Source: a candidate division KSB3 bacterium (lineage in GTDB: Bacteria > Moduliflexota > Moduliflexia > Moduliflexales > Moduliflexaceae). Taken from it: a stretch of 64,000 nucleotides of DNA. This document shows positions 1-64,000 of the stretch, piece by piece (within the stretch, counting starts at the first letter, position 1; every line of letters starts with the position of its first letter). The notes under the pieces were generated by a model. That model saw only the letters and a program-made list of their open reading frames with translations, had not been told where the DNA came from and did no database searches. Location: assembly GCA_002748425.1 (NCBI GenBank), contig PDSJ01000010.1, positions 123,643-187,642 of the forward strand. The letters are read 5' to 3'. The position numbers and the translations under genes were made by a program.

Positions 1-459
1 ATAGCGAATTTCCTGTGTTTCAGGATTGATAAGCCGTAGCCAAAAATCCCGTTGTTCTGAAATATGCGCCTTCCATGAGAACGTGAGAAAAGCCGGACGG
101 CTTTGAAAAGCGTCTCCCCAAGCGCAAGAAATGTCGATAGCCCCATCTTCCAGAGGAAAGGAATACTGCTGAATGGGGATATCCTGAGCTGTGACTGCCT
201 GACCCGCCCATTGGGGTTCCCAGACCGGGGAAAGCCAGTATAACAGCTGTCCTTTTCTATTTGTTAAGGCAGTATGTGTCAATTTTTTTCGAATAGCTGC
301 ATAACATTTATTACCGTTCAGACCCATGTGTTGTAATGCCTGTTCGATATCTTCGAGCGGCATGGCCTCGATCACATCATAATCCTGTTCTAAATTCGTG
401 ATGAGCTTCGTGAATTCATGTTTAAGTACCTTGTTGACCTCTTGCTTTAAGCTTGTCAT
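1..459 (-). CDS. Hypothetical protein, partial: ATG at 457-459, runs off the window edge. Overlaps the sigma-factor stop as ATGA, so it is probably co-transcribed and could be an anti-sigma or partner protein.
   Basis: Manual translation of the minus strand from 459 to 1 gives an uninterrupted frame of more than 150 aa (MTSLKQEVNKVLKHEFTKLITNLEQDYDVIEAMPLEDIEQALQHMGLNGNKCYAAIRKKL...). It is absent from the ORF track only because it has no stop inside the window. The ATG overlaps the TGA of the upstream sigma gene. Confidence 0.4.
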   Translation of the reverse strand, partial: MTSLKQEVNKVLKHEFTKLITNLEQDYDVIEAMPLEDIEQALQHMGLNGNKCYAAIRKKLTHTALTNRKGQLLYWLSPVWEPQWAGQAVTAQDIPIQQYSFPLEDGAIDISCAWGDAFQSRPAFLTFSWKAHISEQRDFWLRLINPETQEIRY

Positions 460-1271
460 TGATATTCTCCTTCTGATAACTGCTCGTACAAGCGTTTCAG
501 ACATGCATTGCTTTTCAATCTTCTATTTGCGTTGTAGACGTGTGTGATTGGAATTTTGAGCTCAGCTGCGATGTCGCGGGCTTTGGTACCATACGAGGAA
601 AAACAGTATTTCAGGATTTCCGTCAGTTCCTTGTCCTGTTTTACACAGTCTAGCATATGCTCCTGTAGCTTGAGTTCATTCAGTTCTTTCAGGTGTTTCC
701 AGACGATTGCGCGCGCTTTGTCCCAGGCCTGTCCCAGATAGTTTCCGCCTACGCCTTCTGACCTGTTGCCGGGGGGAATATCGTCATTGATGCGATCGAG
801 CATGTACGTGATGACTTGTTCAAGCGCCGCATCATCTCCTCGATCCTGAAAAATTCTGTTTCGCAAGGCTGCGATCGTGTGCTCGTCGAGGGTCTCCACA
901 GCCTCGATACCGTCAAGCAGCCTCTGCTCCGGTTCCTGTGCACATTCCTCATTTACTTCCCAGTCAATAACCTCCTCCAAGACATAGACATGCTTGGCGA
1001 TTACTGCTTTCGTAGTCAGATGATTGACTTTGCTCCAGACGATATTCCGAAGGCAGTGAGGCAAAGAGACTCTGTCCTGTGGCCAGCTTCGGCGGCCTTC
1101 AAGCAGGTCTTCCAACGCCTCATGGACGAGGTCTTCCGCCGACGGCGCGCCCGGAATGTTCCGAAGCTGTCTCCCGAATTGTTTCTGCACAGCAAAGAAC
1201 AGTTTTTTCCACTGCTCCTCGCTGAGTTCCTGTAAAGCTGAAAGAAGATATGAAGTCGATTTCGTATTCAT
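456..1271 (-). CDS. Sigma-70 family RNA polymerase sigma factor, ECF-like, with an unusually long linker between regions 2 and 4
   Basis: 271 aa. Region-2-like segment EDLVHEALEDLLEGRRSW...SLPHCLRNIVWSKVNHL. C-terminal region-4-like helix-turn-helix YGTKARDIAAELKIPITHVYNANRRLKSNACLKRL. Confidence 0.6.
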   Translation of the reverse strand: MNTKSTSYLLSALQELSEEQWKKLFFAVQKQFGRQLRNIPGAPSAEDLVHEALEDLLEGRRSWPQDRVSLPHCLRNIVWSKVNHLTTKAVIAKHVYVLEEVIDWEVNEECAQEPEQRLLDGIEAVETLDEHTIAALRNRIFQDRGDDAALEQVITYMLDRINDDIPPGNRSEGVGGNYLGQAWDKARAIVWKHLKELNELKLQEHMLDCVKQDKELTEILKYCFSSYGTKARDIAAELKIPITHVYNANRRLKSNACLKRLYEQLSEGEYQ

Positions 1272-1546
1272 ACTGAGCTCTTATAAACGTATACCCTAGT
1301 TGGAAAAAAATTTGCCATTGAAGAAAAAAATTGTGAAGGATCGCAAAAAATTCAGCATAGCGGTATAAAAGTGTACAAGGGCGGAAAGGTCAAAAGAAAT
1401 TTCAAAAAAAATTTCCCAGGCACCGTAAAAAATCTAAGAACGCGGTACAGAATGAATGAGCGGGGAATGAGAAATCGAAGATCTTCCGCTTTGGAGATCA
1501 CGTTTCATACACTTATTAACGTTACTATTTATCGGAGGAAAAAATT

Positions 1547-2080
1547 ATGTTACGGAGAATTTGTTTGACTTCCTTAGTTGCTGTCGTATTTACTGTTGCT
1601 CTGAGTTCAATGGTTTTCGCGCAAGGAGGTTCAGCCGCCTTGGCAAAACTTGGCTGGGAGCTGTTGAATAATGAAAACCTGACTGGCGGACTTGGCGATG
1701 CCGGCGGCGAATTGGTTGATGCTGCTGCTGATGCCGGTGAACGGCGTTTACGAGGACGGGAAGAGAATACCGTCTCCACACTCGATTTCGAGGGTTATGC
1801 GGATGTGGATAGAATTACTTCAGATGATAAAGCGCTGATCGATATTAACGTGCTGAATCTTGATAATGTCGATATCGATAATTTGAGAATTAACGCCAAT
1901 GCCCACTTGCAGTCAGTCAACGCCGATGATAGGGCGATGATTGCGGTGAATGGCGTCTATCTGAACGATTTCAAGTCGGAGAGAACGGATATTAAGACGA
2001 CAACAATTGTGAGGGGAAGAATGAAAGCGACCGACAAGGCCAGTATCAGTATCAATACTGTATCCAGCTCGAAATTCTAA
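1547..2080 (+). CDS. Secreted hypothetical protein with an N/D/I-rich repeat region
   Basis: N-terminal signal peptide MLRRICLTSLVAVVFTVALSSMVFAQG. Shine-Dalgarno GGAGG 8 nt upstream of the ATG. C-terminal half is rich in beta-strand-like LIDINVLNLDNVDIDNLRINANAHL motifs. Same length (177 aa) as the neighbouring gene. Confidence 0.6.
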   Translation: MLRRICLTSLVAVVFTVALSSMVFAQGGSAALAKLGWELLNNENLTGGLGDAGGELVDAAADAGERRLRGREENTVSTLDFEGYADVDRITSDDKALIDINVLNLDNVDIDNLRINANAHLQSVNADDRAMIAVNGVYLNDFKSERTDIKTTTIVRGRMKATDKASISINTVSSSKF

Positions 2081-2089
2081 ATATTGCAT

Positions 2090-2125
2090 AGAGGCGGCGT
2101 TAAGAGTGCTGCCTCTTTATTTTAT
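2090..2125 (+). terminator. Rho-independent terminator downstream of the first secreted-protein gene
   Basis: AGAGGCGGCG-TTAAGAG-TGCTGCCTCT forms a roughly 10-bp stem (two G-U pairs) with a 7-nt loop, followed by TTTATTTTAT. Confidence 0.55.
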
Positions 2126-2148
2126 GCTTTTTAGGGAGGAGATGCACT

Positions 2149-2682
2149 ATGAAAACGAAAACGTGGAAGATCATTTTGAGCGTCATCATCGTTCAGCTCT
2201 GTTGTGCTGCTCTTTCCGTATACTCTGAAGAAGGGAAAAGTGCTCAACAGCAACGTCACAGCAAGTTTATGGAACAGCATAAACGCGCTCATGAAAAACG
2301 AATGATCGAAAAGAAAGCTAGTGTGAAATCGAGTACACAGCCTGGTCGGACCTCATACTCCGTCACGATCGTGGATAGTTATGAAGATTGTGCTGGGTTG
2401 GAAGATTTGGGAAATATCAGGGCAAATGGTTCTGTACGGAATATCTATCACGTCACCAGAGTGACAGATCCTCGCATTCGCGCCTCGAAATGCCCCTTAC
2501 TAATTGGGAATATTGACGTGCAGGACGGAAACGTACGAGAAATTGCCACTTATACGGAGATACGAGGATCGATCTTGAGCCGTTCGCAGGATGTCATGCT
2601 TGGAAACATCCGCCTGAAAAACGCCGAAGTTGAGCAAATCAGAAATGTCGTCGAAATCGGGGGAAGCATTGAGATTAAATAA
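2149..2682 (+). CDS. Secreted hypothetical protein with three roughly 30-aa G-N-I repeats (beta-solenoid-like)
   Basis: Signal peptide MKTKTWKIILSVIIVQLCCAALSVYS. Shine-Dalgarno GGGAGGAG upstream. Three repeats: LGNIRANGSVRNIYHVTRVTD / LIGNIDVQDGNVREIATYTEIRGSI / MLGNIRLKNAEVEQIRNVVEIGGSI. Confidence 0.6.
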   Translation: MKTKTWKIILSVIIVQLCCAALSVYSEEGKSAQQQRHSKFMEQHKRAHEKRMIEKKASVKSSTQPGRTSYSVTIVDSYEDCAGLEDLGNIRANGSVRNIYHVTRVTDPRIRASKCPLLIGNIDVQDGNVREIATYTEIRGSILSRSQDVMLGNIRLKNAEVEQIRNVVEIGGSIEIK

Positions 2683-2706
2683 TGGGTACAGGACGAGGAG
2701 AAGAGA

Positions 2707-3843
2707 ATGACAGCGGTATTAAGACAGTGGGGCATTTGGGTGGGACTCGTGATGCTGACCGGATGCCAGCCGACTTTGACGGAAGGTGATCGGGAGTTTC
2801 TGGAATCACAGAGAACGCCGCGAACTAGAGTAACGGAATACAGCACAGCCCTGAAGCGCCTCGGCCGCATTATTAATAAAGGTGGGGGAGGGACTGCCAG
2901 AACCTTTCAGGTAAAACCGATCACCAACCAAAGCGGAGGCGAAGGTATCCCGTTTAATGTTACTGAAATGGTGATTACAAGCATTCAGAACTTATCGGGG
3001 AACGCCTTATATGTGGTTCCCCATTATTTTGACTATGAATCGCAGGATGCTGTGCTGAATACGGGAACGCAGGTTCGGAAGCGTCGTAAACCCGATATCG
3101 TTATTGCCGGGGCTATTACCGAATTCGATCAGGACATTTCCGTAGAGGACAGTGCCTTTGATATCAACCTTTTTGGACCGCTTTCAATTGAGGGGGAAGA
3201 TCTTGATCCGGAAATCGAGTATGCCTTCGATCATGCCAAATCTATTTCACGGATCGCTCTTGACCTTCGTTTGATGAATTATGATAGTACAGTGTTTTAC
3301 CCTGGAAAACAAGTCTCCAATACGATTGTCGTGGCCGAGGTGGAACGTGGAAGCAGCCTTGGCTTCATGATTTATGGATCAGGTATTAGCCGTTCAGGAA
3401 GAATCGCCGTCAGACAGGGCTTACATCAGGCAGTGAGAAATTTAATTGATTACAGCATGTTACAATTAATGGGAATACAGTACACCATCCCGTTTTGGAA
3501 AACGCTTGACAATCGTCATGATTCGTTAGGACAAGAATACCTGGCAGAGTGGCGTCAAGAGTTTTTGAATATTGACGAGCCTATGAAGGTCGGCCGCATT
3601 CAAGCCTGGCTGCTGAACTATGATTTAGGGCCGGTATATGTAGACGGAACCCTGTATCAGGAGATTCCAAAATCTGAATATGGAAAATTCCAGCGAATTA
3701 CACAGGCTTTTGCATTGAAATACCTCTACGAGTACGCTCCTCATTCCAGCTTGATTTCTGATATCGAACAAAGTAATACGTTTCTTTCCGCCGACATGCT
3801 GGTAACACTTTATATGATGCTGATCGAGACATTGCCCTTGTAA
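2707..3843 (+). CDS. CsgG-like outer-membrane lipoprotein (curli-type secretion channel family) with a C-terminal extension
   Basis: Lipoprotein signal ending LTGC. The core DIVIAGAITEFDQDI...RIALDLRLMNYDSTVFYPGKQVSNTIVVAEVERGSSLGFMIYGS...AVRNLIDYSMLQLMG matches the E. coli CsgG architecture (NIMVEGSIIGYESNV...QIAVNLRVVNVSTGEIL...CLMSAIETGVIFLINDG). Lies 24 nt downstream of the second secreted-protein gene. Confidence 0.5.
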   Translation: MTAVLRQWGIWVGLVMLTGCQPTLTEGDREFLESQRTPRTRVTEYSTALKRLGRIINKGGGGTARTFQVKPITNQSGGEGIPFNVTEMVITSIQNLSGNALYVVPHYFDYESQDAVLNTGTQVRKRRKPDIVIAGAITEFDQDISVEDSAFDINLFGPLSIEGEDLDPEIEYAFDHAKSISRIALDLRLMNYDSTVFYPGKQVSNTIVVAEVERGSSLGFMIYGSGISRSGRIAVRQGLHQAVRNLIDYSMLQLMGIQYTIPFWKTLDNRHDSLGQEYLAEWRQEFLNIDEPMKVGRIQAWLLNYDLGPVYVDGTLYQEIPKSEYGKFQRITQAFALKYLYEYAPHSSLISDIEQSNTFLSADMLVTLYMMLIETLPL

Positions 3844-6332
3844 TGGAAGGGAGAGAATGACTTCAAAAAATCCGTTACCAAAGGTGATAAAGGGTGCCCG
3901 AAAGTTCTCTCCATATTGTCCTCTCAGCAGCTGCAGTTTGATTTCGCGCAGGGCCTTGACCGCATTCAAGCCTTGCTTGAGATAGAAAAACATGCCGGCG
4001 CTGATGCCTTTAGCGGATACCGAGTCCACAGACCAGAGTGTGACAGTGGTTGTCATAGTGCCGGCATACATAAAATCCCGCGTGAGGCCCATGATCCCCT
4101 TTCCCTTGCGAAATGTCCCCCGCCCGGTATTGCAGGTCGCAGGTCGAGAAGACATCCGACATTAGAAGGAGATCGTCGGATAAAATCAGAGCCGGTTGGT
4201 CGAGAAGGCTGATTTGTCTAGGAATAAGACCGTGCATCGAAAATAGAAGATGCTGATAATCGTCCAGACTGCCCTGACTGTTCATATGCAACAGGTTCGC
4301 GCGGGACGCGTTTCCCCGAAGCTGCAAGGGTCGGCTGTCTACCGGGGCTTGGAACAGTTCTGCAACCAGTCGAGCTTCTTCCTCGGTCTCCGGAAGCTCG
4401 TTAATCTTTCCGCCCTGAAAGGCTGAGACCACCGATTGAAGTTGTGAGGCTCTTGTGGCTGTTTTGTCTAGGCGTTGATAGAGTTGTTGATGCTCTGGAT
4501 AGGCAAAGGCCAGAAAAGGATAGCGGGAGGCCGGAGCAGCCTACAGCGTATATGAGGAGTTAACAAAAGGCTTTTCCTGGGCGGGAACCGGACTATACTC
4601 GCGCTCGACCGTGCTGTCGATATAATCTGACAGCATGGCGTGGCGCATATCCGCGACTTGTTGTTGAATGGCGTATTCTCCCAATCGGGAGAAGGTACAT
4701 CTGCGTCTGCTGCGTCCCAATGAGCCACAGTATCGTATTTTCCGACATCACATGATACGCCAGCATCAGTTCGTCCGGACGCAGTGTACGGGAGCGGAGT
4801 TCATTTAGGTCGATCGGCTGAGGAAATCGCAGAGCGTAGTACTCAGGGCAGCGGCTCTGCAGTGTGCTGCGTAATGTGCGCTCTTCGCCTTTAAGGGCGG
4901 TAATTCGCCGTTCTAATTCCGTGACTCGCTCAAGCGTCTGCCGGGGGCGAGCAAGTTCGTCCGACAGGTTGTGCTGCATCTGATCGAGCTGTATGCCGAG
5001 TTGTTCTTCGCGCTGGCGAAGCTTATTCGGAACGCCTGCAAAACGGCGGGTGCCGGTTTTGCCCATTTGCTCCAGGAACACGCGTCTCTGTCTGTGTTCG
5101 AATATTTCAAAGGCTTTGCGGTCGTAGCCCTGCCCCGGGTGCTGCTTGGTGCAGTCGGCCCAACAGCGCGAGAAACGCATCATACACCTCGAATTTAGTA
5201 CCCATCACGTTCCGGTAGTCATTGCAGACACGGAATTCAGCGCGTAAGTGTTCGATATGCCCGATCGCCTGTTCATAATGCTGTACGGCCTCCTAGTCGC
5301 GTTGGCGTTCTACTTCTGCGGCTGCCAGCCCGCTCAGTGCTTCCCAGAGTATACTGCGAGGCTGAAGACACCCTCGCCGAGGCGTACACTGCTGTTAAAG
5401 GCGTCATGCACCTGCTGCGTTTTGCCGAGCAGTGCGTAGAGCTTGCCTATCTGCATCAATGAAGTGCTTTGACGCCTCGGCTCCCCTATGGACAGAGCGA
5501 GAGATAGAGACTGCTGAAAGGCCTCCATGGCTTCCTGCATCCGGCCATTATCACGATAAACCATGCCGATCCCCGTCAGGGTCCCGGCCTGCCCCCGGGG
5601 ATCGTTCAGGGTACGCCTGAGCGTCAAGGCATTCTGGTAAAAATCCAGCGCTTGTTCATAATCGTATTGCTTCCGATAGACGACCGCGATATTATTAAGC
5701 GTAGCGGCTTCGCCGCGCCGGTCGCCGACTGTTCGTTTGGCCTTCAGCGCCAACGCGTAATACGACAGTGTTTCGTCATAGTGGCCGAGATGCCAGGAGA
5801 TCGCGCCGATATTGCTGAAGATTCGGCCCTGGGCGCCGATGTCCTGAAGCTGCTCTCGGATCGTCAGCGCTTGACGGTAGCTGTACAGGGCTTCCTGAAA
5901 ACGTCCCCGGCGTTCATACAAATCTCCAATATTGTTCAACACATCAGCCTCCAAGTCGCTGCGCCTAAGCTGCCGATAACGTGCGTGGGCCTGCTGGTAA
6001 TGTTCTAGGGCGGAGAGATCTTCACCAGCGTAAAAGTGAGCGATGCCAAGGTTGGCGAACGCGTGGCCTTCATGTTCAGTCTGCCCGAGCAGATGAGTTA
6101 GGGAAAGGCTCGGGCGATACGCGTCCAGCGCGTCTTCATATCGTTCGAACTCTTCGGACGCCCAGCCCAGCGGATATAGAAACACGCTGATACGCTGTAA
6201 ATTTTTAGAACGCCGGGCTTCTTTCAGGCCGGCTTGCCAAGCTTTCAGGGCAGCGGCGTAGTCTCTACTCTTGAAGGTGGCCTGGCTGTTTTCGCCAAAC
6301 TGGCATAGCACTAAAAGGTATAATTTATGCAT
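3625..6332 (-). pseudogene. Disrupted TPR-CHAT (caspase-like peptidase) gene: TPR repeats 5334-6332, linker 4593-5183, CHAT His region 4010-4432, CHAT Cys region 3870-4155
   Basis: The 332-aa fragment carries tandem TPRs (LNNIGDLYERRGRFQEALYSYRQAL, LNNIAVVYRKQYDYEQALDFYQNAL). The 196-aa fragment has the pre-CHAT motif ELMLAYHVMSENTILWLIGTQ. The 140-aa fragment has LPETEEEARLVAELFQ...YQHLLFSMHGL (His motif). The 176-aa fragment has ATCNTGRG...GLTRDFMYAGTMTTTVTLWSVDS...FRAPFITFGN (Cys motif and C-terminal signature). Fragments sit in different frames; manual translation of 5184-5333 shows several in-frame stops. The C-terminal frame runs 220 nt into the CsgG-like gene on the other strand. Confidence 0.55.
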
Positions 6333-7468
6333 AGATCCAGGTTCACGCCCTCATATATGCGCTGTTCTGCTGATTCTGTGTTAGGGTCACAGTCCAGATG
6401 AACAAACAAGCCTTGACCGAGGAGGGCGATCGAGGGGGTGAGACGATAGTGAAATCCAGCGCCGCCGGCGTAACGCACACGGCGGCCTTCATAGGGAAGA
6501 TCGAGGTCTCTACGTTTCCGCTCGCTTTCGCCGTAATAGCGCAGATCGGCGACAAACGGAATGCTGAAACGCGGCGTCGCGTGATAAAGTAGCTTGAGTG
6601 CCCCAAACAACTCGCTACCGATGCTGTTTTCCGACTCTTCAATCATCTTTCCGCCGATGGATTCTTCGCTTGTAAACTGTGTGATGTATTGCAGAGACAG
6701 CGTCATATCCACAGTATCCAGCACTGCGATTTGAAGATCAGCTCCCGCCGATAATTTGTCTCCAATTTGAAGTGTGTCCGCATCATTTTCCGTGTCGATC
6801 CCGAAGTGTGAGTAGCCGAGATACGCGTGAATGTGTCGGCGGGGGGATTTTTTCCAGCTGTATGCTGCGTGAAGCAGAATTTCATCGCCCGGATCGTACT
6901 CGTTCAAGACTTCATCCCAGCAAAGATCGTACTGCCCGTAGTATACATAGCCGGAATACACTCCGACACTGTGAATACCACTTTCGCGTTCCAAGCCTAG
7001 TGTGGCGCCGAGGTTCAGGCCCTCGTCTAAAATATCGACACGGAACAGATCGTTTTGCTGAAAGTGATCGCGCTGCAGGATCCTTTCAGCGCTGAGGTCG
7101 TCGTTATCAAGATGTGCTTTGCCTGTTGGGAGATTGACAGCAAAATCCATCACGAATCTTATCGGATTTTGAGTCGGGAGCGTATAGCTGTAAATAGCGT
7201 TGATAAAGGTATCCGTGAATCCGGAAAGGGCAAAATCATCATCGCCTTCTCGGCTGAGTTCTGTGTGGGCGTAGGTAGTATCCAGGGTCACGGCAAGAGC
7301 ACCGCGCTCGTAGTCCCATTGTAAGGGCACTGCTGTTTGAAAGCCCGTATGTTTAGGGGAGTCGTCATCGCGAAAGCTGTCGTATTGCAGAACCATACTC
7401 ACATGGCTCTGGCAGAATGCGGAAAGGCTACCGAGTAGCAGCGCCCCGAGCAACAGGGCGCTGTACAC
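6311..7468 (-). CDS. Putative outer-membrane beta-barrel protein
   Basis: Signal peptide MYSALLLGALLLGSLSAFC. Alternating hydrophobic, Y/G-rich composition. C-terminus LCINYTF ends in an aromatic residue, typical of OMP barrels. Overlaps the start of the TPR fragment by 22 nt. Confidence 0.6.
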   Translation of the reverse strand: MYSALLLGALLLGSLSAFCQSHVSMVLQYDSFRDDDSPKHTGFQTAVPLQWDYERGALAVTLDTTYAHTELSREGDDDFALSGFTDTFINAIYSYTLPTQNPIRFVMDFAVNLPTGKAHLDNDDLSAERILQRDHFQQNDLFRVDILDEGLNLGATLGLERESGIHSVGVYSGYVYYGQYDLCWDEVLNEYDPGDEILLHAAYSWKKSPRRHIHAYLGYSHFGIDTENDADTLQIGDKLSAGADLQIAVLDTVDMTLSLQYITQFTSEESIGGKMIEESENSIGSELFGALKLLYHATPRFSIPFVADLRYYGESERKRRDLDLPYEGRRVRYAGGAGFHYRLTPSIALLGQGLFVHLDCDPNTESAEQRIYEGVNLDLCINYTF

Positions 7469-7744
7469 TGTTGTGTCAGGTATTTTATATCCGTATCTGG
7501 TTGTGATTCATGTTTTCAGCGGGATTCGTCAACAAGAATTTCGATTCTATGCGCTCGAGGACGATTTCCCCAGGAGTCGGGACAATTCAGGGAATCGTGT
7601 ATAGGTCTTGAAGGGCCGTTGTTCTGTCCGCCTGAGATCACCAACGCTTCGTTGTCGTCTGAAACAGCCTCGCCAGAGGAAGAATGCGGCGTGTCGTCGC
7701 CATGCACCTTAAACTCGAACATCGCGCTCATGTCGCGAGGCGGG

Positions 7745-10040
7745 TCAGTTGTGCCTAGGGCTGCCGCTCAAGACGGCCAGCGTCATCCCTAGGCCGCGGC
7801 TGACGGCTCGCTGTCCGGATCGCACGACTCTGGTCTCACGGGTCAGCCGGTTTCTGAACGTGATATCGACTGTATAGGCGAAGACCAGGGTCGTACCTTT
7901 ACCCAGATCATCTTCGCCGCTAATCAAGCCGTCCGCCTGCCATGAATCCAACTCAATGTCGATCGGCGTTGCGTTCGTTTGTGGTGAAAACAGGCCCGGA
8001 GTGGGCTCAGCGTCCGTCCGTGCGATCTCAGCCTGTGAAAACCTGCGGCTCAATTCCTCATCCCGCTGGGTCAGCCGGGCTTCTAAAAGGGCACTGGCTT
8101 CGCTTTCGATCAGTCCGATATCTGAAAAGGCCTTTTGTCCGCTGAGGAGCACGGCTGCCGTGCTGTCCGGCACAGGCAGCGGAACAGGCGCATCGTCTGG
8201 CAGCGAGGCGAGATCCACGAATTCGTTCCGCCGCCGGCTCCCGTTGTCTCCCCAAAGTCCGCTGCCAACGGAAGTGCTTGGGATGACGGCAGCATAATAA
8301 TTTTTCCGTTAAAGTACCCGGCAGGCAGAGACTGCGCCTGCGTTGCTGCTGAAAAAATAGCAAAAACTGTCAGAAAAAGAAAAGCGAAGCTCAAAAGTGA
8401 AAACAACGGCGGATTCGCATTATTCCCTTTGTTTGGATCGTTCGTAGTCATATGATCTTTATGGCTGTTATAAGGAAGAGTACGGTATTTCCAGTACAGA
8501 GGAACTCTGTTTGTACCCGGATCCTCGTATATATAGCCAAATCTCCATTCGGCTGGACTAACAGACTCATCTTCACCCGTTTGATTCCAGCCTTCGTTTG
8601 CTAATTCGTCTATATTAGTTGTGGTCATATGATCATCCGGTACATCCAACGGCCCCTCCAATTTTTTATATTTTCTGTATAGTGGTATTGTATGAGGGAT
8701 TTTTTTATTTAAAACGTGACTCAATAAGCGCTCGCATTCATAATTTTGGTTGGGAGGGGCGGGACTCAATCTATCCAAATGGTTTTCATACTTTCCAGAG
8801 TACATGCGGTAAAGTGGACTTGTTGACAACTCAAATATCACAGTGCTTTTTTCGCCACCGCTATAAACCGTTTTCCGTCAAGTCGATCGTGAGCCATTCT
8901 GACGCGTTATATGGGATTGGGCCTGAAGGAGGCGTTAGGGCGACATCCAAAGCCATGATCGGATTGGGCGCAAAGTTCACACTGGTCATGCCGCTGCCGC
9001 TGTATGCGAGCGACGTCACTTTTGCCGTCACGTTTTCCGAACCGGGCCTCGGCCACGAACCATCGTTTGAGAGGGTGACAACGCCTCTCCCATCCTTATA
9101 CTGTCAGTGTCGACGTCGAAAGCCTTCCCTGGTCGGCGCTCAGGGAAATTGAGATCGGGGTGGACGACGCGGTTCCCGTGCTGCTCTTGTTGATCACGAC
9201 AGTGAGCGTCGTACTCGTGGTTCCAAACGGCAGCGGATTCGGATCGGCGGACAGGGCGATCGTCAACTGTGCTGGAGGAAGCGGAGTCGGTGCGGGCGGC
9301 GCTTCCGGCGTCACGGTCACTTTGACCGGCGTTGCAGTCGGTTTTTCAGGGATCGGCGTGGGCAGCATTCTCTGCACGCTTGCTTGGAAACTTCGCGAAG
9401 GTGAACGCCCGTCAGAGATGACGCAGGTGAAAATTCGGTGTTTGGCGTCTGCGTTCAGGGGATAGGGATCGGGAAACTTCGCCCCCACTGCCGTGCCGGC
9501 AGAAAAGGGGCCGTTGACGCTGACGCCGTTGCGTTCGGTCAGAATGGCGTGTAAGCGGTGGCGATCCTTGTCCGGGGCATCGATGAGGGCTGTACCTCAG
9601 CTCACATCGATCGACTCGCCGGCCTTTGCCAAGCCCGGAACGCGCAAAGGGTTTTCGCCAAGCAGGAAGTCTTCAAAGGGAGCTAGGGAAAGGGCGACTT
9701 GAGAGTCGCGACAGATATCGATTGTGCGGCTTGCCACAAGTGGAGTTTCGCGTGTCAGTGTGCCCCGGGCCGTGACCTGATAGCGGCAAGGTGGATCGTA
9801 AAGAGTGAGCGGAATCTCCGCTGGCAGAGGCAGAGGGACTGTGATGCCCAAGATTCGAGGTTCCGCCGGCTGCCCGAGTTCGTTTAAGCCGATCACATCA
9901 ATGGTCAGGCCGGTCAGTTTGGCCTGGGTATCCTGACCGGCAAACAGGCTCAGTGCCGGACCGGCTCTGTTTACGCTTCTGGTTGGACTGGACGACTCTT
10001 TTTTGCAGCCTTTGGCGCGGATCACGGATGAAAGTATCAA
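7745..10040 (-). pseudogene. Fragmented cell-surface protein: signal/lipobox-like N-terminus, Ig-like Pro/Thr-rich segment, in-frame TGA at 9597-9599, DUF5648-like LYR...DHMTT repeats, internal hydrophobic segment
   Basis: ORFs 9597-10040 and 9096-9488 are in the same frame, separated only by a TGA (...GESIDVS * GTALIDAPDK...AVGAKFPDPYP...), verified by manual translation. Upstream in-frame sequence CFFLLLLILSSVIRAKGC looks like a signal peptide with a lipobox. Fragments 8110-8841 and 7745-8218 are in other frames. Repeats PLYRKY..DHMTTTN and PLYWKY..DHMTTND. The 8400-8800 stretch is visibly AT-rich. Confidence 0.35.
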
Positions 10041-10375
10041 CAGAAGCAGAAAAAAGCAGTCGCTTGCAGGGGATGTGGATCACATAGTGCGGTTTTGTCC
10101 GGAACCGCAGGAATTTGCTTCCAAAGGAGTTAAGGAGCTTTTGCCCTGTACTGCGATGAGATCCGAAGGGACTGACGGAGTCAATCCTGCGACAGGCATT
10201 TGCAGGACTCTGTGACACGAAATGCGTGTGTGTGCCGAGAGAGCTGTTACACGAAATTAAGCTTGACGAAATTCGTTACTCAATGTTAGTGTTCTCCAGA
10301 TATTCTCTGGAATGATGTTCTGCTATGTTAAAAAATTCGGCACTTTTATGACGCAGTCAGGCGTGTAAATATCTT

Positions 10376-12352
10376 ATGACACAAGAGGAGAAGAACCACG
10401 AAAACGCTCAGGATCGAGAACAGGAGCAGCAAGAAGAGAAAAAACGAGAATTGGAAAAGCCCCGCAAACCGCGACAAACGTCGCTTTCAATCTGGGGCTT
10501 GCTGCTTGCGCTCGGCGCTGCTGCACTCTTTTATCATGTCCTCGCCCTGCATGATGACAAGATGCCCTACAGCGTGTTTAAGGAAACATTGCGTCAGGGG
10601 CAGGTTCGGCGGGTATTTATCGGAGATGAGTCGATTAGCGGTGAATTAACGCAACAAGACGAAAAAGGCAATCCGATTCCATTTACGACAGTAAAAATCG
10701 ACGATCCGGATTTGATCCAAGAGCTGGAGCAGCAGGCGGTTGAGTATTCCGGCAGACACAGTCGCGTCTGGTTGTCCGGGATCATCGGATGGGGACTGAC
10801 GATCGTGTGTGTGATACTTATGCTTGTCGTGATATTGAGGCGTTTTGGCCCCGGAGGCAGTATCATGGCTTTTGGCAAAAGTCATGCGAAGTTTTACGAA
10901 GAAGATGAGATGAGGGTCACTTTTGATGATGTGGCCGGTATTGAGGAGGCCAAGGAAGAGCTGCTGGAAATCATCGAATTTCTGAAAACGCCTGATAAAT
11001 TTACGAATTTAGGGGGAAAGATTCCAAAGGGCGCCTTACTGGTCGGTCTTCCGGGAACAGGTAAAACCCTGCTGGCCAAAGCCGTGGCTGGAGAGGCGCA
11101 GGTCCCGTTTCTCAGCATCAGCGGATCAGCCTTTGTGGAAATGTTCGTCGGGGTTGGTGCATCGCGGGTGCGGGATTTGTTTCAGCAGGCTGAACATAAA
11201 GCTCCGTGCATTATCTTTATCGATGAGCTTGATGCGCTGGGGAAATCTCGTGGGGTTCATCCGGCAGGCGGGCACGATGAAAGGGAACAAACCTTAAATC
11301 AGTTGCTGGTTGAAATGGATGGTTTTGACAGCCGGCACGGTGTGATTATCATGGCTGCGACCAATCGTCCCGAAATCCTCGATCGAGCCTTGATGCGTCC
11401 TGGGCGTTTCGATCGACAGATTTTTGTCGATCGCCCTGATATTAAGGGACGCGAACAGATTTTGACCGTCCATGGCAATGCGATCAAAATGTCGGAAGAC
11501 GTTGATTTGGCCCTGATTGCCGCCCGCACTCCGGGTTTTGTGGGAGCGGATCTGGCGAATGTGGTGAATGAAGCGGCGCTGCTGGCGGCTCGTCGAGATA
11601 AGCAGGCGGTGGAGATGAGTGATTTCGAGGAAGCGATCGATCGGGTTGTCTCGGGTCTGGAGAAGAAAAGCCGGGTGATGTCGAAGCGCGAAAAGGAAGT
11701 GACAGCGTACCATGAGGCCGGCCATGCCTTGGTGGCGAGTTTTCTGCCGAATGCAGCACCGGTGCATAAGGTCTCGATTATTCCACGAGGCTTCTCTCTG
11801 GGAGTGACGATGTTTTTGCCCGTAGAAGAGCGCTATCTCATGACAAAGTCAGAGCTGCTGGACCAAATCGGTAGTTCGCTCGGCGGGCGGATTGCTGAAG
11901 AATTAGTATTTCATGAGGTTTCGAGCGGCGCTCAGAGTGATTTGAAACGCTCCAGTGACATTGCCAGAATGATGGTCAAGGAATATGGTATGAGTGAGCG
12001 CCTCGGTCTGGTGAGCTTTGAGGGCGGGGGCAGCCCTCAGTTTCTGGACGGTTTCGCTTATAGCGACGTTGTGTACAGCGATAAAACTGCCTATCAGATC
12101 GATCTTGAGGTCAAACGCATTATCGATGAGACCTATGCGAAAGCCCGAAAAATTCTTGAAGACCGTCGCGATGTGCTGAAAACCCTTGCGGATGTGCTGC
12201 TGGAAAAAGAAGTGATCGAACGTGAGGAATTTGAACGGATTATCGGGAAGACAGCTGAGCCGCATGATCAAGGCTCTGGAACAGCAGAGACAGCCCAGGA
12301 AGCTTCCGAGCATGAGATCGAGACGCTGCTGCCGGCTGAGTCAGCGCCTTGA
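10376..12352 (+). CDS. ftsH: ATP-dependent zinc metalloprotease FtsH
   Basis: 658 aa. N-terminal transmembrane segments. Walker [19 protein letters not shown]. Second region of homology [11 protein letters not shown]. Zinc motif HEAGHALVA. Confidence 0.95.
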
Positions 12353-12368
12353 AAAGTGCGCGTCGTAA

Positions 12369-13604
12369 TTATCCCAGGCGACGAATTGCCCGAATTCTTT
12401 CCAGCACCGGTGGGTGCGAATAGTTCAGAAAGACATACAAGGGATGAGGCGTCAGATTGGAAAGATTATGGGCTGACAGGGTTGTTAAGGCATTGATGAA
12501 AGGTTCAGGGTCTTTAGTGGTTTCCACGGCAAAACGATCGGCCTCATATTCATGTTTGCGAGAAAATATCTGCATGAAAATCGACAGGATCAGTTCGATC
12601 GGCGCATAGAGCATTCCAAAAAAAATCAGCCCCGCATATATTGATGTTTTTTCCATGTAAAATGCTTCGAATAAGCCTTTATGCCTGAGAAAGATCGAGA
12701 GCAGGAACAGCATAATTCCTGTGTGGACAATCCCGATCAGCATGCCCTGGAGAAGATGTTTCTTTTTGTAATGGCCGATTTCATGCGCCAGAATGCCCAG
12801 CAGTTCCGCAACGGAATGTTTATCGATCAGGGTGTCGAACAAGGCGATTCGCTTATGCTTGCCGAATCCGGTAAAAAATGCATTTGATTTTGTCGAGCGC
12901 TTTGAGCCGTCCATGACAAAAAGATTTTCCAGCGGGAAGTCTACCGAGTCTGCGTAGGCCAAAATCGCAGAGCGCAGTTCTCCTTCTTCAAGTGGAGTGA
13001 ATTTGTTGAACAGGGGCATGATCCAGCTCGGCGCAATAAACTGGAGCAGGATCGTCACCAGCGTCAGGGTGATCCAGCAATAGAGCCAGGCTGAGGATCC
13101 TGCATATTGAAAAAATGCGAGGGCTCCGGCCAGAATCGGCCCGCCGATGAGGATCGAAAGAGCCAGCGCTTTCAGCAGATCGATGATGAAGACCTTCAGT
13201 GTCGTGTTGTTAAACCCGAAACGTTCTTCGATCACAAAAGTCTCATAGATACTGAACGGCAAGGAAACGAGCGATTTCAACAGCATCAGAATCCCAATGT
13301 ACAGCAATCCGTTCACAAGAGGATGCAGTCCCCAGCCTCGTACAAGCCGATCGAGAGCGTTAAAGCCTCCGGAAAACCAGAATATCAGTGTGACGAGTAC
13401 GCTGACGCTTGAGGTGATGAAGCCAAAACGGGTATTGACTCGGGTATATTCCTGGGACTGACGATACTTCTCAGCATCGTAAACCCCTGTGAATTCTTTG
13501 GCTAATACAGGGCTTAACGCCCGTAAATTCATTAAATCTGCGAAAAGGTTCAGGGCGTACCCAAACAGGCTTGTACTGAGAATGAGGAGCGCGTAAGTAT
13601 TCAT
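12369..13604 (-). CDS. M48 family zinc metallopeptidase (Ste24/HtpX-like), polytopic membrane protein
   Basis: 411 aa with multiple transmembrane helices, the HEIGH zinc motif (ILAHEIGHYKKKH) and FTGFGKHKRIALFDTL. Confidence 0.8.
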   Translation of the reverse strand: MNTYALLILSTSLFGYALNLFADLMNLRALSPVLAKEFTGVYDAEKYRQSQEYTRVNTRFGFITSSVSVLVTLIFWFSGGFNALDRLVRGWGLHPLVNGLLYIGILMLLKSLVSLPFSIYETFVIEERFGFNNTTLKVFIIDLLKALALSILIGGPILAGALAFFQYAGSSAWLYCWITLTLVTILLQFIAPSWIMPLFNKFTPLEEGELRSAILAYADSVDFPLENLFVMDGSKRSTKSNAFFTGFGKHKRIALFDTLIDKHSVAELLGILAHEIGHYKKKHLLQGMLIGIVHTGIMLFLLSIFLRHKGLFEAFYMEKTSIYAGLIFFGMLYAPIELILSIFMQIFSRKHEYEADRFAVETTKDPEPFINALTTLSAHNLSNLTPHPLYVFLNYSHPPVLERIRAIRRLG

Positions 13605-13716
13605 CGTTTATTTCAGTATTGTCTTTCAGGAAGGTTCAGGGCGTACCCAAACAGGCTTGTACTGAGAATGAGGAGCGCGTAAGTATTCATCGTTTATTTC
13701 AGTATTGTCTTTCAGG
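13545..13716. repeat. Perfect 86-bp tandem direct duplication (13545-13630 and 13631-13716) covering the start codon and first roughly 20 codons of the M48 peptidase gene
   Basis: AAGGTTCAGGGCGTACCCAAACAGGCTTGTACTGAGAATGAGGAGCGCGTAAGTATTCATCGTTTATTTCAGTATTGTCTTTCAGG appears twice back to back. The second copy encodes MNTYALLILSTSLFGYALNL and then hits a stop. Confidence 0.9.
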
Positions 13717-13933
13717 TTATGCGTCAAACAGTCAACTTGCTTTGCCAGCACATCAGGATATTGTAAAGCCCCATCATAACGGACGCTTTCGTCATCCGGC
13801 AGTTCTTGCCGCCACACGACTTTCGCGCTGAACCTTACTACAACGACGATCGTGCAGGGCGTCATGCATCGCGTCCGCATACGCACAATACAAGAAGCGA
13901 CAGTCCGCTATTTCTGTCAATAGAATAGCGTCG

Positions 13934-15592
13934 TCATTTTCGTTTTGCCCTTTTTCCGGTAAGAATCGTTTCCGCGATGCGCAGGCCGTCCAGAGCCGAA
14001 GAACTGATGCCTCCTGCGTATCCGGCAGCTTCTCCGGCCAGATACAAGCCCGGCACTGATGAACTCAGCGTGTCGGGATTGCGCTCAAAACGGACAGGGC
14101 AGGAAACTCGGGTTTCGATGCCGATCAGGGTCCCTGAGTGCAGAAATCCGGGAATGATCCGTTCGAAATAGCACAGTCCTTCACGAAGGGCGGCTGTGGT
14201 ACGGGCGGGCAAGAGCATATCAATACGTCCTGAGCGTATGCCCAGGCGGTAGCTGCTGTCTGAACGCTGCAAGCCGGCTTCACCACGTACAAAGGCGGAC
14301 GCGCTCTGAGCCGGGCAGCAATACGGCGCACTGTTGTCCCGGCCGGCTCCTGCCGAAAATGCCTGTTGTTCGAGCCTGGCAAGCGTTGCAAAGACCTCTT
14401 GCGCAGATGCATACTGCGATGCATCCTGATTGACGATCAAGCCGGCATTCGCGTAACAGCCATTTCGTAAAAAGGGACTCATACCGTTGGTACAGAGCTG
14501 AGCTTCATCGCTCGTTGAGGCAATAATCTCACCCCCGGGACACATGCAGAAGGTTGTGACTCCGGCAATTCCCGAATACGCTGGCGGGCGGCTGGTCATA
14601 CGATACTCTGCAGCGCCGACAATCCCGCGAGGCGGTATCACGCCATACTGACTGCGATCGATGAACTCTTGCGGGTGCTCGATACGGCAGCCTGTCTGGA
14701 AGTCTTTGAGGCGGTGCCGAATTCCACGCTGAACGAGCTTCAGGATCAAGTCTCGTGCACTGTGACCACAGGCAATGAGTGTCAGCGGTGCGTCGAGGCG
14801 TTCGCCGTTTCGGAGCACGACTCCTTGACAGCGCTGATCACGAATGATGATGTCCTGCACTGCCGCTCCCCATCGGAAGCTGCCTCCCCAGTCTTCAATC
14901 TGGCGTCTGAGCCGTTTTACCATGTGGGGTAAAATATCAGAGCCGATATGTGGGTGATGATCGTAGAGAATCCGGCGCGGCGCACGAGCCGCAACGTATG
15001 CGTTCAGGAGAAAAGCGATGCGGCGATCTTTAATGCGGGTGTAGAGTTTTCCATCGGAATACGTGCCTGCCCCGCCTTCGCCGAACAGATAGTTACTCTC
15101 AGGATTGAGGCAGCGACTTTGATGGAAGTTCTCAATATCGCTGCGCCGCCTGTCGACATCAAAGCCGCGATCCAGGATCAGCGGTTGACAGCCATACAAG
15201 GCCAGCAGATAGGCTGCCATAATTCCCGCCGGGCCGCTTCCCACGACAATTGGCTGTCTGGGCAGTTCGTTCAGCGTGGCGAGCTGATACAGCGGGTCTT
15301 CCTGATCGGCCTGGGGCGTCTGAATACGGAGATGTCGGTCCTCGGCGATTGGCAGTCCCTCCGCTACGATCGCCTTGAGCGTGTAAACAACACGAAGATG
15401 CGGTTTCTTTCTGGCATCCAGACTGCGGTGAAGAATGCTGTAGTCCAGAATATCTTCTTGTCGGATGCCGCAACGCTCTGCAATCCAGGGATGAAGCTGT
15501 CGATCGCACCCTGTGGAACGCCGTTCTGCAAGGCGTTGAACGGGAATCTCGAACTGTGAGAGGTGAATTTCCTGAGTGTGCAGTGCAGTCAC
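13934..15592 (-). CDS. NAD(P)/FAD-dependent oxidoreductase (COG2509-like FAD-dependent dehydrogenase); likely GTG start at 15592 overlapping the upstream stop as GTGA
   Basis: Dinucleotide-binding motif PIVVGSGPAGIMAAYLLALYG. RSLDARKK near the N-terminus. C-terminal GLYLAGEAAGYAGGI. The 15649 start in the ORF track would overlap the HD gene by 61 nt. GTG at 15590-15592 gives a 2-nt coupled overlap. Confidence 0.75.
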   Translation of the reverse strand: MTALHTQEIHLSQFEIPVQRLAERRSTGCDRQLHPWIAERCGIRQEDILDYSILHRSLDARKKPHLRVVYTLKAIVAEGLPIAEDRHLRIQTPQADQEDPLYQLATLNELPRQPIVVGSGPAGIMAAYLLALYGCQPLILDRGFDVDRRRSDIENFHQSRCLNPESNYLFGEGGAGTYSDGKLYTRIKDRRIAFLLNAYVAARAPRRILYDHHPHIGSDILPHMVKRLRRQIEDWGGSFRWGAAVQDIIIRDQRCQGVVLRNGERLDAPLTLIACGHSARDLILKLVQRGIRHRLKDFQTGCRIEHPQEFIDRSQYGVIPPRGIVGAAEYRMTSRPPAYSGIAGVTTFCMCPGGEIIASTSDEAQLCTNGMSPFLRNGCYANAGLIVNQDASQYASAQEVFATLARLEQQAFSAGAGRDNSAPYCCPAQSASAFVRGEAGLQRSDSSYRLGIRSGRIDMLLPARTTAALREGLCYFERIIPGFLHSGTLIGIETRVSCPVRFERNPDTLSSSVPGLYLAGEAAGYAGGISSSALDGLRIAETILTGKRAKRK

Positions 15593-16179
15593 TGTTCCAA
15601 ATAGCCTTGTTGTACTGCCTGGTGAATGAGGCGCTCTGCGTATTCCCAAAGGGCCGGAGATCCGGCCTGGATTTCAGAGCAGCGTTTCAAGACCTTCTCG
15701 CTCGTCACACCGTGCTCTTGCCAGGACTTCCCTTTGGTGGCATAGTTGTGTAATAAGGGTTGAAATCGATCGAGAGAGGCGGCAAACTTGGCTTCCGGTG
15801 TGGACTGTTCTTCGAATTCATCCCACAGTGATCGCAGTTCCCGGGCTTGTTCTCCGGGGAGTAAGCCGAAGAGCCGATCGGCGGCGTTCTGCTCTCGTTC
15901 GGCTTTATCGCGGGCGGCGTCTTCGTCGTAGAGATAGGTGTCACCGGCATCAATTTCGACAATATCGTGAATTAACAGCATTTTTATGATATGAAAGATG
16001 TCAAGATCCGGCGATCGCGCCGAGTCTTTCAGCAACAGCGCCATCATGGCCAGATGCCAGGAGTGCTCTGCGTCGTTCTCTTTGCGGGAGGCATCCATCA
16101 GGTATGTCCGGCGGAAGATCTGTTTTAACTTGTCGATTTCTGTAAGAAATTCAATTTGCTGTTGAAGAATATCGTGCAT
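15589..16179 (-). CDS. HD-domain phosphohydrolase (YfbR-like 5'-deoxynucleotidase family)
   Basis: 196 aa with the HD motif ENDAEHSWHLA and a downstream HDIVEIDAGD. Confidence 0.7.
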   Translation of the reverse strand: MHDILQQQIEFLTEIDKLKQIFRRTYLMDASRKENDAEHSWHLAMMALLLKDSARSPDLDIFHIIKMLLIHDIVEIDAGDTYLYDEDAARDKAEREQNAADRLFGLLPGEQARELRSLWDEFEEQSTPEAKFAASLDRFQPLLHNYATKGKSWQEHGVTSEKVLKRCSEIQAGSPALWEYAERLIHQAVQQGYLEQ

Positions 16180-16213
16180 TGTGGGGCGGCTCCTTGTAGA
16201 CGTTGTGTGAGCG

Positions 16214-17233
16214 TTACACAGGGCAAATCGATGTGCTGCTGCGGATAGTGAGCCGGGGTTTCAGGACGGTGTGATGGCTCTGGTAATCCATGCCGTGTCG
16301 AATTTTTTCAAAGAGCAGTTCCGCTGCTTTTCGTCCGATTTCCTGCATAGGTTGATGAACTGTTGTTAATGGCACTTCAAAATATTCGGTAATGGCAATA
16401 TCATCATAGCCGATCAGCGAGATCTCCGTAGGCACGCGACGTTGTGCCTCTCGAATGGCCCGGAATGCCCCTAATGCCACGAGATCGTTATATGCAAAAA
16501 CAGCAGTCAGCTTTTCTGAGGCGTGAAGCAAGTCTTTCATCAGGTAATAGCCGCTTTCAACGGTAGTATCACTGATGCGGATGAGACGATTTTCATGCTC
16601 AATCCCCGCTTCTTTCAGCGCATCCAGATAACCGCGCAATCGATCCTGAGCACTTGTCTGCGCATCAGGACCGGCAATGTGGGCGATCTGCCGATGGCCA
16701 AGCTTGAGCAGATGTTCCATGGACATGAAGGCTCCGGCATAATTATCATTAATCACATAATCCACCCCGAAATCCTGAAAGCATTGGGACAGGGCAATTG
16801 TTGGAATATTATTCGTTCGCAATGCTGAGGCTAAAAACCCCGGGTTGACGACAGAGCCTACGAGAAGGCCATCGACTTGCTGTTCGTAAAAAAAACGGCA
16901 GAGATCGCGTTCCTTTGATTCCTGCTGGTAGCTGCAGCCGAAAAGAAATTTGGCACGTTCCTGCCATATTACGTGTTCGATTCCCTGCACGATTCTGGTA
17001 TAAAACGGGTTATGAATATCCTGAATCAGTACGCCGATTGAGATACTGTTTTCTTGAGGAGTGCTTGTTTCGGGAGGGATATAGCCGAGTTTTTTTGCAA
17101 TGCGCAGTACCATCTCGCGGGTCTCGTTTTTCACATCTGATTTATCCCGTAACGCCCGTGAAACCGTATTCACAGACACTCCGGCCTCGATCGCGATATC
17201 ATGCAGGCGTACTTGTTTGCGTCGTTTTTTCAT
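16214..17233 (-). CDS. LacI/GalR family transcriptional regulator
   Basis: N-terminal helix-turn-helix VRLHDIAIEAGVSVNTVSRAL and a periplasmic-binding-protein-like C-terminal domain. The start is more likely the internal ATG at 17233 (MKKRRK) than 17305. Confidence 0.8.
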   Translation of the reverse strand: MKKRRKQVRLHDIAIEAGVSVNTVSRALRDKSDVKNETREMVLRIAKKLGYIPPETSTPQENSISIGVLIQDIHNPFYTRIVQGIEHVIWQERAKFLFGCSYQQESKERDLCRFFYEQQVDGLLVGSVVNPGFLASALRTNNIPTIALSQCFQDFGVDYVINDNYAGAFMSMEHLLKLGHRQIAHIAGPDAQTSAQDRLRGYLDALKEAGIEHENRLIRISDTTVESGYYLMKDLLHASEKLTAVFAYNDLVALGAFRAIREAQRRVPTEISLIGYDDIAITEYFEVPLTTVHQPMQEIGRKAAELLFEKIRHGMDYQSHHTVLKPRLTIRSSTSICPV

Positions 17234-17305
17234 GCGTTTACTCTGGAAGGAGAGACTTTCGTGCGACATTATAAGTGCTACAACTATAATAGTAAAAGTA
17301 TACAT

Positions 17306-17628
17306 GGTAATGTAATGAGATATGTCAATATTTTATTGTAAAAATAATGTTTCCCCAGCGCTCCTGTTCGGGGCGCTGTGTTCTCTTTTTTTCTGAAATA
17401 CGGAATGATCTGGTGTTCATCTGAATGGTCCTTCTGAAACGCTCTGCAATACAGGGAAATTGATCGGCGGTGACAAGACTGGACGCTAAAAAAATTAAAA
17501 TGTATCAATTAATTCTTGACATAATATGATTACCATTATTTTTATATAATTATTGTTAATTTAATGTTGATAATGTCAATGTTGCCTTGTCCATAAAAAA
17601 TAACCCTTCAATTATGAGAGGCTGTCTT
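17306..17628. promoter_or_regulatory. AT-rich divergent control region between the LacI-family gene and the dehydrogenase operon; ATGTCAAT motif repeated at 17322-17329 and 17573-17580
   Basis: Visibly AT-rich. TTGACA at 17515-17520. Direct repeats AATGTTGAT and AATGTCAAT immediately upstream of the Shine-Dalgarno GAGAGG for the 17629 ATG. A similar AATGTCAATATT sits just upstream of the regulator gene. Confidence 0.4.
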
Positions 17629-18816
17629 ATGAAAGCTGTACAACTCAATGCAACGTGGGATCCAAAACCCGATTTTAAGTTAGGCGCAAAAGACATTGAT
17701 GGAAAATTGACCTATCTGGGGAGCAAGGTGTGGCGATATCCCAAAGTCGAAATTGTCGACATCCCTAAGCCGGAGATCGGCCCGGATGATGTCTTGATCG
17801 AAATGCAGGCCTGCGGAATTTGTGGAAGTGACGTACACATGGCACAGGCTGACGACGATGGGTATATCTGGTATCCTGGTTTAACAGCTTTCCCGGCTGT
17901 GCTGGGGCACGAACTGGCAGGGAGAGTCGTGGCGTCCGGAGCAAAGGCGCTGAACAAACGCACCAATAAGCCGTATGAAGTCGGCGAAGCGGTTTGTGCC
18001 GAAGAGATGTTCTGGTGCGGCAAGTGTCGTCCTTGCTGTGACGGTTTTCCGAATCATTGCGAAGCGCTGGAAGAGATCGGCTTCAGCTGTGACGGTGCCT
18101 ATACTCAATATGTGAAAGTCCCGGCGCAGTACTGCTGGAGTCTGGAAAGTCTGCGTCCGCTGTACGGCGATGAAAAAATTTATCACGCCGGCAGCTTGGT
18201 CGAGCCGACCTGCGTGGCCTATAACGCAGTGATCGAACGAGCCGGCGGCATTCGTCCCGGCGATAACGTCTTGATTCTCGGGGGCGGGCCTATCGGCTTG
18301 TCAGCATGCTCGATTCTGCGTCGGGCCGGCGCCTCGCACGTCATTCTGTCCGAACCGTCTGCCAGCCGCGCGGAATTGGGCAGGAAAATGGGCGCGACTG
18401 AGGTGGTGGACCCCGTGAAGGGCAATATGCCGGAAGCAGTGCTGGAGATTACCGGCGGTATGGGAGCTGACTTGATTCTGGAAGCAACCGGATTACCCAC
18501 GGTGGTATGGCCGGATATCGAATCGGTGATCTGGGAAGGCCGTACACTGAATGCGACAGTGGCCATCGTGGCCCGCGCTGATGCCAAAATCCCCTTAACC
18601 GGAGAAGTGTTCCAAGTGCGCCGTGCCAGTATTGTAGGTGCCCAGGGCCATTCCGGTCACGGAACCTTCCCGCGCGCTATCAGCGCAATGGCGGCTGGTA
18701 TGGATATGACCCCGCTGATTACTAAAAAGATTAGCCTGGATGAAGTGGGAGAGAACTTGAAGATGCTGCAAACCGATCGGGAAGAGTGCAAAATCACAGT
18801 CACAAACTTTGAATAA
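17629..18816 (+). CDS. Zinc-binding alcohol/polyol dehydrogenase (MDR superfamily, sorbitol/inosose dehydrogenase-like)
   Basis: GICGSDVH catalytic-zinc motif, GHELAG, structural-zinc Cys cluster CGKCRPCC, Rossmann motif LILGGGPIGL. Shine-Dalgarno GAGAGG before the ATG at 17629. The ORF track start at 17587 is a TTG. Confidence 0.8.
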   Translation: MKAVQLNATWDPKPDFKLGAKDIDGKLTYLGSKVWRYPKVEIVDIPKPEIGPDDVLIEMQACGICGSDVHMAQADDDGYIWYPGLTAFPAVLGHELAGRVVASGAKALNKRTNKPYEVGEAVCAEEMFWCGKCRPCCDGFPNHCEALEEIGFSCDGAYTQYVKVPAQYCWSLESLRPLYGDEKIYHAGSLVEPTCVAYNAVIERAGGIRPGDNVLILGGGPIGLSACSILRRAGASHVILSEPSASRAELGRKMGATEVVDPVKGNMPEAVLEITGGMGADLILEATGLPTVVWPDIESVIWEGRTLNATVAIVARADAKIPLTGEVFQVRRASIVGAQGHSGHGTFPRAISAMAAGMDMTPLITKKISLDEVGENLKMLQTDREECKITVTNFE

Positions 18817-18856
18817 ACACTGAAATATTGGAGCTCTGGAATATTGGAGTAGTTGA

Positions 18857-20029
18857 ATGTGGAAAGTGAAGGCTTTCCACTGCTTCAATATTTCGGTCTT
18901 GGTTATGGCAGGTAAAGATGGTGTACGCAATTGGCTCACGACTGATTATCCGGGTGTTGTTTTTGAAGACACACAGGTGGGCCGTATGAAGAAAGAACTG
19001 TTTGACGCTTCTGATGAAGAAATCGATAAAATTCTGGCGGACTATGAAATCCCGTCACCCTCGGAACTGGGGAAACCCGGCTCATATATCCAGAATACCG
19101 TACGGGCACAGGTGGTGGAAAACCGCCGTAAAAACGATATCGTTTTTGTGCCGGTCGGCTGCACGGAAAATCATGGTATGCATACCGTGTCCGGCCTGGA
19201 TACTTTTATGGTCACGCAGATTGTGGAAGGCGTCCGGCGTTATACAGCCAAACAGGGCGCTGCGTGTTCACTGGCATTTCCAGCGCATAATTATGGCTCG
19301 CACCCTTATCATCACCTCGGTATGCCCGGTACAGTGATGCTGGAAGAAGAAGTGACAAAAAAAGTGATGATGCAGGTGATGCTGGGCTTGTGGAATGACG
19401 GCTTTCGCAAGCAGATCTGGATCAACAATCACGGGCAATTATGGGTCCTGGAATCTGCGATTCAGGAGTTTCAGAAAACATACCAATTACCGGGCATCTT
19501 CCGGGTTATGGACTGGCACCGGGCGGTTCGGGAATTTTTTGCAACGTCAGATCGGGGCGGCAAGTTTGATACGAATTTTGTGCATGCCGATGAGTCGGAA
19601 ACTGCAGTCGGCCTGCTGACTTTCCCGGAAGGTATGGTCGATATGTCAAAAGCCGTCTCAACGGTCGGAAAAGGTCATTCCTACCTGCCGGGCGGACATT
19701 TTGACACCTCAGTAGATCCCTACCGTCGTCCCCACAAATGGTCGGAAGGACAAGGGCATTTCGCGATTGAATTAAAAGGAACCCCGGAGGGTGTTGTCGG
19801 TGATGCAACGGCCGCTACCGCTGAAAAAGCCAAACGCCCGATCGCCGCTATTTTGAAATACCTGACCCTGATTCATGACGAAATTCTGGCAGCCTTCCCA
19901 TCAGGACAGCTGCCGCCGGTTGATATGATCACCCATCGCGACGCCAAGGAACTGGAGCCGTTCCTGAAAGAGCCGATGAGTGAAGGGTGGAAGCCGGTTT
20001 ATGCCTTGAAATCCCTGATCGGAAATTAA
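18857..20029 (+). CDS. Creatininase-family amidohydrolase-like protein (long form)
   Basis: IVFVPVGCTENHGMHTVSGLDTFMV matches the creatininase signature xPxGxxExHGxHLPxxTD. 390 aa is longer than classic creatininase, so the true start is uncertain. Confidence 0.55.
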   Translation: MWKVKAFHCFNISVLVMAGKDGVRNWLTTDYPGVVFEDTQVGRMKKELFDASDEEIDKILADYEIPSPSELGKPGSYIQNTVRAQVVENRRKNDIVFVPVGCTENHGMHTVSGLDTFMVTQIVEGVRRYTAKQGAACSLAFPAHNYGSHPYHHLGMPGTVMLEEEVTKKVMMQVMLGLWNDGFRKQIWINNHGQLWVLESAIQEFQKTYQLPGIFRVMDWHRAVREFFATSDRGGKFDTNFVHADESETAVGLLTFPEGMVDMSKAVSTVGKGHSYLPGGHFDTSVDPYRRPHKWSEGQGHFAIELKGTPEGVVGDATAATAEKAKRPIAAILKYLTLIHDEILAAFPSGQLPPVDMITHRDAKELEPFLKEPMSEGWKPVYALKSLIGN

Positions 20030-20052
20030 GCGTTTTCAGCAGATAGTCCGGA

Positions 20053-20098
20053 AAACCCGCAGCACCTGTGATCGTGTGTTGCGGGTTTCTGTTTTCTC
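20053..20098 (+). terminator. Intrinsic terminator or attenuator hairpin inside the operon
   Basis: AAACCCGC...GCGGGTTT stem followed by CTGTTTTCT. Confidence 0.4.
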
Positions 20099-20126
20099 TG
20101 CAGGAAATTGCTGATATTGTCGAAAA

Positions 20127-20945
20127 ATGAAGCATTCACGCTATCGTTTCCCCCTCAGTATCCAGACGGTTTTGCCGGACAATTACCGTGGAGATGATCA
20201 GTTTCAGCAGAATATGCATACGCTCCAGGAGCTTGGCTTCAGCAGCGTTGAGCTGAATATGGCTCATCCGAAGCGGATTGACCTGTCGGATGTGCTTGAT
20301 TTTTTGAAAGAATTTGATCTGAAGTTCAGTATGTTTGCCTCGGGTTTGACGGCAAAAACCTATGGTCTTTCTCTCTCAAGTGAGGATCGTGGCATTCGAC
20401 AACGCGCTGTCGACACCTGTCTGGAGATTATCGATTTTGTTGCAGGCACTGACGCTGGAATTATTCTTGGCTTCTTCAAGGGCGGGCCGGTCCCCGCGAT
20501 TGCGGACGCTAGAGCACGCTTTCGTGAGTCGATCGGAGCTCTCCTTCCGCGCGCCACAGCACAAAAAGTCCGCCTGATCGTTGAAGCGACCAACCGTTAC
20601 GAATCAGCCATCGCGAACAGTCTTGACGAGACGGTCGCCTTGATCGAAGATTTCCAGAATCCCCTTGTGCGCATCCTCCCTGATACCTTTCACATGAATA
20701 TCGAAGAGGCCGACGGCTATGCAGCGTTGCGGAGGTATAGCGATTATTACGATTCTTTTCATATCTCTGATAATAATCGTTATTTTCCCGGCTTCGGTGC
20801 CATTGATTTTCAGAAGGTCTTCAAGCTCCTGGAGGAACTGGGCTATACTGGTCCGGTCGCCATCGAGGGAAACATCAAGACAAGCTTTATCGATGATGTC
20901 ACCGCATCGGTAGAGTATCTCAAGCCGCTTCTCACGTCAGAATAA
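20127..20945 (+). CDS. Sugar phosphate isomerase/epimerase (xylose-isomerase-like TIM barrel)
   Basis: 272 aa, alpha/beta-barrel pattern, metal-site-like EATNRYE and DTFHMNIEE. Confidence 0.7.
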   Translation: MKHSRYRFPLSIQTVLPDNYRGDDQFQQNMHTLQELGFSSVELNMAHPKRIDLSDVLDFLKEFDLKFSMFASGLTAKTYGLSLSSEDRGIRQRAVDTCLEIIDFVAGTDAGIILGFFKGGPVPAIADARARFRESIGALLPRATAQKVRLIVEATNRYESAIANSLDETVALIEDFQNPLVRILPDTFHMNIEEADGYAALRRYSDYYDSFHISDNNRYFPGFGAIDFQKVFKLLEELGYTGPVAIEGNIKTSFIDDVTASVEYLKPLLTSE

Positions 20946-21065
20946 GACCTCATGCCCGTCCATCGTGATGAAACAGTGAAAGCGCTTTGAAGAAGCAAGG
21001 CAGTCTTGTTGGATTATCGACGTCAATAATTTGCCACGATATTGACTATGTTCATAAGACACGAT

Positions 21066-22976
21066 TCAGCAGTTCTGCACTTCGATGGAATCGGGCATGG
21101 AACGCGAAGAGTTCAGTGTCGGAAAGATCATGTTTTCCGCAAATATCCTGTGGAATTCAGCATTGCCGCTTAAGGCGATATGTTCTGTCTGCCCTGCAAT
21201 TTGATCGGCTTCATGCTTTGCCTGATGTGACAGCAGTGCTCGTTGCGCACCCAGACCGGCAGCATTGCCGATTGAACGGATGCGTTCTGCTGAAAGTGCT
21301 GGGATCAGACCGATCCGTAAAGCGCTTGTGGGATCGAGATAATTCCCGAAAGCGCCGGCCAGTAAAATCTCGTGAAGCGCGTTTGCCTGGACGTCCATTG
21401 CGCGTAACAGCATCTCAATGCCCGCCGCAATGGCAGCTTTGGCTAACTGGAGTTCACGGATATCCTGTTGTGTAATGACAATCGCTTCTCTGGGGTCGCA
21501 TTGCTCTGCTGGCAGAAGCGTAAAGTGCTTTGGGGCTCCTTTAGAAGCCAGACGCTCTTGTAAGAACAGCGGGAGCCCTTTTTGTTCGGCCTTTTCAGCA
21601 GTCAACAGCCGCCCTCCATCTTCGATGACTCCGGCATCCAGCATGTGGGCGACAGCATCTACCAGCCCTGATCCGCAAATACCGAGCGCAGGACCATCGC
21701 CAATCACATGGCAATGGACATTCTTTGCATCGATTGCGACTTTGTCGATCGCGCCCTCAGCAGCTCGCATTCCGTGCTGAATCTGGGCTCCCTCAAAGGC
21801 TGTTCCAGCAGCAGTGGAACAGGTCAACAGGCGGCCGGGCGCTGCCAGGACGATTTCACCGTTGGTACCAATATCCACAGCTAGGGTCAGTTCCTGGATT
21901 GTATGTAAATTGCTTGCCAGGATCACAGCGACTGTATCTGCCCCGACAAATCCGGCGATCAAGGGCAGCATCACGATCCTGGCCTGCGGGTGAATATGGA
22001 TACCCAGTTCAGAGGCTGTGCAGACCTGACGTTGGCGGATAGCCGCCATATATGGCGCAAATCCGAGGCGCAGCGGGTCGATATTCAAACAGAGGTGGTG
22101 CATGCACGTATTTCCGGCAATGGTCGATTCATAAATGCTCTCTGCTGTGACGCCGCTTTGTTCACACAGACTGTGAACGATTTTATTGATGGTATTCACG
22201 ATGTTTTCATGTAAAATCTGTCGCCCGTTGCGATCATTTTGCGCGAACGTGATACGCGACATCAGATCGCCGCCATATCTCGCCTGACTGTTTAATTCGG
22301 AGGCCGAAGCAAGCAGCTTGCCGTTATGGAGATCAAGAAGGTAGCCGACGACCGTCGTTGTGCCGAGATCAAAGGCAATGCCGTACATGTCTGCTGTGGT
22401 GTTGCCCGGTTCCAGAGCGAGAATAGTCCCTCGCCGGCTGACAACCGTGAGATCGCGGGCTTCTTGCTGGAGAAAAGAGGGCATCTGCCGCAAGGCGGCT
22501 AAATCGATCGAGACTGGCTGGGGGCCGTTTGAATCAGCTCTTGAAGGCTCTGCATACTGCCGGTAGATTTCTTCGAGTTCTGAGCGTTGCCGTTCTTCGC
22601 TGAATGTCGGGACTTCAATATGTTGTTTACTGATATCAGGATCGAGTTCGTGCCTTGTCTCTTCGGTTTGCGAGAGAATATTCAACGATTTTTCAGAAAG
22701 CGGAGGAGCAATCCTCACAGTGCAATCGCTCAGGACTCCGGCGTGACAAGCCAGACGAAAATTTTGCCCTATTTGCTGCGCGCCAAGCCGTTGTCGTTCT
22801 TCCGGCGTTGGAGCTGTAAGTTCCCCTTCGAGTACGTGAATGCGGCAGCTTCGGCAAATCCCTTTTCCACCGCAGCTTGCGGTGATCTCGATGTCTGCCT
22901 GACGGGCTCCTTCAAGTATCGTCTGCCCCGCCTGGAGATCAATATGCGTATCCGTTGGCTGAAATGTGAGTTTCAT
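21066..22976 (-). CDS. 2Fe-2S ferredoxin domain fused to an ASKHA-fold ATPase domain (RACo-like corrinoid activation protein / DUF4445 family)
   Basis: N-terminal CGGKGICRSCR...C (plant-type ferredoxin Cys pattern). C-terminal IAFDLGTTTVVGYLLD and DIGTNGEIV (ASKHA phosphate-binding motifs). Confidence 0.6.
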   Translation of the reverse strand: MKLTFQPTDTHIDLQAGQTILEGARQADIEITASCGGKGICRSCRIHVLEGELTAPTPEERQRLGAQQIGQNFRLACHAGVLSDCTVRIAPPLSEKSLNILSQTEETRHELDPDISKQHIEVPTFSEERQRSELEEIYRQYAEPSRADSNGPQPVSIDLAALRQMPSFLQQEARDLTVVSRRGTILALEPGNTTADMYGIAFDLGTTTVVGYLLDLHNGKLLASASELNSQARYGGDLMSRITFAQNDRNGRQILHENIVNTINKIVHSLCEQSGVTAESIYESTIAGNTCMHHLCLNIDPLRLGFAPYMAAIRQRQVCTASELGIHIHPQARIVMLPLIAGFVGADTVAVILASNLHTIQELTLAVDIGTNGEIVLAAPGRLLTCSTAAGTAFEGAQIQHGMRAAEGAIDKVAIDAKNVHCHVIGDGPALGICGSGLVDAVAHMLDAGVIEDGGRLLTAEKAEQKGLPLFLQERLASKGAPKHFTLLPAEQCDPREAIVITQQDIRELQLAKAAIAAGIEMLLRAMDVQANALHEILLAGAFGNYLDPTSALRIGLIPALSAERIRSIGNAAGLGAQRALLSHQAKHEADQIAGQTEHIALSGNAEFHRIFAENMIFPTLNSSRSMPDSIEVQNC

Positions 22977-23019
22977 CTGAGAGATCCGAGTGTTTTAGAT
23001 CTTGGCTGGGGTGGAATTA

Positions 23020-23586
23020 TTATAATCTGATCTCCGACAGAACCGTGTATTCAGGGCCGCGAGGTCTGAGTTCGCTTTTGAGCAGGAAGATACTGCGAAC
23101 AGAAAGCTCTCCAACCCAGACGTTGACCATTGATTCGATGGCGCGCAGCAGCGTACTGTGGTTCTTCTGAGAACGAACCCGTCCAAGCGTTAAGTGGGGT
23201 TGAAAGCGCTCTCTTTCCATGTCAAAGCCGAGTTGAGCCAGACCGCCTGATACGGATGACTGAAGTGTTTTTAAACTGCCGCTGTCGTCATCAGTTACCC
23301 CAATCCAGATCACACGCGGAAAACGAATATTTGGAAATGCGCCTGCATAGCCGATTTGCAGCTGAAACGGGGCGAGATCCTGAACACTGCTGAGGATAGC
23401 GCTGACAAGTTCATCGAGCTGTTTTTCCTCGATGTTTCCAAGAAATTGAAGGGTTAGGTGAATGTTTTCAGGAGCTGTCCAGGAGACATGGGCCTCCGAC
23501 TGCTTAAGCTTATCCTGGATGGCTTGCAGCTTTTCCTGAATGTCTCCAGGAATCTTAATTGCGATAAAGGAGCGAATGACTGCCAT
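23020..23586 (-). CDS. thpR: RNA 2',3'-cyclic phosphodiesterase (2H phosphoesterase, LigT/ThpR)
   Basis: Two HxTx motifs: HLTLQFLG and HLTLGR. Confidence 0.75.
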   Translation of the reverse strand: MAVIRSFIAIKIPGDIQEKLQAIQDKLKQSEAHVSWTAPENIHLTLQFLGNIEEKQLDELVSAILSSVQDLAPFQLQIGYAGAFPNIRFPRVIWIGVTDDDSGSLKTLQSSVSGGLAQLGFDMERERFQPHLTLGRVRSQKNHSTLLRAIESMVNVWVGELSVRSIFLLKSELRPRGPEYTVLSEIRL

Positions 23587-23603
23587 GAGCAGGTCCTTGT
23601 AAC

Positions 23604-24851
23604 TTAGTGTGCTTTTAGTAAATGATGCCGCAGCATGTTCAGAGCGGTTTGGGCAGTGCGATTTTTCACGCTCAAGCGATCACCGGAAAAATGACATTTT
23701 TTCCATTGGGTGTCAGCGCCTTCTGCAGCCAGAGCAATGTAAACCAGTCCGACCGGTTTTTCGCGTGTTCCTCCACCCGGGCCTGCAATGCCAGTCACTG
23801 CCAGTCCATAGTGTGTTTGCGCGATCCAGCGAATCCCTTCGGCCATTGCGACGGCAGTCTCCGGGCTGACTGCACCATGCTGTTCGATTAGATTCGGTGA
23901 GATGTCTAAAAGAGAAATTTTCGCCTCATTGCTGTAGGAGACGACTCCGCGTTCAAAATAGTGCGAACTCCCTGCGATGTTAGTTAACCGGTTCGCAATC
24001 AATCCGCCAGTGCAGGATTCTGCCAGCGCCAGCGTATGCTGCTGTGTGAGCAGAAGTTCTCCTACAACTTCTGCCAGGGTCTGCGAGCCAGTGCCGTAGA
24101 TATACTGCCCTAACGCTCTCTGTATGTGCGTCCTGATTTCTTGCAGGCGGCTGTCGACATCACTCTGAATGTCGCCTTTGACTGTCACAATAATCGACGT
24201 TTCTTCACCGTCGGAAACATAGCGCAGCAGTTGTGAGAGCGGATCGCGATCGAGACCTTTAAGAGATTCCCTGACTTTCTCCAGGGGAAGACCACAGCTT
24301 TTGAACATGACGCCGCTGACCGCACCGGAACGAAAACGTTTGGGATTCAAGTGAGGCAGAATATGTTTTGCCAGCATGGTTTCGACCGCTGTTGGGTGGG
24401 CGGGCATCAAGACGACGCGGGTCTGCCCGTCGTGAAATATAAAGCCGGGCAGCCCCTCACGATCGTTCTCGAGTATATCGGCGTCAGTGGGAACCAGGGC
24501 TTGTTTCTCGACACTGCGTGGCATCACTTCACCGCGATCCTGAAAATCCTGCTTAATGGCATCGAGGAGTTTATAATTCAAGACCAGACGTTTCTTGAGC
24601 ACTCTGGTCAAGAGTTTTTTACTGATGTCATATTCGCCGGAAACAACACTTCCGAGGACAAAAATCAGGGTCGAACGCTCGATCGCCTGTCGTAAAATTT
24701 CTTCAAGACGTGATTCCTGGGCACTGACGGCGCTGACATAATCGATCTCGACACCTGCTTCCAGAAGCTGGGTGGCGATCGGAGCAATTCCACTGTTTCG
24801 AGAATCTTGGATAATAAATTCACTTCCTGCAGCAATAATTTCAACAGACAC
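23604..24851 (-). CDS. cinA: Competence/damage-inducible protein CinA (MoCF-binding N-terminal domain plus CinA C-terminal domain)
   Basis: C-terminal LALAESCTGGLIANRLTNIAGSS. The N-terminal domain resembles MoaB/CinA. Confidence 0.8.
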   Translation of the reverse strand: MSVEIIAAGSEFIIQDSRNSGIAPIATQLLEAGVEIDYVSAVSAQESRLEEILRQAIERSTLIFVLGSVVSGEYDISKKLLTRVLKKRLVLNYKLLDAIKQDFQDRGEVMPRSVEKQALVPTDADILENDREGLPGFIFHDGQTRVVLMPAHPTAVETMLAKHILPHLNPKRFRSGAVSGVMFKSCGLPLEKVRESLKGLDRDPLSQLLRYVSDGEETSIIVTVKGDIQSDVDSRLQEIRTHIQRALGQYIYGTGSQTLAEVVGELLLTQQHTLALAESCTGGLIANRLTNIAGSSHYFERGVVSYSNEAKISLLDISPNLIEQHGAVSPETAVAMAEGIRWIAQTHYGLAVTGIAGPGGGTREKPVGLVYIALAAEGADTQWKKCHFSGDRLSVKNRTAQTALNMLRHHLLKAH

Positions 24852-24938
24852 GTGTTCGTCGGTATGCAGTTGTCAGTATTCCGCAAGCAGGCTTCTCGGC
24901 CGACTGTTACGCGTTGAATACTGACGACTGTTTCCTGT

Positions 24939-25424
24939 TCAGCGGATCAGCGCGGCGATAATCTGGAGTACGATATTTCCATAGACTCCGGCCAGCGCGT
25001 CGTCGGCCATCACGCCGAAGCCCTTCAAATTCGGATTAAGGTCGATTTGACGGATGGGATATGGTTTCAAAATATCAAAAATGCGGAAAACAAAAAACCC
25101 CAGGATGATAAACAGCCCGCTTTGAGGCAGAAAAGCCATTGTAAGGAAATAGCCGATAATTTCATCGATCACGATAATACCGTGATCCTGCTGTCCAGTC
25201 GCCTGTTCGATTCGATTCGCTCCCTGAATACCAAGCCCAAAAAGCAGGGCACTTATCAGAAGATAGGGAATCCAGCCCAGCTTTAGCAGGATCAGGTAGA
25301 GCGGAATTGCCGCTACAGTGCCGGCAGTTCCTGAGGCAATCGGGGAATAGCCCGACAAGAACCCTGTGCTCAGGATGAGCTGGAACCAGCCGATTTTTTT
25401 CGCAAGCGTCTCTATCGTATTCAT
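24939..25424 (-). CDS. pgpA: Phosphatidylglycerophosphatase A
   Basis: SPIASGTAGTVAAIPL and IVIDEIIG motifs. 161 aa membrane protein. Confidence 0.8.
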   Translation of the reverse strand: MNTIETLAKKIGWFQLILSTGFLSGYSPIASGTAGTVAAIPLYLILLKLGWIPYLLISALLFGLGIQGANRIEQATGQQDHGIIVIDEIIGYFLTMAFLPQSGLFIILGFFVFRIFDILKPYPIRQIDLNPNLKGFGVMADDALAGVYGNIVLQIIAALIR

Positions 25425-25589
25425 TACAGATGAAAATTTTAGCAGGGGAATGGTATTCCCAGTTATGAGAAAATGTTTCTGTCTGCAAATATGTTATGTA
25501 GATATCAGAATACATCGTGAAAACCCTGTCAACAAATATGTTCCATAATCTGAAAAAGCCAGAAAAGTTTTTCAATATCAAATTTTTTC

Positions 25590-25619
25590 TTGACTAAAAT
25601 GCTCGTGTTCCTGTGTAAT
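25590..25619 (+). promoter_or_regulatory. Sigma70-like promoter for the tRNA gene
   Basis: TTGACT (25590-25595), 18-nt spacer, TGTAAT (25614-25619), about 13 nt before tRNA position 1. Confidence 0.45.
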
Positions 25620-25632
25620 GGATACTGTTGAT

Positions 25633-26039
25633 GGGCCGTTAGCTCAGTTGGGAGAGCAGCTGACTCTTATGTAACGGGAGCCCCATGCAGTAATGAATGG
25701 GTGAACATTCGGCTATATGCTAGGACGTCCTGAGAGCCTGGACTACTTCCTTAGAAGTAAAAATGTTCAGGATTGGATAATTAGCAGGCAACCCTTACAG
25801 CGTACCGGATTTGCTGTGAAGTGATTTTTCTAAGGCGAAATTGCAGACGCAGTATTCCAGCAGAACGATGGTATGTCTGTGAGGAAGCCCTCAGAGGCCA
25901 TACGCCGAACATCCGACCAGGTTAAGCTGAGGATGATGAAATGGTCCAGACCGCAACATCGCTACTATGATGGATGGCTGTACGAAAGGCAGTGCGGCAG
26001 GTAATCAGCGGGTCAAAGGTTCGAGCCCTTTACGGCCTA
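25633..26039 (+). tRNA. Split tRNA, anticodon CUU (Lys-like): 5' exon 25633-25667, 3' exon 26002-26039, interrupted in the anticodon loop by a 334-nt insertion
   Basis: 5' exon GGGCCGT-TA-GCTC-AGTTGGGA-GAGC-A-GCTGA-CUCU. 3' exon UAA-TCAGC-GGGTC-AAAGG-TTCGAGC-CCTTT-ACGGCCT-A. All four stems pair: acceptor 7 bp with G1-U72, D stem GCTC/GAGC, anticodon stem GCTGA/TCAGC, T stem AAAGG/CCTTT. U8, A14, G18G19, the G15-C48 pair, T54-T55-C56 and A58 are all present. Confidence 0.65.
25668..26001 (+). ncRNA. Candidate group I self-splicing intron in the tRNA anticodon loop
   Basis: The 5' exon ends in U, which can wobble-pair with the G of an internal guide sequence GGGAG 9 nt into the insertion (P1: CUCU/GGAG). 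The insertion ends in G (omega G). No ORF, no target-site duplication. Core P/Q/R/S elements could not be verified by eye. Confidence 0.4.
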
Positions 26040-26045
26040 TTTAGT

Positions 26046-26085
26046 GAGAAGCCACGAATTCATTGTGAATTCGTGGCTTTTTTCT
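26046..26085 (+). terminator. Rho-independent terminator after the tRNA
   Basis: GCCACGAATTCA-TTGT-GAATTCGTGGC perfect 12-bp stem followed by TTTTTTCTTT. Confidence 0.65.
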
Positions 26086-26104
26086 TTATGACGTTCAAGA
26101 CAAT

Positions 26105-26746
26105 TCATTGTTCTATGATTAGCGAAGCAAATGACTCCATCACATGAAAATCCGGGGTTAATGACGCGATTGGATTCCAGCTGCGGTAATGAACGTCATC
26201 TGTCTTGTCGCCGCATTTATAGAAATTTCCCCGAAACGTCCCTCCAGGTATCCGAACAGCAGCGTCGTTGACAAAAACAGAAAAGGGCATTTTGATCGTC
26301 AGATCCCAATCCTCTTTTCCCCTGAACGGGTCATCAATGGGGGAACTGCCCAGCGAGGAAATTGTCTCGATGCTCTGCAGAACATCACGTGAAAAACGAC
26401 TGCGATCCCTGCCCCTTCCGTAGCCGAACAGCTTCGTGCCTATCGCATTGACTTCAAGATTATAATATCTGCAATTATCGAGGCTTATAAAAAATTCACA
26501 ACAACTGTCCTGAAAGACATTGCTGTTGTCAAGCGTGTTGACAGCCCTGACTTTTTCTCCTTTCACAACATAATGAAGGTAAAAGTTACTACCATCATGA
26601 AGGATATGGAATCCTGCAGCCGGCCCGTCAGAATAGTTCTCCCAGTTGATTTGATCGATCTCATGTTTTGTTGATAACGTCAGTGTTCTTTTCAGATCAT
26701 CCAGAGAATCTACTTGTTGTATTCGTTGCACAACGACTTCTTTCAT
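26105..26746 (-). CDS. Hypothetical protein, possibly a carbohydrate-binding family 9 (CBM9)-like domain protein
   Basis: 213 aa. C-terminal WNPIASLTPDFHVMESFASLI resembles the CBM9-like FH-P-E-S-F-G ending. Confidence 0.4.
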   Translation of the reverse strand: MKEVVVQRIQQVDSLDDLKRTLTLSTKHEIDQINWENYSDGPAAGFHILHDGSNFYLHYVVKGEKVRAVNTLDNSNVFQDSCCEFFISLDNCRYYNLEVNAIGTKLFGYGRGRDRSRFSRDVLQSIETISSLGSSPIDDPFRGKEDWDLTIKMPFSVFVNDAAVRIPGGTFRGNFYKCGDKTDDVHYRSWNPIASLTPDFHVMESFASLIIEQ

Positions 26747-26990
26747 AGCTGTTTCCTGATAATTTTTGATAAGAGTTGTGAATCCTGATTGCTGGCTTGA
26801 TGTTTACGCTTACTGTACTCTCGTGATGTAAAGTTAAGCTTGTGCTCCTCCGGTTCCGCGGAAAAAAGCATCTGGTCCAAAGAGACTATCTGGATAAGCC
26901 AGTCAAAAAATAAAGACCATGGTACAGGGGGCATACTATGGCAACGATCTCCTGTCTCAGCAGCGTTGCAGACCAGGCTGGCGGCGCTTT

Positions 26991-28904
26991 TCAGGCTTGA
27001 CGAATAACGCTTCGATACCAGATTTCGAGGTTGAGCAACAGCCAGATACGATGCCTGTGATCGAGCTGTCCGTTCTGGTGCTCCTGTAAAATACGCTGCA
27101 GGCCCGCTTCGCTGAAGATGCCGTCCTGGACGAGAAGTGAGGGCGAGAATGTCTCATGGAGCATGTCGCGTAATTCATGGCGAAACCACTGTCCCAGCGG
27201 CACTCCAAAGCCCTGCTTCTTCCTGAGCAAAATCTTCGGAGGGAGCCAGTGGCTCGCAATTTTTTTCAGAAGCTGTTTCAGCTTGGTCCTTCGAGCCTTG
27301 ACATGGGCAGGAAGTGTCGCAACCAATTCCATCAATTTATGGTCGAGAAACGGAGAACGCCCCTCCAGGCTATGGGCCATTGTCATGCGATCGACCTTGA
27401 CCAGCAGGTCGCCTGGCAGATAGGTCATCACATCTGAATAAAGCATTTGATCGATAGCATCTTCGACGTGGTCGGCATGCAGATATTGCATCATGTACGC
27501 CAAAGAATCAAGGGACGCGACATGCTCTCGTAATTCATCGGTCAAAATATTCAGTTTACGATGCTTCTCAAAAATTGTCATGGTTCGGGCATAGTGATAT
27601 TCCGGTTTTTCCAGAGAAAGCTCGTTAAGAAAGCGCAGACGTCGCAAAAACGACCGACAGGGCGCGGGGAGGGCTGTCTGCGTCCTTGCTGTGTCGTATA
27701 CGCGGTCGAAAAAAGGCCTTAATATGCGTTTTCTCAGTGTGAGGGGCAGGGCGCGGTAGTAGTTGACAAGCCGGCAGCCGGCGTAACGCTCGTAGCCTGC
27801 AAAAGACTCGTCCCCGCCATCGCCGTTCAGGGCCACTTTGACATGCTGACTCGTGAGTTCGGCCAGATAAAATGAGGGAATGGCAGAAGGATCGCCAAAC
27901 GGCTCGTCAAAATGCCAGACCAATTTCGGGAGTATTTCTACAGCATCGGGCTCAACGATCAATTCGTGATGTCTGGTGTTATACTGTTGAGCAACGAGAC
28001 GCGCATACGGCAGCTCGTTAAATTCTTTTTCGTGAAATCCAATCGAAAATGTCTCAATCGGCTGATCGCTGTATTGCGACATCAGAGCAACGACGAGGCT
28101 GGAGTCAATGCCTCCGCTCAAAAAAGCCCCGACCGGGACATCGCTGATCATGCGCATGCGCACTGCGTCATGGAGGACGTCTTCGACTTGTTCGAGCATC
28201 TCATGTTCATCCATCCGAACTTTGGGGCTGTACTGCAAGTCCCAATAGCGTTCCGTTGTAATGACTCCACCCTCACAGACCAGGCGGCAGGCAGGAGGAA
28301 GTTTCATAATGCCTTGAAACATTGTGAGAGGCGGAGGAACGTATTGATAGGTCAAATAGTGGTACAGGGCCTCAAAATCCACTTCACGCTGAACGCTGCG
28401 ATCTTGAAGCAATGATTTTATTTCAGAGGAAAAACTGAGTGCAGCGTCTGTGAGATGGTAGAAGAGAGGTTTCTGCCCGACGCGATCGCGCGCTAAAAAC
28501 AGGCGCTGCGCACGGACATCCCAGATCGCAATGGCAAACATGCCGCGCAAATATTTCACACACTCTGTCCCATACTCATCATAGAGATGAAGAATGACCT
28601 CTGTGTCGGAATGAGTCCTGAATGTGTAACCTTTTTTCTCCAGCTCGATACGACGCTGGGGAAAGTTATAGACCTCTCCGTTATAGACAATCCAGAGATC
28701 TTTGCGGATGTTAGACATCGGCTGCTGGCCTGTGGAGAGATCGATGATGCTCAATCGGCGATGGCCTAAGCCTACATGTCCGTCCACGTAAATTCCGCTC
28801 TCATCAGGACCACGATGAACGAGCGCGTCGCGCATTTTTTCCAGAAGCGAGGACTCTACACGGCGCTGAGTGTCAAAATATATTTTCCCGCAAATTCCAC
28901 ACAT
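26991..28904 (-). CDS. asnB: Asparagine synthetase (glutamine-hydrolysing), class B
   Basis: N-terminal MCGICG nucleophile. SGGIDSS PP-loop. 637 aa. Confidence 0.9.
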   Translation of the reverse strand: MCGICGKIYFDTQRRVESSLLEKMRDALVHRGPDESGIYVDGHVGLGHRRLSIIDLSTGQQPMSNIRKDLWIVYNGEVYNFPQRRIELEKKGYTFRTHSDTEVILHLYDEYGTECVKYLRGMFAIAIWDVRAQRLFLARDRVGQKPLFYHLTDAALSFSSEIKSLLQDRSVQREVDFEALYHYLTYQYVPPPLTMFQGIMKLPPACRLVCEGGVITTERYWDLQYSPKVRMDEHEMLEQVEDVLHDAVRMRMISDVPVGAFLSGGIDSSLVVALMSQYSDQPIETFSIGFHEKEFNELPYARLVAQQYNTRHHELIVEPDAVEILPKLVWHFDEPFGDPSAIPSFYLAELTSQHVKVALNGDGGDESFAGYERYAGCRLVNYYRALPLTLRKRILRPFFDRVYDTARTQTALPAPCRSFLRRLRFLNELSLEKPEYHYARTMTIFEKHRKLNILTDELREHVASLDSLAYMMQYLHADHVEDAIDQMLYSDVMTYLPGDLLVKVDRMTMAHSLEGRSPFLDHKLMELVATLPAHVKARRTKLKQLLKKIASHWLPPKILLRKKQGFGVPLGQWFRHELRDMLHETFSPSLLVQDGIFSEAGLQRILQEHQNGQLDHRHRIWLLLNLEIWYRSVIRQA

Positions 28905-28933
28905 AATGAAAACGCTCTTGCTGAATGACAGGG

Positions 28934-30466
28934 CTATTTTCCAATCCCTGGGCGGACCATGGCAGGCAAAAGCATCGATTCAGCGTCAGAAGAAGTCTGG
29001 GAATGACCGATATTACGTTCAAGCGCAAAAATTGCGCCGGCCAGGATCCAAAGCCCTCCTGCGATTTCAATGACGGCAAGAGAATCGACAAAGAGATACC
29101 CTGAAACAGCAGAACACATTCCAGATAAGAGTGTGAGCATAACAATCTGCTCATCTTTTCCCGGCCGCAATTCGGCAGGCTGTTTCAACACGCTCAGTCC
29201 GCTTCGCATGGTGACGATCAACATGCCCAGAAAAGGAATGAAACCCAACAGTCCCATTTCCGCTAAAATTTTAAGAAATTGATTATGGGGCGACAGGCTG
29301 AAAAATCCTACGGTTCTCGTTCCCCAGAAAAGATCGTAGCCTATGCCTGACAGAGGATGCTCTACGAAGGTCTGAATGGCCTGAAGAGCGGCATTTTTGC
29401 GTAAAGAATCACTGACGGCTCTCGTGTGGTATAAGGCCTGATACAGGCTGTTTCCCTGATAGGAGGAAAGTCTTGTACGCATGTACAGATCGTAGGAATT
29501 GACGGCCAGAACCAGAATCGCCGTGATGAGGAGCAGCGGCAGAAATGATTTCCATGTCCATTTTTTGTGAGAGAGCTTTGTGTAGTACAGGTATGCAATC
29601 ACAATCACGCTCAAAAATAGCTGAACCGCTGCTCCGCGTGAAAACGATAAGATCAGAACCCAGACATGTAAGACGATTAGTGGAAGATACAAGAAATATC
29701 GCTGCCACAGATTCCGTGCTCTCCACATGAAAGATACCAGGGCGATCGAGAGCATAATGACAATAAATCCTCCTAATTCGTTCGGGTTCGAGAAGATCGA
29801 TGTCGCCCGGCCGTAAAAGCGAAGTTCAGGATCAAACAGAAAACTCAGCAGAGGAGGAGCTTCGCCCTGATAATATTGCAGGATTCCCAACAGCGCGACA
29901 ACGGCTGACACCATCAGCATCACATTGAGCAGCACTCGAATATGATGAGTCGTGTTTAATGAAAAATAACTGATGTAGCTCAGTAGAATCTCTTCAATAA
30001 TCCGAAGGGCAAAAAAAAGCACAGTGGCTTTTAACATTGTCGGGGTGACCAGACTCGTTGTCCCGAGCGCTGCTGCAGTTTTAACAAGCGACGCCGCAAG
30101 AGACGCAAAGAAGAACGCGGTGAATTTGGTAAAAAGCGACAGATTGCGAGTGATACCGTATTGAAATCGCTTGCCCAGTCCCTGAAGAAGAATATACGCG
30201 AAGGCCGCCCAAATCATGGCACGCTTCATGTAGAGCAGCGATACAATATGGACGTCCCGAAACGGAAGCGCCGCAGCGATGACCACGATGACGAATTCAG
30301 GTTTTTTCACAAAGAACGGCAACGCACACGCTGAAAGGAGCAGGCCAGTGCTTATCAGCAGCGGGGAACGGTTATAGAGCCTGACAACGAACAGCGCCGC
30401 CAAGACTGTCAGCAGAAACTCGAGCTGCTGTCGTGAGACCTTGTTTTTTATCCAAAGGCTTGTCAT
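28934..30466 (-). CDS. O-antigen ligase/polymerase family membrane protein (Wzy/WaaL-like)
   Basis: About 12 transmembrane segments with the O-antigen-ligase-type loop LSFSRGAAVQLFL. 4-nt overlap with the downstream GT4 gene. Confidence 0.6.
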   Translation of the reverse strand: MTSLWIKNKVSRQQLEFLLTVLAALFVVRLYNRSPLLISTGLLLSACALPFFVKKPEFVIVVIAAALPFRDVHIVSLLYMKRAMIWAAFAYILLQGLGKRFQYGITRNLSLFTKFTAFFFASLAASLVKTAAALGTTSLVTPTMLKATVLFFALRIIEEILLSYISYFSLNTTHHIRVLLNVMLMVSAVVALLGILQYYQGEAPPLLSFLFDPELRFYGRATSIFSNPNELGGFIVIMLSIALVSFMWRARNLWQRYFLYLPLIVLHVWVLILSFSRGAAVQLFLSVIVIAYLYYTKLSHKKWTWKSFLPLLLITAILVLAVNSYDLYMRTRLSSYQGNSLYQALYHTRAVSDSLRKNAALQAIQTFVEHPLSGIGYDLFWGTRTVGFFSLSPHNQFLKILAEMGLLGFIPFLGMLIVTMRSGLSVLKQPAELRPGKDEQIVMLTLLSGMCSAVSGYLFVDSLAVIEIAGGLWILAGAIFALERNIGHSQTSSDAESMLLPAMVRPGIGK

Positions 30467-31644
30467 GATGCGCTGAGACTACAGTACAATTTTTCGAATT
30501 TGTCAATCATCTTTTCCATGGAAAAATATTCTTTGACGCGTTTTACCGCATTTTCCCGACATCTGGAAGCAAATGCAGGAGCGTTCAAAAAGCGCAGGAT
30601 CGCCTGAGAAAGGGCCTGGGGGTCTTTAGGTGGGATCAAGAGCCCGGTCTCATTGTCGAGAATCGCTTCCGGCGTCCCTCCGACATGCGTTGCCACAAGA
30701 GCTTTGCCAGAAGACATGCCTTCCAAAATGACATTTGAGAAGCCTTCCTCATACGAGGCTGACACTTGAATATCGATAAGCTGGAGCCAGTCCTCCACGT
30801 TCGTTACTCCCCCAACAAGCTTGACATGCTGTTGAAGAGCATAGTTCTCGATCAAGGCCTGTAATTCTTGCTCCATGTTGCCCTCCCGCCCGATACATAA
30901 AAAGCGGGCATCAGGATAGTGCTGCCGGACTTCCGAAGCTGCAATGATAAATTCCCGATGACCTTTATATCGGTATAAATTTGCAATGATGCCGATCACC
31001 GGAGCGTGATCAGGGATGCCAAGTTCACGTTTTTTATGTGTGACAAAAGCGCGATTGGAGGCCTGCGGGGCATAGCGTTCGATGTCAACTCCATTATAAA
31101 TCAGCTCAATTTTTTCGTCAGAGATGCGCTCCCGCGCCAGAACATCATCCCGTAATGCCAGCGAATTCACGAGTACGCGGTCGCTGAAACGATTGACGCT
31201 GTTCTCAAGCATTTGAAGCAGAGCTTTGCCATCTTTAAAATATCCCAGACAGCGTCGACTTGTAATGATATGCGCGCAGCCCGACAACCTGGCCGCCCAT
31301 CCGCCGTAGACCGAAGGCGCAAACATATAGCAGTGGACAATGTCAGGCTGCTCCCGCCTCAAATATCGATACAAGGCTCCAAATTGCCGGATACGTCTGA
31401 AGGGGATTGGCGATGCGTTTTCGATGCTGGCGTTTCTCCTGTGAAATGCGTGAAACATCGTAAGATGAACCCCACGTTCCCGCGCCAGTGTCTCTAAAGG
31501 ACCTCCGCCGTGCAGACAATACAGCCGAGTTTCAAACAGATCCGGATGTACTCTTGAAGCGACTTCAATAATCTGGCGCTCTGCTCCTCCGGCATCCAAG
31601 GTTCCAATGAGATAGACGATTTTCTGTTTTCGAGACCTATTCAT
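30463..31644 (-). CDS. Glycosyltransferase family 4 (GT-B)
   Basis: N-terminal GGAERQ. C-terminal EGFSNVILEGMSSGKALVATHVGGTPE (E-x7-E). Confidence 0.85.
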   Translation of the reverse strand: MNRSRKQKIVYLIGTLDAGGAERQIIEVASRVHPDLFETRLYCLHGGGPLETLARERGVHLTMFHAFHRRNASIENASPIPFRRIRQFGALYRYLRREQPDIVHCYMFAPSVYGGWAARLSGCAHIITSRRCLGYFKDGKALLQMLENSVNRFSDRVLVNSLALRDDVLARERISDEKIELIYNGVDIERYAPQASNRAFVTHKKRELGIPDHAPVIGIIANLYRYKGHREFIIAASEVRQHYPDARFLCIGREGNMEQELQALIENYALQQHVKLVGGVTNVEDWLQLIDIQVSASYEEGFSNVILEGMSSGKALVATHVGGTPEAILDNETGLLIPPKDPQALSQAILRFLNAPAFASRCRENAVKRVKEYFSMEKMIDKFEKLYCSLSAS

Positions 31645-31653
31645 TCTTTGCTT

Positions 31654-32832
31654 TCAGGAAAATTTTGTGGAGCGCTGGGCTGTCACCGTTTCCACATACA
31701 GCTCCTCCAGCTTAGTTATCATGAGAGTGATGTTGAAATGTATCTGTGCTCGTTCCCGGGCGGCTTTTCCCAGCTGGTGACGCAGGGATTCATGACGGAG
31801 CAGCTGAAGAATTGCCCGGGACAATAATTCCGGATTGTCGGGCGGGATCAGGATCCCGCTGCGTCCATCAACAATCAATTCCGGGCTTCCCCCGACATCA
31901 GTCGCAATGATGGCTCTGCCTGAAGCCATTCCTTCCAGAATGGCATTCGACAGGCTCTCTGTCCGTGATGAGGACACATGTACATCAATGATTGAAAGTA
32001 GTTCAGGAATATCATCCCGTTCACCTGTGAATATAACAGAGTCTTCTATTTGCAATCTCTCGGCAAGCTGTTCTAATTCGTGACGCATCCCCGCATCACG
32101 ACCGATAATCAGAAATAGCGTCTCCGGGCAGGTGCGCAGTACGGCAACAGCAGCCTTCAAGAATGTATCGATGCCTTTACAGGCATGTAAATTGGCAAGG
32201 ACCCCGACCACATATTTTTTTTCACGAACTTTGTGCTGCTGCAGAAACTTTTCCTTATTCAAGGCCGCCGTCGTATATTTCCCGAGTTCAATGCCGTTCT
32301 GGATCGTAAGTATCTTACGGGCATTGAGAAATCGCTCTTGCGCAAGACATTGCTCTCTCGTCTTTTGCGAGTTAGCCAGCACTTTTGCGGCAAGCGCATT
32401 TGAAAGAAAGAGCAGCCAGCGGTAGTGCGGTTTGAGTGACGAGACGTCAACGAGTTCCCTCCTGCCGGTAATGATGATAGGAACGCCGGCGAATCTGGCA
32501 GCCAGCGCGGCGTAAATATTGGCCCAGAAGAGGTAGCTTTGCACAATGTCGGGCTTTTCGCGGCGTATGTGCCCGGTCAACTGTCGAAGAAACGTTATCA
32601 GTTCAACGTACGAGCCGGCATGATATTTTCCTGTCAAGCCGGAGAATTCCAGCCGGGTCACAGGCACGTTCAGGGCCTGAATGTCTTCACGCAGTTTGCC
32701 GTCGCGCGAAAATGCCGTTACCCGCAGCTCGAAGCGCTCTCGGTTCAGCCGGCGTAATGTTTCGACAAATTGCCGTTCGGTTCCTCCGATATCGAGGGTA
32801 CCCAGGACAAAAAGAATTTTAATTTTTTGCAT
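31654..32832 (-). CDS. Glycosyltransferase family 4 (GT-B)
   Basis: IGGTERQ and ESLSNAILEGMASGRAIIATDVGGSPE. Internal ATG at 32832 preferred; the 32919 start would overlap the upstream gene by 70 nt. Confidence 0.8.
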   Translation of the reverse strand: MQKIKILFVLGTLDIGGTERQFVETLRRLNRERFELRVTAFSRDGKLREDIQALNVPVTRLEFSGLTGKYHAGSYVELITFLRQLTGHIRREKPDIVQSYLFWANIYAALAARFAGVPIIITGRRELVDVSSLKPHYRWLLFLSNALAAKVLANSQKTREQCLAQERFLNARKILTIQNGIELGKYTTAALNKEKFLQQHKVREKKYVVGVLANLHACKGIDTFLKAAVAVLRTCPETLFLIIGRDAGMRHELEQLAERLQIEDSVIFTGERDDIPELLSIIDVHVSSSRTESLSNAILEGMASGRAIIATDVGGSPELIVDGRSGILIPPDNPELLSRAILQLLRHESLRHQLGKAARERAQIHFNITLMITKLEELYVETVTAQRSTKFS

Positions 32833-32848
32833 ATGAAGCGCGTGAGAG

Positions 32849-34291
32849 CTAGAGGATTTTGTACACGTGAACGTCGGCATTGGAATAGACCAGCTCAAAT
32901 GCTTCTTGCTGTCGCTCAACGAAATCGGCCACCTGCGCTGTATCTAATGTGCCGATGATAAAATATGCAGCTTCTATTTTGCGTAAAAAATCCCAAAGCT
33001 CTGCATCGCTGTGAACGTCATGGGAATACGAGGCTTTTCTCCCGGTAAACAGGGCCAGAACACGAGGTTTGCGAAAGAAAAACACATCATTTTGGTCCGT
33101 ATGCGCCTTGATATACGCAAAAAGCTCGACATTTTCTTTTTTAGCAACTCCCTCGCGTATCGGGCCGTAATCCATTGTGGAATACTGAGCCGCATAGACA
33201 GCGAACGCGGCAACAAGGAGCGCGGCAAGACTCCATTTGGCCGCACGGGGTGTGCCCAGGGAATGATGGAGATACTGAATCGCCCAAGATATATAGAAGA
33301 CATAGAGGGGAAGGAGCGGAATTACATAGCGCATCTGGCCGAAAGGAAAAATAATAATGGCTGCGATATAGAAAACGCTAAAAATTTCCAGAATTCCCAG
33401 CGTTTTTTTCACGCGTATTCCATACGCAAAGCAAGCTGCTATCGTTGTTACGGTGAACAGAACGTGGCGGGCGGAATGGCTGTAGCCGTTATTCCAGAAC
33501 AGGGAAAGACGTTTCGTGTATAAGACTGCATTCTGAAGACTGCTTTGAAGATTAATCTGCATGAATTGATCGATATAGCTTCGATCGCTGTGAAAAAAGA
33601 GCGCTTGCAAGACGATCAAGATACCTGTAATAAGCGAAGTTGTCACGGCAAAAGCAGAGATTCGACGTCTTTGGATCACGTCGCAGACAAGAAGACTCAC
33701 AAGCAAAATAAGCCCCAGACTCCTTGTGCCATACGCTGAATAGATGGTCAAGCCAAGACACAGTGTGGAGATCTTGCGAGGCGCACGGGTGCTTTGATAG
33801 GTCTTCTGGATCAGGAAAAGACCAAGATACACGAAACACAGAAAAGGAATATCCGAGAGAATTTCATCTTTCATCTCCCAGAAATAGGGATGAAAAGCGA
33901 GGAGGCTCAGTGCTGTGATGAGATATGGAAAAGATAATTCATCTCGAAAAGTGAGATATACACACCACAATGCAAGAAGAAAAAAAAGTATGACAGAATA
34001 TTTCATGGGGGTCAGGTTGAAGCCGAAGACGTAATAGCTTGGTACTAATATCAGAGGGAAGACCGGAGGAAAGGTTTCAGGCCCCAGGGTTGCGTAGCAG
34101 GGATTATAGATATAACCGGTTTGGTGATAGGCACGTCCTTCGACAAGATTTTTGGCGTGATGGATATATTGACTGAAGTCACCTCCCCAGGGATGCCCTG
34201 CTCTCAGGGTCGATCCGTACACGATGCCGACAAGCACCATGATGGCCAGCACACACGATTTTGCTCTAGGTGATGTGGTTGATATAGACAT
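32849..34291 (-). CDS. Polytopic membrane protein, putative GT-C-type glycosyltransferase (ArnT/PMT-like)
   Basis: More than 10 transmembrane helices. Likely start at MSISTTSPRAK, directly adjacent to the upstream stop. Confidence 0.45.
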   Translation of the reverse strand: MSISTTSPRAKSCVLAIMVLVGIVYGSTLRAGHPWGGDFSQYIHHAKNLVEGRAYHQTGYIYNPCYATLGPETFPPVFPLILVPSYYVFGFNLTPMKYSVILFFLLALWCVYLTFRDELSFPYLITALSLLAFHPYFWEMKDEILSDIPFLCFVYLGLFLIQKTYQSTRAPRKISTLCLGLTIYSAYGTRSLGLILLVSLLVCDVIQRRRISAFAVTTSLITGILIVLQALFFHSDRSYIDQFMQINLQSSLQNAVLYTKRLSLFWNNGYSHSARHVLFTVTTIAACFAYGIRVKKTLGILEIFSVFYIAAIIIFPFGQMRYVIPLLPLYVFYISWAIQYLHHSLGTPRAAKWSLAALLVAAFAVYAAQYSTMDYGPIREGVAKKENVELFAYIKAHTDQNDVFFFRKPRVLALFTGRKASYSHDVHSDAELWDFLRKIEAAYFIIGTLDTAQVADFVERQQEAFELVYSNADVHVYKIL

Positions 34292-34292
34292 A

Positions 34293-35663
34293 TTACTGTT
34301 GTGAAACAGGGGCTGAAAGTTTTTTGTATAATAAAGACAATAAGATCGCTGTTGTGAGTGCATATACGACGGATGTCGCTGCCGCAATGCCGATATGCCC
34401 CCACAATTTCATGAAACACCAGTTACAGAAGATATTGAATCCCACACTGAGAGCTGAAACATACATCAAGATTGTGTTCTTTTGTAACGCATTGTAGACC
34501 CTGGCTGTCAGAATTCCTGTCGCCTGAAACGGCAGCCCCAGACTATACGCAATCCAGGCTCCTGAAGTCGAAAGTGTCGATATTTCGGAGAACTCCCCGC
34601 GCTGGAAAATCACCTGGATCGCAGATCGGCCTCCCAAAAGAATTGAAACGCTCAACGGTAGCAATATCCACCAGATCCGTTTCAGGGTAAGAAGAAACGT
34701 ATGCCGCAGGCCCTGCATATCGTTATCGGCAGCCTGCTTTGCAAAGAACGGCAGCACAGCCGTCGAGAGCACCATGATGAAAAGTTGATTCACAAGGCTG
34801 TGCAGTCTGGATGCATAGTTTAATGCCGCAATACTTCCGGGTGCAAGAGTGGAGGCCATCATTTGATCGATCACGAGATTAATATGTCCAAACGAGGCGC
34901 CTATGAGCAGCGGAAGCATCAGAAAAACGCCTCGTTTCAGGTCAGCGTTCGACCAGGCAAGCAGAGCTGTATTTCGGGGAAACAAGCGCGTGAATGCAAG
35001 AGTGAGCATGACGATCGTCTGCAGCAGCAGGCCCAGCACAAGCCCCCACATCAGGGCAATAACGCCCTGCTCGTGAAAATACATAAGATAGATGAGTGAC
35101 AGCACACCGTTTAGAAAAGGCAGCAGGGATGGCAAAGCAAAATGTTTATGGATATGAAAGACGCAGAGAGCGATCTCATTGAGAAGAGTCAGGATGACGA
35201 GAATCGTTGAAATGCTAAGGAGCGATGAAGTGAATTCTTGTTGGGCAGCGGTAAATCCTTTCCCGAGCAGCGAAGCTACCGCCCGGCTCCCGATCCCTAA
35301 AAAGGCTGTCAGAACGAGAACCAGCAGCAGGGTCCCGAGGCTGAACGTGATAAAGACGGAAAAAGCGTATGCCTCACCTCGCTCTTTCGAGATTTTGATG
35401 ACGTGGGGAATAAGTGTCGCGTGCAGTGCGCTGACGAGGATGCCTGTAATTAACAACATCGGAGTCAAAGAAATAAAGTACGCGTCAAGCCAGGCCGACG
35501 TTCCGTAATATCGCGCAATGAGGAGGGATTTGACAAAACTTGCCGAATTGGCGAGCAGGGTCCCTGCGGCAAGCACTAAGCCCGCTTTTTGAATTCGCTG
35601 AACGTTTTGCAGAAAAGATGCCTTTTCCATCATCATACACACTTGAGCGGCATCGCCTGACAA
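34293..35663 (-). CDS. MOP-superfamily oligosaccharide flippase (MurJ/MviN/Wzx-like)
   Basis: SFVKSLLIARYYGTSAWLDAYFISLTPMLLI resembles the MurJ N-terminal signature. 12-14 transmembrane helices. Confidence 0.65.
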   Translation of the reverse strand: MSGDAAQVCMMMEKASFLQNVQRIQKAGLVLAAGTLLANSASFVKSLLIARYYGTSAWLDAYFISLTPMLLITGILVSALHATLIPHVIKISKERGEAYAFSVFITFSLGTLLLVLVLTAFLGIGSRAVASLLGKGFTAAQQEFTSSLLSISTILVILTLLNEIALCVFHIHKHFALPSLLPFLNGVLSLIYLMYFHEQGVIALMWGLVLGLLLQTIVMLTLAFTRLFPRNTALLAWSNADLKRGVFLMLPLLIGASFGHINLVIDQMMASTLAPGSIAALNYASRLHSLVNQLFIMVLSTAVLPFFAKQAADNDMQGLRHTFLLTLKRIWWILLPLSVSILLGGRSAIQVIFQRGEFSEISTLSTSGAWIAYSLGLPFQATGILTARVYNALQKNTILMYVSALSVGFNIFCNWCFMKLWGHIGIAAATSVVYALTTAILLSLLYKKLSAPVSQQ

Positions 35664-36902
35664 CTAATGTTTTTTCAAGACAAGGCGGATCATATATTCG
35701 CCTTGTTGAATTCCATTGTCAAGAGAGAGATCGCGCGTAGCATCCAGATTGAACACACTGCGGGCGGTCGGCGTATCATGATCGCCCATGATCTGCAGAT
35801 AATTCCCTGACGCCGAAGCGTTCCTTACTCTGACGTACACGTGTATGGCACGTTTGCCGTGCAACAGTGATATGTCGATCGGGATCTCGTTCCAGGCCGG
35901 CTCGTGGGGGATCGAATGCGTCAGGGGTTGAATGAGCTCTTTGTTGACATAAATATCGGTGATGCAGTCGCCGGGGACCCCGCGATTCATCAGAATCTGC
36001 AGGACGGCTTCATCATAAGAGGCAACATCATCGGGCAGGCAAAGAGTTTTTTTGATTCGTGTGTCTTCAGAGGCCAGATAGCTCCGCCAGTCAGCGGAGC
36101 CGTCGTCATGGCCTAACACAAGAACACGACGATCTGGTGAGCGCTGCAGGACATCGGCAGCATCACAAGATGCTGGAGAAGCTGCTCTTTGCATTTCAAG
36201 ATCGCTGGCATAATCGAGATGATGCTGATACAAAAATTTTGAAAACTCATGAATCGCCTTCGGCGTGTCAGGCAAAAATCGCTTCAGGGTTTCATAGTCA
36301 GGATACCGCTCCCAGATGAGGTCAAAAATTGGGGACGTACTCTCCGGAGAGCGGCGGAGAAAGGACTGAATCAACTCTAGCGCGTGAGCCGGATCGTGCG
36401 GGTAGAGCCAGCTGGCGACGACTCCGCGCAAAAAGAGACTTCCGGGATATTTTTGTAGGGCGTATAAAAAATATTGCTGCGCTGGACACGCTTCAGGAGG
36501 CAGTGTGAAACAGTTGTGCTGTTCATCTTCAAGTCGCCCTAATTCGTAATAATTCCACGGATCTCCAGGATTCAGCATGATCGCCTGCCTGATCGAGGCT
36601 GCCGCGTGCTGCATCATGCGCTGCGATTCCTCAAGAGAGCTTTGTTCCGCGGAAAGCTGATGAAGAGCTGTTGCGAGTGTCTGGTGGTATTGAGGGTTGT
36701 GCGGGTCGAAACGTACTGCGCGGCGCAGTGTGTGAAGCGCGCGTTGAGCATGACTTGTTGAAATCCTGGAAAATTGCTGATGGTACAGCAGTGCGATCAC
36801 GGGCGGGACTGCGCGTGCGATATAGGACAGTAGCAGTATCCCGAAAAGCCCCAGAATGAGAGCATAACGTGTCGGCGATATGATGAAATCCCGTTTTTTC
36901 AT
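35664..36902 (-). CDS. Membrane-anchored hypothetical protein of the polysaccharide cluster
   Basis: N-terminal transmembrane helix YALILGLFGILLLSYIA, then a soluble domain. Gene boundaries are tightly packed. Confidence 0.5.
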   Translation of the reverse strand: MKKRDFIISPTRYALILGLFGILLLSYIARAVPPVIALLYHQQFSRISTSHAQRALHTLRRAVRFDPHNPQYHQTLATALHQLSAEQSSLEESQRMMQHAAASIRQAIMLNPGDPWNYYELGRLEDEQHNCFTLPPEACPAQQYFLYALQKYPGSLFLRGVVASWLYPHDPAHALELIQSFLRRSPESTSPIFDLIWERYPDYETLKRFLPDTPKAIHEFSKFLYQHHLDYASDLEMQRAASPASCDAADVLQRSPDRRVLVLGHDDGSADWRSYLASEDTRIKKTLCLPDDVASYDEAVLQILMNRGVPGDCITDIYVNKELIQPLTHSIPHEPAWNEIPIDISLLHGKRAIHVYVRVRNASASGNYLQIMGDHDTPTARSVFNLDATRDLSLDNGIQQGEYMIRLVLKKH

Positions 36903-38326
36903 TTCGGCGTTCGGCGATGAGAGTGGGCGGATACGGAACTGAGAGCCGCAATGACTGTGAACGAGAACGCATTGGATGGGAGGTGTAAATTAAAGTCAAT
37001 AAAACTATGCAGCAAAAGACAGCTCAGTCCGCTCAGGCCTCCGATCGTGAAAATAATTGCCCATCTCGCCTGACGTTGCATCCAGGCCCGTATAGTGCTG
37101 TGAAGAAAGAGCGCAAGGATGCAGAGCACAAGGAATGCGCCTATGGCTCCTGTTTCAGTCAGTAACTGCAGGTAATCGTTTTCAGCATGGTCGATGCGTA
37201 AATCCGACGGAAAACTCTGGCTCTGAGGATAGATATGCGGAAACGATCCCAGCCCGGTTCCAAAAATCGGAGACGCCCGGAACATGGAAAACGTGTCGTT
37301 CCAGATTTTGCGCCGAAGTTGAAAGGAGAAGTCTGAGTCAAGGTCAGCCAAGGTCTGTAAACGTGACGAGATCGATCCATGCCCCAGCAGAATTGCCGCG
37401 ACAAAGGCCGTCAGCAGGACAAGCAGGATAAGAGGGGCGCGTTTTCGGATTATGCGCCGGCTGTAGGCCAATGCCGTAAAAAAGAGCATTCCTGCGGCGA
37501 AACTCAGCAGACCTCCACGAGAACCACTGAGCAGGAGCGCACCGATCGTCAGCGCCGACAGAAATCCGATCAGCACCACTTTCATAAATTTTTCACTCAG
37601 AAAACGGAAACGCTTTTTTGCAGTCATCTGGCGGCGCTCCTCAAGCTGGAACACTAAGAGACTCAAGAGAAGCGGGATCGCCAGTTCCAGATACCCGGCA
37701 AAATGATTCTTATTCACGAAGCTTCCTGACAGTCCGAAGCTGTGCGTGTGGTGATGCAGGAAAATCTGCTGTCCACCTGACAAATAGTCCAAAAGGCCGT
37801 AAAAGGCTTCAACAACGCCGACAGCCGCGATCGTGTACATCAGTCGTTTTATTTGACGAGGAGAGCGGAGGTTATTCACGATCAGGAAAAATACACCTGT
37901 ATAAGCCATGAGCGTATGGAATCCTGTTTCCGTTGCATGCCGGGACATTGACACTGTGAGAGCATGTGGAACTTCTACCTGAATTGCTGACGCCGCATCG
38001 GCATAGAAGTGATATGCCGCCGGCGAGACGAAACGCAGCAACGCTGTCGGGAGCGGAATCATCTGGAAGACAACAAGCGCGCAAAAAGCAAGCAGCGGCA
38101 GAAGAAAAGACGGCACGATCAGGCGAAGACGATAATGAGCTGCATTAGTTCCAGGCGTAAGCAACACACGCCGTCGCTGTGAGAACATTTTTGCCAGCCA
38201 CACGAGCATCATCAATCCTACGGTAATTTCCATGAGGAAAACTGAACCGTCAAGCACTCCTCCGAAAGCCAAAGGCATATAGATCAACAGCATGATGATG
38301 CCGGCCTCGATCGTCTTATCATACAT
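36899..38326 (-). CDS. O-antigen ligase/polymerase family membrane protein (second Wzy-like gene)
   Basis: LSGSRGGLLSFAAGMLFF loop plus many transmembrane helices. Internal ATG at 38326 (MYDKTIEAG) preferred over 38680, because the first 118 aa of the long ORF are non-membrane low-complexity sequence. Confidence 0.55.
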   Translation of the reverse strand: MYDKTIEAGIIMLLIYMPLAFGGVLDGSVFLMEITVGLMMLVWLAKMFSQRRRVLLTPGTNAAHYRLRLIVPSFLLPLLAFCALVVFQMIPLPTALLRFVSPAAYHFYADAASAIQVEVPHALTVSMSRHATETGFHTLMAYTGVFFLIVNNLRSPRQIKRLMYTIAAVGVVEAFYGLLDYLSGGQQIFLHHHTHSFGLSGSFVNKNHFAGYLELAIPLLLSLLVFQLEERRQMTAKKRFRFLSEKFMKVVLIGFLSALTIGALLLSGSRGGLLSFAAGMLFFTALAYSRRIIRKRAPLILLVLLTAFVAAILLGHGSISSRLQTLADLDSDFSFQLRRKIWNDTFSMFRASPIFGTGLGSFPHIYPQSQSFPSDLRIDHAENDYLQLLTETGAIGAFLVLCILALFLHSTIRAWMQRQARWAIIFTIGGLSGLSCLLLHSFIDFNLHLPSNAFSFTVIAALSSVSAHSHRRTPK

Positions 38327-38690
38327 TAAGTTATCCGCTCTGTCGCTGGTATTGGTGGTTTCCTCATAGAGAGGCCGTCTGGGCGTGCACGGGGAAGACA
38401 AGAGTGCGCCCGGCGTTTTGGTCTTGTGCAAGCCAGGACCATGACGCTGTGCGGCCTGAATGTCAAGGAAAAACAGCGTACTGAATGCTTTTTGACGGAA
38501 CTGCCGGTGTCTCCCTGACGAAGACCGCTTTGTGGGGATTTTTCCCGGGAAGGAGAAACAAAAGATGTTTTGCACTTGACATAATTTGTCTCTTACAGCA
38601 AAAGTGTGCTGATTCGGTGACGCTTTCGGGCAGGGTGTTGCAGATTGGGATTTGAATATTGCATGCCCGATGTAAAGCACAAGAGGAGTT

Positions 38691-39632
38691 ATGAGTACAT
38701 TCGTATTGACCTTTCCGGGACAAGGCTCACAAGCCGTAGGTATGGGTAAAAATCTGGCCGAGACCTTTCCTGTTGCCAGACAACTGTTTCATGAAGCTGA
38801 TGAGGCCCTGGGTTTTCGCCTGTCAACGCTCTGCTTTGAAGGCCCTGAAAAAGACTTGCAGTTGACTGCGAACACGCAGCCTGCCATTCTCACCGTCAGC
38901 ATTGCCGCTTTAAGAGTTTTGCAGGAACGGATCGAGCTGGATGTCGCTGCTGTTGCCGGACACAGTCTGGGAGAGTATTCCGCGTTAGTCTGTGCCGACG
39001 CGCTCGATTTTGCCGATGCCGTGCGTATCGTTCGAAAACGTGGTGAGTTCATGCAGGATGCGGTGCCTCCTGGTGTCGGCACGATGGCCGCGATTATAGG
39101 TTTGGACCAGCATACAGTTGCAGAACTCTGCACGCAAAGCAGCCGCGCCGGGAACCTTGTAGAATTAGCGAACATCAATTCTCCCGGACAGTATGTTGTT
39201 TCCGGACATGTGGATGCCGTTACTAATGTTGTTGAACTGGCAAAGGAAGCCGGTGCCAGGCGGGCGCTGCTATTGCCGGTTAGTGCGCCGTTCCATTGCG
39301 AACTGATGAAACCGGCTGCAAATCGGCTGGAACAGGTTTTGAATGAGGTGACGTTCAACGATCTGAAGGTGCCTCTCGTCAATAACGCTGATGCGGCAAT
39401 CCTGACAAAGGGCGATGAACTGCGCACGTCGTTGCTGCGGCAGATGTATCGATCGGTGCAGTGGGTTCGTTCGATCGAGAGATTACTTCAGGACGGCGCT
39501 GACACATTTATTGAAGTCGGCCCTGGAAAAGTTCTGAGCGCTTTGCTGAGACGCATCGAGAAAAAGGCTGTTGCTTTGAATGTTTGTGATGTGAACACAC
39601 TGGAGCAGACTGTTGAGCGTATAAAAGGATAA
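38691..39632 (+). CDS. fabD: Malonyl CoA-acyl carrier protein transacylase
   Basis: GQGSQ and GHSLGEYSAL motifs. Confidence 0.9.
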   Translation: MSTFVLTFPGQGSQAVGMGKNLAETFPVARQLFHEADEALGFRLSTLCFEGPEKDLQLTANTQPAILTVSIAALRVLQERIELDVAAVAGHSLGEYSALVCADALDFADAVRIVRKRGEFMQDAVPPGVGTMAAIIGLDQHTVAELCTQSSRAGNLVELANINSPGQYVVSGHVDAVTNVVELAKEAGARRALLLPVSAPFHCELMKPAANRLEQVLNEVTFNDLKVPLVNNADAAILTKGDELRTSLLRQMYRSVQWVRSIERLLQDGADTFIEVGPGKVLSALLRRIEKKAVALNVCDVNTLEQTVERIKG

Positions 39633-39635
39633 GGC

Positions 39636-40382
39636 ATGATGGAATTTGAAGGGAAGACGGCTCTAATCACTGGGGCCGTTCGAGGTATTGGCCGGGCTGT
39701 GGCGCTGAATTTGGCGCACGCTGGAGCCGATATTGCCGCAGTCTATCAAAAAAATCAGGAAAAAGCCGCTGAACTCGTGAACGAGATCGAGGCACTCGGC
39801 CGAAGATGTTTGTCGCTGCAGGCAAACGTGGCGGTCGAAGACGAGGTGGACGCCGCAGTGAACGCCACGCTGGAGACATTCGGGCGGATCGATATCTTGA
39901 TCAATAACGCTGGCATCACCAGAGATACCTTGATTCTGCGTATGAAGGGTGGGGACTGGCGGGACGTCATTGATGTCAACCTTTCCGGTATGTTCTATTG
40001 TGTGAAGGCCGTCACCAAACCCATGTTCAAACAGCGTAGAGGGAAGATCGTGTTTATCAGCTCGATTATTGCTGCAACGGGCAACGCGGGCCAGGCTAAT
40101 TATGCGGCATCGAAAGCCGGGACGATCGGTCTGATGAAATCCGTTGCAAAAGAATTTGCCGGCAGAGGCATTCAGGTCAATGCCGTGGCTCCCGGATTTA
40201 TCGACACTGATATGACAAGCAGCTTGCAGGAAGATCTTCGAAAGCACTACATGGAACAGATCCCTCTGAAGCGCTTTGGAACGGCAGATGACGTCGCCGA
40301 GACCGTACGATTTTTAGTCTCGGAGAAGGCCGACTATATCACTGGCCAGCTTATCCACGTAAATGGTGGATTGTATATGTAG
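39636..40382 (+). CDS. fabG: 3-oxoacyl-[acyl-carrier-protein] reductase
   Basis: GAVRGIGRAVA Rossmann motif. NNAGI. Catalytic YAASKAG. Confidence 0.9.
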   Translation: MMEFEGKTALITGAVRGIGRAVALNLAHAGADIAAVYQKNQEKAAELVNEIEALGRRCLSLQANVAVEDEVDAAVNATLETFGRIDILINNAGITRDTLILRMKGGDWRDVIDVNLSGMFYCVKAVTKPMFKQRRGKIVFISSIIAATGNAGQANYAASKAGTIGLMKSVAKEFAGRGIQVNAVAPGFIDTDMTSSLQEDLRKHYMEQIPLKRFGTADDVAETVRFLVSEKADYITGQLIHVNGGLYM

Positions 40383-40434
40383 CATGAGTTGTACGATCGT
40401 GGAACAGTAACCCCATAAGAAGAAGGAGAATATC

Positions 40435-40665
40435 ATGGCAGATCTGGATAGAATTAAAGCCATTGTTGCAGAACAGTTAGGCGTGGATGAATCTGAAGTG
40501 ACCGAAGAGGCATCGTTTGTTGATGATCTCGGCGCGGATTCGCTGGATACGGTAGAACTCGTGATGGCCCTGGAAGAAGAATTCGGTATTGAAATTCCCG
40601 ATGAAGACGCAGAAAAAATCAGTACTGTGAAAGATGCTGTCACATACATCGCGGAGCACGAATAA
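40435..40665 (+). CDS. acpP: Acyl carrier protein
   Basis: [21 protein letters not shown] phosphopantetheine-attachment site. Confidence 0.95.
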
Positions 40666-40787
40666 GAAAGAAGTTCGACGGCTTTCTCTCAAGAGAATGA
40701 GCCCGGCGCAGGAGCGCCTGGACAACTCCAGCATCCTGCGTTGCCTAGGCGCGAGTCGCTTTCAACATGCCCCGGTAATCTGAGACT

Positions 40788-41594
40788 ATGCGAGAAACAC
40801 AACAGCACGAAAAGCAATCCTGGTGGCAGCGGATCATTCGTAAAAAGTCCAGATCTGGAGCCCTGGAGCGCGGGCTGATCGCTCGTCTTCGGCCTGAAGA
40901 CTATGAGGAGTTGTATCACAATCTGGGCTATCGTTTCCAGCACAACGCCTTGCTTCGCCAGGCACTGACCCATCGTTCGTTCATGAACGAGTTCAGCCAT
41001 CCTGAAATTGAGGACAATGAACGTTTTGAATTCTTCGGGGATTCGATCCTGGGTTTTGTGATTTGTGACTTTCTCTTTCGCACCTATCCTCACCTTCATG
41101 AGGGTGAGCTCTCGAAAATCAAATCGCATATTGTCAGTGAGCCCTTTCTGGCCGAGATTGCCAGAGACCTCGATTTAGGCTCGTTTCTTTTGCTTGGCAA
41201 AGGAGAAGCTGCGAGCGGCGGACATGAGAAAAATTCACTGATGTCCGATTGTTACGAAGCAGTCGTGGCAGCTGTTTATCTTGACGGCGGGATCGAGCCT
41301 GCGCGAGATTTTCTTCTGCGCTGTTTTCGGGAGCGTGTGATCAATTTGATTGAGAACCAGGATATTCTTGATCACAAATCGCTCTTGCAGGAGCGCGCGC
41401 AGGCGATGTTCGGCTCCACCCCGCGTTACAGGCTTCAGCACACTTGTGGTCCGGCACATAATAAAACGTACGAGATTCAGGTACTGCTCAATAAGGAGGT
41501 CTTCAGCTCCGGTAAGGGAAAAAACAAGAAAGAAGCCGAACAAGCTGCTGCCAAAGCCGCTCTGGCAAAGCTCAACATCCATAAGCAAGAATGA
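40788..41594 (+). CDS. rnc: Ribonuclease III
   Basis: ERFEFFGDSILG catalytic signature and a C-terminal dsRBD (GKGKNKKEAEQAAAKAAL). Confidence 0.9.
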   Translation: MRETQQHEKQSWWQRIIRKKSRSGALERGLIARLRPEDYEELYHNLGYRFQHNALLRQALTHRSFMNEFSHPEIEDNERFEFFGDSILGFVICDFLFRTYPHLHEGELSKIKSHIVSEPFLAEIARDLDLGSFLLLGKGEAASGGHEKNSLMSDCYEAVVAAVYLDGGIEPARDFLLRCFRERVINLIENQDILDHKSLLQERAQAMFGSTPRYRLQHTCGPAHNKTYEIQVLLNKEVFSSGKGKNKKEAEQAAAKAALAKLNIHKQE

Positions 41595-41699
41595 GAGTGA
41601 CGTGTTTCGGCGCTTCAGTGTTGCTGCGTTTCATTGATTGTCCTCTGCATTCGCTTTTCTCCAAAACGCCTGACACTCAAACGCTCAAACATCTGAACT

Positions 41700-42809
41700 A
41701 TGCGTGTTGCGTTTATTCATGACTGGTTGAACGGTATGCGAGGTGGCGAGCGCTGTCTTGAAGCCCTCTGTGAACTCTATCCCAAAGCAGATCTTTATAG
41801 CTTGTTTTATGAACCAGGCACACTGTCTCCTACCATCGAATCGATGTGTATCCAGACCAGTTTCATACAAAAACTACCTGGCGTTTTCAAGAAATATCGT
41901 CATTATCTTCCGCTTTTTCCAGTGGCGATCGAGCAATTTGACTTGCGGAACTATGAGCTGGTCGTGAGCCTGAGCCATTGTGTCGCCAACGGCGTGATTA
42001 CGCGCCCTCAATGCTGTCATATCGGCTATACATTTACTCCGATGCGCTATGCCTGGGATTTGTATCAGGACTACTTCGGCGGAGACCGGGCAACAGGCGT
42101 TGTGCGCTGGGTTATTCCCTATTTTATGAATTACCTGCGTATCTGGGATACGGCAGCGAGCAAGCGGGTAGATCATTTTATTGCCATCTCGAACTATATT
42201 AAGCAGCGCATTAACAAACACTATCGCCGCCCGGCGGACGTGATCTATCCCCCGGTCGATACCGACTTTTACACGCCTTCCTCCGAGGACGCTCCCGGAG
42301 AATTTTACCTGATCGTCTCAGCGTTTGCGCCCTACAAAAAGATCGATCTCGCGATTGAAGCCTTTAACCGCCTGGGATATGCGCTGAAAATTATTGGTCG
42401 GGGACAAGAGGCCAAACGGCTGCAATCACTTGCTCGCCCGAATATCGAATTGCTTGGAGCATTATCGGATGAAGACGTTCGCGATCATTATCGCCGCTGT
42501 AAGGCGCTCATTTTCCCCGGAGAAGAAGATTTCGGCATTGTTCCGGCAGAGGCGCAGGCCTGCGGCCGTCCGGTCATCGCGTTTGCCAGAGGCGGCGCAA
42601 CGGAGACAACGGTGGAAAAAGACACGGCTGTGTGGTTCCACGAGCAAAGCGTCGACGCGATCGCGGCAGCCGTCAAGGAGTTTGAATCCCGCGATTTTTC
42701 CCCAACACGAATCCGCAACAACGCCGTCCGCTTTGCCAAATCCCGTTTTCAACAGGAAATGTACTCCTGTATCGAAGAAAAATTGAGCAGAAGCCGACAA
42801 ATCCCTTGA
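41700..42809 (+). CDS. Glycosyltransferase family 4 (GT-B)
   Basis: MRVAFIHDWLNGMRGGE N-terminus and an E-x7-E-like C-terminal half (FPGEEDFGIVPAEAQACGRPVIA). Confidence 0.8.
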   Translation: MRVAFIHDWLNGMRGGERCLEALCELYPKADLYSLFYEPGTLSPTIESMCIQTSFIQKLPGVFKKYRHYLPLFPVAIEQFDLRNYELVVSLSHCVANGVITRPQCCHIGYTFTPMRYAWDLYQDYFGGDRATGVVRWVIPYFMNYLRIWDTAASKRVDHFIAISNYIKQRINKHYRRPADVIYPPVDTDFYTPSSEDAPGEFYLIVSAFAPYKKIDLAIEAFNRLGYALKIIGRGQEAKRLQSLARPNIELLGALSDEDVRDHYRRCKALIFPGEEDFGIVPAEAQACGRPVIAFARGGATETTVEKDTAVWFHEQSVDAIAAAVKEFESRDFSPTRIRNNAVRFAKSRFQQEMYSCIEEKLSRSRQIP

Positions 42810-42947
42810 CATTTTCTTCTTGAGTCCCGATTCTTTTTTTAGACATGTTCTTGTTAGAAGTCTGAACATTACAGCCGCATTCCCCAGCTCGCGTGACACT
42901 GTGTGTTCTTGTATTCGAGGGACGGCTATGGACAGGAGGTCTTTTTG

Positions 42948-44222
42948 ATGGCGCGAACACGGCTGGCTCCTCAAGTCTTCAAAGTTCCGATCGATAAAAT
43001 TCGAGCCGGGTATTACTCTGACAAATATTTCCTGCGAGTCAGTCAAATCCTCCGAAAGGAACAGCATAATCCTCGCGTCCTCTATCAGTTCTTTGTGAGA
43101 AAACCGGCTGTCGTCGTGGGCCTTGATGAAGTTCTTGCCATTTTACAATATTGTACTGGCTATTACGCTGATGAACAAAAGGCGAAGCTTTTGTATCGGG
43201 AGCTTCGGGAAACACAATACAAGCTGTATTCGGCCTCACCCGGAGGAAATGAAGAGGACGTCCTGCAGTTGAGCGCGTCCCGCCATAGCCTTCGACAGCA
43301 GCTCAACAGCCTATGGGTGAACTGCCGGGATCAGGTTCTTGTCAAAGCCCTTTATGACGGAGATCGAGTCGACCCCTGGGAACCTTTTCTGACGATTGAA
43401 GGCCCTCAGCAATATTTTGCGTATCTCGAAACCATCTTGTTGGGAACAATCGCCCGTCCGACAGCCACAGCCACGGCTACGGCAAAAGTCGTACACGCTG
43501 CTCGTGGAAAACCGATCCTCTTTTTCCCGGCCCGTTTCGATCATTTTTGGGTGCAGGCCACGGACGGATATGCTGCCATGAAAGCCGGCGCCTTTGGAGT
43601 AAGTACCGATGCGAATGCTTATTATTGGGGGGCTGAGGGGCTGGGAACCATTCCCCATGCCTTGATCGGGGCCTATGGTGGTTCAACCAGTGAAGCCTGT
43701 CTGGCTTTCGATCGTTGCATCGACGGTAATGTCAACCGGATTGCCCTGGTGGATTGGGAGAACGATTGTATCGGAACGACCCTCAAGGTGGTAAAAGCGT
43801 ACGCTGCCGCTTATTGCGGCAGCGAGGCCGTTGAGAATTGGCCGAAAGTCATCGGACCGGGAAAGAATAAGTTATGGGGAGTACGTTTTGATACAGGCAA
43901 AACATTACGTGACAAATCGATTGTGCCGCAGGATCAATTGAGTTTAGGAGTCTGCCCGGAACTCGTGTACCGCGCTCGACAGGAGTTTGATAAGCATGGA
44001 ATGCGGGAATTGAAGATCATGGTCTCTGGAGGATTTGACGCCAAACGCATTGAGATGTTTGAAAAGCTTGCCCTGCCTGTCGATTCCTATGGTGTCGGGT
44101 CCAGTCTTTTTCAGGAAAAAATCGATGTGACGGCTGATGTGGTGAAAGTCAACGGAAGACATTGTGCCAAATTCGGGCGTAAAGCCGGGAATTTCGACCG
44201 CTTGGAGTATGTAGAGCCATGA
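42948..44222 (+). CDS. Nicotinate phosphoribosyltransferase family protein
   Basis: IRAGYYSDKYF N-terminal motif. VRFDTGK. MVSGGFD...YGVGSSL. AGGAGG Shine-Dalgarno 9 nt before the ATG at 42948. The ORF track start at 42903 is a GTG. Confidence 0.7.
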   Translation: MARTRLAPQVFKVPIDKIRAGYYSDKYFLRVSQILRKEQHNPRVLYQFFVRKPAVVVGLDEVLAILQYCTGYYADEQKAKLLYRELRETQYKLYSASPGGNEEDVLQLSASRHSLRQQLNSLWVNCRDQVLVKALYDGDRVDPWEPFLTIEGPQQYFAYLETILLGTIARPTATATATAKVVHAARGKPILFFPARFDHFWVQATDGYAAMKAGAFGVSTDANAYYWGAEGLGTIPHALIGAYGGSTSEACLAFDRCIDGNVNRIALVDWENDCIGTTLKVVKAYAAAYCGSEAVENWPKVIGPGKNKLWGVRFDTGKTLRDKSIVPQDQLSLGVCPELVYRARQEFDKHGMRELKIMVSGGFDAKRIEMFEKLALPVDSYGVGSSLFQEKIDVTADVVKVNGRHCAKFGRKAGNFDRLEYVEP

Positions 44223-44291
44223 AAAGGGAGGAGAACACGCGCCTTGGGGCAGCGGCGGTGCTCCCGTGAAGATGCAACGCAAATACACAAC

Positions 44292-44320
44292 ACGCTCCTG
44301 CACTGCACATGCAGGAGCGT
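44292..44320. terminator. Bidirectional terminator hairpin between convergent genes
   Basis: ACGCTCCTGCA-CTGCACA-TGCAGGAGCGT, a perfect 11-bp stem. Confidence 0.5.
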
Positions 44321-44359
44321 TGAGAGAGAGCAGCGTGTCTCTAGTGTGTGACAGGCTGA

Positions 44360-47038
44360 TTATTCAGCAGCCAACTTTGCCTGTGCTGCGGCCAGCCGGG
44401 CGACCGGTACACGGTAGGGCGAACAACTCACATAATTCAGTCCCAGATTGTGGCAAATCGCGATCGATTTGGGCTCACCGCCGTGCTCGCCGCAAATACC
44501 GATTTTCAAATCCGGACGGGCCGCGCGGCCATCTTCAACCGCGATCTGCATGATTCGCTTGACGCCGACCGGTTCGATCGACACAAACGGATCTTCCGGC
44601 CAGATGCCTTTCGCAACATATTCCTGCAGGAATTTTCCAGAGTCGTCACGACTGATCCCCATAGTAAACTGGGTCAAATCGTTGGTCCCGAATGAGAAGA
44701 ACTGCGCATGCTCGGCAACTTCACTGGCGGTCAAAGCAGCACGCGGCACTTCGATCATCGTTCCGACAGTGTAATCTAGTTCCACACATTCCCTTTCAAT
44801 GATCTCATCAGCGATTTTCACAACACGCTCTCTCAGGTAGGCCAGCTCTTTGGCTGTTCCGACAAGCGGGATCATCACTTCCGGACGAGCATCGACGTTT
44901 TGTTTTTTGAGCTCGACAGCAGCTTCGAAAATGGCCTGAACCTGCATATCGTAAATTTCCGGGAACGTGACAGCCAAACGGCAGCCACGATGACCGAGCA
45001 TCGGGTTGAATTCGTGCAGGGCATTCACATCGGCCAGCAGGTCTTCTTTCTCTTTCAGCGCCCGATAGAGTGTATCGATTTCAGCAAGGCTGCCCGCTTT
45101 GGTCATGCTCATTTTCAGTTCGGCCATTTCTGCGTTGATATGTTGAACGCTCGGCAGGAACTCGTGCAGCGGCGGATCCAATAAACGGATCGTGACCGGT
45201 AAGCCCTGCATCACTTCGAGAATGCCTTTAAAATCGCTGCGTTGCATCGGGAGAAGTTCCGACAGGGCGGTTTTGCGCAGGTCTTCATCGTCAGCCATAA
45301 TCATGCGGCGCACGATCGGGATACGATCTTCGGCAAAAAACATATGTTCGGTACGACAAAGGCCGATGCCTTTGGCGCCGAAATCCCTGGCAATACTTGC
45401 ATCTCTGGGGGTATCGGCGTTGGTCCAGACGCCCAGGGTTTTAATTTCATCGGCCCATGTCATCAATGTTTCAAAATTTCCACTGATTTCAGGTTTGATC
45501 AGTGGAGCACGACCGACGATCACCTCGCCTTTTGATCCGTCCAGGGTGATGTAGTCTCCATGTTTTACTTTCACGCTTCCGACGGTGAAGACTCCGGCGG
45601 CTTCGTTAATGCGGATGGCCCCACAGCCGACGATGCAACATTTCCCCATACCGCGCGCAACAACGGCTGCATGTGATGTCATACCGCCGATCGCGGTCAA
45701 AATCCCTTGAGCAGCATGCATTCCGCCGACATCCTCCGGAGTGGTTTCCGGACGCACCAGAATTACTTTTTCACCGTGTTCAGCAGCTTTTTCAGCTTCT
45801 TCCGGGGTAAAAACGACTTTTCCGACCGCTGCACCCGGGGAAGCAGGCAGTCCTTTTGCGAGCACGTCCACTTTGGCTTTTGGATCGATCATCGGATGTA
45901 ACAGTTGATCTAACTGAGCTGGTTCAACGCGCTGAACAGCCGTTTCTTTCGAGATCATGCCTTCTTCCACCATTTCTACGGCAATACGGATTGCAGCAGC
46001 AGCGGTCCGTTTTCCGGTACGGGTCTGCAGCATGTAGAGCGTACCTTCCTGGATAGTAAACTCGATATCCTGCATATCGCGGTAATGGCCTTCCAGTTTT
46101 TTGTAAATTCCTTCTAATTGATCGTACACTGCCGGCATCACATTCTTCAGTTCAACGATTTCCGAGGGAGTGCGAATTCCGGCGACAACATCCTCACCTT
46201 GAGCGTTGATCAGGTATTCGCCGAAGAATTTTTTCTCGCCAGTTGCCGGGTCGCGGGTAAAGGCCACACCGGTTCCCGATCCGCCGCCCATATTGCCGTA
46301 AACCATAGTTTGTACGTTGACAGCAGTGCCCCAGTTATCAGGAATATTATTGATTTGGCGGTATTTGATGGCGCGGGTGTTGTTCCACGATCCAAAAACG
46401 GCGTTAATGGCGTGTTTCAGCTGTTCAAGGGGTTCTTCTGGAAAAGGCGCACCAGTTTTTTTTGTAATCAGTGCTTTGAAATCTTCGACCACAGCTTTCA
46501 GGTCGTCGACATCCAGTTCAGTATCCAGGTCTACGCCTTTGGCTTTTTTGCGTTTTTGCAGGAGTTCTTCAAATTCGGCATGTTCCAGTTCCAGGACGAC
46601 ATCGCCAAACATCGTCAGAAAACGACGGTAACTATCATAGGCAAAACGAGGGTTTCCGGTTTTTTTCGCAATCGCTTCCGCCGTCGCATCATTCATTCCC
46701 AGGTTGAGCACCGTGTCCATCATACCAGGCATTGAGACACGGGCACCGGAACGCACCGACACCAGCAAGGGATTCTCACTGCCGAACTTCGCCCCCATTG
46801 CCGTTTCCAGCTTTTTGACGTTCTCCAGCACCTGATCCCACATTCCTTCAGGGTAAGCCCCATTCAGTTTCTGATACTCAATGCAAGCTTCCGTGGTAAT
46901 TGAAAAGCCCGGAGGAACCGGAATTCCCAGATTGGCCATTTCTGCAAGATTCGAGCCTTTTCCTCCTAAAAGGTTCTTCATTTCCGCTTTACCTTCGGTC
47001 TGATCTGCTCCAAAGAAGTATACCCATTTTGTAGACAT
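44360..47038 (-). CDS. ppdK: Pyruvate, phosphate dikinase
   Basis: 892 aa. ATP-grasp N-terminus. Central phosphohistidine domain GGMTSHAAVVARGMG. PEP-utilising C-terminal TIM barrel. AGGAGG Shine-Dalgarno upstream. Confidence 0.95.
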   Translation of the reverse strand: MSTKWVYFFGADQTEGKAEMKNLLGGKGSNLAEMANLGIPVPPGFSITTEACIEYQKLNGAYPEGMWDQVLENVKKLETAMGAKFGSENPLLVSVRSGARVSMPGMMDTVLNLGMNDATAEAIAKKTGNPRFAYDSYRRFLTMFGDVVLELEHAEFEELLQKRKKAKGVDLDTELDVDDLKAVVEDFKALITKKTGAPFPEEPLEQLKHAINAVFGSWNNTRAIKYRQINNIPDNWGTAVNVQTMVYGNMGGGSGTGVAFTRDPATGEKKFFGEYLINAQGEDVVAGIRTPSEIVELKNVMPAVYDQLEGIYKKLEGHYRDMQDIEFTIQEGTLYMLQTRTGKRTAAAAIRIAVEMVEEGMISKETAVQRVEPAQLDQLLHPMIDPKAKVDVLAKGLPASPGAAVGKVVFTPEEAEKAAEHGEKVILVRPETTPEDVGGMHAAQGILTAIGGMTSHAAVVARGMGKCCIVGCGAIRINEAAGVFTVGSVKVKHGDYITLDGSKGEVIVGRAPLIKPEISGNFETLMTWADEIKTLGVWTNADTPRDASIARDFGAKGIGLCRTEHMFFAEDRIPIVRRMIMADDEDLRKTALSELLPMQRSDFKGILEVMQGLPVTIRLLDPPLHEFLPSVQHINAEMAELKMSMTKAGSLAEIDTLYRALKEKEDLLADVNALHEFNPMLGHRGCRLAVTFPEIYDMQVQAIFEAAVELKKQNVDARPEVMIPLVGTAKELAYLRERVVKIADEIIERECVELDYTVGTMIEVPRAALTASEVAEHAQFFSFGTNDLTQFTMGISRDDSGKFLQEYVAKGIWPEDPFVSIEPVGVKRIMQIAVEDGRAARPDLKIGICGEHGGEPKSIAICHNLGLNYVSCSPYRVPVARLAAAQAKLAAE

Positions 47039-47330
47039 GTGCTAACCTCCTGATATAGTGTTATCTCCTGTGTGTTCACATGGAAGATACAGACGACTGA
47101 CTGTATTTCCTTAAATAATGAGAACAAGAATGCGATCGTTGAGTTTCATAAGCCCATCTAACCCAGCAAAGGCAATTCATAATCTTTGTCAAATAAAATC
47201 TAGCGGAAGTGTAAGAAGTGCTGAAATCCAGGAAGACTTTTCATTTGACAAGAATTGGTGATTGAGGATTGACTGCATTGATGAAGGCTGGATGCATGTG
47301 TACGGCAATCCAACAATCCCGAAAAAGCTT

Positions 47331-48191
47331 ATGCCGGACAAACAATGGACGATTCTGGAGATTCTCCGGTGGACAACGGATTTTTTTAGGCAGAAAGGCG
47401 TGGACAGTCCCCGTTTAACAGCAGAAGTCTTGCTGGCGCATGTCCTCGAACAGGAGCGAATTTACCTCTATGTCCATTTCGATCAGCCGCTCGCGTATGA
47501 GGAGCGGGAACGCTATAAAGTGCTGATTCGGCGCTGCGCGAACGGTGAGCCGACACAATATCTGACCGGTGTTCAGGAGTTCTGGTCGCTGACGTTTGAG
47601 GTCACACCAGCCGTACTCGTGCCTCGTCCGGAAACCGAGCATCTGGTAGAAGCTGCTCTTACATGTGCTGTAAGCGAAGCGCAGCCCAAAATCCTCGATA
47701 TCGGTACTGGCTGCGGCGTGATCGCAATCTGCCTGAAACATGAACTTCCAGGAGCTGAAGTGTTTGCCGGTGATATCTCCGAAGATGCCTTGAACGTGGC
47801 TATGCAGAATGCGGAGCGGTTGTTGAACGACGGAAACAGTATCTCATTTCGTCAGGGAGATCTTTTCACGCCATTCTCAGGTATGCGTTTTGATCTGCTT
47901 ATCTCAAACCCTCCCTACATTTCTACCCGGCAGTATGAGGCATTAGAGCGGAAAATCAGAGATTATGAGCCGGCGTGTGCGCTTCATGCCGGGGAAGAGG
48001 GGCTGGATATCTACCGCCGTCTGATCGCGAACGCAGCTGATTACCTTAAGCCTGAAGGCTGCGTCCTGCTAGAAATTGGTCAGGGGCAGAAAGATGCGGT
48101 CGTTGAATTGTTTGACGCAGAGCGCTTCAGTATCCGAAAAATTATCAACGATTACGCAGGCATCGAACGCGTGATTATCGCCGGGCTGTAA
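47331..48191 (+). CDS. prmC: Release factor glutamine methyltransferase (HemK/PrmC)
   Basis: NPPY motif (LISNPPYIS). DIGTGCGVIAI SAM-binding motif. The internal ATG at 47331 gives a typical 286-aa length. Confidence 0.85.
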   Translation: MPDKQWTILEILRWTTDFFRQKGVDSPRLTAEVLLAHVLEQERIYLYVHFDQPLAYEERERYKVLIRRCANGEPTQYLTGVQEFWSLTFEVTPAVLVPRPETEHLVEAALTCAVSEAQPKILDIGTGCGVIAICLKHELPGAEVFAGDISEDALNVAMQNAERLLNDGNSISFRQGDLFTPFSGMRFDLLISNPPYISTRQYEALERKIRDYEPACALHAGEEGLDIYRRLIANAADYLKPEGCVLLEIGQGQKDAVVELFDAERFSIRKIINDYAGIERVIIAGL

Positions 48192-48321
48192 AGGATTCTG
48201 GCAGAAATGTCGTGATTGTGAGTCTGCGCACATTTGAATGACGAAGAGAGTCACAAAAACCGCCGCTGCTTTCTGCTGGAGTTAATACTGCGTTGCGTGA
48301 ATCTTCATACGGATTCTTTCT

Positions 48322-49866
48322 ATGAAATCAGCTTCCTCACACCATACGGTCTTAATCGTCGATGACAGTCCGGCCAATCTCAGCATGTTGACCGGTTCGC
48401 TGAAGGAATTCGGCTATAAGACGCCGATTGCCCGGAATGGTGAGACTGCTGTTGTGCGGGCACAGTTGAAGCAGCCGGATATTATTTTGCTGGATATCGT
48501 TATGCCGGGGATTGACGGCTTTGAAACCTGTCGCCGTCTGAAAATGAATGAAGCGACCAAAGCCATTCCGGTTATCTTTATGACGGCACGTACAGGAACT
48601 CAGGATAAATTGAAGGGCTTTGAAGTGGGCGGCGTGGATTATGTCACCAAACCCTTTCAGCAAGAAGAGGTCCTGGCGCGCGTCGCAACGCATTTACGAA
48701 TTCGGAAGCTGGAGCAAAGTCTGAGAGAGCAAAGCGCGAAACTCGGAGAAGCCAATCAGGAAATTCATCTGCTGAACGAACAGCTTCGGGCAGAGAACGT
48801 TCGAGTGAGCGAGTGCTTGAAAGAATCTGAATCCAAGTATCAGACCCTGGTTGAGGAGTTGAGCGACGGCTATTTTGTTCTTGAGGATGACGTGATTGTG
48901 TTTGCGAACCAGGCTTTTGCCCGCATGCATGGCTATTCACAGGAAGAAGTGCTTGGGAAGAATTTTTTTCTTTTTGTCGATCCGGAAAGCCGGGAAGACG
49001 TCACCGGGATTTACCGGAACGCCCGTCAGAACATGCCGAAGTCAGCCCTGCTGGAATATCAGCGCCTCACAAAAGACGGACAGAGCTTATCGACAGAGAT
49101 GACAGCCAAGACCACCAGTTACGAGCGGAAAATCGTCAGTATCGGACTGTGCCGTGACATCACGGAGCGCCTTGAGATGGCGCATCGCATTCGTGACGCG
49201 GAACGCATGGCCTATATCGGCCGCATCACGACATCGCTTTCTCACGAAATTCGCAATCCGCTGTCAGCGATTAAGATGAATTTACGCATTCTGCAAACAG
49301 CTCGCAAGTTTAGCGATAGTGATTGGCGGCACATTGACATTGCCGTGAATGAAGTTACGCGGCTTGAAGAAATTTTGGACGAATTGTTGGACTTTGCCAA
49401 GCCTCTTCGGCTCACCATGGGAAAGTGTGCCGTGAATGACGTATTGCGCGAATGCCTCGACCTGCTTTCTGTGAAATTCGAACAGAAATCTTTGCGTGTC
49501 GTGCAGAGTTTTGCGGCAGATATTCCAACGATCTATGCTGATCAAAAGAAGCTTGCTCAAGCCTTTTTGAATCTGTTACTGAATGCGTTTGAGGCTTCCG
49601 GGCAGAACGGACGGATCTGGGTAAAAAGTGCCTATTACACGGATCAGAATGAGCCCAGGGTGGACCTTGTTGTTGAAGATGACGGCTCAGGCCTTCCCCA
49701 GGATCGGGCACAAGACATTTTTAAGCCGTTTGTTACGACCAAGGAGGACGGGACAGGTTTGGGGCTGACCAATACACTTCGAATCCTCGATGCCCACGGT
49801 GGATGGCTCAAGGCCGCCAACCGGAAACCGCAGGGAGCGTCATTTCACGTGTATCTCCCGGTTTAA
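48322..49866 (+). CDS. Hybrid response regulator/sensor histidine kinase (N-terminal REC, coiled coil, PAS, HisKA, HATPase_c)
   Basis: REC motifs LIVDDSP...DIILLDIVMPGIDGFE. H-box SLSHEIRNPL. G-boxes DDGSGL and GTGLGL. Confidence 0.8.
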   Translation: MKSASSHHTVLIVDDSPANLSMLTGSLKEFGYKTPIARNGETAVVRAQLKQPDIILLDIVMPGIDGFETCRRLKMNEATKAIPVIFMTARTGTQDKLKGFEVGGVDYVTKPFQQEEVLARVATHLRIRKLEQSLREQSAKLGEANQEIHLLNEQLRAENVRVSECLKESESKYQTLVEELSDGYFVLEDDVIVFANQAFARMHGYSQEEVLGKNFFLFVDPESREDVTGIYRNARQNMPKSALLEYQRLTKDGQSLSTEMTAKTTSYERKIVSIGLCRDITERLEMAHRIRDAERMAYIGRITTSLSHEIRNPLSAIKMNLRILQTARKFSDSDWRHIDIAVNEVTRLEEILDELLDFAKPLRLTMGKCAVNDVLRECLDLLSVKFEQKSLRVVQSFAADIPTIYADQKKLAQAFLNLLLNAFEASGQNGRIWVKSAYYTDQNEPRVDLVVEDDGSGLPQDRAQDIFKPFVTTKEDGTGLGLTNTLRILDAHGGWLKAANRKPQGASFHVYLPV

Positions 49867-49873
49867 GCTGCTT

Positions 49874-51229
49874 ATGGCTGCGATATTAATCATTGATGAT
49901 GAATGCTCGATCCGTGAAACGCTCGAAATTTTTTTGACAAAGAAAGGGCATCAGGTGTATCAAGCGCCCAACGGCAGCGAGGGGCTTGCTCTTTTCAGTC
50001 GTTATAAACCCGACATCGTGATTCTTGACATCCGTCTCCCGGATTTGAACGGTGTGGAAGTACTTAAACGTATTCAGCAAGACCAATCTCAGGCAAAGGT
50101 GATCATGGTCACATCGTTCCAGGACATGCAGACCGCGATTCAGACGATGCAGCAGGGAGCCTACGATTACCTGAGGAAGCCTGTGGATATTGATGATATG
50201 GAACGTGTGATCGATCAGGCTTTACAGGTGCTGGAAATTGAGCAAGACGTTCATCTGCTGGAAGACATCGATGGCACGGAGAACCTGGAGGCGATCATCG
50301 GCAAAAGCGAAAAGATGCTTGAAGTGTTTAAAACGATCGGCTTGTTGAGCCAGCACCGCGCACCGGTACTCATTCAGGGAGAGACCGGAACTGGGAAAGA
50401 ACTTACAGCTCGGATGATCCACCGCAATAGCCCCTATCACAGCGAACCCTTTGTCACTTTCGATTGTTCTTCTGTTGTCGAAACCCTTCTGGAAAGCGAG
50501 CTGTTCGGTCATGAAAAAGGGGCATTTAGCGGAGCAAGCCGGACCACCAGAGGAAAAATTGAGACAGCCGGGAAAGGGACGCTTTTTCTCGACGAAGTCG
50601 GCGAACTGCCGCCGGGCCTTCAGAAGAAACTTCTGGGCTTTCTCCAACGGCGTGAGTTTATGCGGGTTGGCGGAAACCATGCCTTGCGCGCGCGTTGCCG
50701 GGTAATTACCGCCACAAATCGTGACCTGTCGATGATGGTCCAGCAGCGCAGATTTCGAGAAGACCTTTATTATCGTCTCAAGGTGGTGACCTTAGAGATC
50801 CCTCCGCTGCGCGAGCGGTCGTCGGATATCCCTTTACTGCTAACCCATTTTTTACACAAGATTAATCTGGAACTCGGCACCAGTGTCGTCAAATGGCAGG
50901 ATGGTGTGATGAACCGCTTGATGACTCATCCCTGGCCGGGAAATGTTAGAGAGTTTGAAAATACGCTCGTGGAAGCAGTCGTACGAGCGAGGGGAAAAGT
51001 CATTCTCGTAAAAGAGTTGGAGAAGATTCTGGCGCTACGCGATGGAGCGTGTGCTCATAAAGGAAGAGCCTTATCACTTTCTGCAATGGAAAAAAAGCAT
51101 ATTGAAATCGTTCTTGCCGAAGTCGGCTGGAATAAAACTGAAGCCTCCCGCCAATTGGGAATTACCGTCCCTACTCTTCGCAGTAAAATTCGAAAATACG
51201 GCATTGTACCGCCGGATTCTTCCGATTAG
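49874..51229 (+). CDS. Sigma54-dependent response regulator (NtrC family: REC, AAA+ sigma54-interaction domain, Fis-type HTH)
   Basis: ILIIDDE...ILDIRLPDLNG. GETGTGKEL Walker A. GAFSGA GAFTGA-type motif. C-terminal HTH. The ATG at 49874 follows the kinase stop. Confidence 0.9.
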   Translation: MAAILIIDDECSIRETLEIFLTKKGHQVYQAPNGSEGLALFSRYKPDIVILDIRLPDLNGVEVLKRIQQDQSQAKVIMVTSFQDMQTAIQTMQQGAYDYLRKPVDIDDMERVIDQALQVLEIEQDVHLLEDIDGTENLEAIIGKSEKMLEVFKTIGLLSQHRAPVLIQGETGTGKELTARMIHRNSPYHSEPFVTFDCSSVVETLLESELFGHEKGAFSGASRTTRGKIETAGKGTLFLDEVGELPPGLQKKLLGFLQRREFMRVGGNHALRARCRVITATNRDLSMMVQQRRFREDLYYRLKVVTLEIPPLRERSSDIPLLLTHFLHKINLELGTSVVKWQDGVMNRLMTHPWPGNVREFENTLVEAVVRARGKVILVKELEKILALRDGACAHKGRALSLSAMEKKHIEIVLAEVGWNKTEASRQLGITVPTLRSKIRKYGIVPPDSSD

Positions 51230-51861
51230 TCTTCGTCTTCATTTTCTTCGTATGAGAAAATTTCAATCGGACGAGGCAAGTCTAAGACCTTCCGCATCAC
51301 ACTCGGCGGAATATAGCTGGCCGCTACCATCAGGGTGGGGTCTACACCTTCTTGCTTCAGGTAATCATGACCAAAAGCATAGAGTTTGTCAATGTCACTG
51401 CTCTTCATAGATGACGTAATTTCCAGCAGAATATGCTCTCCGTTGCGAATTACCACGTCCACCTGCCGCCCGCCATAAAAGCCTTCTCGCACGGTCAGGC
51501 CGTCCATATCCCTCACAATCCGTCGAATCGTCTGCCGAAATGTTGATTCCGTCTGTAACCCCCAACGGGAACCCAGCCTGGCAAACTGGTCATACATACT
51601 GCTTTGAAGATTTTTTATCGAGTCCGCCAGGGACGCCACAGCCTGTTCTGTACGTTCCTGGGCCTGAGCTAACTGCTCGACCCGCTGTTCTGTGCGTTTC
51701 TGGGCCTGAGCCAACTGATGGACGGTGAGTTTCAGAGCGCTGAAATCCTGATGAGGAATCACGAAACGTTCTTCCAGCAATTCGGTAAAATGCCACATGG
51801 GGGTACGTAATTCCTGCGGAAATTCGTCCATGACTTTCGATAACAGAGTCGTCGTCACCAT
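51226..51861 (-). CDS. DUF3782-like protein (coiled-coil N-terminus, PD-(D/E)XK-like C-terminus) containing a 42-nt tandem coding repeat
   Basis: Start ATG at 51861 preceded by GAGGAGGAG. Repeat LAQAQKRTEQRVEQ / LAQAQERTEQAVAS at 51643-51716. C-terminal GEHILLEITSSMKSSD...LYAFG. Confidence 0.5.
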   Translation of the reverse strand: MVTTTLLSKVMDEFPQELRTPMWHFTELLEERFVIPHQDFSALKLTVHQLAQAQKRTEQRVEQLAQAQERTEQAVASLADSIKNLQSSMYDQFARLGSRWGLQTESTFRQTIRRIVRDMDGLTVREGFYGGRQVDVVIRNGEHILLEITSSMKSSDIDKLYAFGHDYLKQEGVDPTLMVAASYIPPSVMRKVLDLPRPIEIFSYEENEDED

Positions 51862-51998
51862 TCTCTCCTCCTCACTTGACGTATTCGTGTGTACATAATA
51901 TTTACGATAGTCTGCGGGAGACATCTTGTCAAGGGAAAACAAGAGAGAACCTTATCGTGGGATGGAGTCTGCTTTCTAGATGGCAGCGATGCCAACGA

Positions 51999-52014
51999 TG
52001 GTATAATGCTTGCA
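51999..52014 (+). promoter_or_regulatory. Sigma54 (RpoN) promoter upstream of the hybrid kinase gene
   Basis: TGGTATAATGCTTGCA: GG and GC separated by exactly 10 nt, -12 element TTGCA. 79 nt upstream of the ATG at 52093. Confidence 0.5.
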
Positions 52015-52092
52015 TAAATTTCCTTAGGATTGCCTGGCGGCTGGTCCGGTTGAGAGAGCTTTTGTGAACGAATATGATGGTATAGATGTGAT

Positions 52093-54504
52093 ATGAGTCC
52101 GACTTATTGGGAAAACAGTATTCAACGAAAAATCGGTTTCAGTCTCGTGGCGATTATTAGTGGCGTTCTGCTGATTTTCGGCCTCTACCGTTATTTTGCG
52201 ATTGAAGCCGAGTCCACACGCGAAATCGACGAGCTTGCCACCATGTCTATTGAACGCCTTGCAGAGCATTTGATCATCCCTTTATGGGATCTCAATCACG
52301 ACTTGATTGAAAAAACGCTGCTGGCTTACATGATGGATAAAAGGATTTATGCGATTGTCGTCAAAGATGAAACCGATCATATTTTTGAGGCGAAAAAACG
52401 AGATGCCGAATGGCAGATTGTCGAGACGGGAACGGCGATTACCGGGGATTTTATCGGGAGAAAAAAAGAGATTCTCAGTGAGGGTGAAAGGCTGGGATAC
52501 GTGGAAATTTATATCACTCAGCAGTTTATGATCGCTGAGCTTCGACAAGAGGTTGTCAAGACGATGCTGACAATTGTGATCATGGATCTTGCTGTCTTGA
52601 CGCTCGTCTGGTTTGTTACCCTGAGTATCACCCGCCCGGTAGCGAAAATCGTCGAGATTGCCAATGCCGTGACAGGGGGAGATTTCAGCCATCAGATCGA
52701 TATTTACCAACACGATGAAATCGGGCGGCTGGCAGATGCATTTCGGCATATGCGCGGCATGATCGGCCGCGTCTTAGAAGAGATGGACACGCTGATCAAC
52801 GCGATACAAGAGGGGCGGCTCGATGTGCGGGGAAAGGCTGAGGACTTTGCCGGGGACTGGCAGGAACTGATCATTGGAGTGAACAATGTGATCGATGCCT
52901 TTGTCGGGCCGATTAATGTCACAGCCACGTCTCTCGAACGTCTTTCAAAAGGCGAGGTTCCGGATCGAATCGACGAGAAATATAAAGGAGGGTTCAATCA
53001 GATCAGGAATAACCTGAATCAACTGATTGAAAAAATCGATACTGCTGCTGAACTCGCCAAAGCCAAAGAGCGCGCTGAAGCCGCGAATCAGGCGAAAAGT
53101 GAATTCCTTTCCAGCATGAGCCATGAACTTCGCACGCCGTTGAACGGGATCCTGGGCTACACGCAGATTCTTTTACGAGACAAGCAGCTCGCCGTGTCGC
53201 AACGCGATGCGCTAAATATTATTCATCAAAGCGGAAATCATCTGCTGACCCTTATTGAGGACATCCTGGACTTTTCAAAAGTCGAAGCCGGGAAGTTGGA
53301 GATGCTGCCGACAACATTTCATTTTCCGACCTTTCTCGAGGGAATTGTCGGCCTTGTCCGTCTTAAGGCCGAAGAAAAAAATATTCTGTTCGAGTATAAT
53401 CCCATTACTCCGATGGCAGCCGGAATTCGAGCGGATAAAAAGCGTTTACGGCAGGTGCTGATCAATCTCCTGGATAATAGTGTCAAGTTTACGCATGAAG
53501 GGAAGGTGTCATTACGAGTGACGACCCGTAATTCATCTTCAGGCAGACGTGTCTCGCCTCTGAGTCAGCCAGAAGAGCTGGTGCATGTTCGCTTTGATAT
53601 ACGCGATACGGGCGTGGGCATGACCGGGGACGAGCTGGAAAAAGTTTTCCTGCCCTTTGAGCAAGCCGGTGACAGTCGAAGCCGTGTACAGGGGACTGGT
53701 CTGGGACTCGCCGTGACCAGACGTCTCGTGGAGCTTATGGGGAGTCACATTCACGTCAGGAGTGTCCCGGGAAAAGGGAGCGCTTTTTGGTTTGAAGTCA
53801 CATTCCCCTCTGTAGCCCTTGAACGAGTCGTCCCCCAGAATTTCGAACCAAGAATTAGCGGCTACACCGGGCCGACCCTCAAGGTGCTTATTGCCGAGGA
53901 TGACGGATCGAACCGCTCGATGCTTCATAATTTCCTGGCACCGCTTGGCTTTGAGATCGTTCTGGCACACGATGGTCGGGAAGAGCTTGAGAAGGCTCGA
54001 GCATTGCAACCTGATCTCATTTTGACGGATATCGTCATGCCGGAGATCAATGGCTTTGAGACTGTAAGGCACATTCGCCAACTGCCTGAATTACAAGATG
54101 TTCCCATTGTTGCAATTTCAGCAAATGTCTTTGAACGTGATAAACAAAAAATTCTGGCAGCGGGTTGCGACGCGTTTGTGGCAAAACCTATCGAGGCTCG
54201 TCAGCTCCTGGACGTGCTGGAGAAGTGTTTGAATATTGAATGGCTTTACGAAGAAGCAAGTGACACACAGACCCGCTCAGCAGGCAGTCGCAATATGGCC
54301 CCGCCTCCAAAGCCGGAACTGGACAAATTGCATGAATTGACAATGGGGGGCGACATGGATGAAGTCCTGGCGTATGCCGCCCGCCTTGAGGGTCTGGATT
54401 GGAAATATCATCCTTTTGCCGATCGGATTCGTGCGCTTGCAAAAGATTTTGAGGATGAACAAATTCTGCAGCTTGCCGCGCACTATCGATTGAAGACCAA
54501 TTGA
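52093..54504 (+). CDS. Hybrid sensor histidine kinase/response regulator (transmembrane sensor, HAMP, HisKA, HATPase_c, REC)
   Basis: [16 protein letters not shown]-box [23 protein letters not shown] and GTGLGL. C-terminal REC VLIAEDD...[11 protein letters not shown]. Confidence 0.85.
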
Positions 54505-54595
54505 CAGGAAAGATTTTTTCCCCCTGAAAAATTCTTTCTCCTCCTGTGGAAAGTTTTTTCTCTGTCTTCCCTACTATTGTGCTGTGATCCGGATA

Positions 54596-54611
54596 TGGCA
54601 TTATGCTTGCA
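54596..54611 (+). promoter_or_regulatory. Sigma54 (RpoN) promoter upstream of the ABC-transporter/dehydrogenase operon
   Basis: TGGCATTATGCTTGCA: GG-N10-GC. Differs at only 2 positions from the promoter at 51999. 239 nt upstream of the substrate-binding-protein ATG. Confidence 0.55.
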
Positions 54612-54849
54612 AAGCATTTTTGATGGGGAGTCACACTCTTCGCAGCGTTGGTTCAGACAGAAAGGAAAAGGGAGGTGATGAGCGTTGAATCATCGGTTTT
54701 ATCGGTATTCTCCCAGAGAAACGCCGATACTATCGTGAGATGGTGAGGACAGGCTGAATCCTTCGCGTAGACCTGGTTGATCGTGTATATGGAGACAGTT
54801 TTCCAGGAAGATTGTCTCATAACTATTGTATCTTGGAGGAACACGAATA

Positions 54850-56199
54850 ATGCAAAAAAAATCACGCATTCTGCATGTATTGATGTGTACAGCAATGTTG
54901 TTACTCACTGGGTTTCAGGCTTTTGCAGACGATGTCACGATTAATATCGCGTTGGCCAATAATCCACTTTCTCAGGCGCTTGCCAAAATCGCTCAGGAGA
55001 AGTATGCTCCTGAAGGCGTCACATTGAATATTTCCGTTCTGCCAGAAAACGATTTGCGCCAAAAGATGACCACCGAAGCATCGACAGGCGGAACAACATA
55101 TGATATGTTCTATATTGGTCCGTATGAAGCTGCCAACTGGGCTCGTTACGGGTGGTTGGAAGATCTTGAACCGTACTTCGATGCGTTGTCTCCGGAAAAA
55201 CTTGAATGGTACGATCGCGATGATCTGATTCAAGGTATGGTGGGTTCGCTTTCGCTTGACGGCGCTGCCTATGCGCTGCCTTTCTATGGAGAAGCCTCGT
55301 TCATTATGTATAACAAAGAGCTGTTCGAAGCAAAAGGCTTGACGATGCCGGAACAACCGTCGTGGAATGAGATTTATGAGCTGGCAAAGAACATTCACGA
55401 CCCTGAAAACGGGATTGTCGGCATGACGATGCGCGGTGCGCCCGGCTGGGGAATGAGCGGTGCACCGTTTGTGACGATCGTTAATGCCTTTGGCGGTCGT
55501 TTTTACGACATGGACTGGAACGCCACCGTTGATACTCCTGAACAGCGGGCAGCGTGGGAAATGTACAAAAAGATTCTGCGTGAAGCAGGACAAGAGGATA
55601 TTCTCTCTTATACCTACAATGAATGTATTGCCCTGATGCAATCCGGAAACTGCGGAATTTATTATGACGCGACGTCGATCGCTCCGCCGCTGGAAGCTGA
55701 GGGATCTGCGGTAAAGGGGAAAGTCGGATATGTGATGCCGCCGCACGAAAAAATGAAAACCAATACCTCCTGGTTGTGGAACTGGGCCATGGGAATCAAT
55801 CCCAAAACTACGCCGGAGAAGAAACAAGCTGTTTTTGATTTCATGCTGTGGGCGACGTCAAAAGAGTTCATCAAAATGACGATCGAACTCGACCCAACCG
55901 GAGCCAGCACCCCTCCGGCCTCTCGCGCTTCCACGTATAAGCTGCCGGTCTATGCAAAGGCTCCCTATGCTGATGCTACGCTGAAAACACTTGAATCAAC
56001 CGATTTCACCAAACCGACCCTGGAACCGGTTCCGTATGTCGGCTTACAGTACATCGCGATTCCTGAGTTCGCTGATGCCGGCACCAAAATGACCGAATAC
56101 CTGGCGGATTATGTGGTTGATAAAATCAGCCTGGATGAGGCAATCAGTAAAACCCAGGAAGTGTTTGAACAGGTCGCAGAAGACGGCGGATACAAATAG
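54850..56199 (+). CDS. ABC transporter substrate-binding protein (carbohydrate/polyol, family 1 solute-binding)
   Basis: Signal peptide MQKKSRILHVLMCTAMLLLTGFQAFA. GGAGG Shine-Dalgarno before the ATG at 54850. About 430-aa mature domain. Confidence 0.85.
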   Translation: MQKKSRILHVLMCTAMLLLTGFQAFADDVTINIALANNPLSQALAKIAQEKYAPEGVTLNISVLPENDLRQKMTTEASTGGTTYDMFYIGPYEAANWARYGWLEDLEPYFDALSPEKLEWYDRDDLIQGMVGSLSLDGAAYALPFYGEASFIMYNKELFEAKGLTMPEQPSWNEIYELAKNIHDPENGIVGMTMRGAPGWGMSGAPFVTIVNAFGGRFYDMDWNATVDTPEQRAAWEMYKKILREAGQEDILSYTYNECIALMQSGNCGIYYDATSIAPPLEAEGSAVKGKVGYVMPPHEKMKTNTSWLWNWAMGINPKTTPEKKQAVFDFMLWATSKEFIKMTIELDPTGASTPPASRASTYKLPVYAKAPYADATLKTLESTDFTKPTLEPVPYVGLQYIAIPEFADAGTKMTEYLADYVVDKISLDEAISKTQEVFEQVAEDGGYK

Positions 56200-56218
56200 T
56201 CAATTTCTCTTCTCTGCA

Positions 56219-56262
56219 ATCCTCGACACCCTTGCGGAGCCCTCAAGCTTCGCAGGGTGTCA
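56219..56262 (+). terminator. Intra-operon hairpin (attenuator/partial terminator) between the binding-protein and permease genes
   Basis: GACACCCTTGCG...CGCAGGGTGTC stem with one bulge, followed by ATGACGTTTT. Confidence 0.4.
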
Positions 56263-56286
56263 TGACGTTTTAAACAGGAGAAGGTT

Positions 56287-57174
56287 ATGAAGAAAAAAAG
56301 TGACTGGGCATTCGTGCTTCCAGGGCTTATCTGGGTCGCTGTCGTGACGCAGATTCCATTTATCCTGACGCTGATTTTTTCTACCCTTAGATGGAATTTG
56401 GCACGTCCCGATCTTCCGGTAAAATTTTACTGGTTTAAAAATTTTTGGTATTTTCTCAGAATTCGTGATTGGTCCAGGATTCCTGAATTTTACTCCATTG
56501 TGTGGCAAACCCTGCTGATCACCGTCAGTGCCCTGGCCTTATGTACAGTTGTGGGTTTTCTCCTCTCTTTATTACTCGATCATGTGATTCCAGGGGTAAA
56601 TATCGCCAGAACCCTGATACTCGGACCATTTTTTGTGATGTCCACTGCCAGCGGCGTGATCTGGAAAACAACGATTCTGAACACGACCTTCGGCTGGTAC
56701 GGAGTCATTGCTAAAGCGCTTGGCATGACCCCGGTTGACGTGCTCAGTTACCATCCTGTTGCTGTGATTGTGGTCCTGTTTTCCTGGCGGTGGATGCCTT
56801 TTTTTGTGCTCGTGATTCTCGCCGGCTTGCAGAGTGTGCCAGGAGAGATTGTCGATAGCATGAAGGTGGACGGCGCAAATTGGTGGTATGCGACCTTTTC
56901 AGTGAAATTACCGATGATCCGCAAACATATCAGCGTTGCCATGATGTTGGGGCTTATTTTTATTGTCAAAGAATTTGGACTCATTTTAGTCACCACAGCC
57001 GGCGGACCGGGAACACGCTCTTATACGCTGCCGTATGCGGTTTTTATGCAGGTCTTCAATGCCTCAAACGTCGGTCGTGCCGGTGCATTAGCAGCCATCA
57101 CAGTCATGCTGACACTGATCGGCATCAATATTTTGTATCAATCGATTGAAAAACGGAGTGCATTGTATGATTAA
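56287..57174 (+). CDS. ABC transporter permease (MalF/UgpA-type)
   Basis: 6 transmembrane helices. EAA-like loop VDGANWWYATFSVKLP. Confidence 0.85.
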   Translation: MKKKSDWAFVLPGLIWVAVVTQIPFILTLIFSTLRWNLARPDLPVKFYWFKNFWYFLRIRDWSRIPEFYSIVWQTLLITVSALALCTVVGFLLSLLLDHVIPGVNIARTLILGPFFVMSTASGVIWKTTILNTTFGWYGVIAKALGMTPVDVLSYHPVAVIVVLFSWRWMPFFVLVILAGLQSVPGEIVDSMKVDGANWWYATFSVKLPMIRKHISVAMMLGLIFIVKEFGLILVTTAGGPGTRSYTLPYAVFMQVFNASNVGRAGALAAITVMLTLIGINILYQSIEKRSALYD

Positions 57175-57185
57175 GGGAGGATGCC

Positions 57186-58055
57186 ATGAGCGACACTCGT
57201 CCTGCTCGAGAGATTAATCGGGCCATAGAAAATAAACGCAAAATACGTACAGCGATTTTAACTGTTGTGATTTTTGCCGTAGCGATTGTGTATTTCTCTC
57301 CAGTGCTGTATATGTTCCTGTCGGCGTTTAAAACCGAGCACCAGGCAGTGAGCCCGGCAGTGTTCTTCTCCCCGACTCTTGAGACATTTCAGAAAGTATT
57401 AGGCGATGAGACGATGTTCCGTTTTTTAAGGAATTCTCTGCTGCAGGTGGTGGGCGGCACGCTTCTCTGTCTCCTGCTGGGAACTCCGGCAGCATTTGCC
57501 CTGATTTTTGGAAAATTTCGCCATGAAGGCACCAAGAATAAAATCTACCTTTGGTTTTTGACGACGATTCTTTTGCCGCCGGTTGCAGTGATTATTCCAG
57601 TCTATCTCACGTTCCAGCGCCTGAATCTTCTCGACAATCCTCTCGGGCTGCTGATTGTTTACGTGGGATTTCACGTGCCGATCGTGGTGTGGATGCTTCA
57701 TTCTTTTTTTGCAGATATTCCCCTGGAAATTCTCGAAGCCGCTGATATTGACGGATGTTCACGCTTGCAGCAGCTTATGTTGATTACTGTGCCGCTCGTG
57801 AAAACGGGAATTATCGCCGCCGGACTGCTGGTCGCGGTCTTTATCTGGAATGAGTTTTTCCTGGCCTTTAACCTCACAGGCAACGAATCTGCTACGCTGC
57901 CGGTCTATATGGCGCGTTTCCGGGAACAGCAGGGTATGTTTGTGGCCCAGCTTTCGGCAGCATCTACTGTGGTCATTCTACCGGCCGTAATTTTAGGCTG
58001 GATCAGTCAAAAATCGTTGGTCAAAGGTTTGACAGCCGGCGGCGTGAAAGGATAA
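57186..58055 (+). CDS. ABC transporter permease (MalG/UgpE-type)
   Basis: 6 transmembrane helices. EAADIDGCSRLQQLMLITVPL EAA motif. Confidence 0.85.
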   Translation: MSDTRPAREINRAIENKRKIRTAILTVVIFAVAIVYFSPVLYMFLSAFKTEHQAVSPAVFFSPTLETFQKVLGDETMFRFLRNSLLQVVGGTLLCLLLGTPAAFALIFGKFRHEGTKNKIYLWFLTTILLPPVAVIIPVYLTFQRLNLLDNPLGLLIVYVGFHVPIVVWMLHSFFADIPLEILEAADIDGCSRLQQLMLITVPLVKTGIIAAGLLVAVFIWNEFFLAFNLTGNESATLPVYMARFREQQGMFVAQLSAASTVVILPAVILGWISQKSLVKGLTAGGVKG

Positions 58056-58234
58056 GACGCTGCTGCTGACGACTTTGAAAAGGGAGGGAGCGTTTTTTCT
58101 ACGCCAGCGGATATGTTCACAGCTCATGTTGTTTACGAGACAGAGAAGTAGAGAACCGGAATAATGTATTGTGGTATTGGGAACAATTGTGCAGGACGCT
58201 GTTCCAGTACACGAAACGAAGGAGAGCTGAGCTT

Positions 58235-59320
58235 ATGCAAAGGACAATGAAAGGGGCTGTTCTGCCGGGAAACAGTACTGTTGAGTTACGAGATTTCCCG
58301 GTTCCTCAGCCGGGACATGGAGAAGTCCTTATTAAAATGAAGTCGTCCACTATCTGTGGTTCGGATATTCGTGCAATTTATCACGAACATCTTGGTCAGG
58401 GACCGGAAGGCTATCAGTCAGGCTCTGTGGCAGGCCACGAACCCTGCGGACAGGTCATTGAGGCCGGCCCGGGATGTCGACGATTCAAACAAGGTGACCG
58501 GGTCATTGTCTACCACATTTCAGGCTGTGGGGTCTGTAATGACTGCCGCCGGGGATATATGATTTCTTGTACCAGTGAGTACCGTCGAGCCTACGGCTGG
58601 CAGCGGGACGGCGGAATGGCTGAATATCTCCTGGCAGAGGAAAAGGATCTGGTGCTTTTACCGGATGAATTGACTTATTCCGACGGCGCTCAAGTCGCTT
58701 GTGGTTTTGGTACGGTCTATGAAGGATTGGAAAAAATCAGCTTAGGGGGCAGCGACGCGGTCTTGATTACCGGACTTGGCCCAGTGGGACTCGCCGCCGG
58801 GATGCTGTGCAAGGCTATGGGAGCTACGAACATTTTTGGAATCGAGGCTCTGCACGAGCGGGTGAAAATTGCCACTGATCTCAAGATTTTCGACGCGGTC
58901 TTCAAAGCCGGTCCCGACAACGTTCAACAGGTCAAAGATGCGACCGGTGGACAGGGCGTGGAAAAAGCGGTCGATTGTTCAGCTCATCCTCAGGCGCGGC
59001 TGACCTGTATCCAAGCTGCGCGTAAATGGGGTAAAATCGTGTTTATCGGTGAAGGTGGAACCGTGTCTTTTCAGCCGTCTCCCGACATTATTCACGATCA
59101 AAAAACGATTTACGGTTCCTGGGTGACGAACATCTGGCGCATGGAAGAACTGGTCGAACGCCTGGTCCGCTGGGGCATTCATCCTGAAGATCTGATCACC
59201 CATCGTTTTTCGCTTGAAAACGCTGACAAAGCCTATGCCTTGATGGCAAGCGGAAAATGTGGAAAGGTGGCGGTCTGTTTTGATGAAGAACTGGCAGAGG
59301 ATGCGTCACTCGTTGTCTAG
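58235..59320 (+). CDS. Zinc-dependent alcohol/polyol dehydrogenase (MDR superfamily)
   Basis: GHEPCG, CGSD, LITGLGPVGL Rossmann motif. AAGGAGAG Shine-Dalgarno 8 nt before the ATG at 58235. Confidence 0.8.
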   Translation: MQRTMKGAVLPGNSTVELRDFPVPQPGHGEVLIKMKSSTICGSDIRAIYHEHLGQGPEGYQSGSVAGHEPCGQVIEAGPGCRRFKQGDRVIVYHISGCGVCNDCRRGYMISCTSEYRRAYGWQRDGGMAEYLLAEEKDLVLLPDELTYSDGAQVACGFGTVYEGLEKISLGGSDAVLITGLGPVGLAAGMLCKAMGATNIFGIEALHERVKIATDLKIFDAVFKAGPDNVQQVKDATGGQGVEKAVDCSAHPQARLTCIQAARKWGKIVFIGEGGTVSFQPSPDIIHDQKTIYGSWVTNIWRMEELVERLVRWGIHPEDLITHRFSLENADKAYALMASGKCGKVAVCFDEELAEDASLVV

Positions 59321-59361
59321 CCACAAAACTACCCGACAGGAAACGTCGTGAGGCATAGTAT

Positions 59362-60840
59362 ATGAACACGTTACAGAACGATCTGCTTGCTGCGTTGAAA
59401 GACAGCCTGGCTGTGCCGGATTTTGACCGAAAGGCCCTCTCCAGCGCTATCGTCCATATTGGTGTCGGAAATTTTCATCGGGCCCACCAGGCGTATTACA
59501 TGCAGCAGCTTATGGAAAGAACCGGGGACAGGTGTTGGGGGATTTACGGGGTCGGCGTGCTCGATCAGGATAAAACGCTTTCTGATGCCTTGAACGCGCA
59601 GGACTGTCTGTATACCCTGACTGAGAAGAGCGAGACTGACGTTGCAAAAGACAGGGTGATCGGAAGCCTGCTCTCCCATAGCATGCTGTCGGAAAATCGA
59701 CGTGAAATCATCGAAAAAATCGCCCATCCCAAGACGAGCTTGCTCACCTTTACAGTGACCGAGGGTGGATATAATATCGACGATAGCAGCGGTGAATTTT
59801 TGCTGGAAACGCCGGCGATTCAGCACGATTTGAAGAATCCTTCAGAGGCCCGAACGTTCTACGGCCTGCTCTATGCAGCCCTGAAAAAGCGCCGGGCAGC
59901 AGGCATTGCTCCGCCGGATTTGCTTTCCTGCGATAATGTCGAGATGAATGGCTCGGTGTTGAAACAGGGACTCCTGGCCTATACGAAGCAGATTGATCCG
60001 GAGATGGCCGCTTGGATGGAAGAGCAAATCGCTTTTCCCAATGCGATGGTCGATAGAATCACACCGGTCACGTCAGCCGCGGACCGGGAGTACGTGAACG
60101 CACAGTATGGATATAGCGATGACTGTCCCGTGCCTTGCGAACCGTTTATCTTATGGGTGATCGAAGATACCTTCACGCAAAAACGCCCGGCCTTCGAACA
60201 ATTGGACAATGTGTTTCTCGTCTCTGATGTCCGTCCCTATGAAAAAATGAAAATGCGGCTTTTGAATGCCGGCCATGTGTTGTTTGCGCACATGGCATTG
60301 ATGGAAGGGCATGAGTTTGCGTGTGACTTTATGAACGCCGCGCCTTTTGATCCGGCGATCGAGACGATGATGCTGAAAGAGGCGTTACCCTGCGTGGGCG
60401 CGATTTCAGAGATGGATGTCATGGAATTTCTGAACAATACGATCGTTCGTTTCAAAAATCGGGCGATCAAAGATCAAACGTCACGTCTGGCGAATTTCAC
60501 GTCGGAAAGAGCGCCGAAATTTACGCTGCCCAGCATTGTGGATAATATTGTCAGAGATGGAACAGTGTCTCCTCTCTTAACTCTGGGAACGGCCGGATGG
60601 TGTGATTACCTGTCAAAAAATGACGGCATCGTTGATAAAATGGCTTCAACGCTTGTGAAAACAGCCAAAAAAGCGGTAGAAGGAGAAAGCCGCGTGTTTG
60701 TGCAGGAATTAGAGACGATCTTTCCGCAGCTTCTTCGGCAGCACGAGCCGTTTCTTGCGCTCTTCGATCAAGCGCTCTCCGCGATACGGACTCAGGGACC
60801 GGCAGCAGCGATTACACAGTTTCTTAAAGAATATTACTGA
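59362..60840 (+). CDS. Mannitol dehydrogenase family oxidoreductase (mannitol 2-dehydrogenase / fructuronate or mannonate oxidoreductase-like)
   Basis: HIGVGNFHRAHQAYY N-terminal signature. 492 aa long-chain mannitol dehydrogenase family. Confidence 0.85.
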   Translation: MNTLQNDLLAALKDSLAVPDFDRKALSSAIVHIGVGNFHRAHQAYYMQQLMERTGDRCWGIYGVGVLDQDKTLSDALNAQDCLYTLTEKSETDVAKDRVIGSLLSHSMLSENRREIIEKIAHPKTSLLTFTVTEGGYNIDDSSGEFLLETPAIQHDLKNPSEARTFYGLLYAALKKRRAAGIAPPDLLSCDNVEMNGSVLKQGLLAYTKQIDPEMAAWMEEQIAFPNAMVDRITPVTSAADREYVNAQYGYSDDCPVPCEPFILWVIEDTFTQKRPAFEQLDNVFLVSDVRPYEKMKMRLLNAGHVLFAHMALMEGHEFACDFMNAAPFDPAIETMMLKEALPCVGAISEMDVMEFLNNTIVRFKNRAIKDQTSRLANFTSERAPKFTLPSIVDNIVRDGTVSPLLTLGTAGWCDYLSKNDGIVDKMASTLVKTAKKAVEGESRVFVQELETIFPQLLRQHEPFLALFDQALSAIRTQGPAAAITQFLKEYY

Positions 60841-60864
60841 TCTGAAAACTCACGATATTTTCTT

Positions 60865-60901
60865 CCCCTCTCGTGAATGTTGTAGACATTCACGAGAGGG
60901 G
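60865..60901. terminator. Bidirectional terminator hairpin between convergent genes
   Basis: CCCCTCTCGTGAATG-TTGTAGA-CATTCACGAGAGGGG, a perfect 15-bp stem. Confidence 0.5.
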
Positions 60902-61007
60902 GACGTTCAACACGCTAGCAGCTTGCCTTCCTGACCGCTGGTCTCCATTTCGCCTGGATTCGTCGTTGTGTCGCCGCAGTCATGAGATAAGGCACAACCG
61001 CACTCTT

Positions 61008-61316
61008 TCAGAGACTGAGCTGATAGAGTGCAACAGCGATAACTGCTGCAATAACCACTAGATACGCTGGAAGTTTCCAAAATGAGAGAAGCACCGCTAC
61101 CCCCCCTCCTATCAGTCCTGGAGTCAGATTGTGAGCATCAATGTGCAGGATAGCAGGAAAAATTAAGGCTGCTAATGCCGCATACGGAATTCCTTCCAGC
61201 CATTCTCTGATATAATGATCTAAACGAACTCTGGAAAACACTAACGGCAAGACTCGTGCTAATGCCGTCACAACAGACATGCCGACCAGCAAGATAAACA
61301 TTTCAGGTGATAACAT
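61008..61316 (-). CDS. azlD: Branched-chain amino acid exporter small subunit AzlD
   Basis: 102 aa, 3-4 transmembrane helices, immediately downstream of the azlC-like gene. Confidence 0.65.
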   Translation of the reverse strand: MLSPEMFILLVGMSVVTALARVLPLVFSRVRLDHYIREWLEGIPYAALAALIFPAILHIDAHNLTPGLIGGGVAVLLSFWKLPAYLVVIAAVIAVALYQLSL

Positions 61317-61317
61317 C

Positions 61318-61998
61318 TCAAGTCCTCTTCAATAGCGGGAAAATCGCAGGTGATACGACTGTCGCCACAACGAGCGCCCATCCTTCCGGCAGAACCTGTC
61401 TGACAATGACATTCAGCATGACAGCCAGTATGACAACCGGAAGATATTTTTGCTTCTTCAGTAATGCAGGAACAAGTAACGCAATAAACATGGCATAGAG
61501 AGCAATATTCATTGCGCTTTTGAGACATGCAGGAATGAGTCCCGAGGCCTTCACCCCTGCGTATGTTCCCAAACACCAAGCCCCAAATGCGCAGAGTATA
61601 AGGCCGTAGATCGCCGTTTCAGTTCGCATCTCCGCATCTTCAGATAAGCTGATAATGGCAAATGTCTCATCAGTTAATCCGAGAAAACACATCGCCTTTT
61701 TCGGAACAGAAATATTTTCCAGGCAAGGGAGCAGTGAAAAGCCCATGATAAAATGTCGGGAATTGATAACAAGGGTCGCAAGCACGATTTGTACAATCGG
61801 TATGCCGTTCCCAAGCATGCCGATTGCCATAAACTGGCTTGCACCGGCAAAGACACTCAGCGACATCAGCACTGGAAAAAGAGGGGGAAAGTGATAGCTT
61901 TCTGCGACAACACCGAATGAAATCGCGATGGGGACATATCCAATCATAACAGGAAGAGACGCTTTGACGCCTTTTAAAAATACTCTTTTCTTGTCCAT
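61318..61998 (-). CDS. azlC: AzlC family branched-chain amino acid exporter permease
   Basis: 226 aa with SLPVMIGYVPIAISFGV AzlC-type N-terminus. Confidence 0.75.
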   Translation of the reverse strand: MDKKRVFLKGVKASLPVMIGYVPIAISFGVVAESYHFPPLFPVLMSLSVFAGASQFMAIGMLGNGIPIVQIVLATLVINSRHFIMGFSLLPCLENISVPKKAMCFLGLTDETFAIISLSEDAEMRTETAIYGLILCAFGAWCLGTYAGVKASGLIPACLKSAMNIALYAMFIALLVPALLKKQKYLPVVILAVMLNVIVRQVLPEGWALVVATVVSPAIFPLLKRT

Positions 61999-62077
61999 AG
62001 CTTTTGTTTAAAGATGTTCCTGCATTCGATCGTGTTGAAATGCCATGAGCTACGCAGCAGTTTAAACCCTTCTCTCC

Positions 62078-62689
62078 TTATCGATATATTGATCTTGCGA
62101 CGTTAAACGCTAAGGCTATCAGGACAGCACCAATAATTCGTTTGAAGCAGACCAACCTGCCGTTCAACCAGACGAAGACCCTGTTTGACGAAAAGACAAA
62201 AGCCACAATGGCAAACCATAGCAAGGATTCCAGACAAAGCAGCAGCAGGATGACAATTGTATCCGAGAGCGGAGCATGCGGCTTGAGGACTTGAGGCAGC
62301 ACCGAACTGAAATACACCATCGCTTTGGGATTCAGGAGGTTCGTGAAAAAACCTGTTGCAAAGGCATTGCCTGTCTCGGTTTGAACTGCCTGGGTCGGAC
62401 TTTCACCCTGTGACAGTAAACTTTTGACACCAAGCCAGCCCAGATACAGGGCCCCCGCATACGCAAGAAGTCTTGACAGGACGGGGAGGGCCGACAGCAC
62501 AAGCGACAACCCAAAGGCGCAAATCATGACATAGATGCCGATCGCCGTGGCAATCCCTGATGCAGCCAGTACTCCAGCTTTTCTGCCGTTCAGCACTGAA
62601 AGCCTGGTCGTCACGGCAAAGTCAGGCCCCGGCGAAATCAGTGCGACTGCATGAACAGACAGCACGATACGTAAAGAACTTATGTCCAT
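62078..62689 (-). CDS. LysE/RhtB family amino acid exporter
   Basis: 203 aa, 6 transmembrane helices, N-terminal LISPGPDFAVTT motif. Confidence 0.8.
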   Translation of the reverse strand: MDISSLRIVLSVHAVALISPGPDFAVTTRLSVLNGRKAGVLAASGIATAIGIYVMICAFGLSLVLSALPVLSRLLAYAGALYLGWLGVKSLLSQGESPTQAVQTETGNAFATGFFTNLLNPKAMVYFSSVLPQVLKPHAPLSDTIVILLLLCLESLLWFAIVAFVFSSNRVFVWLNGRLVCFKRIIGAVLIALAFNVARSIYR

Positions 62690-62975
62690 AACTATTTCCT
62701 AACGTTGTTTCAGGCACAATGAGATGAAGCAGGTGCAGGTGACACTTCTGCATTCAAGACATGTTCAGCAGCTTTTTCAGCGTGAGTATCTCCTTGTGTC
62801 AAGAAACATATTGAGATCTTTTACAAAAGATGATTTATCCTTTCCATCAGTTGCCAAATTATGGTCGCTTGTTCGCGAGACGCATAGCGATTATTTTTCC
62901 AATATGGCTACTGTGCGTTTGGGCTGTTCTTGTAAAAACTTGACAGGACAGCCTGTCTGAGGGAAAAGGATCGCT

Positions 62976-63911
62976 ATGATACTTTGCGTAGGACTTACTC
63001 CCGTATATCAAAGAACCTTGACGATCGAAGGATTTCAGATCGATCGCGTCAACCGAGTGAAGCCGGGGATTCTCGAAAGTAGTGCCGGCAAAGGCATCAA
63101 TGTTGCCAGAACGATCAAAACGTTGGGGCATGATGCGCTGGTAACGGGTTTTCTCGGTGGCGATACGGGAAAATACGTTCAGAGCGCGCTTGCGGAAGAA
63201 GGGCTGAGAGCCGATTTCGTTCACGTCACGAATGCCACCAGGATTTGTACAACGATCATCGACCCTCAGCAGCAGACATATACCGAAATCGTCGAAGAAG
63301 GCCGTCCTGTTTCAGACAGTGAAATCGAGCAGATCTGTCAGCTATACGCTCAGCATCTTGCCGACTGCCGATTGGTCGCGATTGCCGGCTCGGCACCACA
63401 GCGGGTTCCACATGATATTTACGCTGATTTTATCCGTGCAGCCCACACCCTTCATAAACCGGTTCTTGTGGATACGCAGAAGAAGCTGCTGCTTCACAGC
63501 CTCGATGCCAGGCCTTTTCTCGTTAAAATTAATCGCGAAGAGCTTGGAGCGGCCTTTCAACAGCAGATCGATTCGACGGAAACGCTGTTTCACCTGATCG
63601 ACAGGCTGCACGAGCGAGGCGTTGAATGCGTCCTGATCAGTCATGGCAAGGACGCGTTGCTGCTTTCATATGCCGGCAAGCGTTGGCGCATCTTTCCGCC
63701 TTCAATTCAAGCTGTCAACCCGATCGGATCGGGTGATGCTGTGCTGGGCGGGCTGGCCGTCGCGCTGTCCGAGGGCCAAGCCCCTGTTGAGGCCGCACGT
63801 CTCGGCACGGCCTGCGGCGCGGCAAATGCCCTCACACTCCTTCCCGGCTCCATCCGTCTTGAGGATGTGGCGCGCTTTAAAGGCGACGTTCACGCTGAGC
63901 TCTGCTCCTGA
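62976..63911 (+). CDS. PfkB-family carbohydrate kinase (1-phosphofructokinase / tagatose-6-phosphate kinase-like)
   Basis: AGKGINVAR N-terminal motif. C-terminal NPIGSGDAVLGGL ATP-binding motif. Confidence 0.8.
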   Translation: MILCVGLTPVYQRTLTIEGFQIDRVNRVKPGILESSAGKGINVARTIKTLGHDALVTGFLGGDTGKYVQSALAEEGLRADFVHVTNATRICTTIIDPQQQTYTEIVEEGRPVSDSEIEQICQLYAQHLADCRLVAIAGSAPQRVPHDIYADFIRAAHTLHKPVLVDTQKKLLLHSLDARPFLVKINREELGAAFQQQIDSTETLFHLIDRLHERGVECVLISHGKDALLLSYAGKRWRIFPPSIQAVNPIGSGDAVLGGLAVALSEGQAPVEAARLGTACGAANALTLLPGSIRLEDVARFKGDVHAELCS

Positions 63912-64000
63912 AATGCTGTAGGACGCTTCGCTCAGCTAAAAAGATTCTTTTTTCACTTGACAAATTTCTTTGAAGACTTATCTTAAAGTTAGTAATAAAT

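Follow-up and report, generated by a model that had tools for sequence, protein, structure and literature searches.

Among the systems described so far, those closest to the locus reported here are curli (type VIII secretion of Enterobacteria, with the subunits CsgA/CsgB, the channel CsgG and CsgE/CsgF), the Hfa proteins of Caulobacter crescentus, the prion-forming domain of HET-s and the lipoprotein PelC. The repeats of curlins cover about 19–23 aa, and the membrane barrel of CsgG is formed by two hairpin segments. CsgG-like translocators have been reported to require a constriction loop (PMC4594475). In the absence of CsgE/F, the CsgG homologue HfaB is required for both the amyloid-like HfaA and a second protein to reach the cell surface (PMC6707917).

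The window analysed in this study—a stretch of 64,000 nucleotides from an uncultured bacterium of KSB3 (Modulibacteria)—contains on its plus strand a linked trio of gene A (positions 1547–2080), gene B (2149–2682) and a gene for a lipoprotein with a CsgG-family core (2707–3843), encoding proteins of 177, 177 and 378 aa, respectively. Judged from sequences and models, the trio seems to be related to the curli system of fibre secretion without having been described before; no account of such a module was found in the literature searched. Genes A and B are separated by 68 nt, and gene B and the lipoprotein gene by 24 nt, the latter two, taken as a coupled pair in the sequence-only reading, being neighbours without overlap. 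With regard to synteny in related genomes, proposed there as a check, the order A–B–lipoprotein is kept in all eight close loci with upstream sequence, and genes like A and/or B lie immediately upstream of the lipoprotein gene in six of the nine distant loci with an upstream flank, a seventh (L025) exhibiting large signal-peptide repeat proteins at that position. By a cruder test, signal-peptide proteins with a periodicity of 31–38 aa adjoin the lipoprotein gene in 13 of the 17 loci having an upstream flank. In all the distant loci the trio occurs without the sigma-like, partner and STAND genes dealt with below, so that it is an autonomous module.

The lipoprotein has a lipobox L-T-G-C (residues 17–20; positions 2755–2766), as seen from the sequence and the conservation of its Cys20, which is invariant in one alignment (A4) and nearly so (at least 90%) in two others (A1 and A7). 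It continues with a CsgG-like α/β core (residues ~40–262; 2824–3492), keeping both hairpin segments, from which the Tyr-Asn-Phe constriction loop of CsgG is deleted. The C-terminal extension of roughly 100 aa, already noticed from the sequence, is helical (residues ~283–378; 3553–3840) and resembles a divergent domain of the PG_binding_1 type with a 12-residue insertion. Pfam, NCBIfam and PDB sequence searches revealed no likeness of the window's lipoprotein to CsgG, which emerges only through structure and family profiles. The best structural match of the model is CsgG and not LpoB or TolB; the two structural methods and the profile agree on CsgG as the closest protein, PelC being the second-best structural match. 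The wide family profile matched the verified E. coli CsgG along a stretch of 173 columns that starts at the lipobox and reaches the second hairpin (hhalign 96.1%, E 3.5e-9), the narrow profile A1 giving only 16.9%, and Pfam CsgG matches are present in 13 of the 79 wider relatives; the CsgG-like identity proposed from the sequence is thus backed by structure, family profile and relatives. Conserved motifs characterise the second hairpin (TIL-x-[YF]-E-[VL]) and the tip of the first one (GGG-x-GETD), the first-hairpin region being highly acidic and modelled with a pLDDT below 50. Relatives of the lipoprotein carry fused PG_binding_1, DUF4384 or OmpA domains, and separate DUF4384-OmpA genes are found in the neighbourhood of the locus; partners of these kinds are compatible with a purely periplasmic ring, too.

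Both A and B start with a hydrophobic signal-type segment, which indicates that they are exported. They had been described together as G-N-I repeat proteins, which is correct for B; all three motifs quoted for the pair, however, belong to gene B, and the repeat of A, about 34 aa long and rich in D, N and S, is a different one. In protein B, a basic N-terminal helix precedes three G-N-I windings of 32 aa (residues 87–177; 2407–2679), delimited by periodicity and repeat register, the periodicity being significant (z = 5.0; observed score reached by 1 of 2000 shuffles). Its C-terminal half has been modelled as a three-rung β-solenoid (pLDDT 80–91), and the structural matches to this model are β-helices or solenoids throughout, CsgA fibrils among them. 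Protein A, defined by its ORF, signal-type segment and family HMM, belongs as a short and degenerate member to a family characterised by tandem HET-s-like repeats of 33–37 aa, with the windings ITSDDKALIDINV, VNADDRAMIAVNGV and MKATDKASISINTV in its repeat region (residues 89–173; 1811–2065). Taken alone, it shows no significant periodicity (z = 1.0; 296 of 2000 shuffles), and its repeats were recognised only via an HMM of the orthologue repeats, with two matches (E 1.4e-5 and 3.2e-7), the first winding being discernible at the motif level only (E 12). The degeneration concerns the core motif, with Asn for Gly, and the number of significant repeats, just two; the window's protein also gave no HET-s match in Pfam.

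The orthologues of A are strongly periodic, with a period of A-type repeats of 33–37 aa. Of the 17 A-type proteins searched with the converged repeat HMM, 12 yielded 2–8 copies; those from L008, L010, L021, L023 and L025 were missed by it, yet are strongly periodic. The Pfam model HET-s_218-289 has sub-threshold matches in four of nine A orthologues and is passed by one distant relative (38.7 bits versus the cut-off of 32.2). Pairwise comparison with the Podospora anserina HET-s did not reach significance (26% identity, E 1.4). While A possesses three windings, its relatives have as many as 12, including proteins with 431–1085 aa of pure repeats, and in L015 a lipase-like hydrolase is fused to A-type repeats, as a carrier for export or display would predict. 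The β-solenoid expected for both 177-aa proteins is modelled for B, A falling into a family of tandem-repeat proteins whose windings are HET-s-like; a relationship between A and B was not detected. We propose A as a candidate major fibre subunit and B as a candidate pore-proximal nucleator or adaptor.

These features also bear on the strongest of the alternatives, according to which the lipoprotein would form a ring below the outer membrane, tethered to peptidoglycan like PelC or the flagellar outer-membrane rings, and A and B would be envelope-associated or periplasmic β-solenoid structural proteins staying within the cell. The missing constriction loop, the low-confidence and strongly acidic first-hairpin region, and the PG_binding_1, DUF4384 and OmpA fusions, together with the nearby DUF4384-OmpA genes, speak for such a scaffold. 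We nevertheless regard it as unlikely, though deserving of attention, since CsgG and not PelC is clearly the closest protein by both structural methods and profile, both hairpin segments are kept with conserved motifs whereas PelC has none of them, and the pure-repeat relatives of A as well as the lipase-like fusion fit extracellular fibres or displayed cargo better.

Concerning expression of the trio, a terminator- or attenuator-like hairpin followed by the T-run TTTATTTTAT is located on the plus strand between genes A and B (2090–2116), and equivalent strong hairpins are found in seven of eight orthologous loci, in agreement with both the terminator after the first gene and the differential expression suggested earlier. 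Because gene A is promoter-proximal with a conserved attenuating hairpin behind it, A should be produced in excess. Upstream of gene A, the plus strand carries two copies of a bipartite motif, CGCAAAAAA-N12-GGTATA (1342–1367) and CGTAAAAAA-N12-GGTACA, followed by AATGAGCGG (1424–1449), the window having 3 matches versus 0.055 expected. This conserved motif, promoter-like but not of the sigma-70 type, is kept in the same intergenic region in L002, L005 and L012, in a weaker form also in L006 and L010, and in relatives it is restricted to the region between the sigma-like gene and gene A.

The sigma-like gene itself (456–1271, minus strand) encodes a helix-turn-helix regulator of 271 aa; as far as its sequence can tell, this is probably an ECF sigma factor that has diverged very strongly. 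Its divergent position with respect to the trio was read correctly, the ECF label being based on sub-threshold matches only: the seven orthologues matched 12 NCBIfam families, 10 of which are sigma-70/ECF models (best E 4.1e-4), the comparison with SigH from the PDB gave E 0.45, and that with RpoE by hhalign was not significant. The extra segment, thought to be an atypical inter-domain linker of 120 aa, does exist, but is an insertion of ~100 aa shared by the window and L008 and missing from the other five orthologues in the alignment; four of these have 173–186 aa, whereas that of L011 has 268 aa owing to a C-terminal extension instead. The predicted translational coupling to a downstream partner gene corresponds to an ATGA stop/start overlap (456–459, minus strand). 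The partner gene runs off the window with 153 codons of its 5' part (1–459, minus strand); on the longer contig L001 the complete protein has 188 aa. Its orthologues are present in seven loci (E 8e-26 to 2.7e-47), and it has neither a Pfam match nor a transmembrane segment. On the longer contig the partner gene is followed by a gene for a transmembrane nSTAND1-WD40 NTPase, found in the same conserved neighbourhood in seven loci, where sigma-like, partner and STAND genes accompany the trio, and do so in a different gene order in L011.

This neighbourhood could be taken for a conflict or immunity system of the NLR (STAND) type with HET-s-like amyloid signalling, comparable to fungal NWD2/HET-S and bacterial BASS, the STAND-WD40 protein acting as sensor and A and B as signalling or effector partners. 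Beyond the conserved NTPase gene, the idea draws on the match of the HET-s prion-domain model by A-type repeats, the caspase, TIR, DUF4384 and CHAT genes near several loci, and the description of nSTAND1 in predicted conflict systems (PMC8195603, PMC10907252). It remains improbable in our opinion, since the NTPase part of the STAND protein is cytoplasmic but A and B are exported, and amyloid templating needs a matching motif, whereas the A-repeat HMM has no match in the STAND, partner and sigma-like proteins. Moreover, PADLOC defence models were unmatched except for weak P-loop and MotB matches, and the trio occurs without these three genes in all distant loci. LptA, with its G-N-V motifs and head-to-tail oligomers, might suggest that A and B—named 'Organic solvent tolerance-like N-terminal domain-containing protein' in UniRef, B with a weak NCBIfam LptC match (E 0.15)—are LptA/OstA-like β-jellyroll periplasmic bridge proteins of a lipid or LPS-type transport device, but this is very hard to believe given that Pfam OstA/LptD_N is unmatched at E ≤ 1, the B family aligns with an unverified E. 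coli LptA sequence at only 0.4% in hhalign, and regular tandem repeats of 32–37 aa in 3 to 12 copies are foreign to Lpt.

The locus is best read, with about equal measures of belief and doubt, as a curli/Hfa-like ('type VIII-like') module for the export and assembly of β-solenoid surface fibres, and it is in this framework that we infer secretion of A and B, fibre formation and amyloid character. The lipoprotein would form an oligomeric, peptidoglycan-anchored ring or pore in the outer membrane; having passed through it, A and B would polymerise outside by end-to-end stacking of their windings, A being the major subunit made in excess. B may serve as pore-proximal nucleator or anchor, a role suggested by its gene always abutting or overlapping the lipoprotein gene, and the lipoprotein, with its acidic hairpin tip (IEGEDLD), could offer a docking site for the conserved basic N-terminal motif of B. 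Within the Modulibacteria clade, the dedicated divergent sigma-like factor would drive expression via the conserved CCGCAAAAAA-N12/13-GGCATA motif, and might itself be under the control of the membrane-spanning nSTAND1 NTPase, whose WD40 propeller is probably periplasmic, with the ~190-aa partner as intermediary.

Of the known systems, PelC, a lipoprotein of Pel polysaccharide export whose ring lies in the periplasm beneath the outer membrane, shares with the present lipoprotein the fold superfamily, but it is without the two hairpin segments and works together with the PelB barrel instead of repeat proteins. With regard to the HET-s prion-forming domain (PF11558) and the related amyloid signalling motifs associated with NLRs of fungi and bacteria, the A-type repeat period of ~34–36 aa equals the r1–r2 spacing of HET-s, the pattern N-x-V-x(5-7)-S-x-V-x-[IV]-G-[SNG] is common to both, one relative of A is above the Pfam threshold and a STAND-WD40 gene is adjacent; the motif here, however, forms Sec-exported tandem arrays (3–12 copies), whereas in HET-s and its kin two windings make up a cytoplasmic domain joined to a HeLo or Bell effector, and the STAND protein here has no matching motif. 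The locus is not canonical curli, as stated already from the sequence: CsgE, CsgF and CsgC genes are missing, no CsgE/F or curlin Pfam matches are on record within 10 kb, and the channel homologue, devoid of the Tyr-Asn-Phe constriction loop, is extended by a domain of the peptidoglycan-binding type. The subunit repeats of 32–37 aa are unrelated in sequence to curlin repeats, no relationship is detectable between A and B, in contrast to CsgA and CsgB, and the place of a CsgD-type response regulator is taken by the sigma-like protein together with the STAND NTPase. Common to both are the CsgG-fold lipoprotein with detectable remote homology, the two small Sec-exported proteins of imperfect tandem repeats—predicted β-solenoids—encoded beside it, the terminator-like hairpin separating the major-subunit gene from the downstream genes, and the dedicated, divergently encoded regulator. 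HfaA/HfaB/HfaD of C. crescentus differs in that HfaA is curlin-like and not HET-s-like and that Hfa anchors a polysaccharide holdfast, nothing tying the KSB3 locus to polysaccharide; it is, nevertheless, likewise a three-gene module with a CsgG homologue working without CsgE/F, the likeness being to its published description (PMC6707917).

The four open reading frames delimited at this locus by the sequence-only reading were recovered exactly, i.e. the sigma-like gene at 456-1271 on the minus strand (271 aa), the genes A and B at 1547-2080 and 2149-2682 on the plus strand (177 aa each) and the lipoprotein gene at 2707-3843, also on the plus strand (378 aa). Both A and B begin with hydrophobic segments of the signal type, as had been proposed, and the lipoprotein has a lipobox, L-T-G-C, located at residues 17-20, its cysteine being invariant across 79 sampled relatives. 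The hairpin with a T-run between A and B (2090-2116) is likewise present, as is the ATGA overlap at 456-459 between the end of the sigma-like gene and the next minus-strand gene, which leaves the window and encodes 188 aa on L001, a longer contig from the same organism. The sequence derives from a metagenome-assembled genome that carries the label 'candidate division KSB3 bacterium', and the nearest relatives of the lipoprotein are found in 'Candidatus Moduliflexus' genomes. Convergent on the lipoprotein gene there is a broken TPR-CHAT gene (3865-6308, minus strand), to which the intact 996-aa orthologue from the related locus L002 aligns in three frames, across an in-frame stop between the ORFs 5334-6332 and 4593-5183; the gene has decayed to a pseudogene, or else errors of assembly account for the break. 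Just upstream of it, a 385-aa ORF (6311-7468, minus strand) with a signal-type N-terminus ends with ...INYTF, a terminus resembling that of outer-membrane beta-barrels.

The order A-B-lipoprotein, for which synteny had been expected, is kept in all eight close loci with upstream sequence (the window/L001, L002, L005, L006, L008, L010, L011 and L012). The distant set, obtained by a scan with a 24-sequence alignment, covers 15 metagenomic loci at 25-41% identity; A-like and/or B-like genes are positioned directly upstream of the lipoprotein gene in six of them (L013, L015, L016, L019, L021 and L023), and large repeat proteins precede it in L025. By a crude test applied to loci with an upstream flank, signal-peptide proteins periodic at 31-38 aa adjoin the lipoprotein gene in 13 of 17, the window itself failing this whole-protein test. 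Since the order is preserved in the close loci and the genes recur in the distant ones, the trio represents an old, autonomous module. Genes for DUF4384, DUF4384-OmpA and OmpA proteins recur around it (L001 349-3566, minus strand, and the neighbourhoods of L002, L006, L008 and L010), and caspase (Peptidase_C14) or TIR genes are seen in some loci. That the system would not be canonical curli agrees with the absence of CsgE, CsgF and curlin-repeat families from the records for genes within 10 kb; A and B gave no Curlin_rpt match in Pfam and nothing in NCBIfam. The best reading, to which we would give an even chance, is that of a curli/Hfa-like export and assembly module.

Concerning the lipoprotein, the window representative has no match in Pfam at E ≤ 1, none in NCBIfam and, by sequence, none in the PDB; direct searches of these databases with the other three proteins were likewise devoid of usable matches. 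Its earlier assignment to CsgG is correct as remote homology: a Foldseek search with the lipoprotein model placed CsgG chains in the first 19 positions (E down to 4.7e-8), 13 of the 79 sampled relatives match the Pfam family CsgG (PF03783; best E 2.2e-8), and hhalign of the wide family profile built from these 79 sequences against E. coli CsgG—a sequence identical to PDB 3x2r—gave a probability of 96.1% (E 3.5e-9, 173 columns), the narrow profile of the close family reaching 16.9% only. The CsgG alpha/beta core fold is present. The close family is rare, comprising 14 clusters among 5.8 billion sequences; its profile retrieves, at E ≤ 0.001 and mostly over residues 1-300, 610 cluster representatives (50% identity) among 1.84 billion. 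DUF4384 occurs in 25 and PG_binding_1 (PF01471) in 20 of the 79 sampled relatives, and the C-terminal extension of the lipoprotein is a tentative member of this three-helix peptidoglycan-binding family, the match being obtained with the wide alignment only (0.3% by hhalign with the narrow profile). In the locus L017, two CsgG-like lipoprotein genes are arranged in tandem (5170-6099 and 6096-7307, plus strand) and overlap at their ends; upstream of them, neither A- nor B-type genes were detected.

In CsgG, the hairpins TM1 and TM2 build a 36-stranded barrel. Both segments are retained in the lipoprotein, colinear and with recognisable conserved motifs; in the model, which is of a monomer only, TM2 appears as a long hairpin, and TM1—17 residues longer and with an acidic tip—has a pLDDT below 50; their insertion into the membrane is putative. 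Whereas CsgG carries a constriction loop with stacked rings of Phe (the phi-clamp) and Asn/Tyr, the loop (about 10 residues, QFKPYPASNF in E. coli) is deleted across the whole lipoprotein family. It has been reported as a requirement in CsgG-like translocators (PMC4594475), and its loss speaks for the main rival explanation, according to which the lipoprotein forms a periplasmic ring scaffold and the solenoid proteins are not secreted; the peptidoglycan-binding, DUF4384 and OmpA partners point in the same direction, and we consider this explanation unlikely overall. For the export module, a precedent is provided by Hfa, in which a CsgG homologue works without CsgE/F (PMC6707917).

The G-N-I repeats ascribed to both small proteins are confirmed for B, which contains all three motifs quoted, but not for A, which has no G-N-I repeat. 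Taken alone, A is not significantly periodic (z = 1.0, 296 of 2000 shuffles), and its orthologues are strongly periodic at 33-37 aa, with 3 to about 12 windings. An HMM of the repeat, developed from these orthologues, finds two matches in A (E 1.4e-5 and 3.2e-7), complemented by a third, motif-level copy, and the repeat nature of A is apparent, as judged by sequence, only via the orthologues. At E ≤ 0.01, the same HMM reaches neither the B proteins nor HET-s nor E. coli CsgA. The period of A equals the spacing of the two windings of HET-s. With regard to the Pfam family HET-s_218-289 (PF11558), A of the window has no match at E ≤ 5, four of nine A orthologues score below the threshold (21.9-26.7 bits vs the cut-off of 32.2), and a distant A relative in L019 exceeds it (38.7 bits, E 9.9e-10) with an alignment that spans the two windings of the model. 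The pairwise similarity to HET-s is weak (26% identity, E 1.4) and thus as compatible with convergence as with common descent.

The 494-aa protein encoded in L015 (4116-5600, plus strand) carries A-type repeats at residues ~113-207 and, C-terminally, a lipase_3-like alpha/beta hydrolase bearing a GHSKG motif, a fusion suggesting that A-type repeats can carry cargo. In L025 (1455-6415, plus strand), two signal-peptide proteins of 1085 and 538 aa, lying upstream of the distant CsgG-like gene, are built up, practically over their whole length, of near-identical 36-38-aa repeats (VLNNANVKQSMNMALGKGATANTGSVTM...).

The C-terminal half of B has a period of 32 aa (z = 5.0), reached by one of 2000 shuffles. 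Its model exhibits three repeated strand sets with a pLDDT of 74.8 overall and 80-91 in the C-terminal half; it is based on a 3-sequence alignment, because the family profile retrieved three proteins only, the word-indexed homologue search having found B alone. Among the B orthologues the number of windings is either 3 or 5, and a basic motif is conserved at the N-terminus. When the A and B families were compared by hhalign, just the signal peptides were aligned, so that the two are not detectably related and a CsgA/CsgB-like relationship is unsupported. It should be pointed out that the UniRef name of both proteins, 'Organic solvent tolerance-like N-terminal domain', is supported by no test run; reading them as LptA/OstA was rejected, there being no sequence or fold match to OstA_N or LptA.

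In seven loci the trio is accompanied by the sigma-like gene, its partner of about 190 aa and an nSTAND1-WD40 NTPase gene encoding about 1100 aa (STAND), none of which is found in the distant loci. The partner is translationally coupled to the sigma-like gene and present in 7/7 of these loci, and in most loci its gene overlaps that of STAND by 4 nt; the different order and orientation of the three genes in L011 argues for a functional linkage. No known anti-sigma domain was found in the partner. As for the proposed ECF-type sigma factor, 10 of the 12 NCBIfam families to which the seven orthologues show matches are sigma-70/ECF models, but all matches are far below the cut-offs (best E 4.1e-4); there is no Pfam Sigma70_r2 or r4 match, the PDB search yielded SigH at E 0.45, and hhalign against RpoE gave a non-significant 0.7%. 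The sigma identity of the 271-aa protein is, at the level of sequence, suggestive only. The extra segment taken for a 120-aa inter-domain linker does exist, but measures about 100 aa and represents an insertion confined to the window and L008.

STAND is encoded in L001 at 3695-7051 on the minus strand, with orthologues in L002, L005, L008, L010 and L011; its N-terminal region of about 207 aa has no assigned domain. The NTPase and WD40 parts are separated by one hydrophobic helix (residues ~668-686), which is above the threshold in five of six full-length sequences scanned; the same segment is found in L002, and the propeller is therefore probably periplasmic, which would make this membrane-spanning STAND unusual. 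That the locus is an NLR/amyloid-signalling conflict system is very unlikely, since A and B are exported, the A-repeat HMM finds no matching motif in the STAND, partner or sigma-like proteins, and no defence-system model was matched (PADLOC).

Upstream of A, a bipartite motif, CCGCAAAAAA-N12/13-GGCATA, then AATGAGAGG, occurs in two tandem copies (1342-1367 and 1424-1449, plus strand), with counterparts in L002 (8301), L005 (8322/8420) and L012 (3959/4052), the tandem copies being 82-98 nt apart. It has promoter geometry without the sigma-70 consensus and is a candidate promoter. Three hits were observed in the window vs 0.055 expected, and in the relatives the motif is restricted to the intergenic region upstream of A; the third window hit, at 14466 on the plus strand, falls within a minus-strand ORF of 571 aa and is likely due to chance. 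In 7/8 orthologous loci a hairpin is kept between A and B, which supports the earlier idea of differential expression, with A made in excess of B and the lipoprotein.

If the locus is indeed an export and assembly module, a ring of the CsgG family would be situated in the outer membrane and tethered to peptidoglycan, A would be the major subunit and B a minor one located close to the pore, and fibres would arise by end-to-end stacking of solenoid windings; in the KSB3 clade, the module would be controlled by the dedicated sigma-like factor, itself under the transmembrane STAND sensor. Joining all this—a widespread, undescribed fibre system with tandem HET-s-type beta-solenoid subunits and a constriction-less, peptidoglycan-tethered branch of CsgG, switched by STAND-WD40 via the sigma/partner pair in the filamentous KSB3 (Modulibacteria) clade—is tentative, and we doubt rather than expect that every part holds. 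The winding would then have the fold of a fungal prion, and a STAND receptor would control amyloid production, not cell death; with the module coupled both to a transmembrane STAND-WD40 NTPase and to a sigma-like factor, its regulation would be of an uncommon design.

The export of functional amyloids by Gram-negative bacteria is known chiefly through curli and Fap, Hfa being a further CsgG-dependent case. Should fibres be made here, they would define a third CsgG-dependent system, with different subunits—three-strand, HET-s-like windings of about 34 aa—and a channel lacking the constriction thought essential for CsgG. Such a system would be informative on the selection and movement of substrates by CsgG-type pores, would be relevant to nanopore engineering, and would establish the HET-s-type solenoid as an extracellular building block in bacteria. 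Since the lipoprotein belongs to a wider family of large size and without annotation, any function assigned at this locus would also apply to hundreds of protein clusters. In wastewater reactors, the host phylum is a cause of filamentous bulking, a setting in which surface fibres could be of practical importance.

The literature searched (CsgG-like lipoproteins, DUF4384, HET-s, beta-solenoid, Moduliflexus/KSB3 curli or amyloid) does not describe the module, and none of the three proteins of the trio is represented by a model in the curated libraries Pfam and NCBIfam. Canonical curli operons (csgBAC/csgDEFG) have CsgE, CsgF and curlin-repeat subunits beside CsgG, whereas none of these families is on record here within 10 kb. 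The HET-s prion-forming domain is cytoplasmic and has two windings and a HeLo/NLR partner with the same motif, whereas A is Sec-exported and, in its family, has 3-12 tandem windings. It appears that the known kind to which the locus would belong is the CsgG-dependent export of beta-solenoid subunits, the variant seen here, with its putative function, being new.

Follow-up and report, generated by a model that had tools for sequence, protein, structure and literature searches.

The minus-strand segment 3865-10085 of the window, by which we mean the whole 64,000-nucleotide stretch of KSB3 DNA analysed, is, with a probability that we put at roughly 85%, what remains, no longer functional, of a cell-envelope operon of four genes which is intact and syntenic in Moduliflexota-type relatives. 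The ancestral operon would have encoded, in order, an Ig-like lipoprotein, a secreted FecR-domain protein, a barrel of ~16 strands and a TPR-CHAT cysteine protease carrying a Sec signal. In the window, the starts of all four genes are damaged and three of the genes are fragmented. All four genes of this KSB3 MAG have lost their native translation start, three of them also carrying many frameshifts, nonsense codons and deletions.

A TPR-CHAT pseudogene in four pieces

CHAT proteases have the caspase-haemoglobinase fold of clan CD; the domain was reportedly named by Aravind and Koonin in 2002. The original prediction had rebuilt one TPR-CHAT protein from four minus-strand ORFs. All four are present (5334-6332, 4593-5183, 4010-4432 and 3625-4155), and the Pfam matches, the motifs and the collinearity with intact homologues bear out that they are pieces of a single gene. 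Fragment 1 (5334-6332, 332 aa) carries the TPR array, recognised by Pfam TPR families (TPR_12, 1e-39); its codons 1-7 belong to the 3' part of the barrel gene, read in a different frame. Fragment 2 (4593-5183, 196 aa) spans the linker and the pre-CHAT segment. Fragment 3 (4010-4432, 140 aa) holds the His-motif part of CHAT, with HLLFSMHG and the His codon at 4234-4232, and fragment 4 (3625-4155, 176 aa) the Cys-motif part, with ATCNTGRG, the Cys codon at 4134-4132, and FITFGN. Against Pfam CHAT (PF12770, cutoff 24 bits), fragment 4 scores above the cutoff with 51 bits (E 1.8e-13) and fragment 3 slightly under it with 22.9 bits (E 6.8e-5). In the alignment, SMHG and TCNTGRG of the window face SLHG and SACNTGRG in the intact relatives, which are proteins of 931-996 aa sharing about 50% identity with the pieces (49-55% by BLASTP, 56-58% over aligned columns). 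The stitched translation matches these proteins far beyond chance (phmmer E 1e-266 to 1e-284), and tblastn searches, with E-values down to 1e-150, mapped the pieces and the breaks between them. The homologous remnant runs from 6302 to 3865 on the minus strand and measures ~2.44 kb, where intact relatives have 2.80-2.99 kb.

The four ORFs had been placed in different frames. Only three frames are used: fragments 1 and 2 share one, because two compensating frameshifts flank ~230 nt between them. The C-terminal fragment had also been described as staying open for some 220 nt into a gene on the other strand, and this agrees with our measurement: the tail gained by read-through lies antisense to the plus-strand CsgG-like gene at 2707-3843, with an overlap of 219 nt. 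The CsgG-like label of this neighbour is supported by its predicted fold. A Foldseek search of the PDB ranked CsgG (4uv2) best, with an E-value of 5e-8, a probability of 1.0 and a TM-score on the target of 0.51, followed by PelC. The model has an additional C-terminal helical domain and the product a lipobox-like LTGC at residues 17-20; sequence searches of Pfam, NCBIfam and the PDB gave no match for it.

Alignment of the fragments to intact homologues located each break. The lesions number about ten and comprise a 5' deletion, four frameshifts, two TAG codons, in-frame deletions and the loss of the stop. At the 5' end, the spacer and the signal-peptide codons have been removed by a deletion of ~200-300 nt, the homology starting ~3 codons past the barrel stop. 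Next come a frameshift within 5378-5353 and a CAG to TAG change at 5295-5293. Several in-frame stops had been reported between 5184 and 5333; they are real, but this TAG, at a position where relatives have Gln, is the only one in the homologous frame. Further frameshifts are found in a C3G4 run at 5139-5133 and at ~4679. A TAG at 4543-4541 adjoins an in-frame deletion of ~72 aa in the CHAT core (LYIVPTG...PFEAL). A 26-nt deletion at 4147-4141 has taken away the strand preceding the catalytic Cys, a 15-nt in-frame deletion at ~3892-3889 has removed HWAPF (5 aa), and the shortening of a T7 run to T6 at 3870-3865 has destroyed the TGA stop, the ORF now extending to 3625. The CHAT domain is neither continuous nor translatable, its His and Cys lying in separate frames, its core being deleted and a TAG standing at 4543-4541. 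The nearest intact relatives being ~50% identical, the positions of the junction lesions (the barrel start and the frameshifts) rest on distant alignments.

The original prediction had singled out assembly error as the finding that would overturn it. In that event the frameshifts would stem from faulty sequencing or assembly and the organism would carry an intact gene, and two of the ten lesions do coincide with homopolymers (C3G4 at 5139-5133, T6 at 3870-3865). The rest are two nonsense substitutions, in-frame deletions of 72 aa and 5 aa, and the 26-nt and 5' deletions; moreover, both upstream genes show comparable damage. The independent Logan assembly of SRR6011893 is identical, base for base, to positions 1-13574 of the window (13,574 of 13,574 bases, no gaps), and the NCBI annotation holds no intact product at the locus. 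Since homopolymer errors cannot generate large deletions and nonsense substitutions, and since a second assembly is identical, the lesions are not assembly errors and the chance of an intact gene behind them is close to negligible: the TPR-CHAT gene is a genuinely decaying pseudogene.

No CHAT protease can be produced from this locus, which lacks the signal peptide, the strand preceding the Cys and, in the CHAT core, ~72 residues. The position of one frameshift inside a short homopolymer run might suggest programmed recoding or phase variation that keeps the gene expressible. Against this, the reading frame changes at four or more separate points and is interrupted by two TAG codons, and with these three elements physically deleted such a reading is effectively excluded.

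Upstream relics and the intact cluster of relatives

The interval 3625-7468 originally assigned to the locus is real, but the decay reaches ~10085 and includes two upstream genes of the same operon that had been overlooked. In relatives, the intact cluster is ordered as Ig-like lipoprotein, FecR-domain protein, outer-membrane barrel of ~385 aa and signal-peptide TPR-CHAT. The four genes have the same order and strand in Ca. Moduliflexus sp. (L001, GCA_964602655.1), in L002 (GCA_964477405.1) and in L003-L006, and in the more distant L024 the FecR and barrel genes adjoin. Judged from composition, all four products have signal-like N-termini in these relatives; in the second gene, the FecR domain (E 3e-6 to 8e-5) lies behind the predicted signal peptide. 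The window matches L001-L006: by tblastn, all four genes follow one another in this order between 10058 and 3865 of the minus strand. We found no closer relatives of this strain: the next barrel is 54% identical, and scans of genome contigs and metagenome contigs returned relatives at 49% identity or less.

The relic of the Ig-like (Big_1/invasin-like) lipoprotein gene, which encodes 635-664 aa in relatives, was traced by tblastn at 8428-10085 on the minus strand. Its ATG (10085-10083) is followed by TGA (10082-10080) as codon 2. In-frame stops occur at 9599-9597 and 9098-9096, frameshifts at ~9096 and ~8866, and one internal repeat is absent. Its 3' end, stop codon and spacer have been deleted, which fuses it to the signal-peptide codons of the FecR gene in a chimeric ORF (8110-8841). 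The FecR-domain gene, which encodes 434-463 aa in relatives and whose relic was recovered by tblastn in broken frames at 7525-8394 on the minus strand, has lost its start codon through this fusion. At ~8235, about 161 aa have been deleted out of frame (aa 70-230), and with them the entire FecR domain, which occupies aa 102-182 in relatives; a stop and a frameshift follow at ~7743.

The 22-nt overlap between the barrel ORF (6311-7468) and the start of the TPR ORF at 6332 had been taken to mean that the two genes formed an operon. The overlap exists, but intact loci have a barrel-CHAT spacer of 111-206 nt followed by ~25-33 signal-peptide codons, both deleted in the window, and the ATG at 6332 sits inside the 3' coding sequence of the barrel, in another frame. 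As the overlap was produced by this deletion, it is no sign of ancestral coupling. The operon itself is plausible on other grounds, since all the intact relatives examined (L001, L002, L003-L006 and L023) have the barrel gene next to the TPR-CHAT gene and in the same orientation.

More distant homologues lack this arrangement. Barrel loci of Rhodothermales, Bacteroidota and Ignavibacteria, 21-30% identical, have no CHAT or FecR neighbours and are therefore uninformative on the four-gene module; the cluster is also absent around the Parabeggiatoa TPR-CHAT homologues P0011 and P0058. A search on either side of the cluster for inverted or direct repeats, which could explain an inversion or the deletions, gave only short, chance-level matches. 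A scan for promoters and terminators gave counts not over the shuffled expectation, and an Rfam scan of positions 1-14000 gave nothing.

An open barrel frame with a degraded start

The barrel gene had been described as intact. This holds for the body of its ORF (6311-7468, minus strand, 385 aa from GTG 7468), which is open with no frame-breaking lesion. It does not hold for its ancestral start region (7469-7500), which is degraded when aligned with relatives: ATA (7488-7486) occupies the position of their ATG, two nucleotides, CA, are inserted at 7470-7469 after codon 6, and CCAG replaces their GGAG Shine-Dalgarno. The exact 385-aa product has no record on look-up, since the version called by both NCBI and Logan is 361 aa long; the NCBI call (CSB45_02425) starts at ATG 7396.

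The product aligns end to end with ten relatives of ~385 aa (49-54% identity) and one distant relative (35%), and the family is tiny, comprising 12 proteins in a word-indexed search. At the ~50% amino-acid identity that separates the barrel from these relatives, synonymous sites are too saturated for dN/dS. The match to Pfam PF13557 (1.2e-4, 22.7 bits) barely exceeds the cutoff of 22, while the L003 barrel reaches 1.2e-10. The structural model (pLDDT 74.7, pTM 0.71) has a barrel fold with ~16 strands and a long loop helix, and its top Foldseek matches are FadL, CymA and TodX, at low TM-scores of 0.4-0.5. The likeness to Phenol_MetA_deg (PF13557) and to FadL/TodX/CymA channels resides in this Pfam match and this predicted fold; unlike them, the window barrel family is accompanied by FecR and TPR-CHAT genes and not by catabolic genes.

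It is possible, though we consider it doubtful, that the barrel still functions as an outer-membrane channel, an orphan kept by selection after the loss of its partners and now initiated at GTG 7468; this comes close to the original prediction, with its intact gene beside a decaying one. Its body (1,152 nt) contains no frame-breaking lesion, whereas at least 19 are found in the other ~5 kb of the cluster (~3.8 per kb). By our own Poisson estimate, the chance of a lesion-free body at that rate, P(0), is ~0.01, which hints at selection on the barrel, past or present. The alignment with relatives over the full length, the retained C-terminal YTF, and the hydrophobic h-region and AFC|Q cleavage-like site still predicted from composition for the GTG start speak in the same direction. 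However, the ATG to ATA change, the 2-nt insertion and the lost Shine-Dalgarno have removed the ancestral start, and no Shine-Dalgarno precedes GTG 7468. Basic residues are absent from the n-region, where all ten close relatives have 2-4 Lys/Arg (by composition), and the start chosen by NCBI drops the whole signal peptide. Family-invariant residues have been lost as often as in the adjacent pseudogene (22% against 20%): the barrel keeps 90 of 115 (78%) and the pseudogene 249 of 310 (80%), intact members keeping 88-100%. Such retention is uninformative in direction for selection, and most of the divergence probably predates the decay. At best, the barrel would be translated from the internal GTG with a crippled predicted signal peptide. 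Most likely, it is the last gene of a dying operon.

A probable envelope module distinct from Craspase

The original prediction had pointed to CHAT proteases as effector modules of several defence or signalling systems, type III-E Craspase among them. Csx29 of Craspase is indeed described as combining TPR and CHAT protease (PMC9825189, PMC11089037). This shared architecture is what speaks for reading the locus as what is left of a defence effector active in the cytoplasm, whether of the Craspase (Csx29) or another CHAT type, with its sensor genes lost. The window, as the prediction had noted, has no CRISPR array: no regularly spaced repeats occur in its 64 kb. It also contains no gRAMP-sized gene or cas7-11, its largest ORF being 892 aa. 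PADLOC gave only a generic TPR match and no defence-model match, and when all PDB chains were searched by phmmer, with the CHAT portion of P0003 as the query, no relevant match emerged. An N-terminal signal-like hydrophobic segment, as judged from composition, is present in the 10 closest intact TPR-CHAT homologues and in 87 of the 120 listed homologues; the intact relatives have envelope-protein genes as neighbours in every locus. In contrast to Csx29, the relatives of the window protein are predicted to be exported and not cytoplasmic. The Craspase and defence framing does not fit these data, and we judge such an origin highly unlikely.

Among bacterial TPR-CHAT proteins (PF12770), the gene shares the N-terminal TPR array, the C-terminal CHAT and the S[LM]HG and CNTGRG motifs. 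Homologues number in the hundreds, in cyanobacteria, Beggiatoaceae and other filamentous bacteria. The window copy differs from them in being a pseudogene, and its closest clade (10 proteins) in lying within the four-gene envelope cluster, which more distant members of the family lack. The second gene of the cluster shares its domain with FecR-domain envelope proteins (PF04773), which include the periplasmic part of FecR anti-sigma factors and Leptospira LipL45. It differs from FecR systems in that no sigma factor or TonB-dependent receptor adjoins it, and in the window copy the FecR domain itself is deleted.

Domain content and synteny suggest that the intact module would act in the periplasm or at the cell surface rather than as a cytoplasmic defence effector. 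The TPR array would be the platform by which an exported caspase-fold protease binds partners or substrates, the FecR-domain protein may be a sensor or a partner, and the barrel an outer-membrane conduit or anchor. We found no papers associating CHAT with FecR, with or without the outer membrane, and CHAT, curli and pseudogenes all go unmentioned in the KSB3 genome papers; the intact four-gene module of relatives appears to be undescribed. A fuller version of this proposal, in which the intact cluster of Moduliflexota-type filamentous bacteria is an undescribed envelope caspase-like protease system, with a surface lipoprotein and a dedicated barrel, working on periplasmic or surface substrates and the window barrel was perhaps salvaged through its GTG, has in our view an even chance of being right.

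The locus is an ordinary relic: the gene family is plentiful in filamentous bacteria and this copy of it is dead. Its annotation should read pseudogene cluster rather than four or more hypothetical proteins. It nevertheless offers a clean natural case of operon decay in which each gene has lost its start, and the open barrel ORF is a test case for telling an orphaned survivor from a pseudogene not yet broken. Of mild interest is the conserved four-gene envelope module that the comparison brings to light around a predicted exported TPR-CHAT protease. Since many bacterial TPR-CHAT proteins are signal-like at the N-terminus, Craspase should not be taken as the model for them.

Reconstruction and lesions of the TPR-CHAT gene

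The ORFs at the locus were taken from the six-frame ORF list of the window and their domains were assigned with Pfam. The four minus-strand ORFs of the TPR-CHAT region are ORF 1 (5334-6332, 332 aa; TPR_12, 1e-39), ORF 2 (4593-5183, 196 aa; no Pfam match), ORF 3 (4010-4432, 140 aa; CHAT, PF12770, 6.8e-5) and ORF 4 (3625-4155, 176 aa; CHAT, PF12770, 1.8e-13). Their stitched conceptual translation (825 aa) matches ten intact proteins of 931-996 aa with E-values of 1e-266 to 1e-284 (identity 49-55% by BLASTP, 56-58% over aligned columns). Further homologues, more distant, were found by the hundreds in cyanobacteria, Beggiatoaceae and other filamentous bacteria. By sequence comparison, the four ORFs are parts of a single TPR-CHAT gene, as the original prediction had it; the gene is broken at about ten places. 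That prediction also placed the ORFs in different frames. A three-frame translation does put LLFSMHG (His motif) and ATCNTGRG (Cys motif) in separate frames, but ORFs 1 and 2 share one, so that the four ORFs occupy three frames, not four.

The window was searched by tblastn with an intact relative, and the lesions were mapped from this and from the relatives' sequences, their DNA ends and the motif coordinates. Going 5' to 3', homology begins about 3 codons past the barrel TAG (6313-6311); what the relatives have in between, a spacer of 111-206 nt and 25-33 N-terminal codons, is absent. A frameshift within 5378-5353 is followed by a TAG at 5295-5293, where the relatives have Gln, and by another frameshift, in the C3G4 run 5139-5133, which puts the first frame back. 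Next come a frameshift at about 4679, a TAG at 4543-4541 and, right behind it, an in-frame loss of about 72 aa covering the CHAT-domain core LYIVPTG...PFEAL. A 26-nt deletion at 4147-4141 removed the strand ahead of the catalytic Cys, and a 15-nt deletion near 3890 removed HWAPF. Finally, the window has a T6 run where L001, a contig of a relative, has T7 (TTTTTTTGA); this abolishes the TGA stop, and ORF 4 consequently continues 219 nt antisense into the gene at 2707-3843.

Only the lesions in the C3G4 and T6 runs are of homopolymer type, and homopolymer errors cannot yield the large deletions and nonsense substitutions observed. Moreover, a Logan contig independently assembled from SRR6011893, on which a neighbouring 378-aa protein is recorded, is identical to window positions 1-13574 (0 mismatches, 0 gaps). 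The breaks are almost certainly not an assembly artefact, and the gene is decaying, as first proposed. The window proteins carry locus tags CSB45_024xx and have GenBank protein accessions of two series, PID and PIE; by exact look-ups, the 332-aa TPR fragment is absent among the recorded products.

The four-gene cluster in relatives and its relics

Four co-directional genes are common to the contigs with intact homologues, namely L001 (uncultured Candidatus Moduliflexus sp., GCA_964602655.1), L002 (GCA_964477405.1) and L003-L006 (ENA metagenomes). They encode a protein of 635-664 aa that weakly matches Big_1/invasin Ig-like domains and has a lipobox-like N-terminus (gene 1), a 434-463-aa FecR-domain protein (gene 2), a 383-388-aa outer-membrane barrel and TPR-CHAT. 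Barrel and CHAT genes are also neighbours at locus L023, where an inserted HepT-like gene separates them, and at the more distant locus L024 the barrel is preceded by a FecR gene. At the loci examined, more distant TPR-CHAT genes and more distant barrels lack the neighbours of the four-gene cluster.

Searching the window by tblastn with the relatives' upstream proteins, we found both genes 1 and 2 on the minus strand, wrecked. The original prediction, confined to the TPR-CHAT and barrel genes at 3625-7468, had thus captured half of the cluster. The gene 1 relic (10085 to about 8428) has a TGA directly after the ATG 10085-10083, in-frame stops at 9599-9597 and 9098-9096 and two frame changes; one internal repeat is absent, and the 3' end is joined to the signal-peptide codons of gene 2. 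The gene 2 relic (8394-7525) has two frame changes and lacks residues 70-230, i.e. the entire FecR domain. ORFs 9597-10040, 9096-9488, 8110-8841 and 7745-8218 are fragments of these two genes. In the C-terminal part of gene 1 (relic 8428-8862; L001 4979-6952), a 'PLY+KY ... DHMTT' motif is repeated; the repeats have no Pfam match and may be lectin-like.

The locus is an ordinary pseudogene cluster in advanced decay, a dead member of a known TPR-CHAT kind. Of all 6.2-kb stretches of the window, the cluster (3865-10085) has the highest GC content (0.539; median 0.50, maximum 0.54), and the adjoining CsgG-like trio is GC-poor (0.46). As the intact clusters of the relatives are likewise slightly GC-richer than their flanks, this probably reflects gene-specific composition rather than recent transfer.

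The 22-nt overlap between the barrel and TPR ORFs, from which an operon had been deduced, is numerically real. However, the TPR ORF takes its ATG at 6332 from the 3' part of the barrel gene (ATG CAT AAA TTA TAC CTT TTA G), in a frame other than the barrel's, and the overlap arose because the first deletion moved the TPR coding sequence against the barrel stop. It lends no support to an operon, which is backed instead by conserved synteny. The HepT-like gene of L023 (1260-1778), a toxin-antitoxin nucleotidyltransferase-partner on the opposite strand, implies that the two genes need not be strictly co-transcribed everywhere.

State of the barrel gene

The barrel ORF (6311-7468, minus strand, 385 aa; marginal Pfam match to Phenol_MetA_deg, 1.2e-4) had been described as intact. 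Its body is indeed open, aligns full length with eleven relatives (49-54% identity for ten of them, 35% for a more distant one) and ends in YTF. AlphaFold models it as a closed, roughly 16-stranded barrel (pLDDT 74.7, pTM 0.71); in Foldseek, FadL, CymA and TodX match this model best, with low TM-scores. The start region is damaged, however. A DNA alignment with three relatives places ATA 7488-7486 opposite their ATG, CCAG opposite their GGAG Shine-Dalgarno, and a 2-nt insertion (7470-7469) past codon 6. GTG 7468, the sole in-frame start retaining the hydrophobic core, has no Shine-Dalgarno and no Lys/Arg in its n-region (2-4 in the ten close relatives); the start chosen by NCBI, ATG 7396, leaves no signal peptide.

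Among positions invariant in the relatives, the barrel retains 90/115 (78%), no better than the adjacent pseudogene (249/310, 80%), whereas intact members retain 88-100% in leave-one-out tests. Yet its body contains no frame-breaking lesion in 1,152 nt, against about 3.8 per kb across the rest of the cluster, which by our own Poisson estimate is unexpected (P about 0.01). This absence, despite the damaged start, keeps a still functional barrel in consideration, although we regard it as rather unlikely; the barrel being the "last gene to die" is the more likely reading.

Flanking genes and predicted role of the intact cluster

On the plus strand, the lipoprotein gene at 2707-3843 had been labelled CsgG-like. 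It has no sequence-family match, and the label is supported at the level of predicted fold, the best match of its AlphaFold model (pLDDT 72.8) being CsgG (4uv2, E 5e-8), followed by PelC. It is preceded by two genes for 177-aa signal-peptide proteins (1547-2080 and 2149-2682, plus strand), and the three genes, also found in L001 (1938-4616) and at two other relatives' loci, L021 and L022, resemble a curli-like secretion trio. In L001, the orthologue of the first 177-aa protein matches the fungal HET-s prion-forming domain (PF11558) at 5.5e-6 and 26.7 bits, below the cutoff of 32.2; a link of the trio to amyloid signalling or secretion is possible.

The L001 orthologues of the trio lie immediately upstream of the four-gene cluster and are co-directional with it. 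Compared with L001 (4979-12991), the block 3865-10085 is inverted against the same flanking genes; neither inverted repeats at its flanks nor genes of mobile elements turned up to account for the inversion. In other genomes the trio adjoins nSTAND1-WD40 (NLR-like), DUF4384, OmpA and Peptidase_C14 genes, not the CHAT cluster, so that the adjacency in the window is probably lineage-specific synteny. Elsewhere in the window there is a perfect 86-nt tandem duplication (13545-13716, two identical copies), which an M48 peptidase gene (12369-13604) overlaps with its 5' end. The Logan contig stops inside the duplication, at 13574, and the duplication could be real or an assembly collapse/expansion.

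Concerning defence, PADLOC returned a generic TPR match only. The window has no CRISPR array, as already noted from the sequence, and no ORF of gRAMP size. A sequence comparison of the CHAT half with solved chains gave no match, and an Rfam scan found nothing. The four products of the relatives all start with a basic n-region and a hydrophobic stretch followed by a small-residue site or lipobox, and such a signal-like N-terminus occurs in 87 of the 120 TPR-CHAT homologues listed. These N-termini and the gene neighbours suggest that the intact cluster is an envelope-located protease system. An exported TPR-CHAT would act on partners in the periplasm or at the surface, for which the FecR-domain protein and the Ig-like lipoprotein are the obvious candidates; conduit or anchor would be the role of the barrel. 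In L002 a gene for a 1617-aa protein of the alpha-2-macroglobulin family (13158-18011), in bacteria an inhibitor or trap of proteases, comes after the intact TPR-CHAT gene. It is an intriguing neighbour for a protease predicted to be exported and is seen at this locus only.

A literature search found no paper linking CHAT with FecR. Beyond the status of the barrel ORF, the interest of the locus lies in a conserved, apparently undescribed module of the relatives, predicted to act in the envelope.

Follow-up and report, generated by a model that had tools for sequence, protein, structure and literature searches.

Group I introns in tRNA-Lys genes have already been catalogued, in 2020 and again in 2026, and the one described here is a fresh example of a known phenomenon. 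The parts of the first catalogue available to us list the types Lys.2Ug, Lys.3Ug and Lys.4Ug, position 35/36 included (Williams, 2020; bioRxiv 10.1101/2020.01.27.920355), and Table S5 of the second holds introns at position 34/35 of tRNA-Lys(TTT), those of Actinomycetota being labelled IB2 and that of the Bacteroidota assembly GCA_951812585.1, with 327 nt, being labelled IB4 (Nakagawa et al., 2026; PMC13011429). According to the available portion of the latter work, 25 of 28 introns at 35/36 belong to subgroup IA, and those found at this site in the tRNA-Asn/Asp genes of Patescibacteria self-splice precisely in vitro (Nakagawa et al., 2026; PMC13011429). Two statements of a previous sequence-only reading of our locus are superseded by these data: that such introns are known in only a few isoacceptors, lysine not being listed among them, which is outdated, and that the intron, at 334 nt, is a long one for its class, since the Bacteroidota tRNA-Lys intron is of nearly the same size and tRNA introns of up to 1817 nt have been reported.

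The locus lies in a stretch of 64,000 nt (hereafter the window) of a metagenome-assembled genome from a candidate division KSB3 bacterium, corresponding to positions 123,643-187,642 of the forward strand of contig PDSJ01000010.1 (GCA_002748425.1); all features below are given in window coordinates and are on the plus strand. The adjoining genes are chromosomal (PgpA, CinA, LigT, RACo, CBM9 and AsnB). A distant blastn search of the locus in a phage database returned as sole match a 37-nt tRNA stretch of a Listeria phage, and a scan with PgpA of a genome-contig collection gave only relatives of at most 48% identity, so that the lineage is absent from this collection. With default settings, ARAGORN found no tRNA across the whole window. 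The gene is divided into a 5' exon of 35 nt (25633-25667), comprising the acceptor 5' strand, the D arm, the anticodon-stem 5' strand and loop nucleotides C32, U33, C34 and U35, and a 3' exon of 38 nt (26002-26039) with U36, A37 and A38, the anticodon-stem 3' strand, the variable loop, the T arm, the acceptor 3' strand and the discriminator A. Both halves had been placed with base-exact limits in the sequence-only reading, and once joined they form a 73-nt molecule that ARAGORN calls as tRNA-Lys(ctt). In a relative (L030), the tRNA-Lys(CUU) gene is uninterrupted, scores 66.3 bits on RF00005 and agrees with the exons in 35/35 and 38/38 positions (73/73); L039 and L043/L044 have intron-less genes at this locus that are likewise 100% identical to the exons, so that the intact allele proposed as a check does exist in the lineage. 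Around these intron-less alleles the flanks are just 82-89% identical and the neighboring proteins 66-78%, which points to purifying selection on both exon halves. In a further KSB3 lineage (L041), the T stem differs by compensatory changes.

The intron has 334 nt (25668-26001), is inserted between anticodon positions 35 and 36 and is missing from the otherwise identical gene of L030, L039 and L043. It is free of open reading frames, as had been claimed: nothing longer than 57 amino acids appears on either strand, the longest frame overlapping the intron has precisely that length and extends into exon and terminator, and no homing endonuclease is encoded within the 334 nt. On reading the sequence, neither terminal inverted repeats nor a target duplication were seen around the insertion. 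Both junctions carry the dinucleotide TA (25668-69 and 26002-03), and the boundary is thus ambiguous by 2 nt at the DNA level, although the limits chosen in the earlier reading, U25667 and G26001, are the only ones that yield both U(-1) and omega-G. Joining the exons to match the uninterrupted allele leaves G26001 as the final base of the intron, and both the U25667.G25677 pair of a P1-like element and the terminal omega-G were confirmed.

Assignment to group I was examined with Infernal and RF00028, which was the sole Rfam match in the window (36 bits, E=1.6e-5 for the whole window) and aligned end to end, over model positions 1-253, when the region was analyzed alone (E=1.4e-7). The score falls short of the gathering threshold (50 bits), at which Rfam reports no match. 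As far as the available text of the first catalogue goes, none of the RF00028 seed sequences is bacterial and cut-offs of 18-20 bits were applied in tRNA context (Williams, 2020; bioRxiv 10.1101/2020.01.27.920355). The L041 copy of the intron reaches 35.9 bits. In spite of the sub-gathering score, the group I reading was borne out by the E-value, the modelled core, covariation and the intron-less alleles. An unconstrained minimum free energy fold recovered P1-P6, with P4 and P5 among them, and P8, with a z-score of only -1.7. IC3, the expected subgroup, is not the label of the nearest relatives, which have been assigned to IB2/IB4; similarity of the intron to IC3 representatives stayed at the level of shuffled sequences. 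Subgroup IA is marked by extra helices, P7.1 and P7.2, on the stretch from P7 to the 3' strand of P3; these are absent, and just AUAC (25900-25903) is present there.

All helices from P1 to P9 are present and complementary in the pair check, with no core helix broken in the window copy, and each core element of the P3-P9 fold could be modelled, including the P3/P7 pseudoknot and the G-binding site in P7. P1 (25664-25680; pair check and RF00028 alignment) is formed by exon CUCU plus the first intron U (C25664-U25668) and the internal guide GGGAG (G25676-G25680), with U25667.G25677 as the wobble pair of the 5' splice site; this helix is invariant in L041/L042. It is followed by the P2 hairpin (25682-25701), CCCAU-G-CA/UG-A-AUGGG, closed by a GUAA tetraloop (25690-25693); among seven homologues, pairing holds in 97.8% of cells although both partners have changed in 7/7 of its pairs. 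The 5' strand of P3, UUCGGC (25708-25713), pairs with GCCGAA (25904-25909), which closes the P3/P7 pseudoknot; this helix is 100% paired in the seven homologues, where both partners have changed in 4/6 pairs; the L041 copy shows a single A.C mismatch here. P4 (25718-25723/25781-25786) and P5 (25728-25730/25775-25777) are likewise 100% paired in the homologues, and the same region (25718-25786) contains P5a (25737-25740/25768-25771) and P5b (25745-25749/25754-25758). P6 (25787-25889) consists of GGC (25787-25789) and GCC (25887-25889) and a long peripheral extension (25793-25884) that is the source of most of the extra length of the intron; compared with L041, this extension is only 58% identical, with stem pairing maintained.

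RF00028 alignment and pair check located the 5' strand of P7 at 25894-25899 (G-[A]-GGCC, A25895 being bulged), and its partner is GGUCC (25943-25947); the seven homologues keep P7 100% paired, one pair having changed on both sides and another on a single side. Within it, the pair G25896-C25946, beside A25895, is the putative guanosine-binding site, which we take to correspond to G264-C311 of Tetrahymena. P8 (25910-25935) pairs CAUCC (25910-25914) with GGAUG (25931-25935), with an inner CAG/CUG, and shows 100% pairing and 3/5 pairs changed on both sides in the homologues. J8/7, AUGAAAU (25936-25942), together with the P7 3' strand (25936-25947 as a whole), aligns to the Rfam consensus AAGAUAUAGUCC. 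The P9 domain (25951-26001) has a basal helix CCGC/GCGG (25951-54/25994-97), hairpins at 25957-25972 and 25977-25993, the latter with a GAAA loop (25984-25987), and the terminal omega-G; this three-part layout is also found in Mle24.Lys.3Ug and in IC3 representatives in Williams' alignment. Reading the sequence for a P10 pairing with the 3' exon gave nothing convincing.

Covariation was evaluated in three sets of sequences. In the seven homologues (set A4), 87.6% of cells were paired, as opposed to 35-43% when partners were slid, and 37 pairs had changed on both sides versus 6-14 in the slid controls, values that none of 500 shuffles reached. The figures were 89.9% versus 33-44% for a set of four sequences (A1), and 95.4% versus 35-45% for the window plus L041/L042 with the cloverleaf included (A6). 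A homologous intron, with 78% overall identity, occupies the identical site in the L041/L042 lineage, which is represented by two assemblies, GCA_024449855.1 and GCA_024449835.1. Between L041 and the window, identity amounts to 94% in the core (25885-25950), 88% in P3-P5 and about 60-66% in the flanks. The occurrence of the intron is patchy among related KSB3 genomes, being present in L041/L042 and not in L030, L039 and L043/L044.

Upstream of the gene there is a putative promoter (25590-25619), with a -35 element TTGACT (25590-25595) after an A/T tract and, at a spacing of 18 nt, a weak -10 candidate, TGTAAT (25614-25619). The -35 element and the A/T tract are identical in L030 and also found in L041/L042. 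As to the sigma70-like promoter proposed earlier, TGTAAT, the only -10 candidate, is non-canonical in lacking A at position 2, and a strict sigma-70 scan reported no promoter site, for which reason promoter function of the TTGACT region is only presumed. The strong terminator suggested downstream was recovered by a terminator scan as a hairpin of 17 pairs followed by a T tract (26046-26082), and it is kept in L030 with compensatory changes.

Computation shows where exons and intron meet, a group I fold, its covariation, an allele lacking the intron and a homologous intron at the same site in a second lineage. The best explanation of the locus, to which we give a probability of around 0.88, is that a KSB3 bacterium has here a working tRNA-Lys(CUU) gene with an ORF-less group I intron at 35/36; transcription, self-splicing and spread are what we infer from sequence. 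The intron very probably splices itself out and the interrupted gene probably still works. The precursor would be transcribed from the conserved TTGACT promoter through to the terminator, and the intron would fold into a group I core in which P1 presents the U25667.G25677 pair, the P3/P7 pseudoknot builds the G-binding site beside A25895, and the GUAA (L2) and GAAA (L9) tetraloops dock the periphery. Free guanosine would attack after U25667, omega-G26001 would then enter the same G-site and the 5' exon would attack after G26001, ligating U35 to U36 and restoring the loop CUCUUAA, with the spliced 73-nt tRNA reading ...GACUCUUAAUCAGC.... In vitro self-splicing has been demonstrated for 35/36 introns of other tRNAs, according to the accessible part of that report (PMC13011429). 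The ribozyme is one of a family otherwise located at 34/35 in tRNA-Lys(UUU) of Actinomycetota and Bacteroidota. Its guide GGAG can pair with CUU|u or with CUCU|, and in the CUU isoacceptor the U.G wobble thus comes to lie one base further 3', which would explain the 35/36 site.

An intron that has lost the ability to splice, leaving a pseudogene backed by another tRNA-Lys gene, would account for the sub-threshold Rfam score and the lack of an evident P10. It might also fit the Logan contigs of run SRR6011892, which end inside both exons (at 25659 and 26012) and place exon sequence in more than one context, possibly a second copy; taking these break points as proof of an intron-less second copy was rejected, as they show only that more than one sequence context exists in the sample. 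Such a dead relic is nevertheless unlikely, given that the exons have remained 100% identical to intact orthologues while the flanks diverged, that the catalytic core is 94% conserved between the window and L041 compared with about 60% for the flanks, that the substitutions in the T stem of L041 are compensatory, as expected of a tRNA in use, and that the core helices of the window copy are all unbroken. The origin of the window in a metagenome-assembled genome, with junctions that are not bridged in the Logan assembly of that run, could also raise the suspicion of an assembly chimera, or of some other mobile element falling in the anticodon loop by chance. An independent pair of assemblies (GCA_024449855.1 and GCA_024449835.1) has a homologous insert at the identical site, the insert contains a full group I core with covariation, and it is ORF-less, with no terminal inverted repeats or target duplication seen on reading, all of which makes this explanation scarcely credible.

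A different question is whether splicing takes place one base upstream, with C-1 and omega-G26000, to give a tRNA with anticodon CGU (Thr). When intron search was enabled, ARAGORN set the junction 1 nt further left, calling the gene tRNA-Thr(cgt) with a 334-nt intron, cmscan placed the consensus splice-site U on C25666, and tRNA introns with C(-1) have been catalogued (Leu.3Cg). This possibility is very remote, because the intron-less orthologues have the loop CUCUUAA, i.e. anticodon CUU, and only U25667|...G26001| gives U(-1).G with omega-G and reproduces the orthologue sequence; in addition, boundary shifts of this kind by ARAGORN and tFind are described in the accessible part of a recent report (PMC13011429). 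The preferred reading, a functional tRNA-Lys(CUU) gene interrupted at 35/36, has a practical consequence, in that standard tools overlook it (default ARAGORN and Rfam at gathering) or take it for tRNA-Thr (ARAGORN in intron mode). The KSB3 genome would consequently seem to be without tRNA-Lys(CUU), or to have a spurious Thr gene, and inferences on completeness and codon usage would be distorted.

Knowledge of the splicing mechanism is unchanged by this intron. To the wider picture of group I introns in many tRNAs and at nearly every position of the anticodon loop it adds KSB3, CUU and a non-IA case at 35/36. As far as the available parts of both catalogues go, what may be new, if modestly, is the occurrence in a CUU isoacceptor and in the phylum KSB3, the non-IA character of an intron at 35/36 and a patchy distribution without a homing endonuclease. 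Patchy presence in KSB3 and a close relative one base away in tRNA-Lys(UUU) offer a small natural test of how introns without endonuclease persist, move and are lost. We tentatively consider that within KSB3 the intron has either been lost repeatedly and with precision or spread horizontally without a homing endonuclease, e.g. by reverse splicing or exon-homology recombination, and that its lineage moved from UUU 34/35 to CUU 35/36 with an unchanged guide, the cut being set by where the U.G wobble falls, a proposal rather doubtful at this point. If true, it would provide a natural example of a group I intron that moves and is retargeted independently of an endonuclease.

Comparison with other introns places the KSB3 intron among those of tRNA-Lys(UUU). 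A 37-49-nt 'group I intron' of Gloeocapsa tRNA-Lys(CTT) (Mohanta et al., 2017; PMC5733544) was rejected as a precedent, because that length is too short for a group I core. A core-pattern scan of metagenomes gave chance matches inside protein-coding DNA (L034, L035) and AT-rich mitochondrial nad5-type introns too divergent for alignment (L036, L037), both discarded, and the same scan of viral sequences gave no matches. Bacterial 23S rRNA introns from metagenomes (L032/L033), which exceed the RF00028 gathering threshold (61.6 and 72 bits), have near-identical core strings (CAGAGGCCAUACGC and GAAAUGGUCC, with ACAUUCGGCUAUAUGCU in L033 only), but differ in their rRNA host, in the LAGLIDADG-type ORF of L033 and in their P1/P2 and P9 peripheries. 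The classical IC3 introns of cyanobacterial tRNA-Leu(UAA), Azoarcus tRNA-Ile(CAU) and Agrobacterium tRNA-Arg(CCU) share with the KSB3 intron the anticodon-loop site, the compact ORF-less form, a GNRA loop on the P2 hairpin and a GAAA loop in the P9 domain, whereas in J3/4-P4 they have AAA-UUCGGGG instead of UAUA-UGCUAG; their local scores against it (Aol6 27, Rur1 34.5, Sel1 55; shuffled maximum 47) were graded as noise-level.

Mpe6.Lys.4Ug, as it appears in the available part of the first catalogue (Williams, 2020), coincides with the KSB3 intron in being hosted by tRNA-Lys at loop position 4 (35/36) and in U(-1), omega-G and the GGGAG guide. Its host anticodon is apparently UUU (P1 strand CUUUU), however, its core is classical IC3-like, AAAUUCGGGGAAC...GUAGAGGCCAGAC, and its local alignment with the KSB3 intron scores 48, a shuffled-level value (null maximum 47). 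The tRNA-Asn/Asp introns of Patescibacteria resemble ours in the unusual 35/36 site and, according to the accessible text, in being missed or mis-called by standard tRNA finders (Nakagawa et al., 2026), while they occur in other tRNAs and another phylum and, as IA introns, have extra helices between P7 and P3 where the KSB3 intron has 4 nt and nearest relatives labelled IB. Among the published sequences available, the nearest relative is Mle24.Lys.3Ug (75-76% identity; local alignment score 116, shuffled maximum 47), which is a seed member of gpI_bact_tRNA.cm, the covariance model for bacterial tRNA introns supplied with the 2020 catalogue. The tRNA-Lys(UUU) introns at 34/35 belong to the same ribozyme family, with a common J3/4-P4 (UAUAUGCU), the R and S core elements, a P5 internal loop UGAGAGCC...GAUUGG, a three-part P9 ending in GCAGCAGG or GCGGCAGG, a guide ending in GGAG and no ORF in any of them, and between these introns and that of KSB3 there are compensatory changes in P2, P3, P4, P5, P7, P8 and P9.0. 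The P6 extension of around 90 nt is lacking in the Actinomycetota copies, and the Bacteroidota Lys(UUU) copy also has a long P6 insertion. What sets the KSB3 intron apart from this family is its location in the CUU isoacceptor, at site 35/36, in the phylum KSB3.

The sequence-only reading had described a tRNA-Lys(CUU) gene split by a 334-nt insertion (25668-26001), and this is confirmed. Both halves lie where it had placed them, at 25633-25667 and 26002-26039 of the forward strand, as read from the sequence of 25400-26300 and with ARAGORN on the joined halves, which form a 73-nt molecule called as tRNA-Lys(ctt). No tRNA was detected by ARAGORN at default settings in the entire 64-kb window, nor was there any Rfam match in it at gathering thresholds. 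With intron search, ARAGORN recovered the 334-nt intron, but set the junction one base too far left and called the gene tRNA-Thr(cgt). The same search on L041 (2345-2740, minus strand) and L042 (274-669, minus strand), loci from two NCBI assemblies of relatives, called the gene tRNA-Thr(agt) and placed an intron of 303 nt at position 32, another boundary miscall of a kind reported in the literature. The dinucleotide TA is present at both junctions, leaving a 2-nt boundary ambiguity in the DNA; only U25667|U25668...G26001|U26002 leaves U as the last base of the 5' exon and G as that of the intron, which backs the boundary originally chosen. The intron holds no ORF longer than 57 aa, in line with its description as ORF-less, and a terminator scan matched 26046-26082 (plus strand), also as claimed; the proposed sigma70-like promoter was not recovered, no site being found in a strict scan. 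The first acceptor-stem pair is a G1.U72 wobble (25633 with 26038), somewhat unusual in a bacterial elongator tRNA; it does not vary among the copies of the window, L041 and L042, the three that were aligned, and is also found in the intron-less copies of L030, L039 and L043, whose exons are identical.

The interpretation of the insertion as a group I intron is supported, and its splicing is predicted. A search with permissive filters aligned the Rfam group I family RF00028 end to end (model positions 1-253) with 25657-25964, at 36 bits, under the gathering value of 50, with E=1.4e-7 on the region and 1.6e-5 on the entire window, where it was the sole match at E<=0.01. Helices were derived and their complementarity was then checked. 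This confirmed P1 (CUCUU/GGGAG), P2 (a hairpin with a GUAA loop), P3 (UUCGGC/GCCGAA), P4 (UGCUAG/UUAGCA), P5, P5a and P5b, P6 (GGC/GCC, with an extension of ~90 nt), P7 (G[A]GGCC/GGUCC), P8 (CAUCC/GGAUG) and P9 (a three-part domain with a GAAA loop), with G26001, the last intron base, as omega-G. A core from P3 to P9 can therefore be modelled, and the P1-like helix and terminal omega-G claimed earlier both hold. No convincing pairing could be drawn for P10. The unconstrained MFE fold alone recovers P1-P6 and P8, with an energy z-score of just -1.7.

Covariation was evaluated in three alignments against slid controls. With seven homologues (A4), 87.6% of the cells were paired vs 35-43% in the controls, and 37 pairs had changed on both sides vs 6-14, values reached by 0/500 shuffles; P2, P3, P4, P5, P7 and P8 were paired at 97.8-100%. 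With four sequences (A1) the figures were 89.9% vs 33-44%, and 27 pairs vs at most 8 (shuffles 0/500; further pair types 1/500). The alignment of the window with L041 and L042, cloverleaf included (A6), gave 95.4% vs 35-45%, and 6 pairs vs at most 3 (shuffles 3-12/500; further pair types 210/500). Identity between the window and L041 reaches 94% in the catalytic core (25885-25950) and 88% in P3-P5, against 58% in the P6 extension and ~60-66% in the intergenic flanks, the pattern expected of a ribozyme that is still under selection.

Relatives were compared through loci retrieved around PgpA homologues, and an uninterrupted allele was found in several of them. In L030 (PgpA 80% identical to that of the window, same PgpA-CinA-LigT-RACo synteny) the intact tRNA-Lys(CUU) gene adjoins PgpA, scores 66.3 bits on the Rfam tRNA family RF00005 and is identical in both exons (35/35 and 38/38); this locus also keeps the -35 box and A/T tract of the window gene, and the terminator hairpin with compensatory changes. 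Uninterrupted genes with identical exons are likewise present in L039 (PgpA 73%) and in L043/L044 (69%), in the latter ~2.9 kb upstream of PgpA. L041/L042 (69%) carry the same split gene, interrupted at the same site by a homologous intron that is 78% identical over ~330 nt and scores 35.9 bits on RF00028 in L041, where the T stem AAAGG/CCUUU has become GGGGG/CCUCC through compensatory substitutions. Exon identity with the intron-less copies, along with these T-stem changes, points to purifying selection on both exon halves, which speaks for a working interrupted gene and hence for removal of the intron. No tRNA-Lys gene lies beside PgpA in L029, L031 or L045, so the tRNA locus has been rearranged several times in the lineage. 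In a neighbour-joining tree built from 823 aligned positions of PgpA+CinA+LigT, the window groups with L029 and the intron-less L030, and the intron-bearing L041 with L031 in a different clade. Intron presence is therefore patchy, and explaining it takes two or more precise losses or, alternatively, horizontal spread that involved no homing endonuclease.

The gene is flanked by chromosomal genes. One flank holds PgpA, CinA, LigT and RACo, and the opposite flank a CBM9-domain protein, AsnB, Wzy and a glycosyltransferase. The window PgpA is 100% identical to an NCBI protein named 'candidate division KSB3 bacterium' (MAG); the lineage is absent among the GTDB representatives searched, where the best PgpA match is 48%. 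A LigT/2'-5' RNA ligase-family phosphoesterase gene (23020-23586, minus strand) lies two genes from the tRNA; the PgpA-CinA-LigT-RACo order is kept in all relatives, with or without the intron, so no link between LigT and splicing is indicated. A 19-nt block (25527-25545, CCCTGTCAACAAATATGTT) in the divergent PgpA/tRNA intergenic region is identical in L030, where the surrounding DNA has diverged, and is a candidate operator or promoter element of either pgpA or the tRNA. Two contigs of the Logan assembly of run SRR6011892 (L001 and L038) break off within the tRNA, at 25659 in the 5' exon and at 26012 in the 3' exon, each after covering roughly one k-mer of it. This suggests that the sample has the exon sequence in at least two genomic contexts, through either a second gene copy or a related strain; these ends are uninformative on intron presence in the other context(s). 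The c-di-GMP-I-GGC riboswitch family has matches in related KSB3 genomes, in L029 (4148-4228, minus strand) and L030 (3187-3296 and 3435-3509, plus strand). Two of them, at 69.8 and 64.2 bits, exceed the gathering score, and one is a tandem match at 55.8 bits; they lie upstream of genes for an RHS-repeat protein and a PEP-CTERM/exosortase-domain protein.

The novelty argument, that group I introns are known in only a few bacterial tRNA isoacceptors, does not stand. The number of tRNA intron types has been raised from 4 to 21, with Lys.2Ug, Lys.3Ug and Lys.4Ug in the seed alignment (Williams 2020, bioRxiv 10.1101/2020.01.27.920355), and a survey of 4,934 complete genomes yielded 333 tRNA group I introns, Lys(TTT) cases among them, occupying nearly every anticodon-loop position (Nakagawa et al. 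2026, PMC13011429). Introns at 35/36 are rare outside Patescibacteria (28 in all, 25 of subgroup IA), and self-splicing at this site has been demonstrated in vitro (PMC13011429). The portions consulted of the tables in both works hold no Lys(CUU) 35/36 precedent. A cyanobacterial tRNA-Lys(CTT) 'group I intron' of 37-49 nt reported in 2017 (PMC5733544) is too short to qualify. The present case is of value chiefly for annotation and, on a small scale, as a natural example of how introns lacking an endonuclease evolve.

Matches to a core pattern in a metagenome scan comprised two introns in bacterial 23S rRNA genes, two mitochondrial ones and two that are due to chance. The 23S rRNA introns, in L032 (5782-6022; 61.6 bits on RF00028) and L033 (1-1222; 72 bits), have P3-J3/4-P4 and P7/J8-7 core strings almost identical to those of the tRNA intron; in L033 the intron runs on into an ORF that includes a LAGLIDADG-like motif (ILVGLLLGDGHLE). 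Closer relatives are Mle24.Lys.3Ug (Williams 2020 supplement, bioRxiv 10.1101/2020.01.27.920355) and, in the part of Table S5 consulted, three tRNA-Lys(TTT) 34/35 introns of Actinomycetota and Bacteroidota, where Lys(TTT) relatives are labelled IB2 and IB4 (Nakagawa et al. 2026, PMC13011429). Local alignment scores against the window intron were 116 for Mle24.Lys.3Ug, 92 for L033, 83.5 for L032, 58.5 for an Arg(TCT) intron labelled IB3 and 27-55 for classical IC3 representatives, with a shuffled maximum of 47. Given this ranking and the IB2/IB4 labels, the IC3 assignment expected by the sequence-only reading is probably wrong. Subgroup IA was also considered and rejected, as AUAC alone lies between P7 and P3', leaving no room for P7.1/P7.2 helices. 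The guide ...GGAG of the Lys(UUU) relatives pairs with C32 U33 U34, with U34.G as the wobble at the cut; in Lys(CUU), C34 makes a Watson-Crick pair with that guide G and the next guide G wobbles with U35, so that the same guide sequence could serve both isoacceptors, with the cut displaced by one base.

Follow-up and report, generated by a model that had tools for sequence, protein, structure and literature searches.

A 64-kb stretch of DNA (hereafter, the window) from a MAG of candidate division KSB3 (Moduliflexota, Vecturithrix-like), an uncultured, sugar-fermenting bacterium, appears to carry a polyol-type uptake and catabolism operon under sigma-54/enhancer control, an explanation that we consider about 70% probable as a whole on the strength of sequence comparisons. 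The switch is well-supported but ordinary in kind. Upstream of the operon lie genes for a cytoplasmic hybrid kinase (HK1), an NtrC/AtoC-type response regulator and a membrane hybrid kinase (HK2), and a Pfam search confirmed every gene call of this regulatory block and of the operon. Two 16-mers had been proposed as sigma-54 promoters, and both were found in the sequence where they had been placed, on the + strand, i.e., P1 (TGGTATAATGCTTGCA, 51999–52014) and P2 (TGGCATTATGCTTGCA, 54596–54611). Both are intergenic and on the coding strand, and the Pfam-checked gene calls bear out the original prediction that P1 precedes HK2 and P2 precedes the genes for a substrate-binding protein (SBP), two permeases and two dehydrogenases.

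The probable operon promoter and its candidate enhancer

P1 and P2 were the top two GG-N10-GC sites of the whole window by a simple consensus score, and the only matches to TGGYAY-N5-TTGCW, for which shuffling of the window predicted 0.32 matches. At least two matches to this degenerate pattern arose in 4 of 100 shuffles, as would be needed if both 16-mers were chance matches with no promoter role. By their conservation over orthologous loci, however, P1 and P2 are well beyond chance: both sites recur in 12–13 independent loci whose flanks are unalignable. Nor is the 16-mer common away from relevant genes, as every strict sigma-54 match in ~300 kb of KSB3 loci lies 5' of HK2, an SBP gene or an FGGY kinase gene. 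The comparative data thus effectively refute a chance origin, which we regard as extremely improbable. The near-identity of the pair, which had been given weight in the original prediction, holds here (14 of 16 positions) but is specific to a sub-clade and no design feature, given five differences in another KSB3 locus (L010) and the free spacers of P2.

The -12 end of P2 lies 238 nt from the SBP start codon (ATG, 54850; an alternative TTG start at 54826 was set aside). Across 15 orthologous P2-type promoters in 13 KSB3 loci, there is no variation in TGGCAY or TTGCA, whereas the 5-nt spacer drifts. In 66 loci of other phyla, neither a P2 equivalent nor another sigma-54 motif was found 5' of the SBP gene. 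Upstream of P2 is a candidate enhancer (UAS, 54505–54541, + strand), a tandem pair of A/T-centred palindromes (CAGGAAAGATTTTTTCCCC and CCTGAAAAATTCTTTCTCC) that form two overlapping 19-nt sites with a spacing of 18 nt. Its first base directly follows the HK2 stop codon and lies 91 nt 5' of the -24 TGG of P2, and a third, weak copy is present at 54546–54564. The sites of the pair scored 22–28 bits against the UAS position weight matrix; no other site in the window exceeded 20 bits, and there was no other tandem pair.

The tandem UAS is found 5' of all 15 P2-type promoters in the 13 loci, at 88–91 nt (n = 9) or 99–101 nt (n = 6), two distance classes that differ by one helical turn. In a phylogenetic footprint of six promoters, the tandem UAS, TGGCA and TTGCA were the sole survivors amid unalignable intergenic DNA, and no tandem UAS was detected in 1.31 Mb of non-KSB3 sequence (66+ loci from other phyla, with an SBP operon 54–86% identical). 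P2 and the tandem UAS co-occur with the three-gene block HK1-NtrC-HK2. With a conserved enhancer and an NtrC-type regulator block accompanying it, P2 very probably functions as a sigma-54 promoter of the SBP-permease-dehydrogenase operon, as proposed.

The UAS and a sigma-54 promoter also occur together 5' of a second ABC transporter (L082 and L092) and of a divergent FGGY sugar kinase gene (L010, L091 and L094), which is the pattern expected of one regulator's regulon. A natural deletion control is provided by L034, the one KSB3 locus without the regulator block, in which the FGGY gene sits directly beside the SBP operon and both the UAS and the sigma-54 promoter are missing. Judging by co-localisation, the protein that binds the UAS is most likely the NtrC-type regulator encoded next to it. 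The tandem element might instead serve an architectural purpose, as a bending or IHF-like site, or be recognised by a different activator, with HK1-NtrC-HK2 controlling other genes; its AAAAATTTTT-like core is intrinsically bent DNA, and locus L056 has both the UAS and the promoter without adjacent regulators. This is improbable given the conserved G/C flanks (CCTGAAA...TTTCC), the fixed inter-copy spacing (17–19 nt), the confinement of the element to positions 5' of sigma-54 promoters in KSB3 genomes, the joint loss of element and regulator block in L034, and the invariant HTH of the regulator.

The P1 site and control of HK2

P1, a sigma-54-type -24/-12 promoter, ends (-12 end) 78 nt before the HK2 ATG (52093). 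TGG...TTGCA is kept 5' of HK2 in 12 of 15 orthologous loci, and by this conservation P1 counts among promoters of the sigma-54 class. In this sub-clade it also overlaps a perfect extended -10 (TGGTATAAT, 51999–52007). Enhancer palindromes of the kind that the original prediction suggested looking for were present at P2 (tandem, 91 nt) but not at P1. Around each of the 12 P1 promoters, the interval from -400 to +100 holds no UAS copy, and no other shared upstream motif was found. The earlier idea of a regulator driving its own second kinase therefore lacks support, and HK2 expression is most likely basal or separately controlled rather than subject to simple positive feedback.

Positive feedback could still operate if the same regulator activated P1 by long-range looping from the UAS ~2.5 kb downstream, given that NtrC sites can work at kilobase distances and when placed 3' of the promoter. 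P1 is of sigma-54 type in those 12 loci, and HK2 is bracketed by P1 on its 5' side and the UAS directly on its 3' side wherever both ends are visible, even where the upstream context is disrupted (L090 and L093). We consider such feedback unlikely. Besides the lack of a nearby UAS or shared motif at P1, all 18 UAS-bearing promoters have the UAS within 88–195 nt, the 15 SBP-type ones in strict helical phase, which argues for short-range action of the regulator, and in two loci (L008 and L095) the UAS and P2 occur without P1.

A somewhat more plausible alternative, though still at less than even odds, is that P1, through its extended -10, serves chiefly or additionally as a housekeeping sigma-70 promoter and keeps the sensor kinase constitutively expressed at a low level; its sigma-54 match would then be a secondary or competing occupancy site in a composite promoter. 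P1 is the best sigma-70-type site in the 13-kb region (ATGGCA-16-TATAAT, with an upstream TG). All of its 16 positions, spacer included, are nearly invariant in seven loci with HK2 proteins 64–79% identical, where the P2 spacers have drifted to four different sequences. Constitutive expression would also make sense because a sensor must exist before induction. On the other hand, TATAAT is intact in only seven of the 12 conserved P1 sites and degraded in the other five (TATGAT, TATAAC, CATACA, CACAAC and CACGGC), which nevertheless keep TGG...TTGCA; there is no conserved -35 element, and a promoter used by sigma-70 alone has no need of the conserved TTGCA 3' of TATAAT.

Regulatory proteins and the predicted signalling path

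HK1 (48322–49866, + strand, 514 aa) has the Pfam architecture REC-PAS-HisKA-HATPase_c, and the regulator (49874–51229, + strand, 451 aa) that of REC-Sigma54_activat (AAA+)-HTH_8. As noted originally, the regulator gene immediately follows HK1, with a 7-nt gap from the HK1 stop to its start codon. HK1 orthologues of 513–532 aa are directly 5' of the regulator in nine loci, and HK1 is likely its cognate kinase. The AAA+ sigma-54 interaction domain of the regulator (Sigma54_activat, E = 1.4e-64) is intact, with a variant GAFTGA loop (GAFSGA here; GSFTGA in four orthologues). Only one ORF of the window bears GAF[TS]GA, so the regulator stands as its sole sigma-54 activator, as had been claimed; rpoN was not found in the window or in any of the loci retrieved for comparison among the matches listed. 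The recognition helix of the regulator's HTH does not vary among nine orthologues that are 63–86% identical overall, which we count as matching the conserved UAS.

HK2 (52093–54504, + strand; Pfam HAMP-HAMP_2-HisKA-HATPase-REC) comprises a TM segment, a ~125-aa periplasmic Cache/PDC-like domain, a second TM segment, HAMP, HAMP_2, HisKA, HATPase_c, REC and a 90-aa conserved tail that matches no Pfam family and lacks an invariant His. An AlphaFold2 model of the sensor domain (pLDDT 73) had only Cache/PDC sensor domains as its top Foldseek matches, and these were weak (best E = 2.8e-3, TM ~0.45), weakly suggesting a fold of this type. No Hpt domain or Hpt protein was found, including in the C-terminal tail of HK2, a point against the phosphorelay originally read from the gene layout. 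In related loci the ancestral layout includes a secreted 680-aa double SBP gene 5' of HK1, which is missing from the window locus.

In the mechanism that we propose, the periplasmic Cache-like domain of HK2 would sense the substrate, directly or via a binding protein, and HK2 would signal to the N-terminal receiver of HK1, which would phosphorylate the adjacent regulator; we infer this order (HK2, HK1, regulator). The phosphorylated regulator would oligomerise on the tandem UAS, loop to the sigma-54 holoenzyme at P2 and open the promoter, switching on the SBP, two permeases, Zn-dehydrogenase and mannitol-dehydrogenase-family enzyme; the ATPase would be encoded at another genomic site.

The regulatory block also contains a DUF3782/PD-(D/E)XK_10 gene (51226–51861, 211 aa; Pfam DUF3782/PDDEXK_10). 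Its convergent position on the minus strand was correctly described, and it overlaps the regulator stop codon. The gene does not belong to the system, as no homologue was found by tblastn in 14 other HK2 loci, nor a second copy in the window. The ntrC-to-P1 interval is 36–240 nt in other loci or holds different insertions, and by this comparison the gene is a lineage-specific insertion, unique to this genome among the loci compared.

Operon content, related systems and the leader

The operon encodes the SBP (54850–56199, 449 aa; SBP_bac_1), two ABC permeases (56287–58055, i.e., 56287–57174 and 57186–58055; BPD_transp_1), a Zn-dependent medium-chain dehydrogenase that is a putative polyol dehydrogenase (58235–59320, 361 aa; ADH_N, ADH_zinc_N; gene call taken from L001) and a long-chain mannitol-dehydrogenase-family oxidoreductase (59362–60840, 492 aa; Mannitol_dh, Mannitol_dh_C), all on the + strand with Pfam matches as given. 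SBP homologues 73–92% identical carry the JGI name 'sorbitol/mannitol transport system substrate-binding protein', and the permease pair is syntenic in about 75 loci. All NCBIfam matches of the Zn-dehydrogenase were below cut-offs, as were the nearest ones of the mannitol-dehydrogenase-family enzyme (fructuronate reductase and D-arabinitol 4-dehydrogenase). From the source annotations and these enzyme families, below curated cut-offs as they are, we infer a polyol-type substrate (sorbitol/mannitol). The transporter operon had been said to lack an ATPase gene, and by Walker-A/LSGGQ motifs no ABC ATPase ORF was detected anywhere in the window, which is typical of this transporter group.

Several known systems share parts of this arrangement. 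The best NCBIfam matches of HK1 and the regulator were E. coli AtoS (234 bits) and AtoC (431 bits), far below the equivalog cut-offs of 646 and 714 bits. The binding site of AtoC consists of two 20-bp repeats 5' of a sigma-54 promoter; the targets differ, and HK1 lacks membrane segments and carries a receiver at its N-terminus. SmoEFGK/MtlEFGK of Rhodobacter and Pseudomonas likewise combine a CUT1-type SBP and two permeases with linked polyol dehydrogenase genes, but the KSB3 operon and window have no K (ATPase) gene, and the regulators known for Smo/Mtl are DeoR- or AraC-type factors that act at sigma-70 promoters rather than sigma-54 activators. HK2 scored best against the TorS, BarA and LuxQ models, all below family cut-offs. 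LuxQ/LuxP-LuxU-LuxO and TorS/TorT have binding-protein-assisted hybrid kinases, the ancestral KSB3 layout encodes its secreted binding protein with the kinases, and LuxO is an NtrC-type sigma-54 activator; in contrast, KSB3 has no detected Hpt protein or domain, and the window has no sensor-type binding-protein gene.

The rhizobial C4-dicarboxylate system DctB/DctD-dctA also pairs a membrane kinase bearing a periplasmic PDC/Cache sensor with an NtrC-family REC-AAA+-HTH regulator, and DctD uses tandem upstream sites ~100 nt from a sigma-54 promoter to turn on the transporter of the sensed substrate. DctB sensor structures were among the Foldseek fold matches of HK2. KSB3 differs in having two kinases (one cytoplasmic with REC-PAS, one a HAMP-HAMP hybrid with a C-terminal receiver), in its target (a CUT1-type ABC importer and dehydrogenases rather than a secondary carrier), in its UAS sequence, and in the sigma-54-type promoter of its sensor kinase gene. 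An NtrC-type enhancer-binding regulator over a binding-protein-dependent ABC importer is known from the Pseudomonas AauS/AauR-AatJQMP system, where the response regulator and RpoN are needed for the importer of the sensed nutrient (PMC7962211). Unlike in KSB3, that system senses amino acids rather than polyols, has the ATPase in the operon and uses a single classical kinase (PMC7962211).

The operon has a long 5' leader (54623–54849, + strand), with no Rfam match and no covariation support found. It contains a hairpin (GAGACAGTTTTCCAGGAAGATTGTCTC, 54791–54817; the region 54832–54858, upstream of the RBS, is also cited) and an exact GGAGGTG (54671–54677), one of three copies in the window. GGAGGTG is common to all 14 KSB3 leaders examined, to L034 and to nine of nine Desulfobacterota leaders.

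Gene content of the locus and its relatives

A genome scan with the substrate-binding protein (SBP) retrieved 80 loci, mostly from Spirochaetota, Desulfobacterota and Bacillota, with SBP-permease operons 54–88% identical. Among these, a cytoplasmic hybrid kinase (HK1), an NtrC-type activator and a membrane hybrid kinase (HK2) were encoded alongside the SBP operon in KSB3 loci only. A metagenome scan with an HK2 alignment yielded one true orthologue; exact-protein look-ups based on HK2 orthologues supplied additional loci, which brought the KSB3 set to 15 loci with HK2 and two with the SBP operon only. In the ancestral layout, a minus-strand FGGY sugar kinase gene is followed by genes for a secreted double SBP (680 aa), HK1, the activator, HK2, the SBP, two permeases and dehydrogenases. 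The window departs from it in two ways. First, prmC precedes HK1 in place of the double SBP gene. Second, a gene for a 211-aa DUF3782/PD-(D/E)XK_10 protein (51226–51861, minus strand; Pfam) lies between the activator and the promoter of HK2, its stop codon overlapping that of the activator gene. This gene was inserted in the window only, with a counterpart in 0 of the 14 other HK2 loci; it lacks flanking repeats and contains just an internal coiled-coil repeat (42-nt, 51643–51723), thus there is no mobile-element signature.

All genes named in the original prediction were confirmed by Pfam. The SBP (true ATG at 54850) is a family-1 protein (SBP_bac_1) and the two permeases are MalFG-type (2× BPD_transp_1), the combination by which SmoEFGK/MtlEFGK (CUT1) importers are recognized. 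The operon also encodes a Zn-dehydrogenase (58235–59320) and a mannitol-dehydrogenase-family enzyme (59362–60840), both assigned by Pfam. The operon was described as having no ATPase gene, and indeed no ORF for an ABC ATPase with Walker-A/LSGGQ motifs was detected anywhere in the window. A MalK-type ORF was found nearby in only about 6 of roughly 80 SBP loci, indicating that members of this orthologous group as a rule lack a linked ATPase gene. Proteins sharing 73–92% identity with the SBP are annotated by JGI as [quoted passage not shown]; this putative specificity rests on automatic annotations. Given that all curated-family scores of the dehydrogenases fell below the cut-offs, and that the dehydrogenase complement varies among relatives, "polyol" is the safe description.

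Downstream of the operon (61008–63911), the minus strand carries AzlD, AzlC and LysE-type exporter genes, and genes for a PfkB-family kinase and a TetR protein follow. The PfkB-family hexose / 1-phosphofructokinase gene (62976–63911) passed the cut-off of the NCBIfam 1-PFK subfamily and could complete polyol-to-fructose catabolism; neither a sigma-54 motif nor an enhancer accompanies it.

A probable sigma-54 promoter and tandem enhancer upstream of the transporter operon

Both predicted sigma-54-type 16-mers were found, i.e., P1 upstream of HK2 (TGGTATAATGCTTGCA, 51999–52014) and P2 upstream of the SBP-permease-dehydrogenase operon (TGGCATTATGCTTGCA, 54596–54611). Nothing else in the 64-kb window matches TGGYAY-N5-TTGCW (0.32 matches expected from shuffles), and the pair are also its two best GG-N10-GC sites by a simple consensus score. 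P2 is the top-scoring site, with GG and GC exactly 10 nt apart, a TGGCAC-N5-TTGCW context and one mismatch to the consensus. The near-identity of the two 16-mers (14/16) holds in the closest relatives of the window (L090 and L091) only, and in L010 five positions differ. Across 13 loci, 15 P2-type promoters share the pattern TGGCAY-N5-TTGCA, in which the spacer sequence varies freely. When the HK2-to-SBP intergenic regions of six orthologous loci were aligned, conservation was confined to three islands, namely a tandem repeat, TGGCA and TTGCA.

The original prediction proposed a search for enhancer palindromes 80–150 nt upstream of the promoters, and at P2 a tandem palindrome was detected at 88–101 nt in 15 of 15 cases. 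This element (hereafter, UAS) comprises two 19-nt sites with a spacing of 17–19 nt ahead of each of the 15 promoters in the 13 loci. Its consensus is roughly CCTGAAAAATTTTTCCCC, each site being an A/T-centred palindrome with G/C flanks, and in the window the sites are at 54505–54523 and 54523–54541, with the HK2 stop codon immediately before them. Nine promoters have the -24 TGG 88–91 nt from the first site, and six have it at 99–101 nt. These two classes are one helical turn apart, the spacing one would predict for an activator that has to face the polymerase when bound. Beyond the SBP operon, the UAS and a sigma-54 promoter also precede a second ABC transporter (L082 and L092) and a divergent FGGY kinase gene (L010, L091 and L094).

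The probable ligand of this element is the product of the gene at 49874–51229 (Response_reg 5.6e-30, Sigma54_activat 1.4e-64, AAA_lid_14 and HTH_8 1.7e-11 by Pfam), whose domains identify it as an NtrC-family enhancer-binding response regulator with REC, an AAA+ sigma-54 interaction domain and a C-terminal Fis-type HTH. Its GAFTGA loop reads GAFSGA in the window and GSFTGA or GAFTGA in orthologues, all conservative variants. It was proposed to be the only sigma-54 activator, in agreement with the absence of a second GAFTGA-type protein from the window. Its best NCBIfam equivalog score was to AtoC, and all scores were below the cut-offs (AtoC 431/714, NtrC 392/559, ZraR 339/760); the protein is classified as a family member, not as an AtoC, NtrC or ZraR orthologue.

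Three controls support a connection between the UAS and this regulator. No tandem UAS was detected in 1.31 Mb of non-KSB3 loci, where no sigma-54 motif was found upstream of the SBP gene either. In one KSB3 locus (L034), the FGGY gene abuts the SBP operon without the regulator block between them, and both the UAS and the sigma-54 promoter are absent. Lastly, the recognition helix of the activator HTH is invariant among orthologues that are 63–86% identical overall. From sequence comparison, the identification of P2 as a genuine sigma-54 promoter is strongly supported, as are its enhancer and the predicted link of both to the activator. In another KSB3 locus (L056) the UAS and promoter are kept and the regulators are not adjacent, so they must act in trans there. 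The main remaining uncertainty is the sigma factor itself. No ORF with an RpoN box was detected in the window or the related loci examined, and sigma factors are not mentioned in the KSB3 genome paper; we infer that rpoN is present in the genome from the intact enhancer-binding proteins in every related genome.

DctB/DctD-dctA and AauS/AauR-AatJQMP (PMC7962211) likewise combine a two-component system, an NtrC-family activator and tandem upstream sites to control a transporter for the sensed nutrient. Unlike these, the KSB3 system has two kinases, a CUT1 ABC importer as its target, a new enhancer sequence, and a separate, enhancer-less sigma-54-type promoter for HK2. KSB3 is an uncultured phylum involved in wastewater bulking, with very large two-component inventories (PMC4312070), and the locus provides a concrete regulon candidate for it, with a binding-site motif, a phasing rule and three target classes. 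It would also extend sigma-54 control of carbohydrate use, mainly tied to PTS genes in a recent survey (PMC12316311), to a binding-protein-dependent polyol importer. The design is of the standard enhancer-binding-protein type and leaves the general picture unchanged; the only potentially instructive parts are the enhancer-less, TATAAT-containing P1 and a cross-phylum leader element.

A strict TGGYAY-N5-TTGCW match was also found on the minus strand about 500–570 nt past the second permease in seven Desulfobacterota loci (L004–L007, L009, L016 and L054), which suggests a sigma-54-driven convergent gene downstream of the permeases.

Signal input and the promoter of the second kinase

The interpretation in the original prediction is partly supported: strongly for P2, its enhancer and the activator link, but not for the phosphorelay order or the autoregulation of HK2. 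HK1 (48322–49866) has a REC-PAS-HisKA-HATPase architecture and HK2 (52093–54504; locus tag CSB45_02620) contains HAMP, HAMP_2, HisKA, HATPase and REC domains (Pfam). Their best curated-family scores were to AtoS for HK1 and to TorS, BarA and LuxQ for HK2, all below the equivalog cut-offs. In HK2, two TM segments flank a 125-residue periplasmic domain (residues ~35–160) without a Pfam match. The AF2 model of this domain (pLDDT 73) has a long N-terminal helix and a five-stranded antiparallel sheet, and Foldseek returned solely Cache/PDC sensor domains, including those of CitA and DctB, though the matches were weak (best E 2.8e-3, TM 0.4–0.5).

Based on domain logic and adjacency, phosphoryl transfer would run from HK2 to the HK1 receiver, then to the HK1 kinase and the activator. 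We searched the 90-residue tail that follows the HK2 receiver for an Hpt domain; there was no Pfam match at E up to 10, and the last 100 residues contain no invariant His across 16 orthologues. No Hpt step is therefore visible, and HK2 does not appear to be an unorthodox His-Asp-His kinase of the BarA/ArcB/TorS kind.

Most relatives carry, just upstream of HK1, a gene for a secreted double SBP of ~680 aa that combines an SBP_bac_3-like N-terminal half with an SBP_bac_1 half showing 36% identity to the transport SBP (L010, 2023–4077; L008, ~911–2905; L091, 2448–4487; L094; L095; L097; L098). The gene is missing from the HK1-adjacent position in the window and L082. KSB3 copies occur on other contigs, none assignable to the genome of the window, and homologues with ~51% identity were also found in Gammaproteobacteria. 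Such a protein would fit the role of a candidate binding-protein co-sensor.

A sigma-54 motif is located shortly upstream of HK2 in 12 of the 15 HK2 loci. The P1 sequence is TGGTATAATGYTTGCA in seven of them, and the other five (TGGTATGATGCTTGCA, TGGTATAACGTTTGCA, TGGCATACATTTTGCA, TGGCACAACGCTTGCA and TGGCACGGCGTTTGCA) have no intact TATAAT. What all 12 sites share is thus the -24 and -12 elements, TATAAT being confined to a sub-clade, and P1 reads as a sigma-54-type promoter. In this sub-clade, TGGTATAAT within P1 doubles as a perfect extended -10, and P1 came first when the 13-kb region was scanned for sigma-70 sites. All 16 positions of P1 are frozen in the TATAAT sub-clade, while P2 spacers drift in the same genomes. 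P1 may be composite, with a sigma-70 extended -10 nested in the -24/-12 spacer of the sigma-54 site; the two holoenzymes would then compete for a single 16-bp stretch.

PWM scans detected no tandem UAS within -400 to +100 of P1 at any of the 12 sites, and a search for shared 9-mers upstream of P1 found only the 3' end of the ntrC (activator) coding sequence. The proposal that the regulator drives its own second kinase consequently has no cis-element support. Autoregulation of HK2 would need the UAS to act over long range, from a position 2.5 kb downstream; in principle such action is possible.

Several features near P1 were noted in individual lineages. In L099, a 1067-aa HAMP-PAS sigma-54 activator (101–3304, minus strand) is encoded divergently from HK2, with the canonical TGGCACGGCGTTTGCA in the shared intergenic region, hinting that P1 possibly answers to a different activator in some lineages. 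The block AAATTTCC(GG)TAAAAA at the predicted P1 start region (window 52015–52035) is conserved in the sub-clade of the window, also occurring just after P1 in L082, L090, L091 and L092, and loosely resembles an enhancer half-site. In L090 (7760–7912) and L092 (7770–7924), P1 is directly preceded by degenerate remnants of the HTH-coding 3' end of the activator gene. An inserted Opp-type ABC transporter (7.5 kb) precedes the L090 remnant, indicating that P1 moved together with the ntrC fragment. In L008, which lacks P1, the activator-to-HK2 gap (6260–6490) is filled by repeated palindromic units (GCCCTGAAAGGGC / CCTGGGGTTGTCACCCCAGG) that are REP-like in look.

A conserved element in the operon leader

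The leader between P2 and the SBP gene (54623–54849) contains GGAGGTG at 54671–54677, and the exact heptamer was present in all 14 KSB3 P2-SBP leaders examined. It was also detected in L034, which has no sigma-54 promoter, and in all nine Desulfobacterota loci (including L002–L007, L009, L016 and L054), thus travelling with the operon in both phyla whatever the promoter type. None of about 55 Spirochaetota and Bacillota loci had it. GGAGGTG is a perfect complement of the 16S rRNA 3' end, is located 104–179 nt before the SBP start codon, and has three copies in the whole window.

Explanations of a familiar kind were tried for this element. A leader peptide was rejected, since the mini-ORFs after GGAGGTG are missing from some leaders (L093 and L095) and otherwise differ in both length and sequence. 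For a known RNA family, Rfam gave no match at E up to 5 except a spurious lncRNA. For a conserved RNA structure, RNAalifold on eight Desulfobacterota leaders returned a weak fold of -14.6 kcal/mol with an unfavourable covariation term, and single-sequence folds showed no common pairing partner for GGAGGTG. The ~230-nt P2-SBP leader could be an undescribed cis-regulatory RNA of the polyol ABC operon, a reading we consider improbable; a composite P1 would be a smaller novelty. A hairpin just upstream of the true RBS, which like the heptamer accompanies the operon in KSB3 and Desulfobacterota regardless of promoter type, was found in roughly 17 of 22 leaders, being frequent and not universal.
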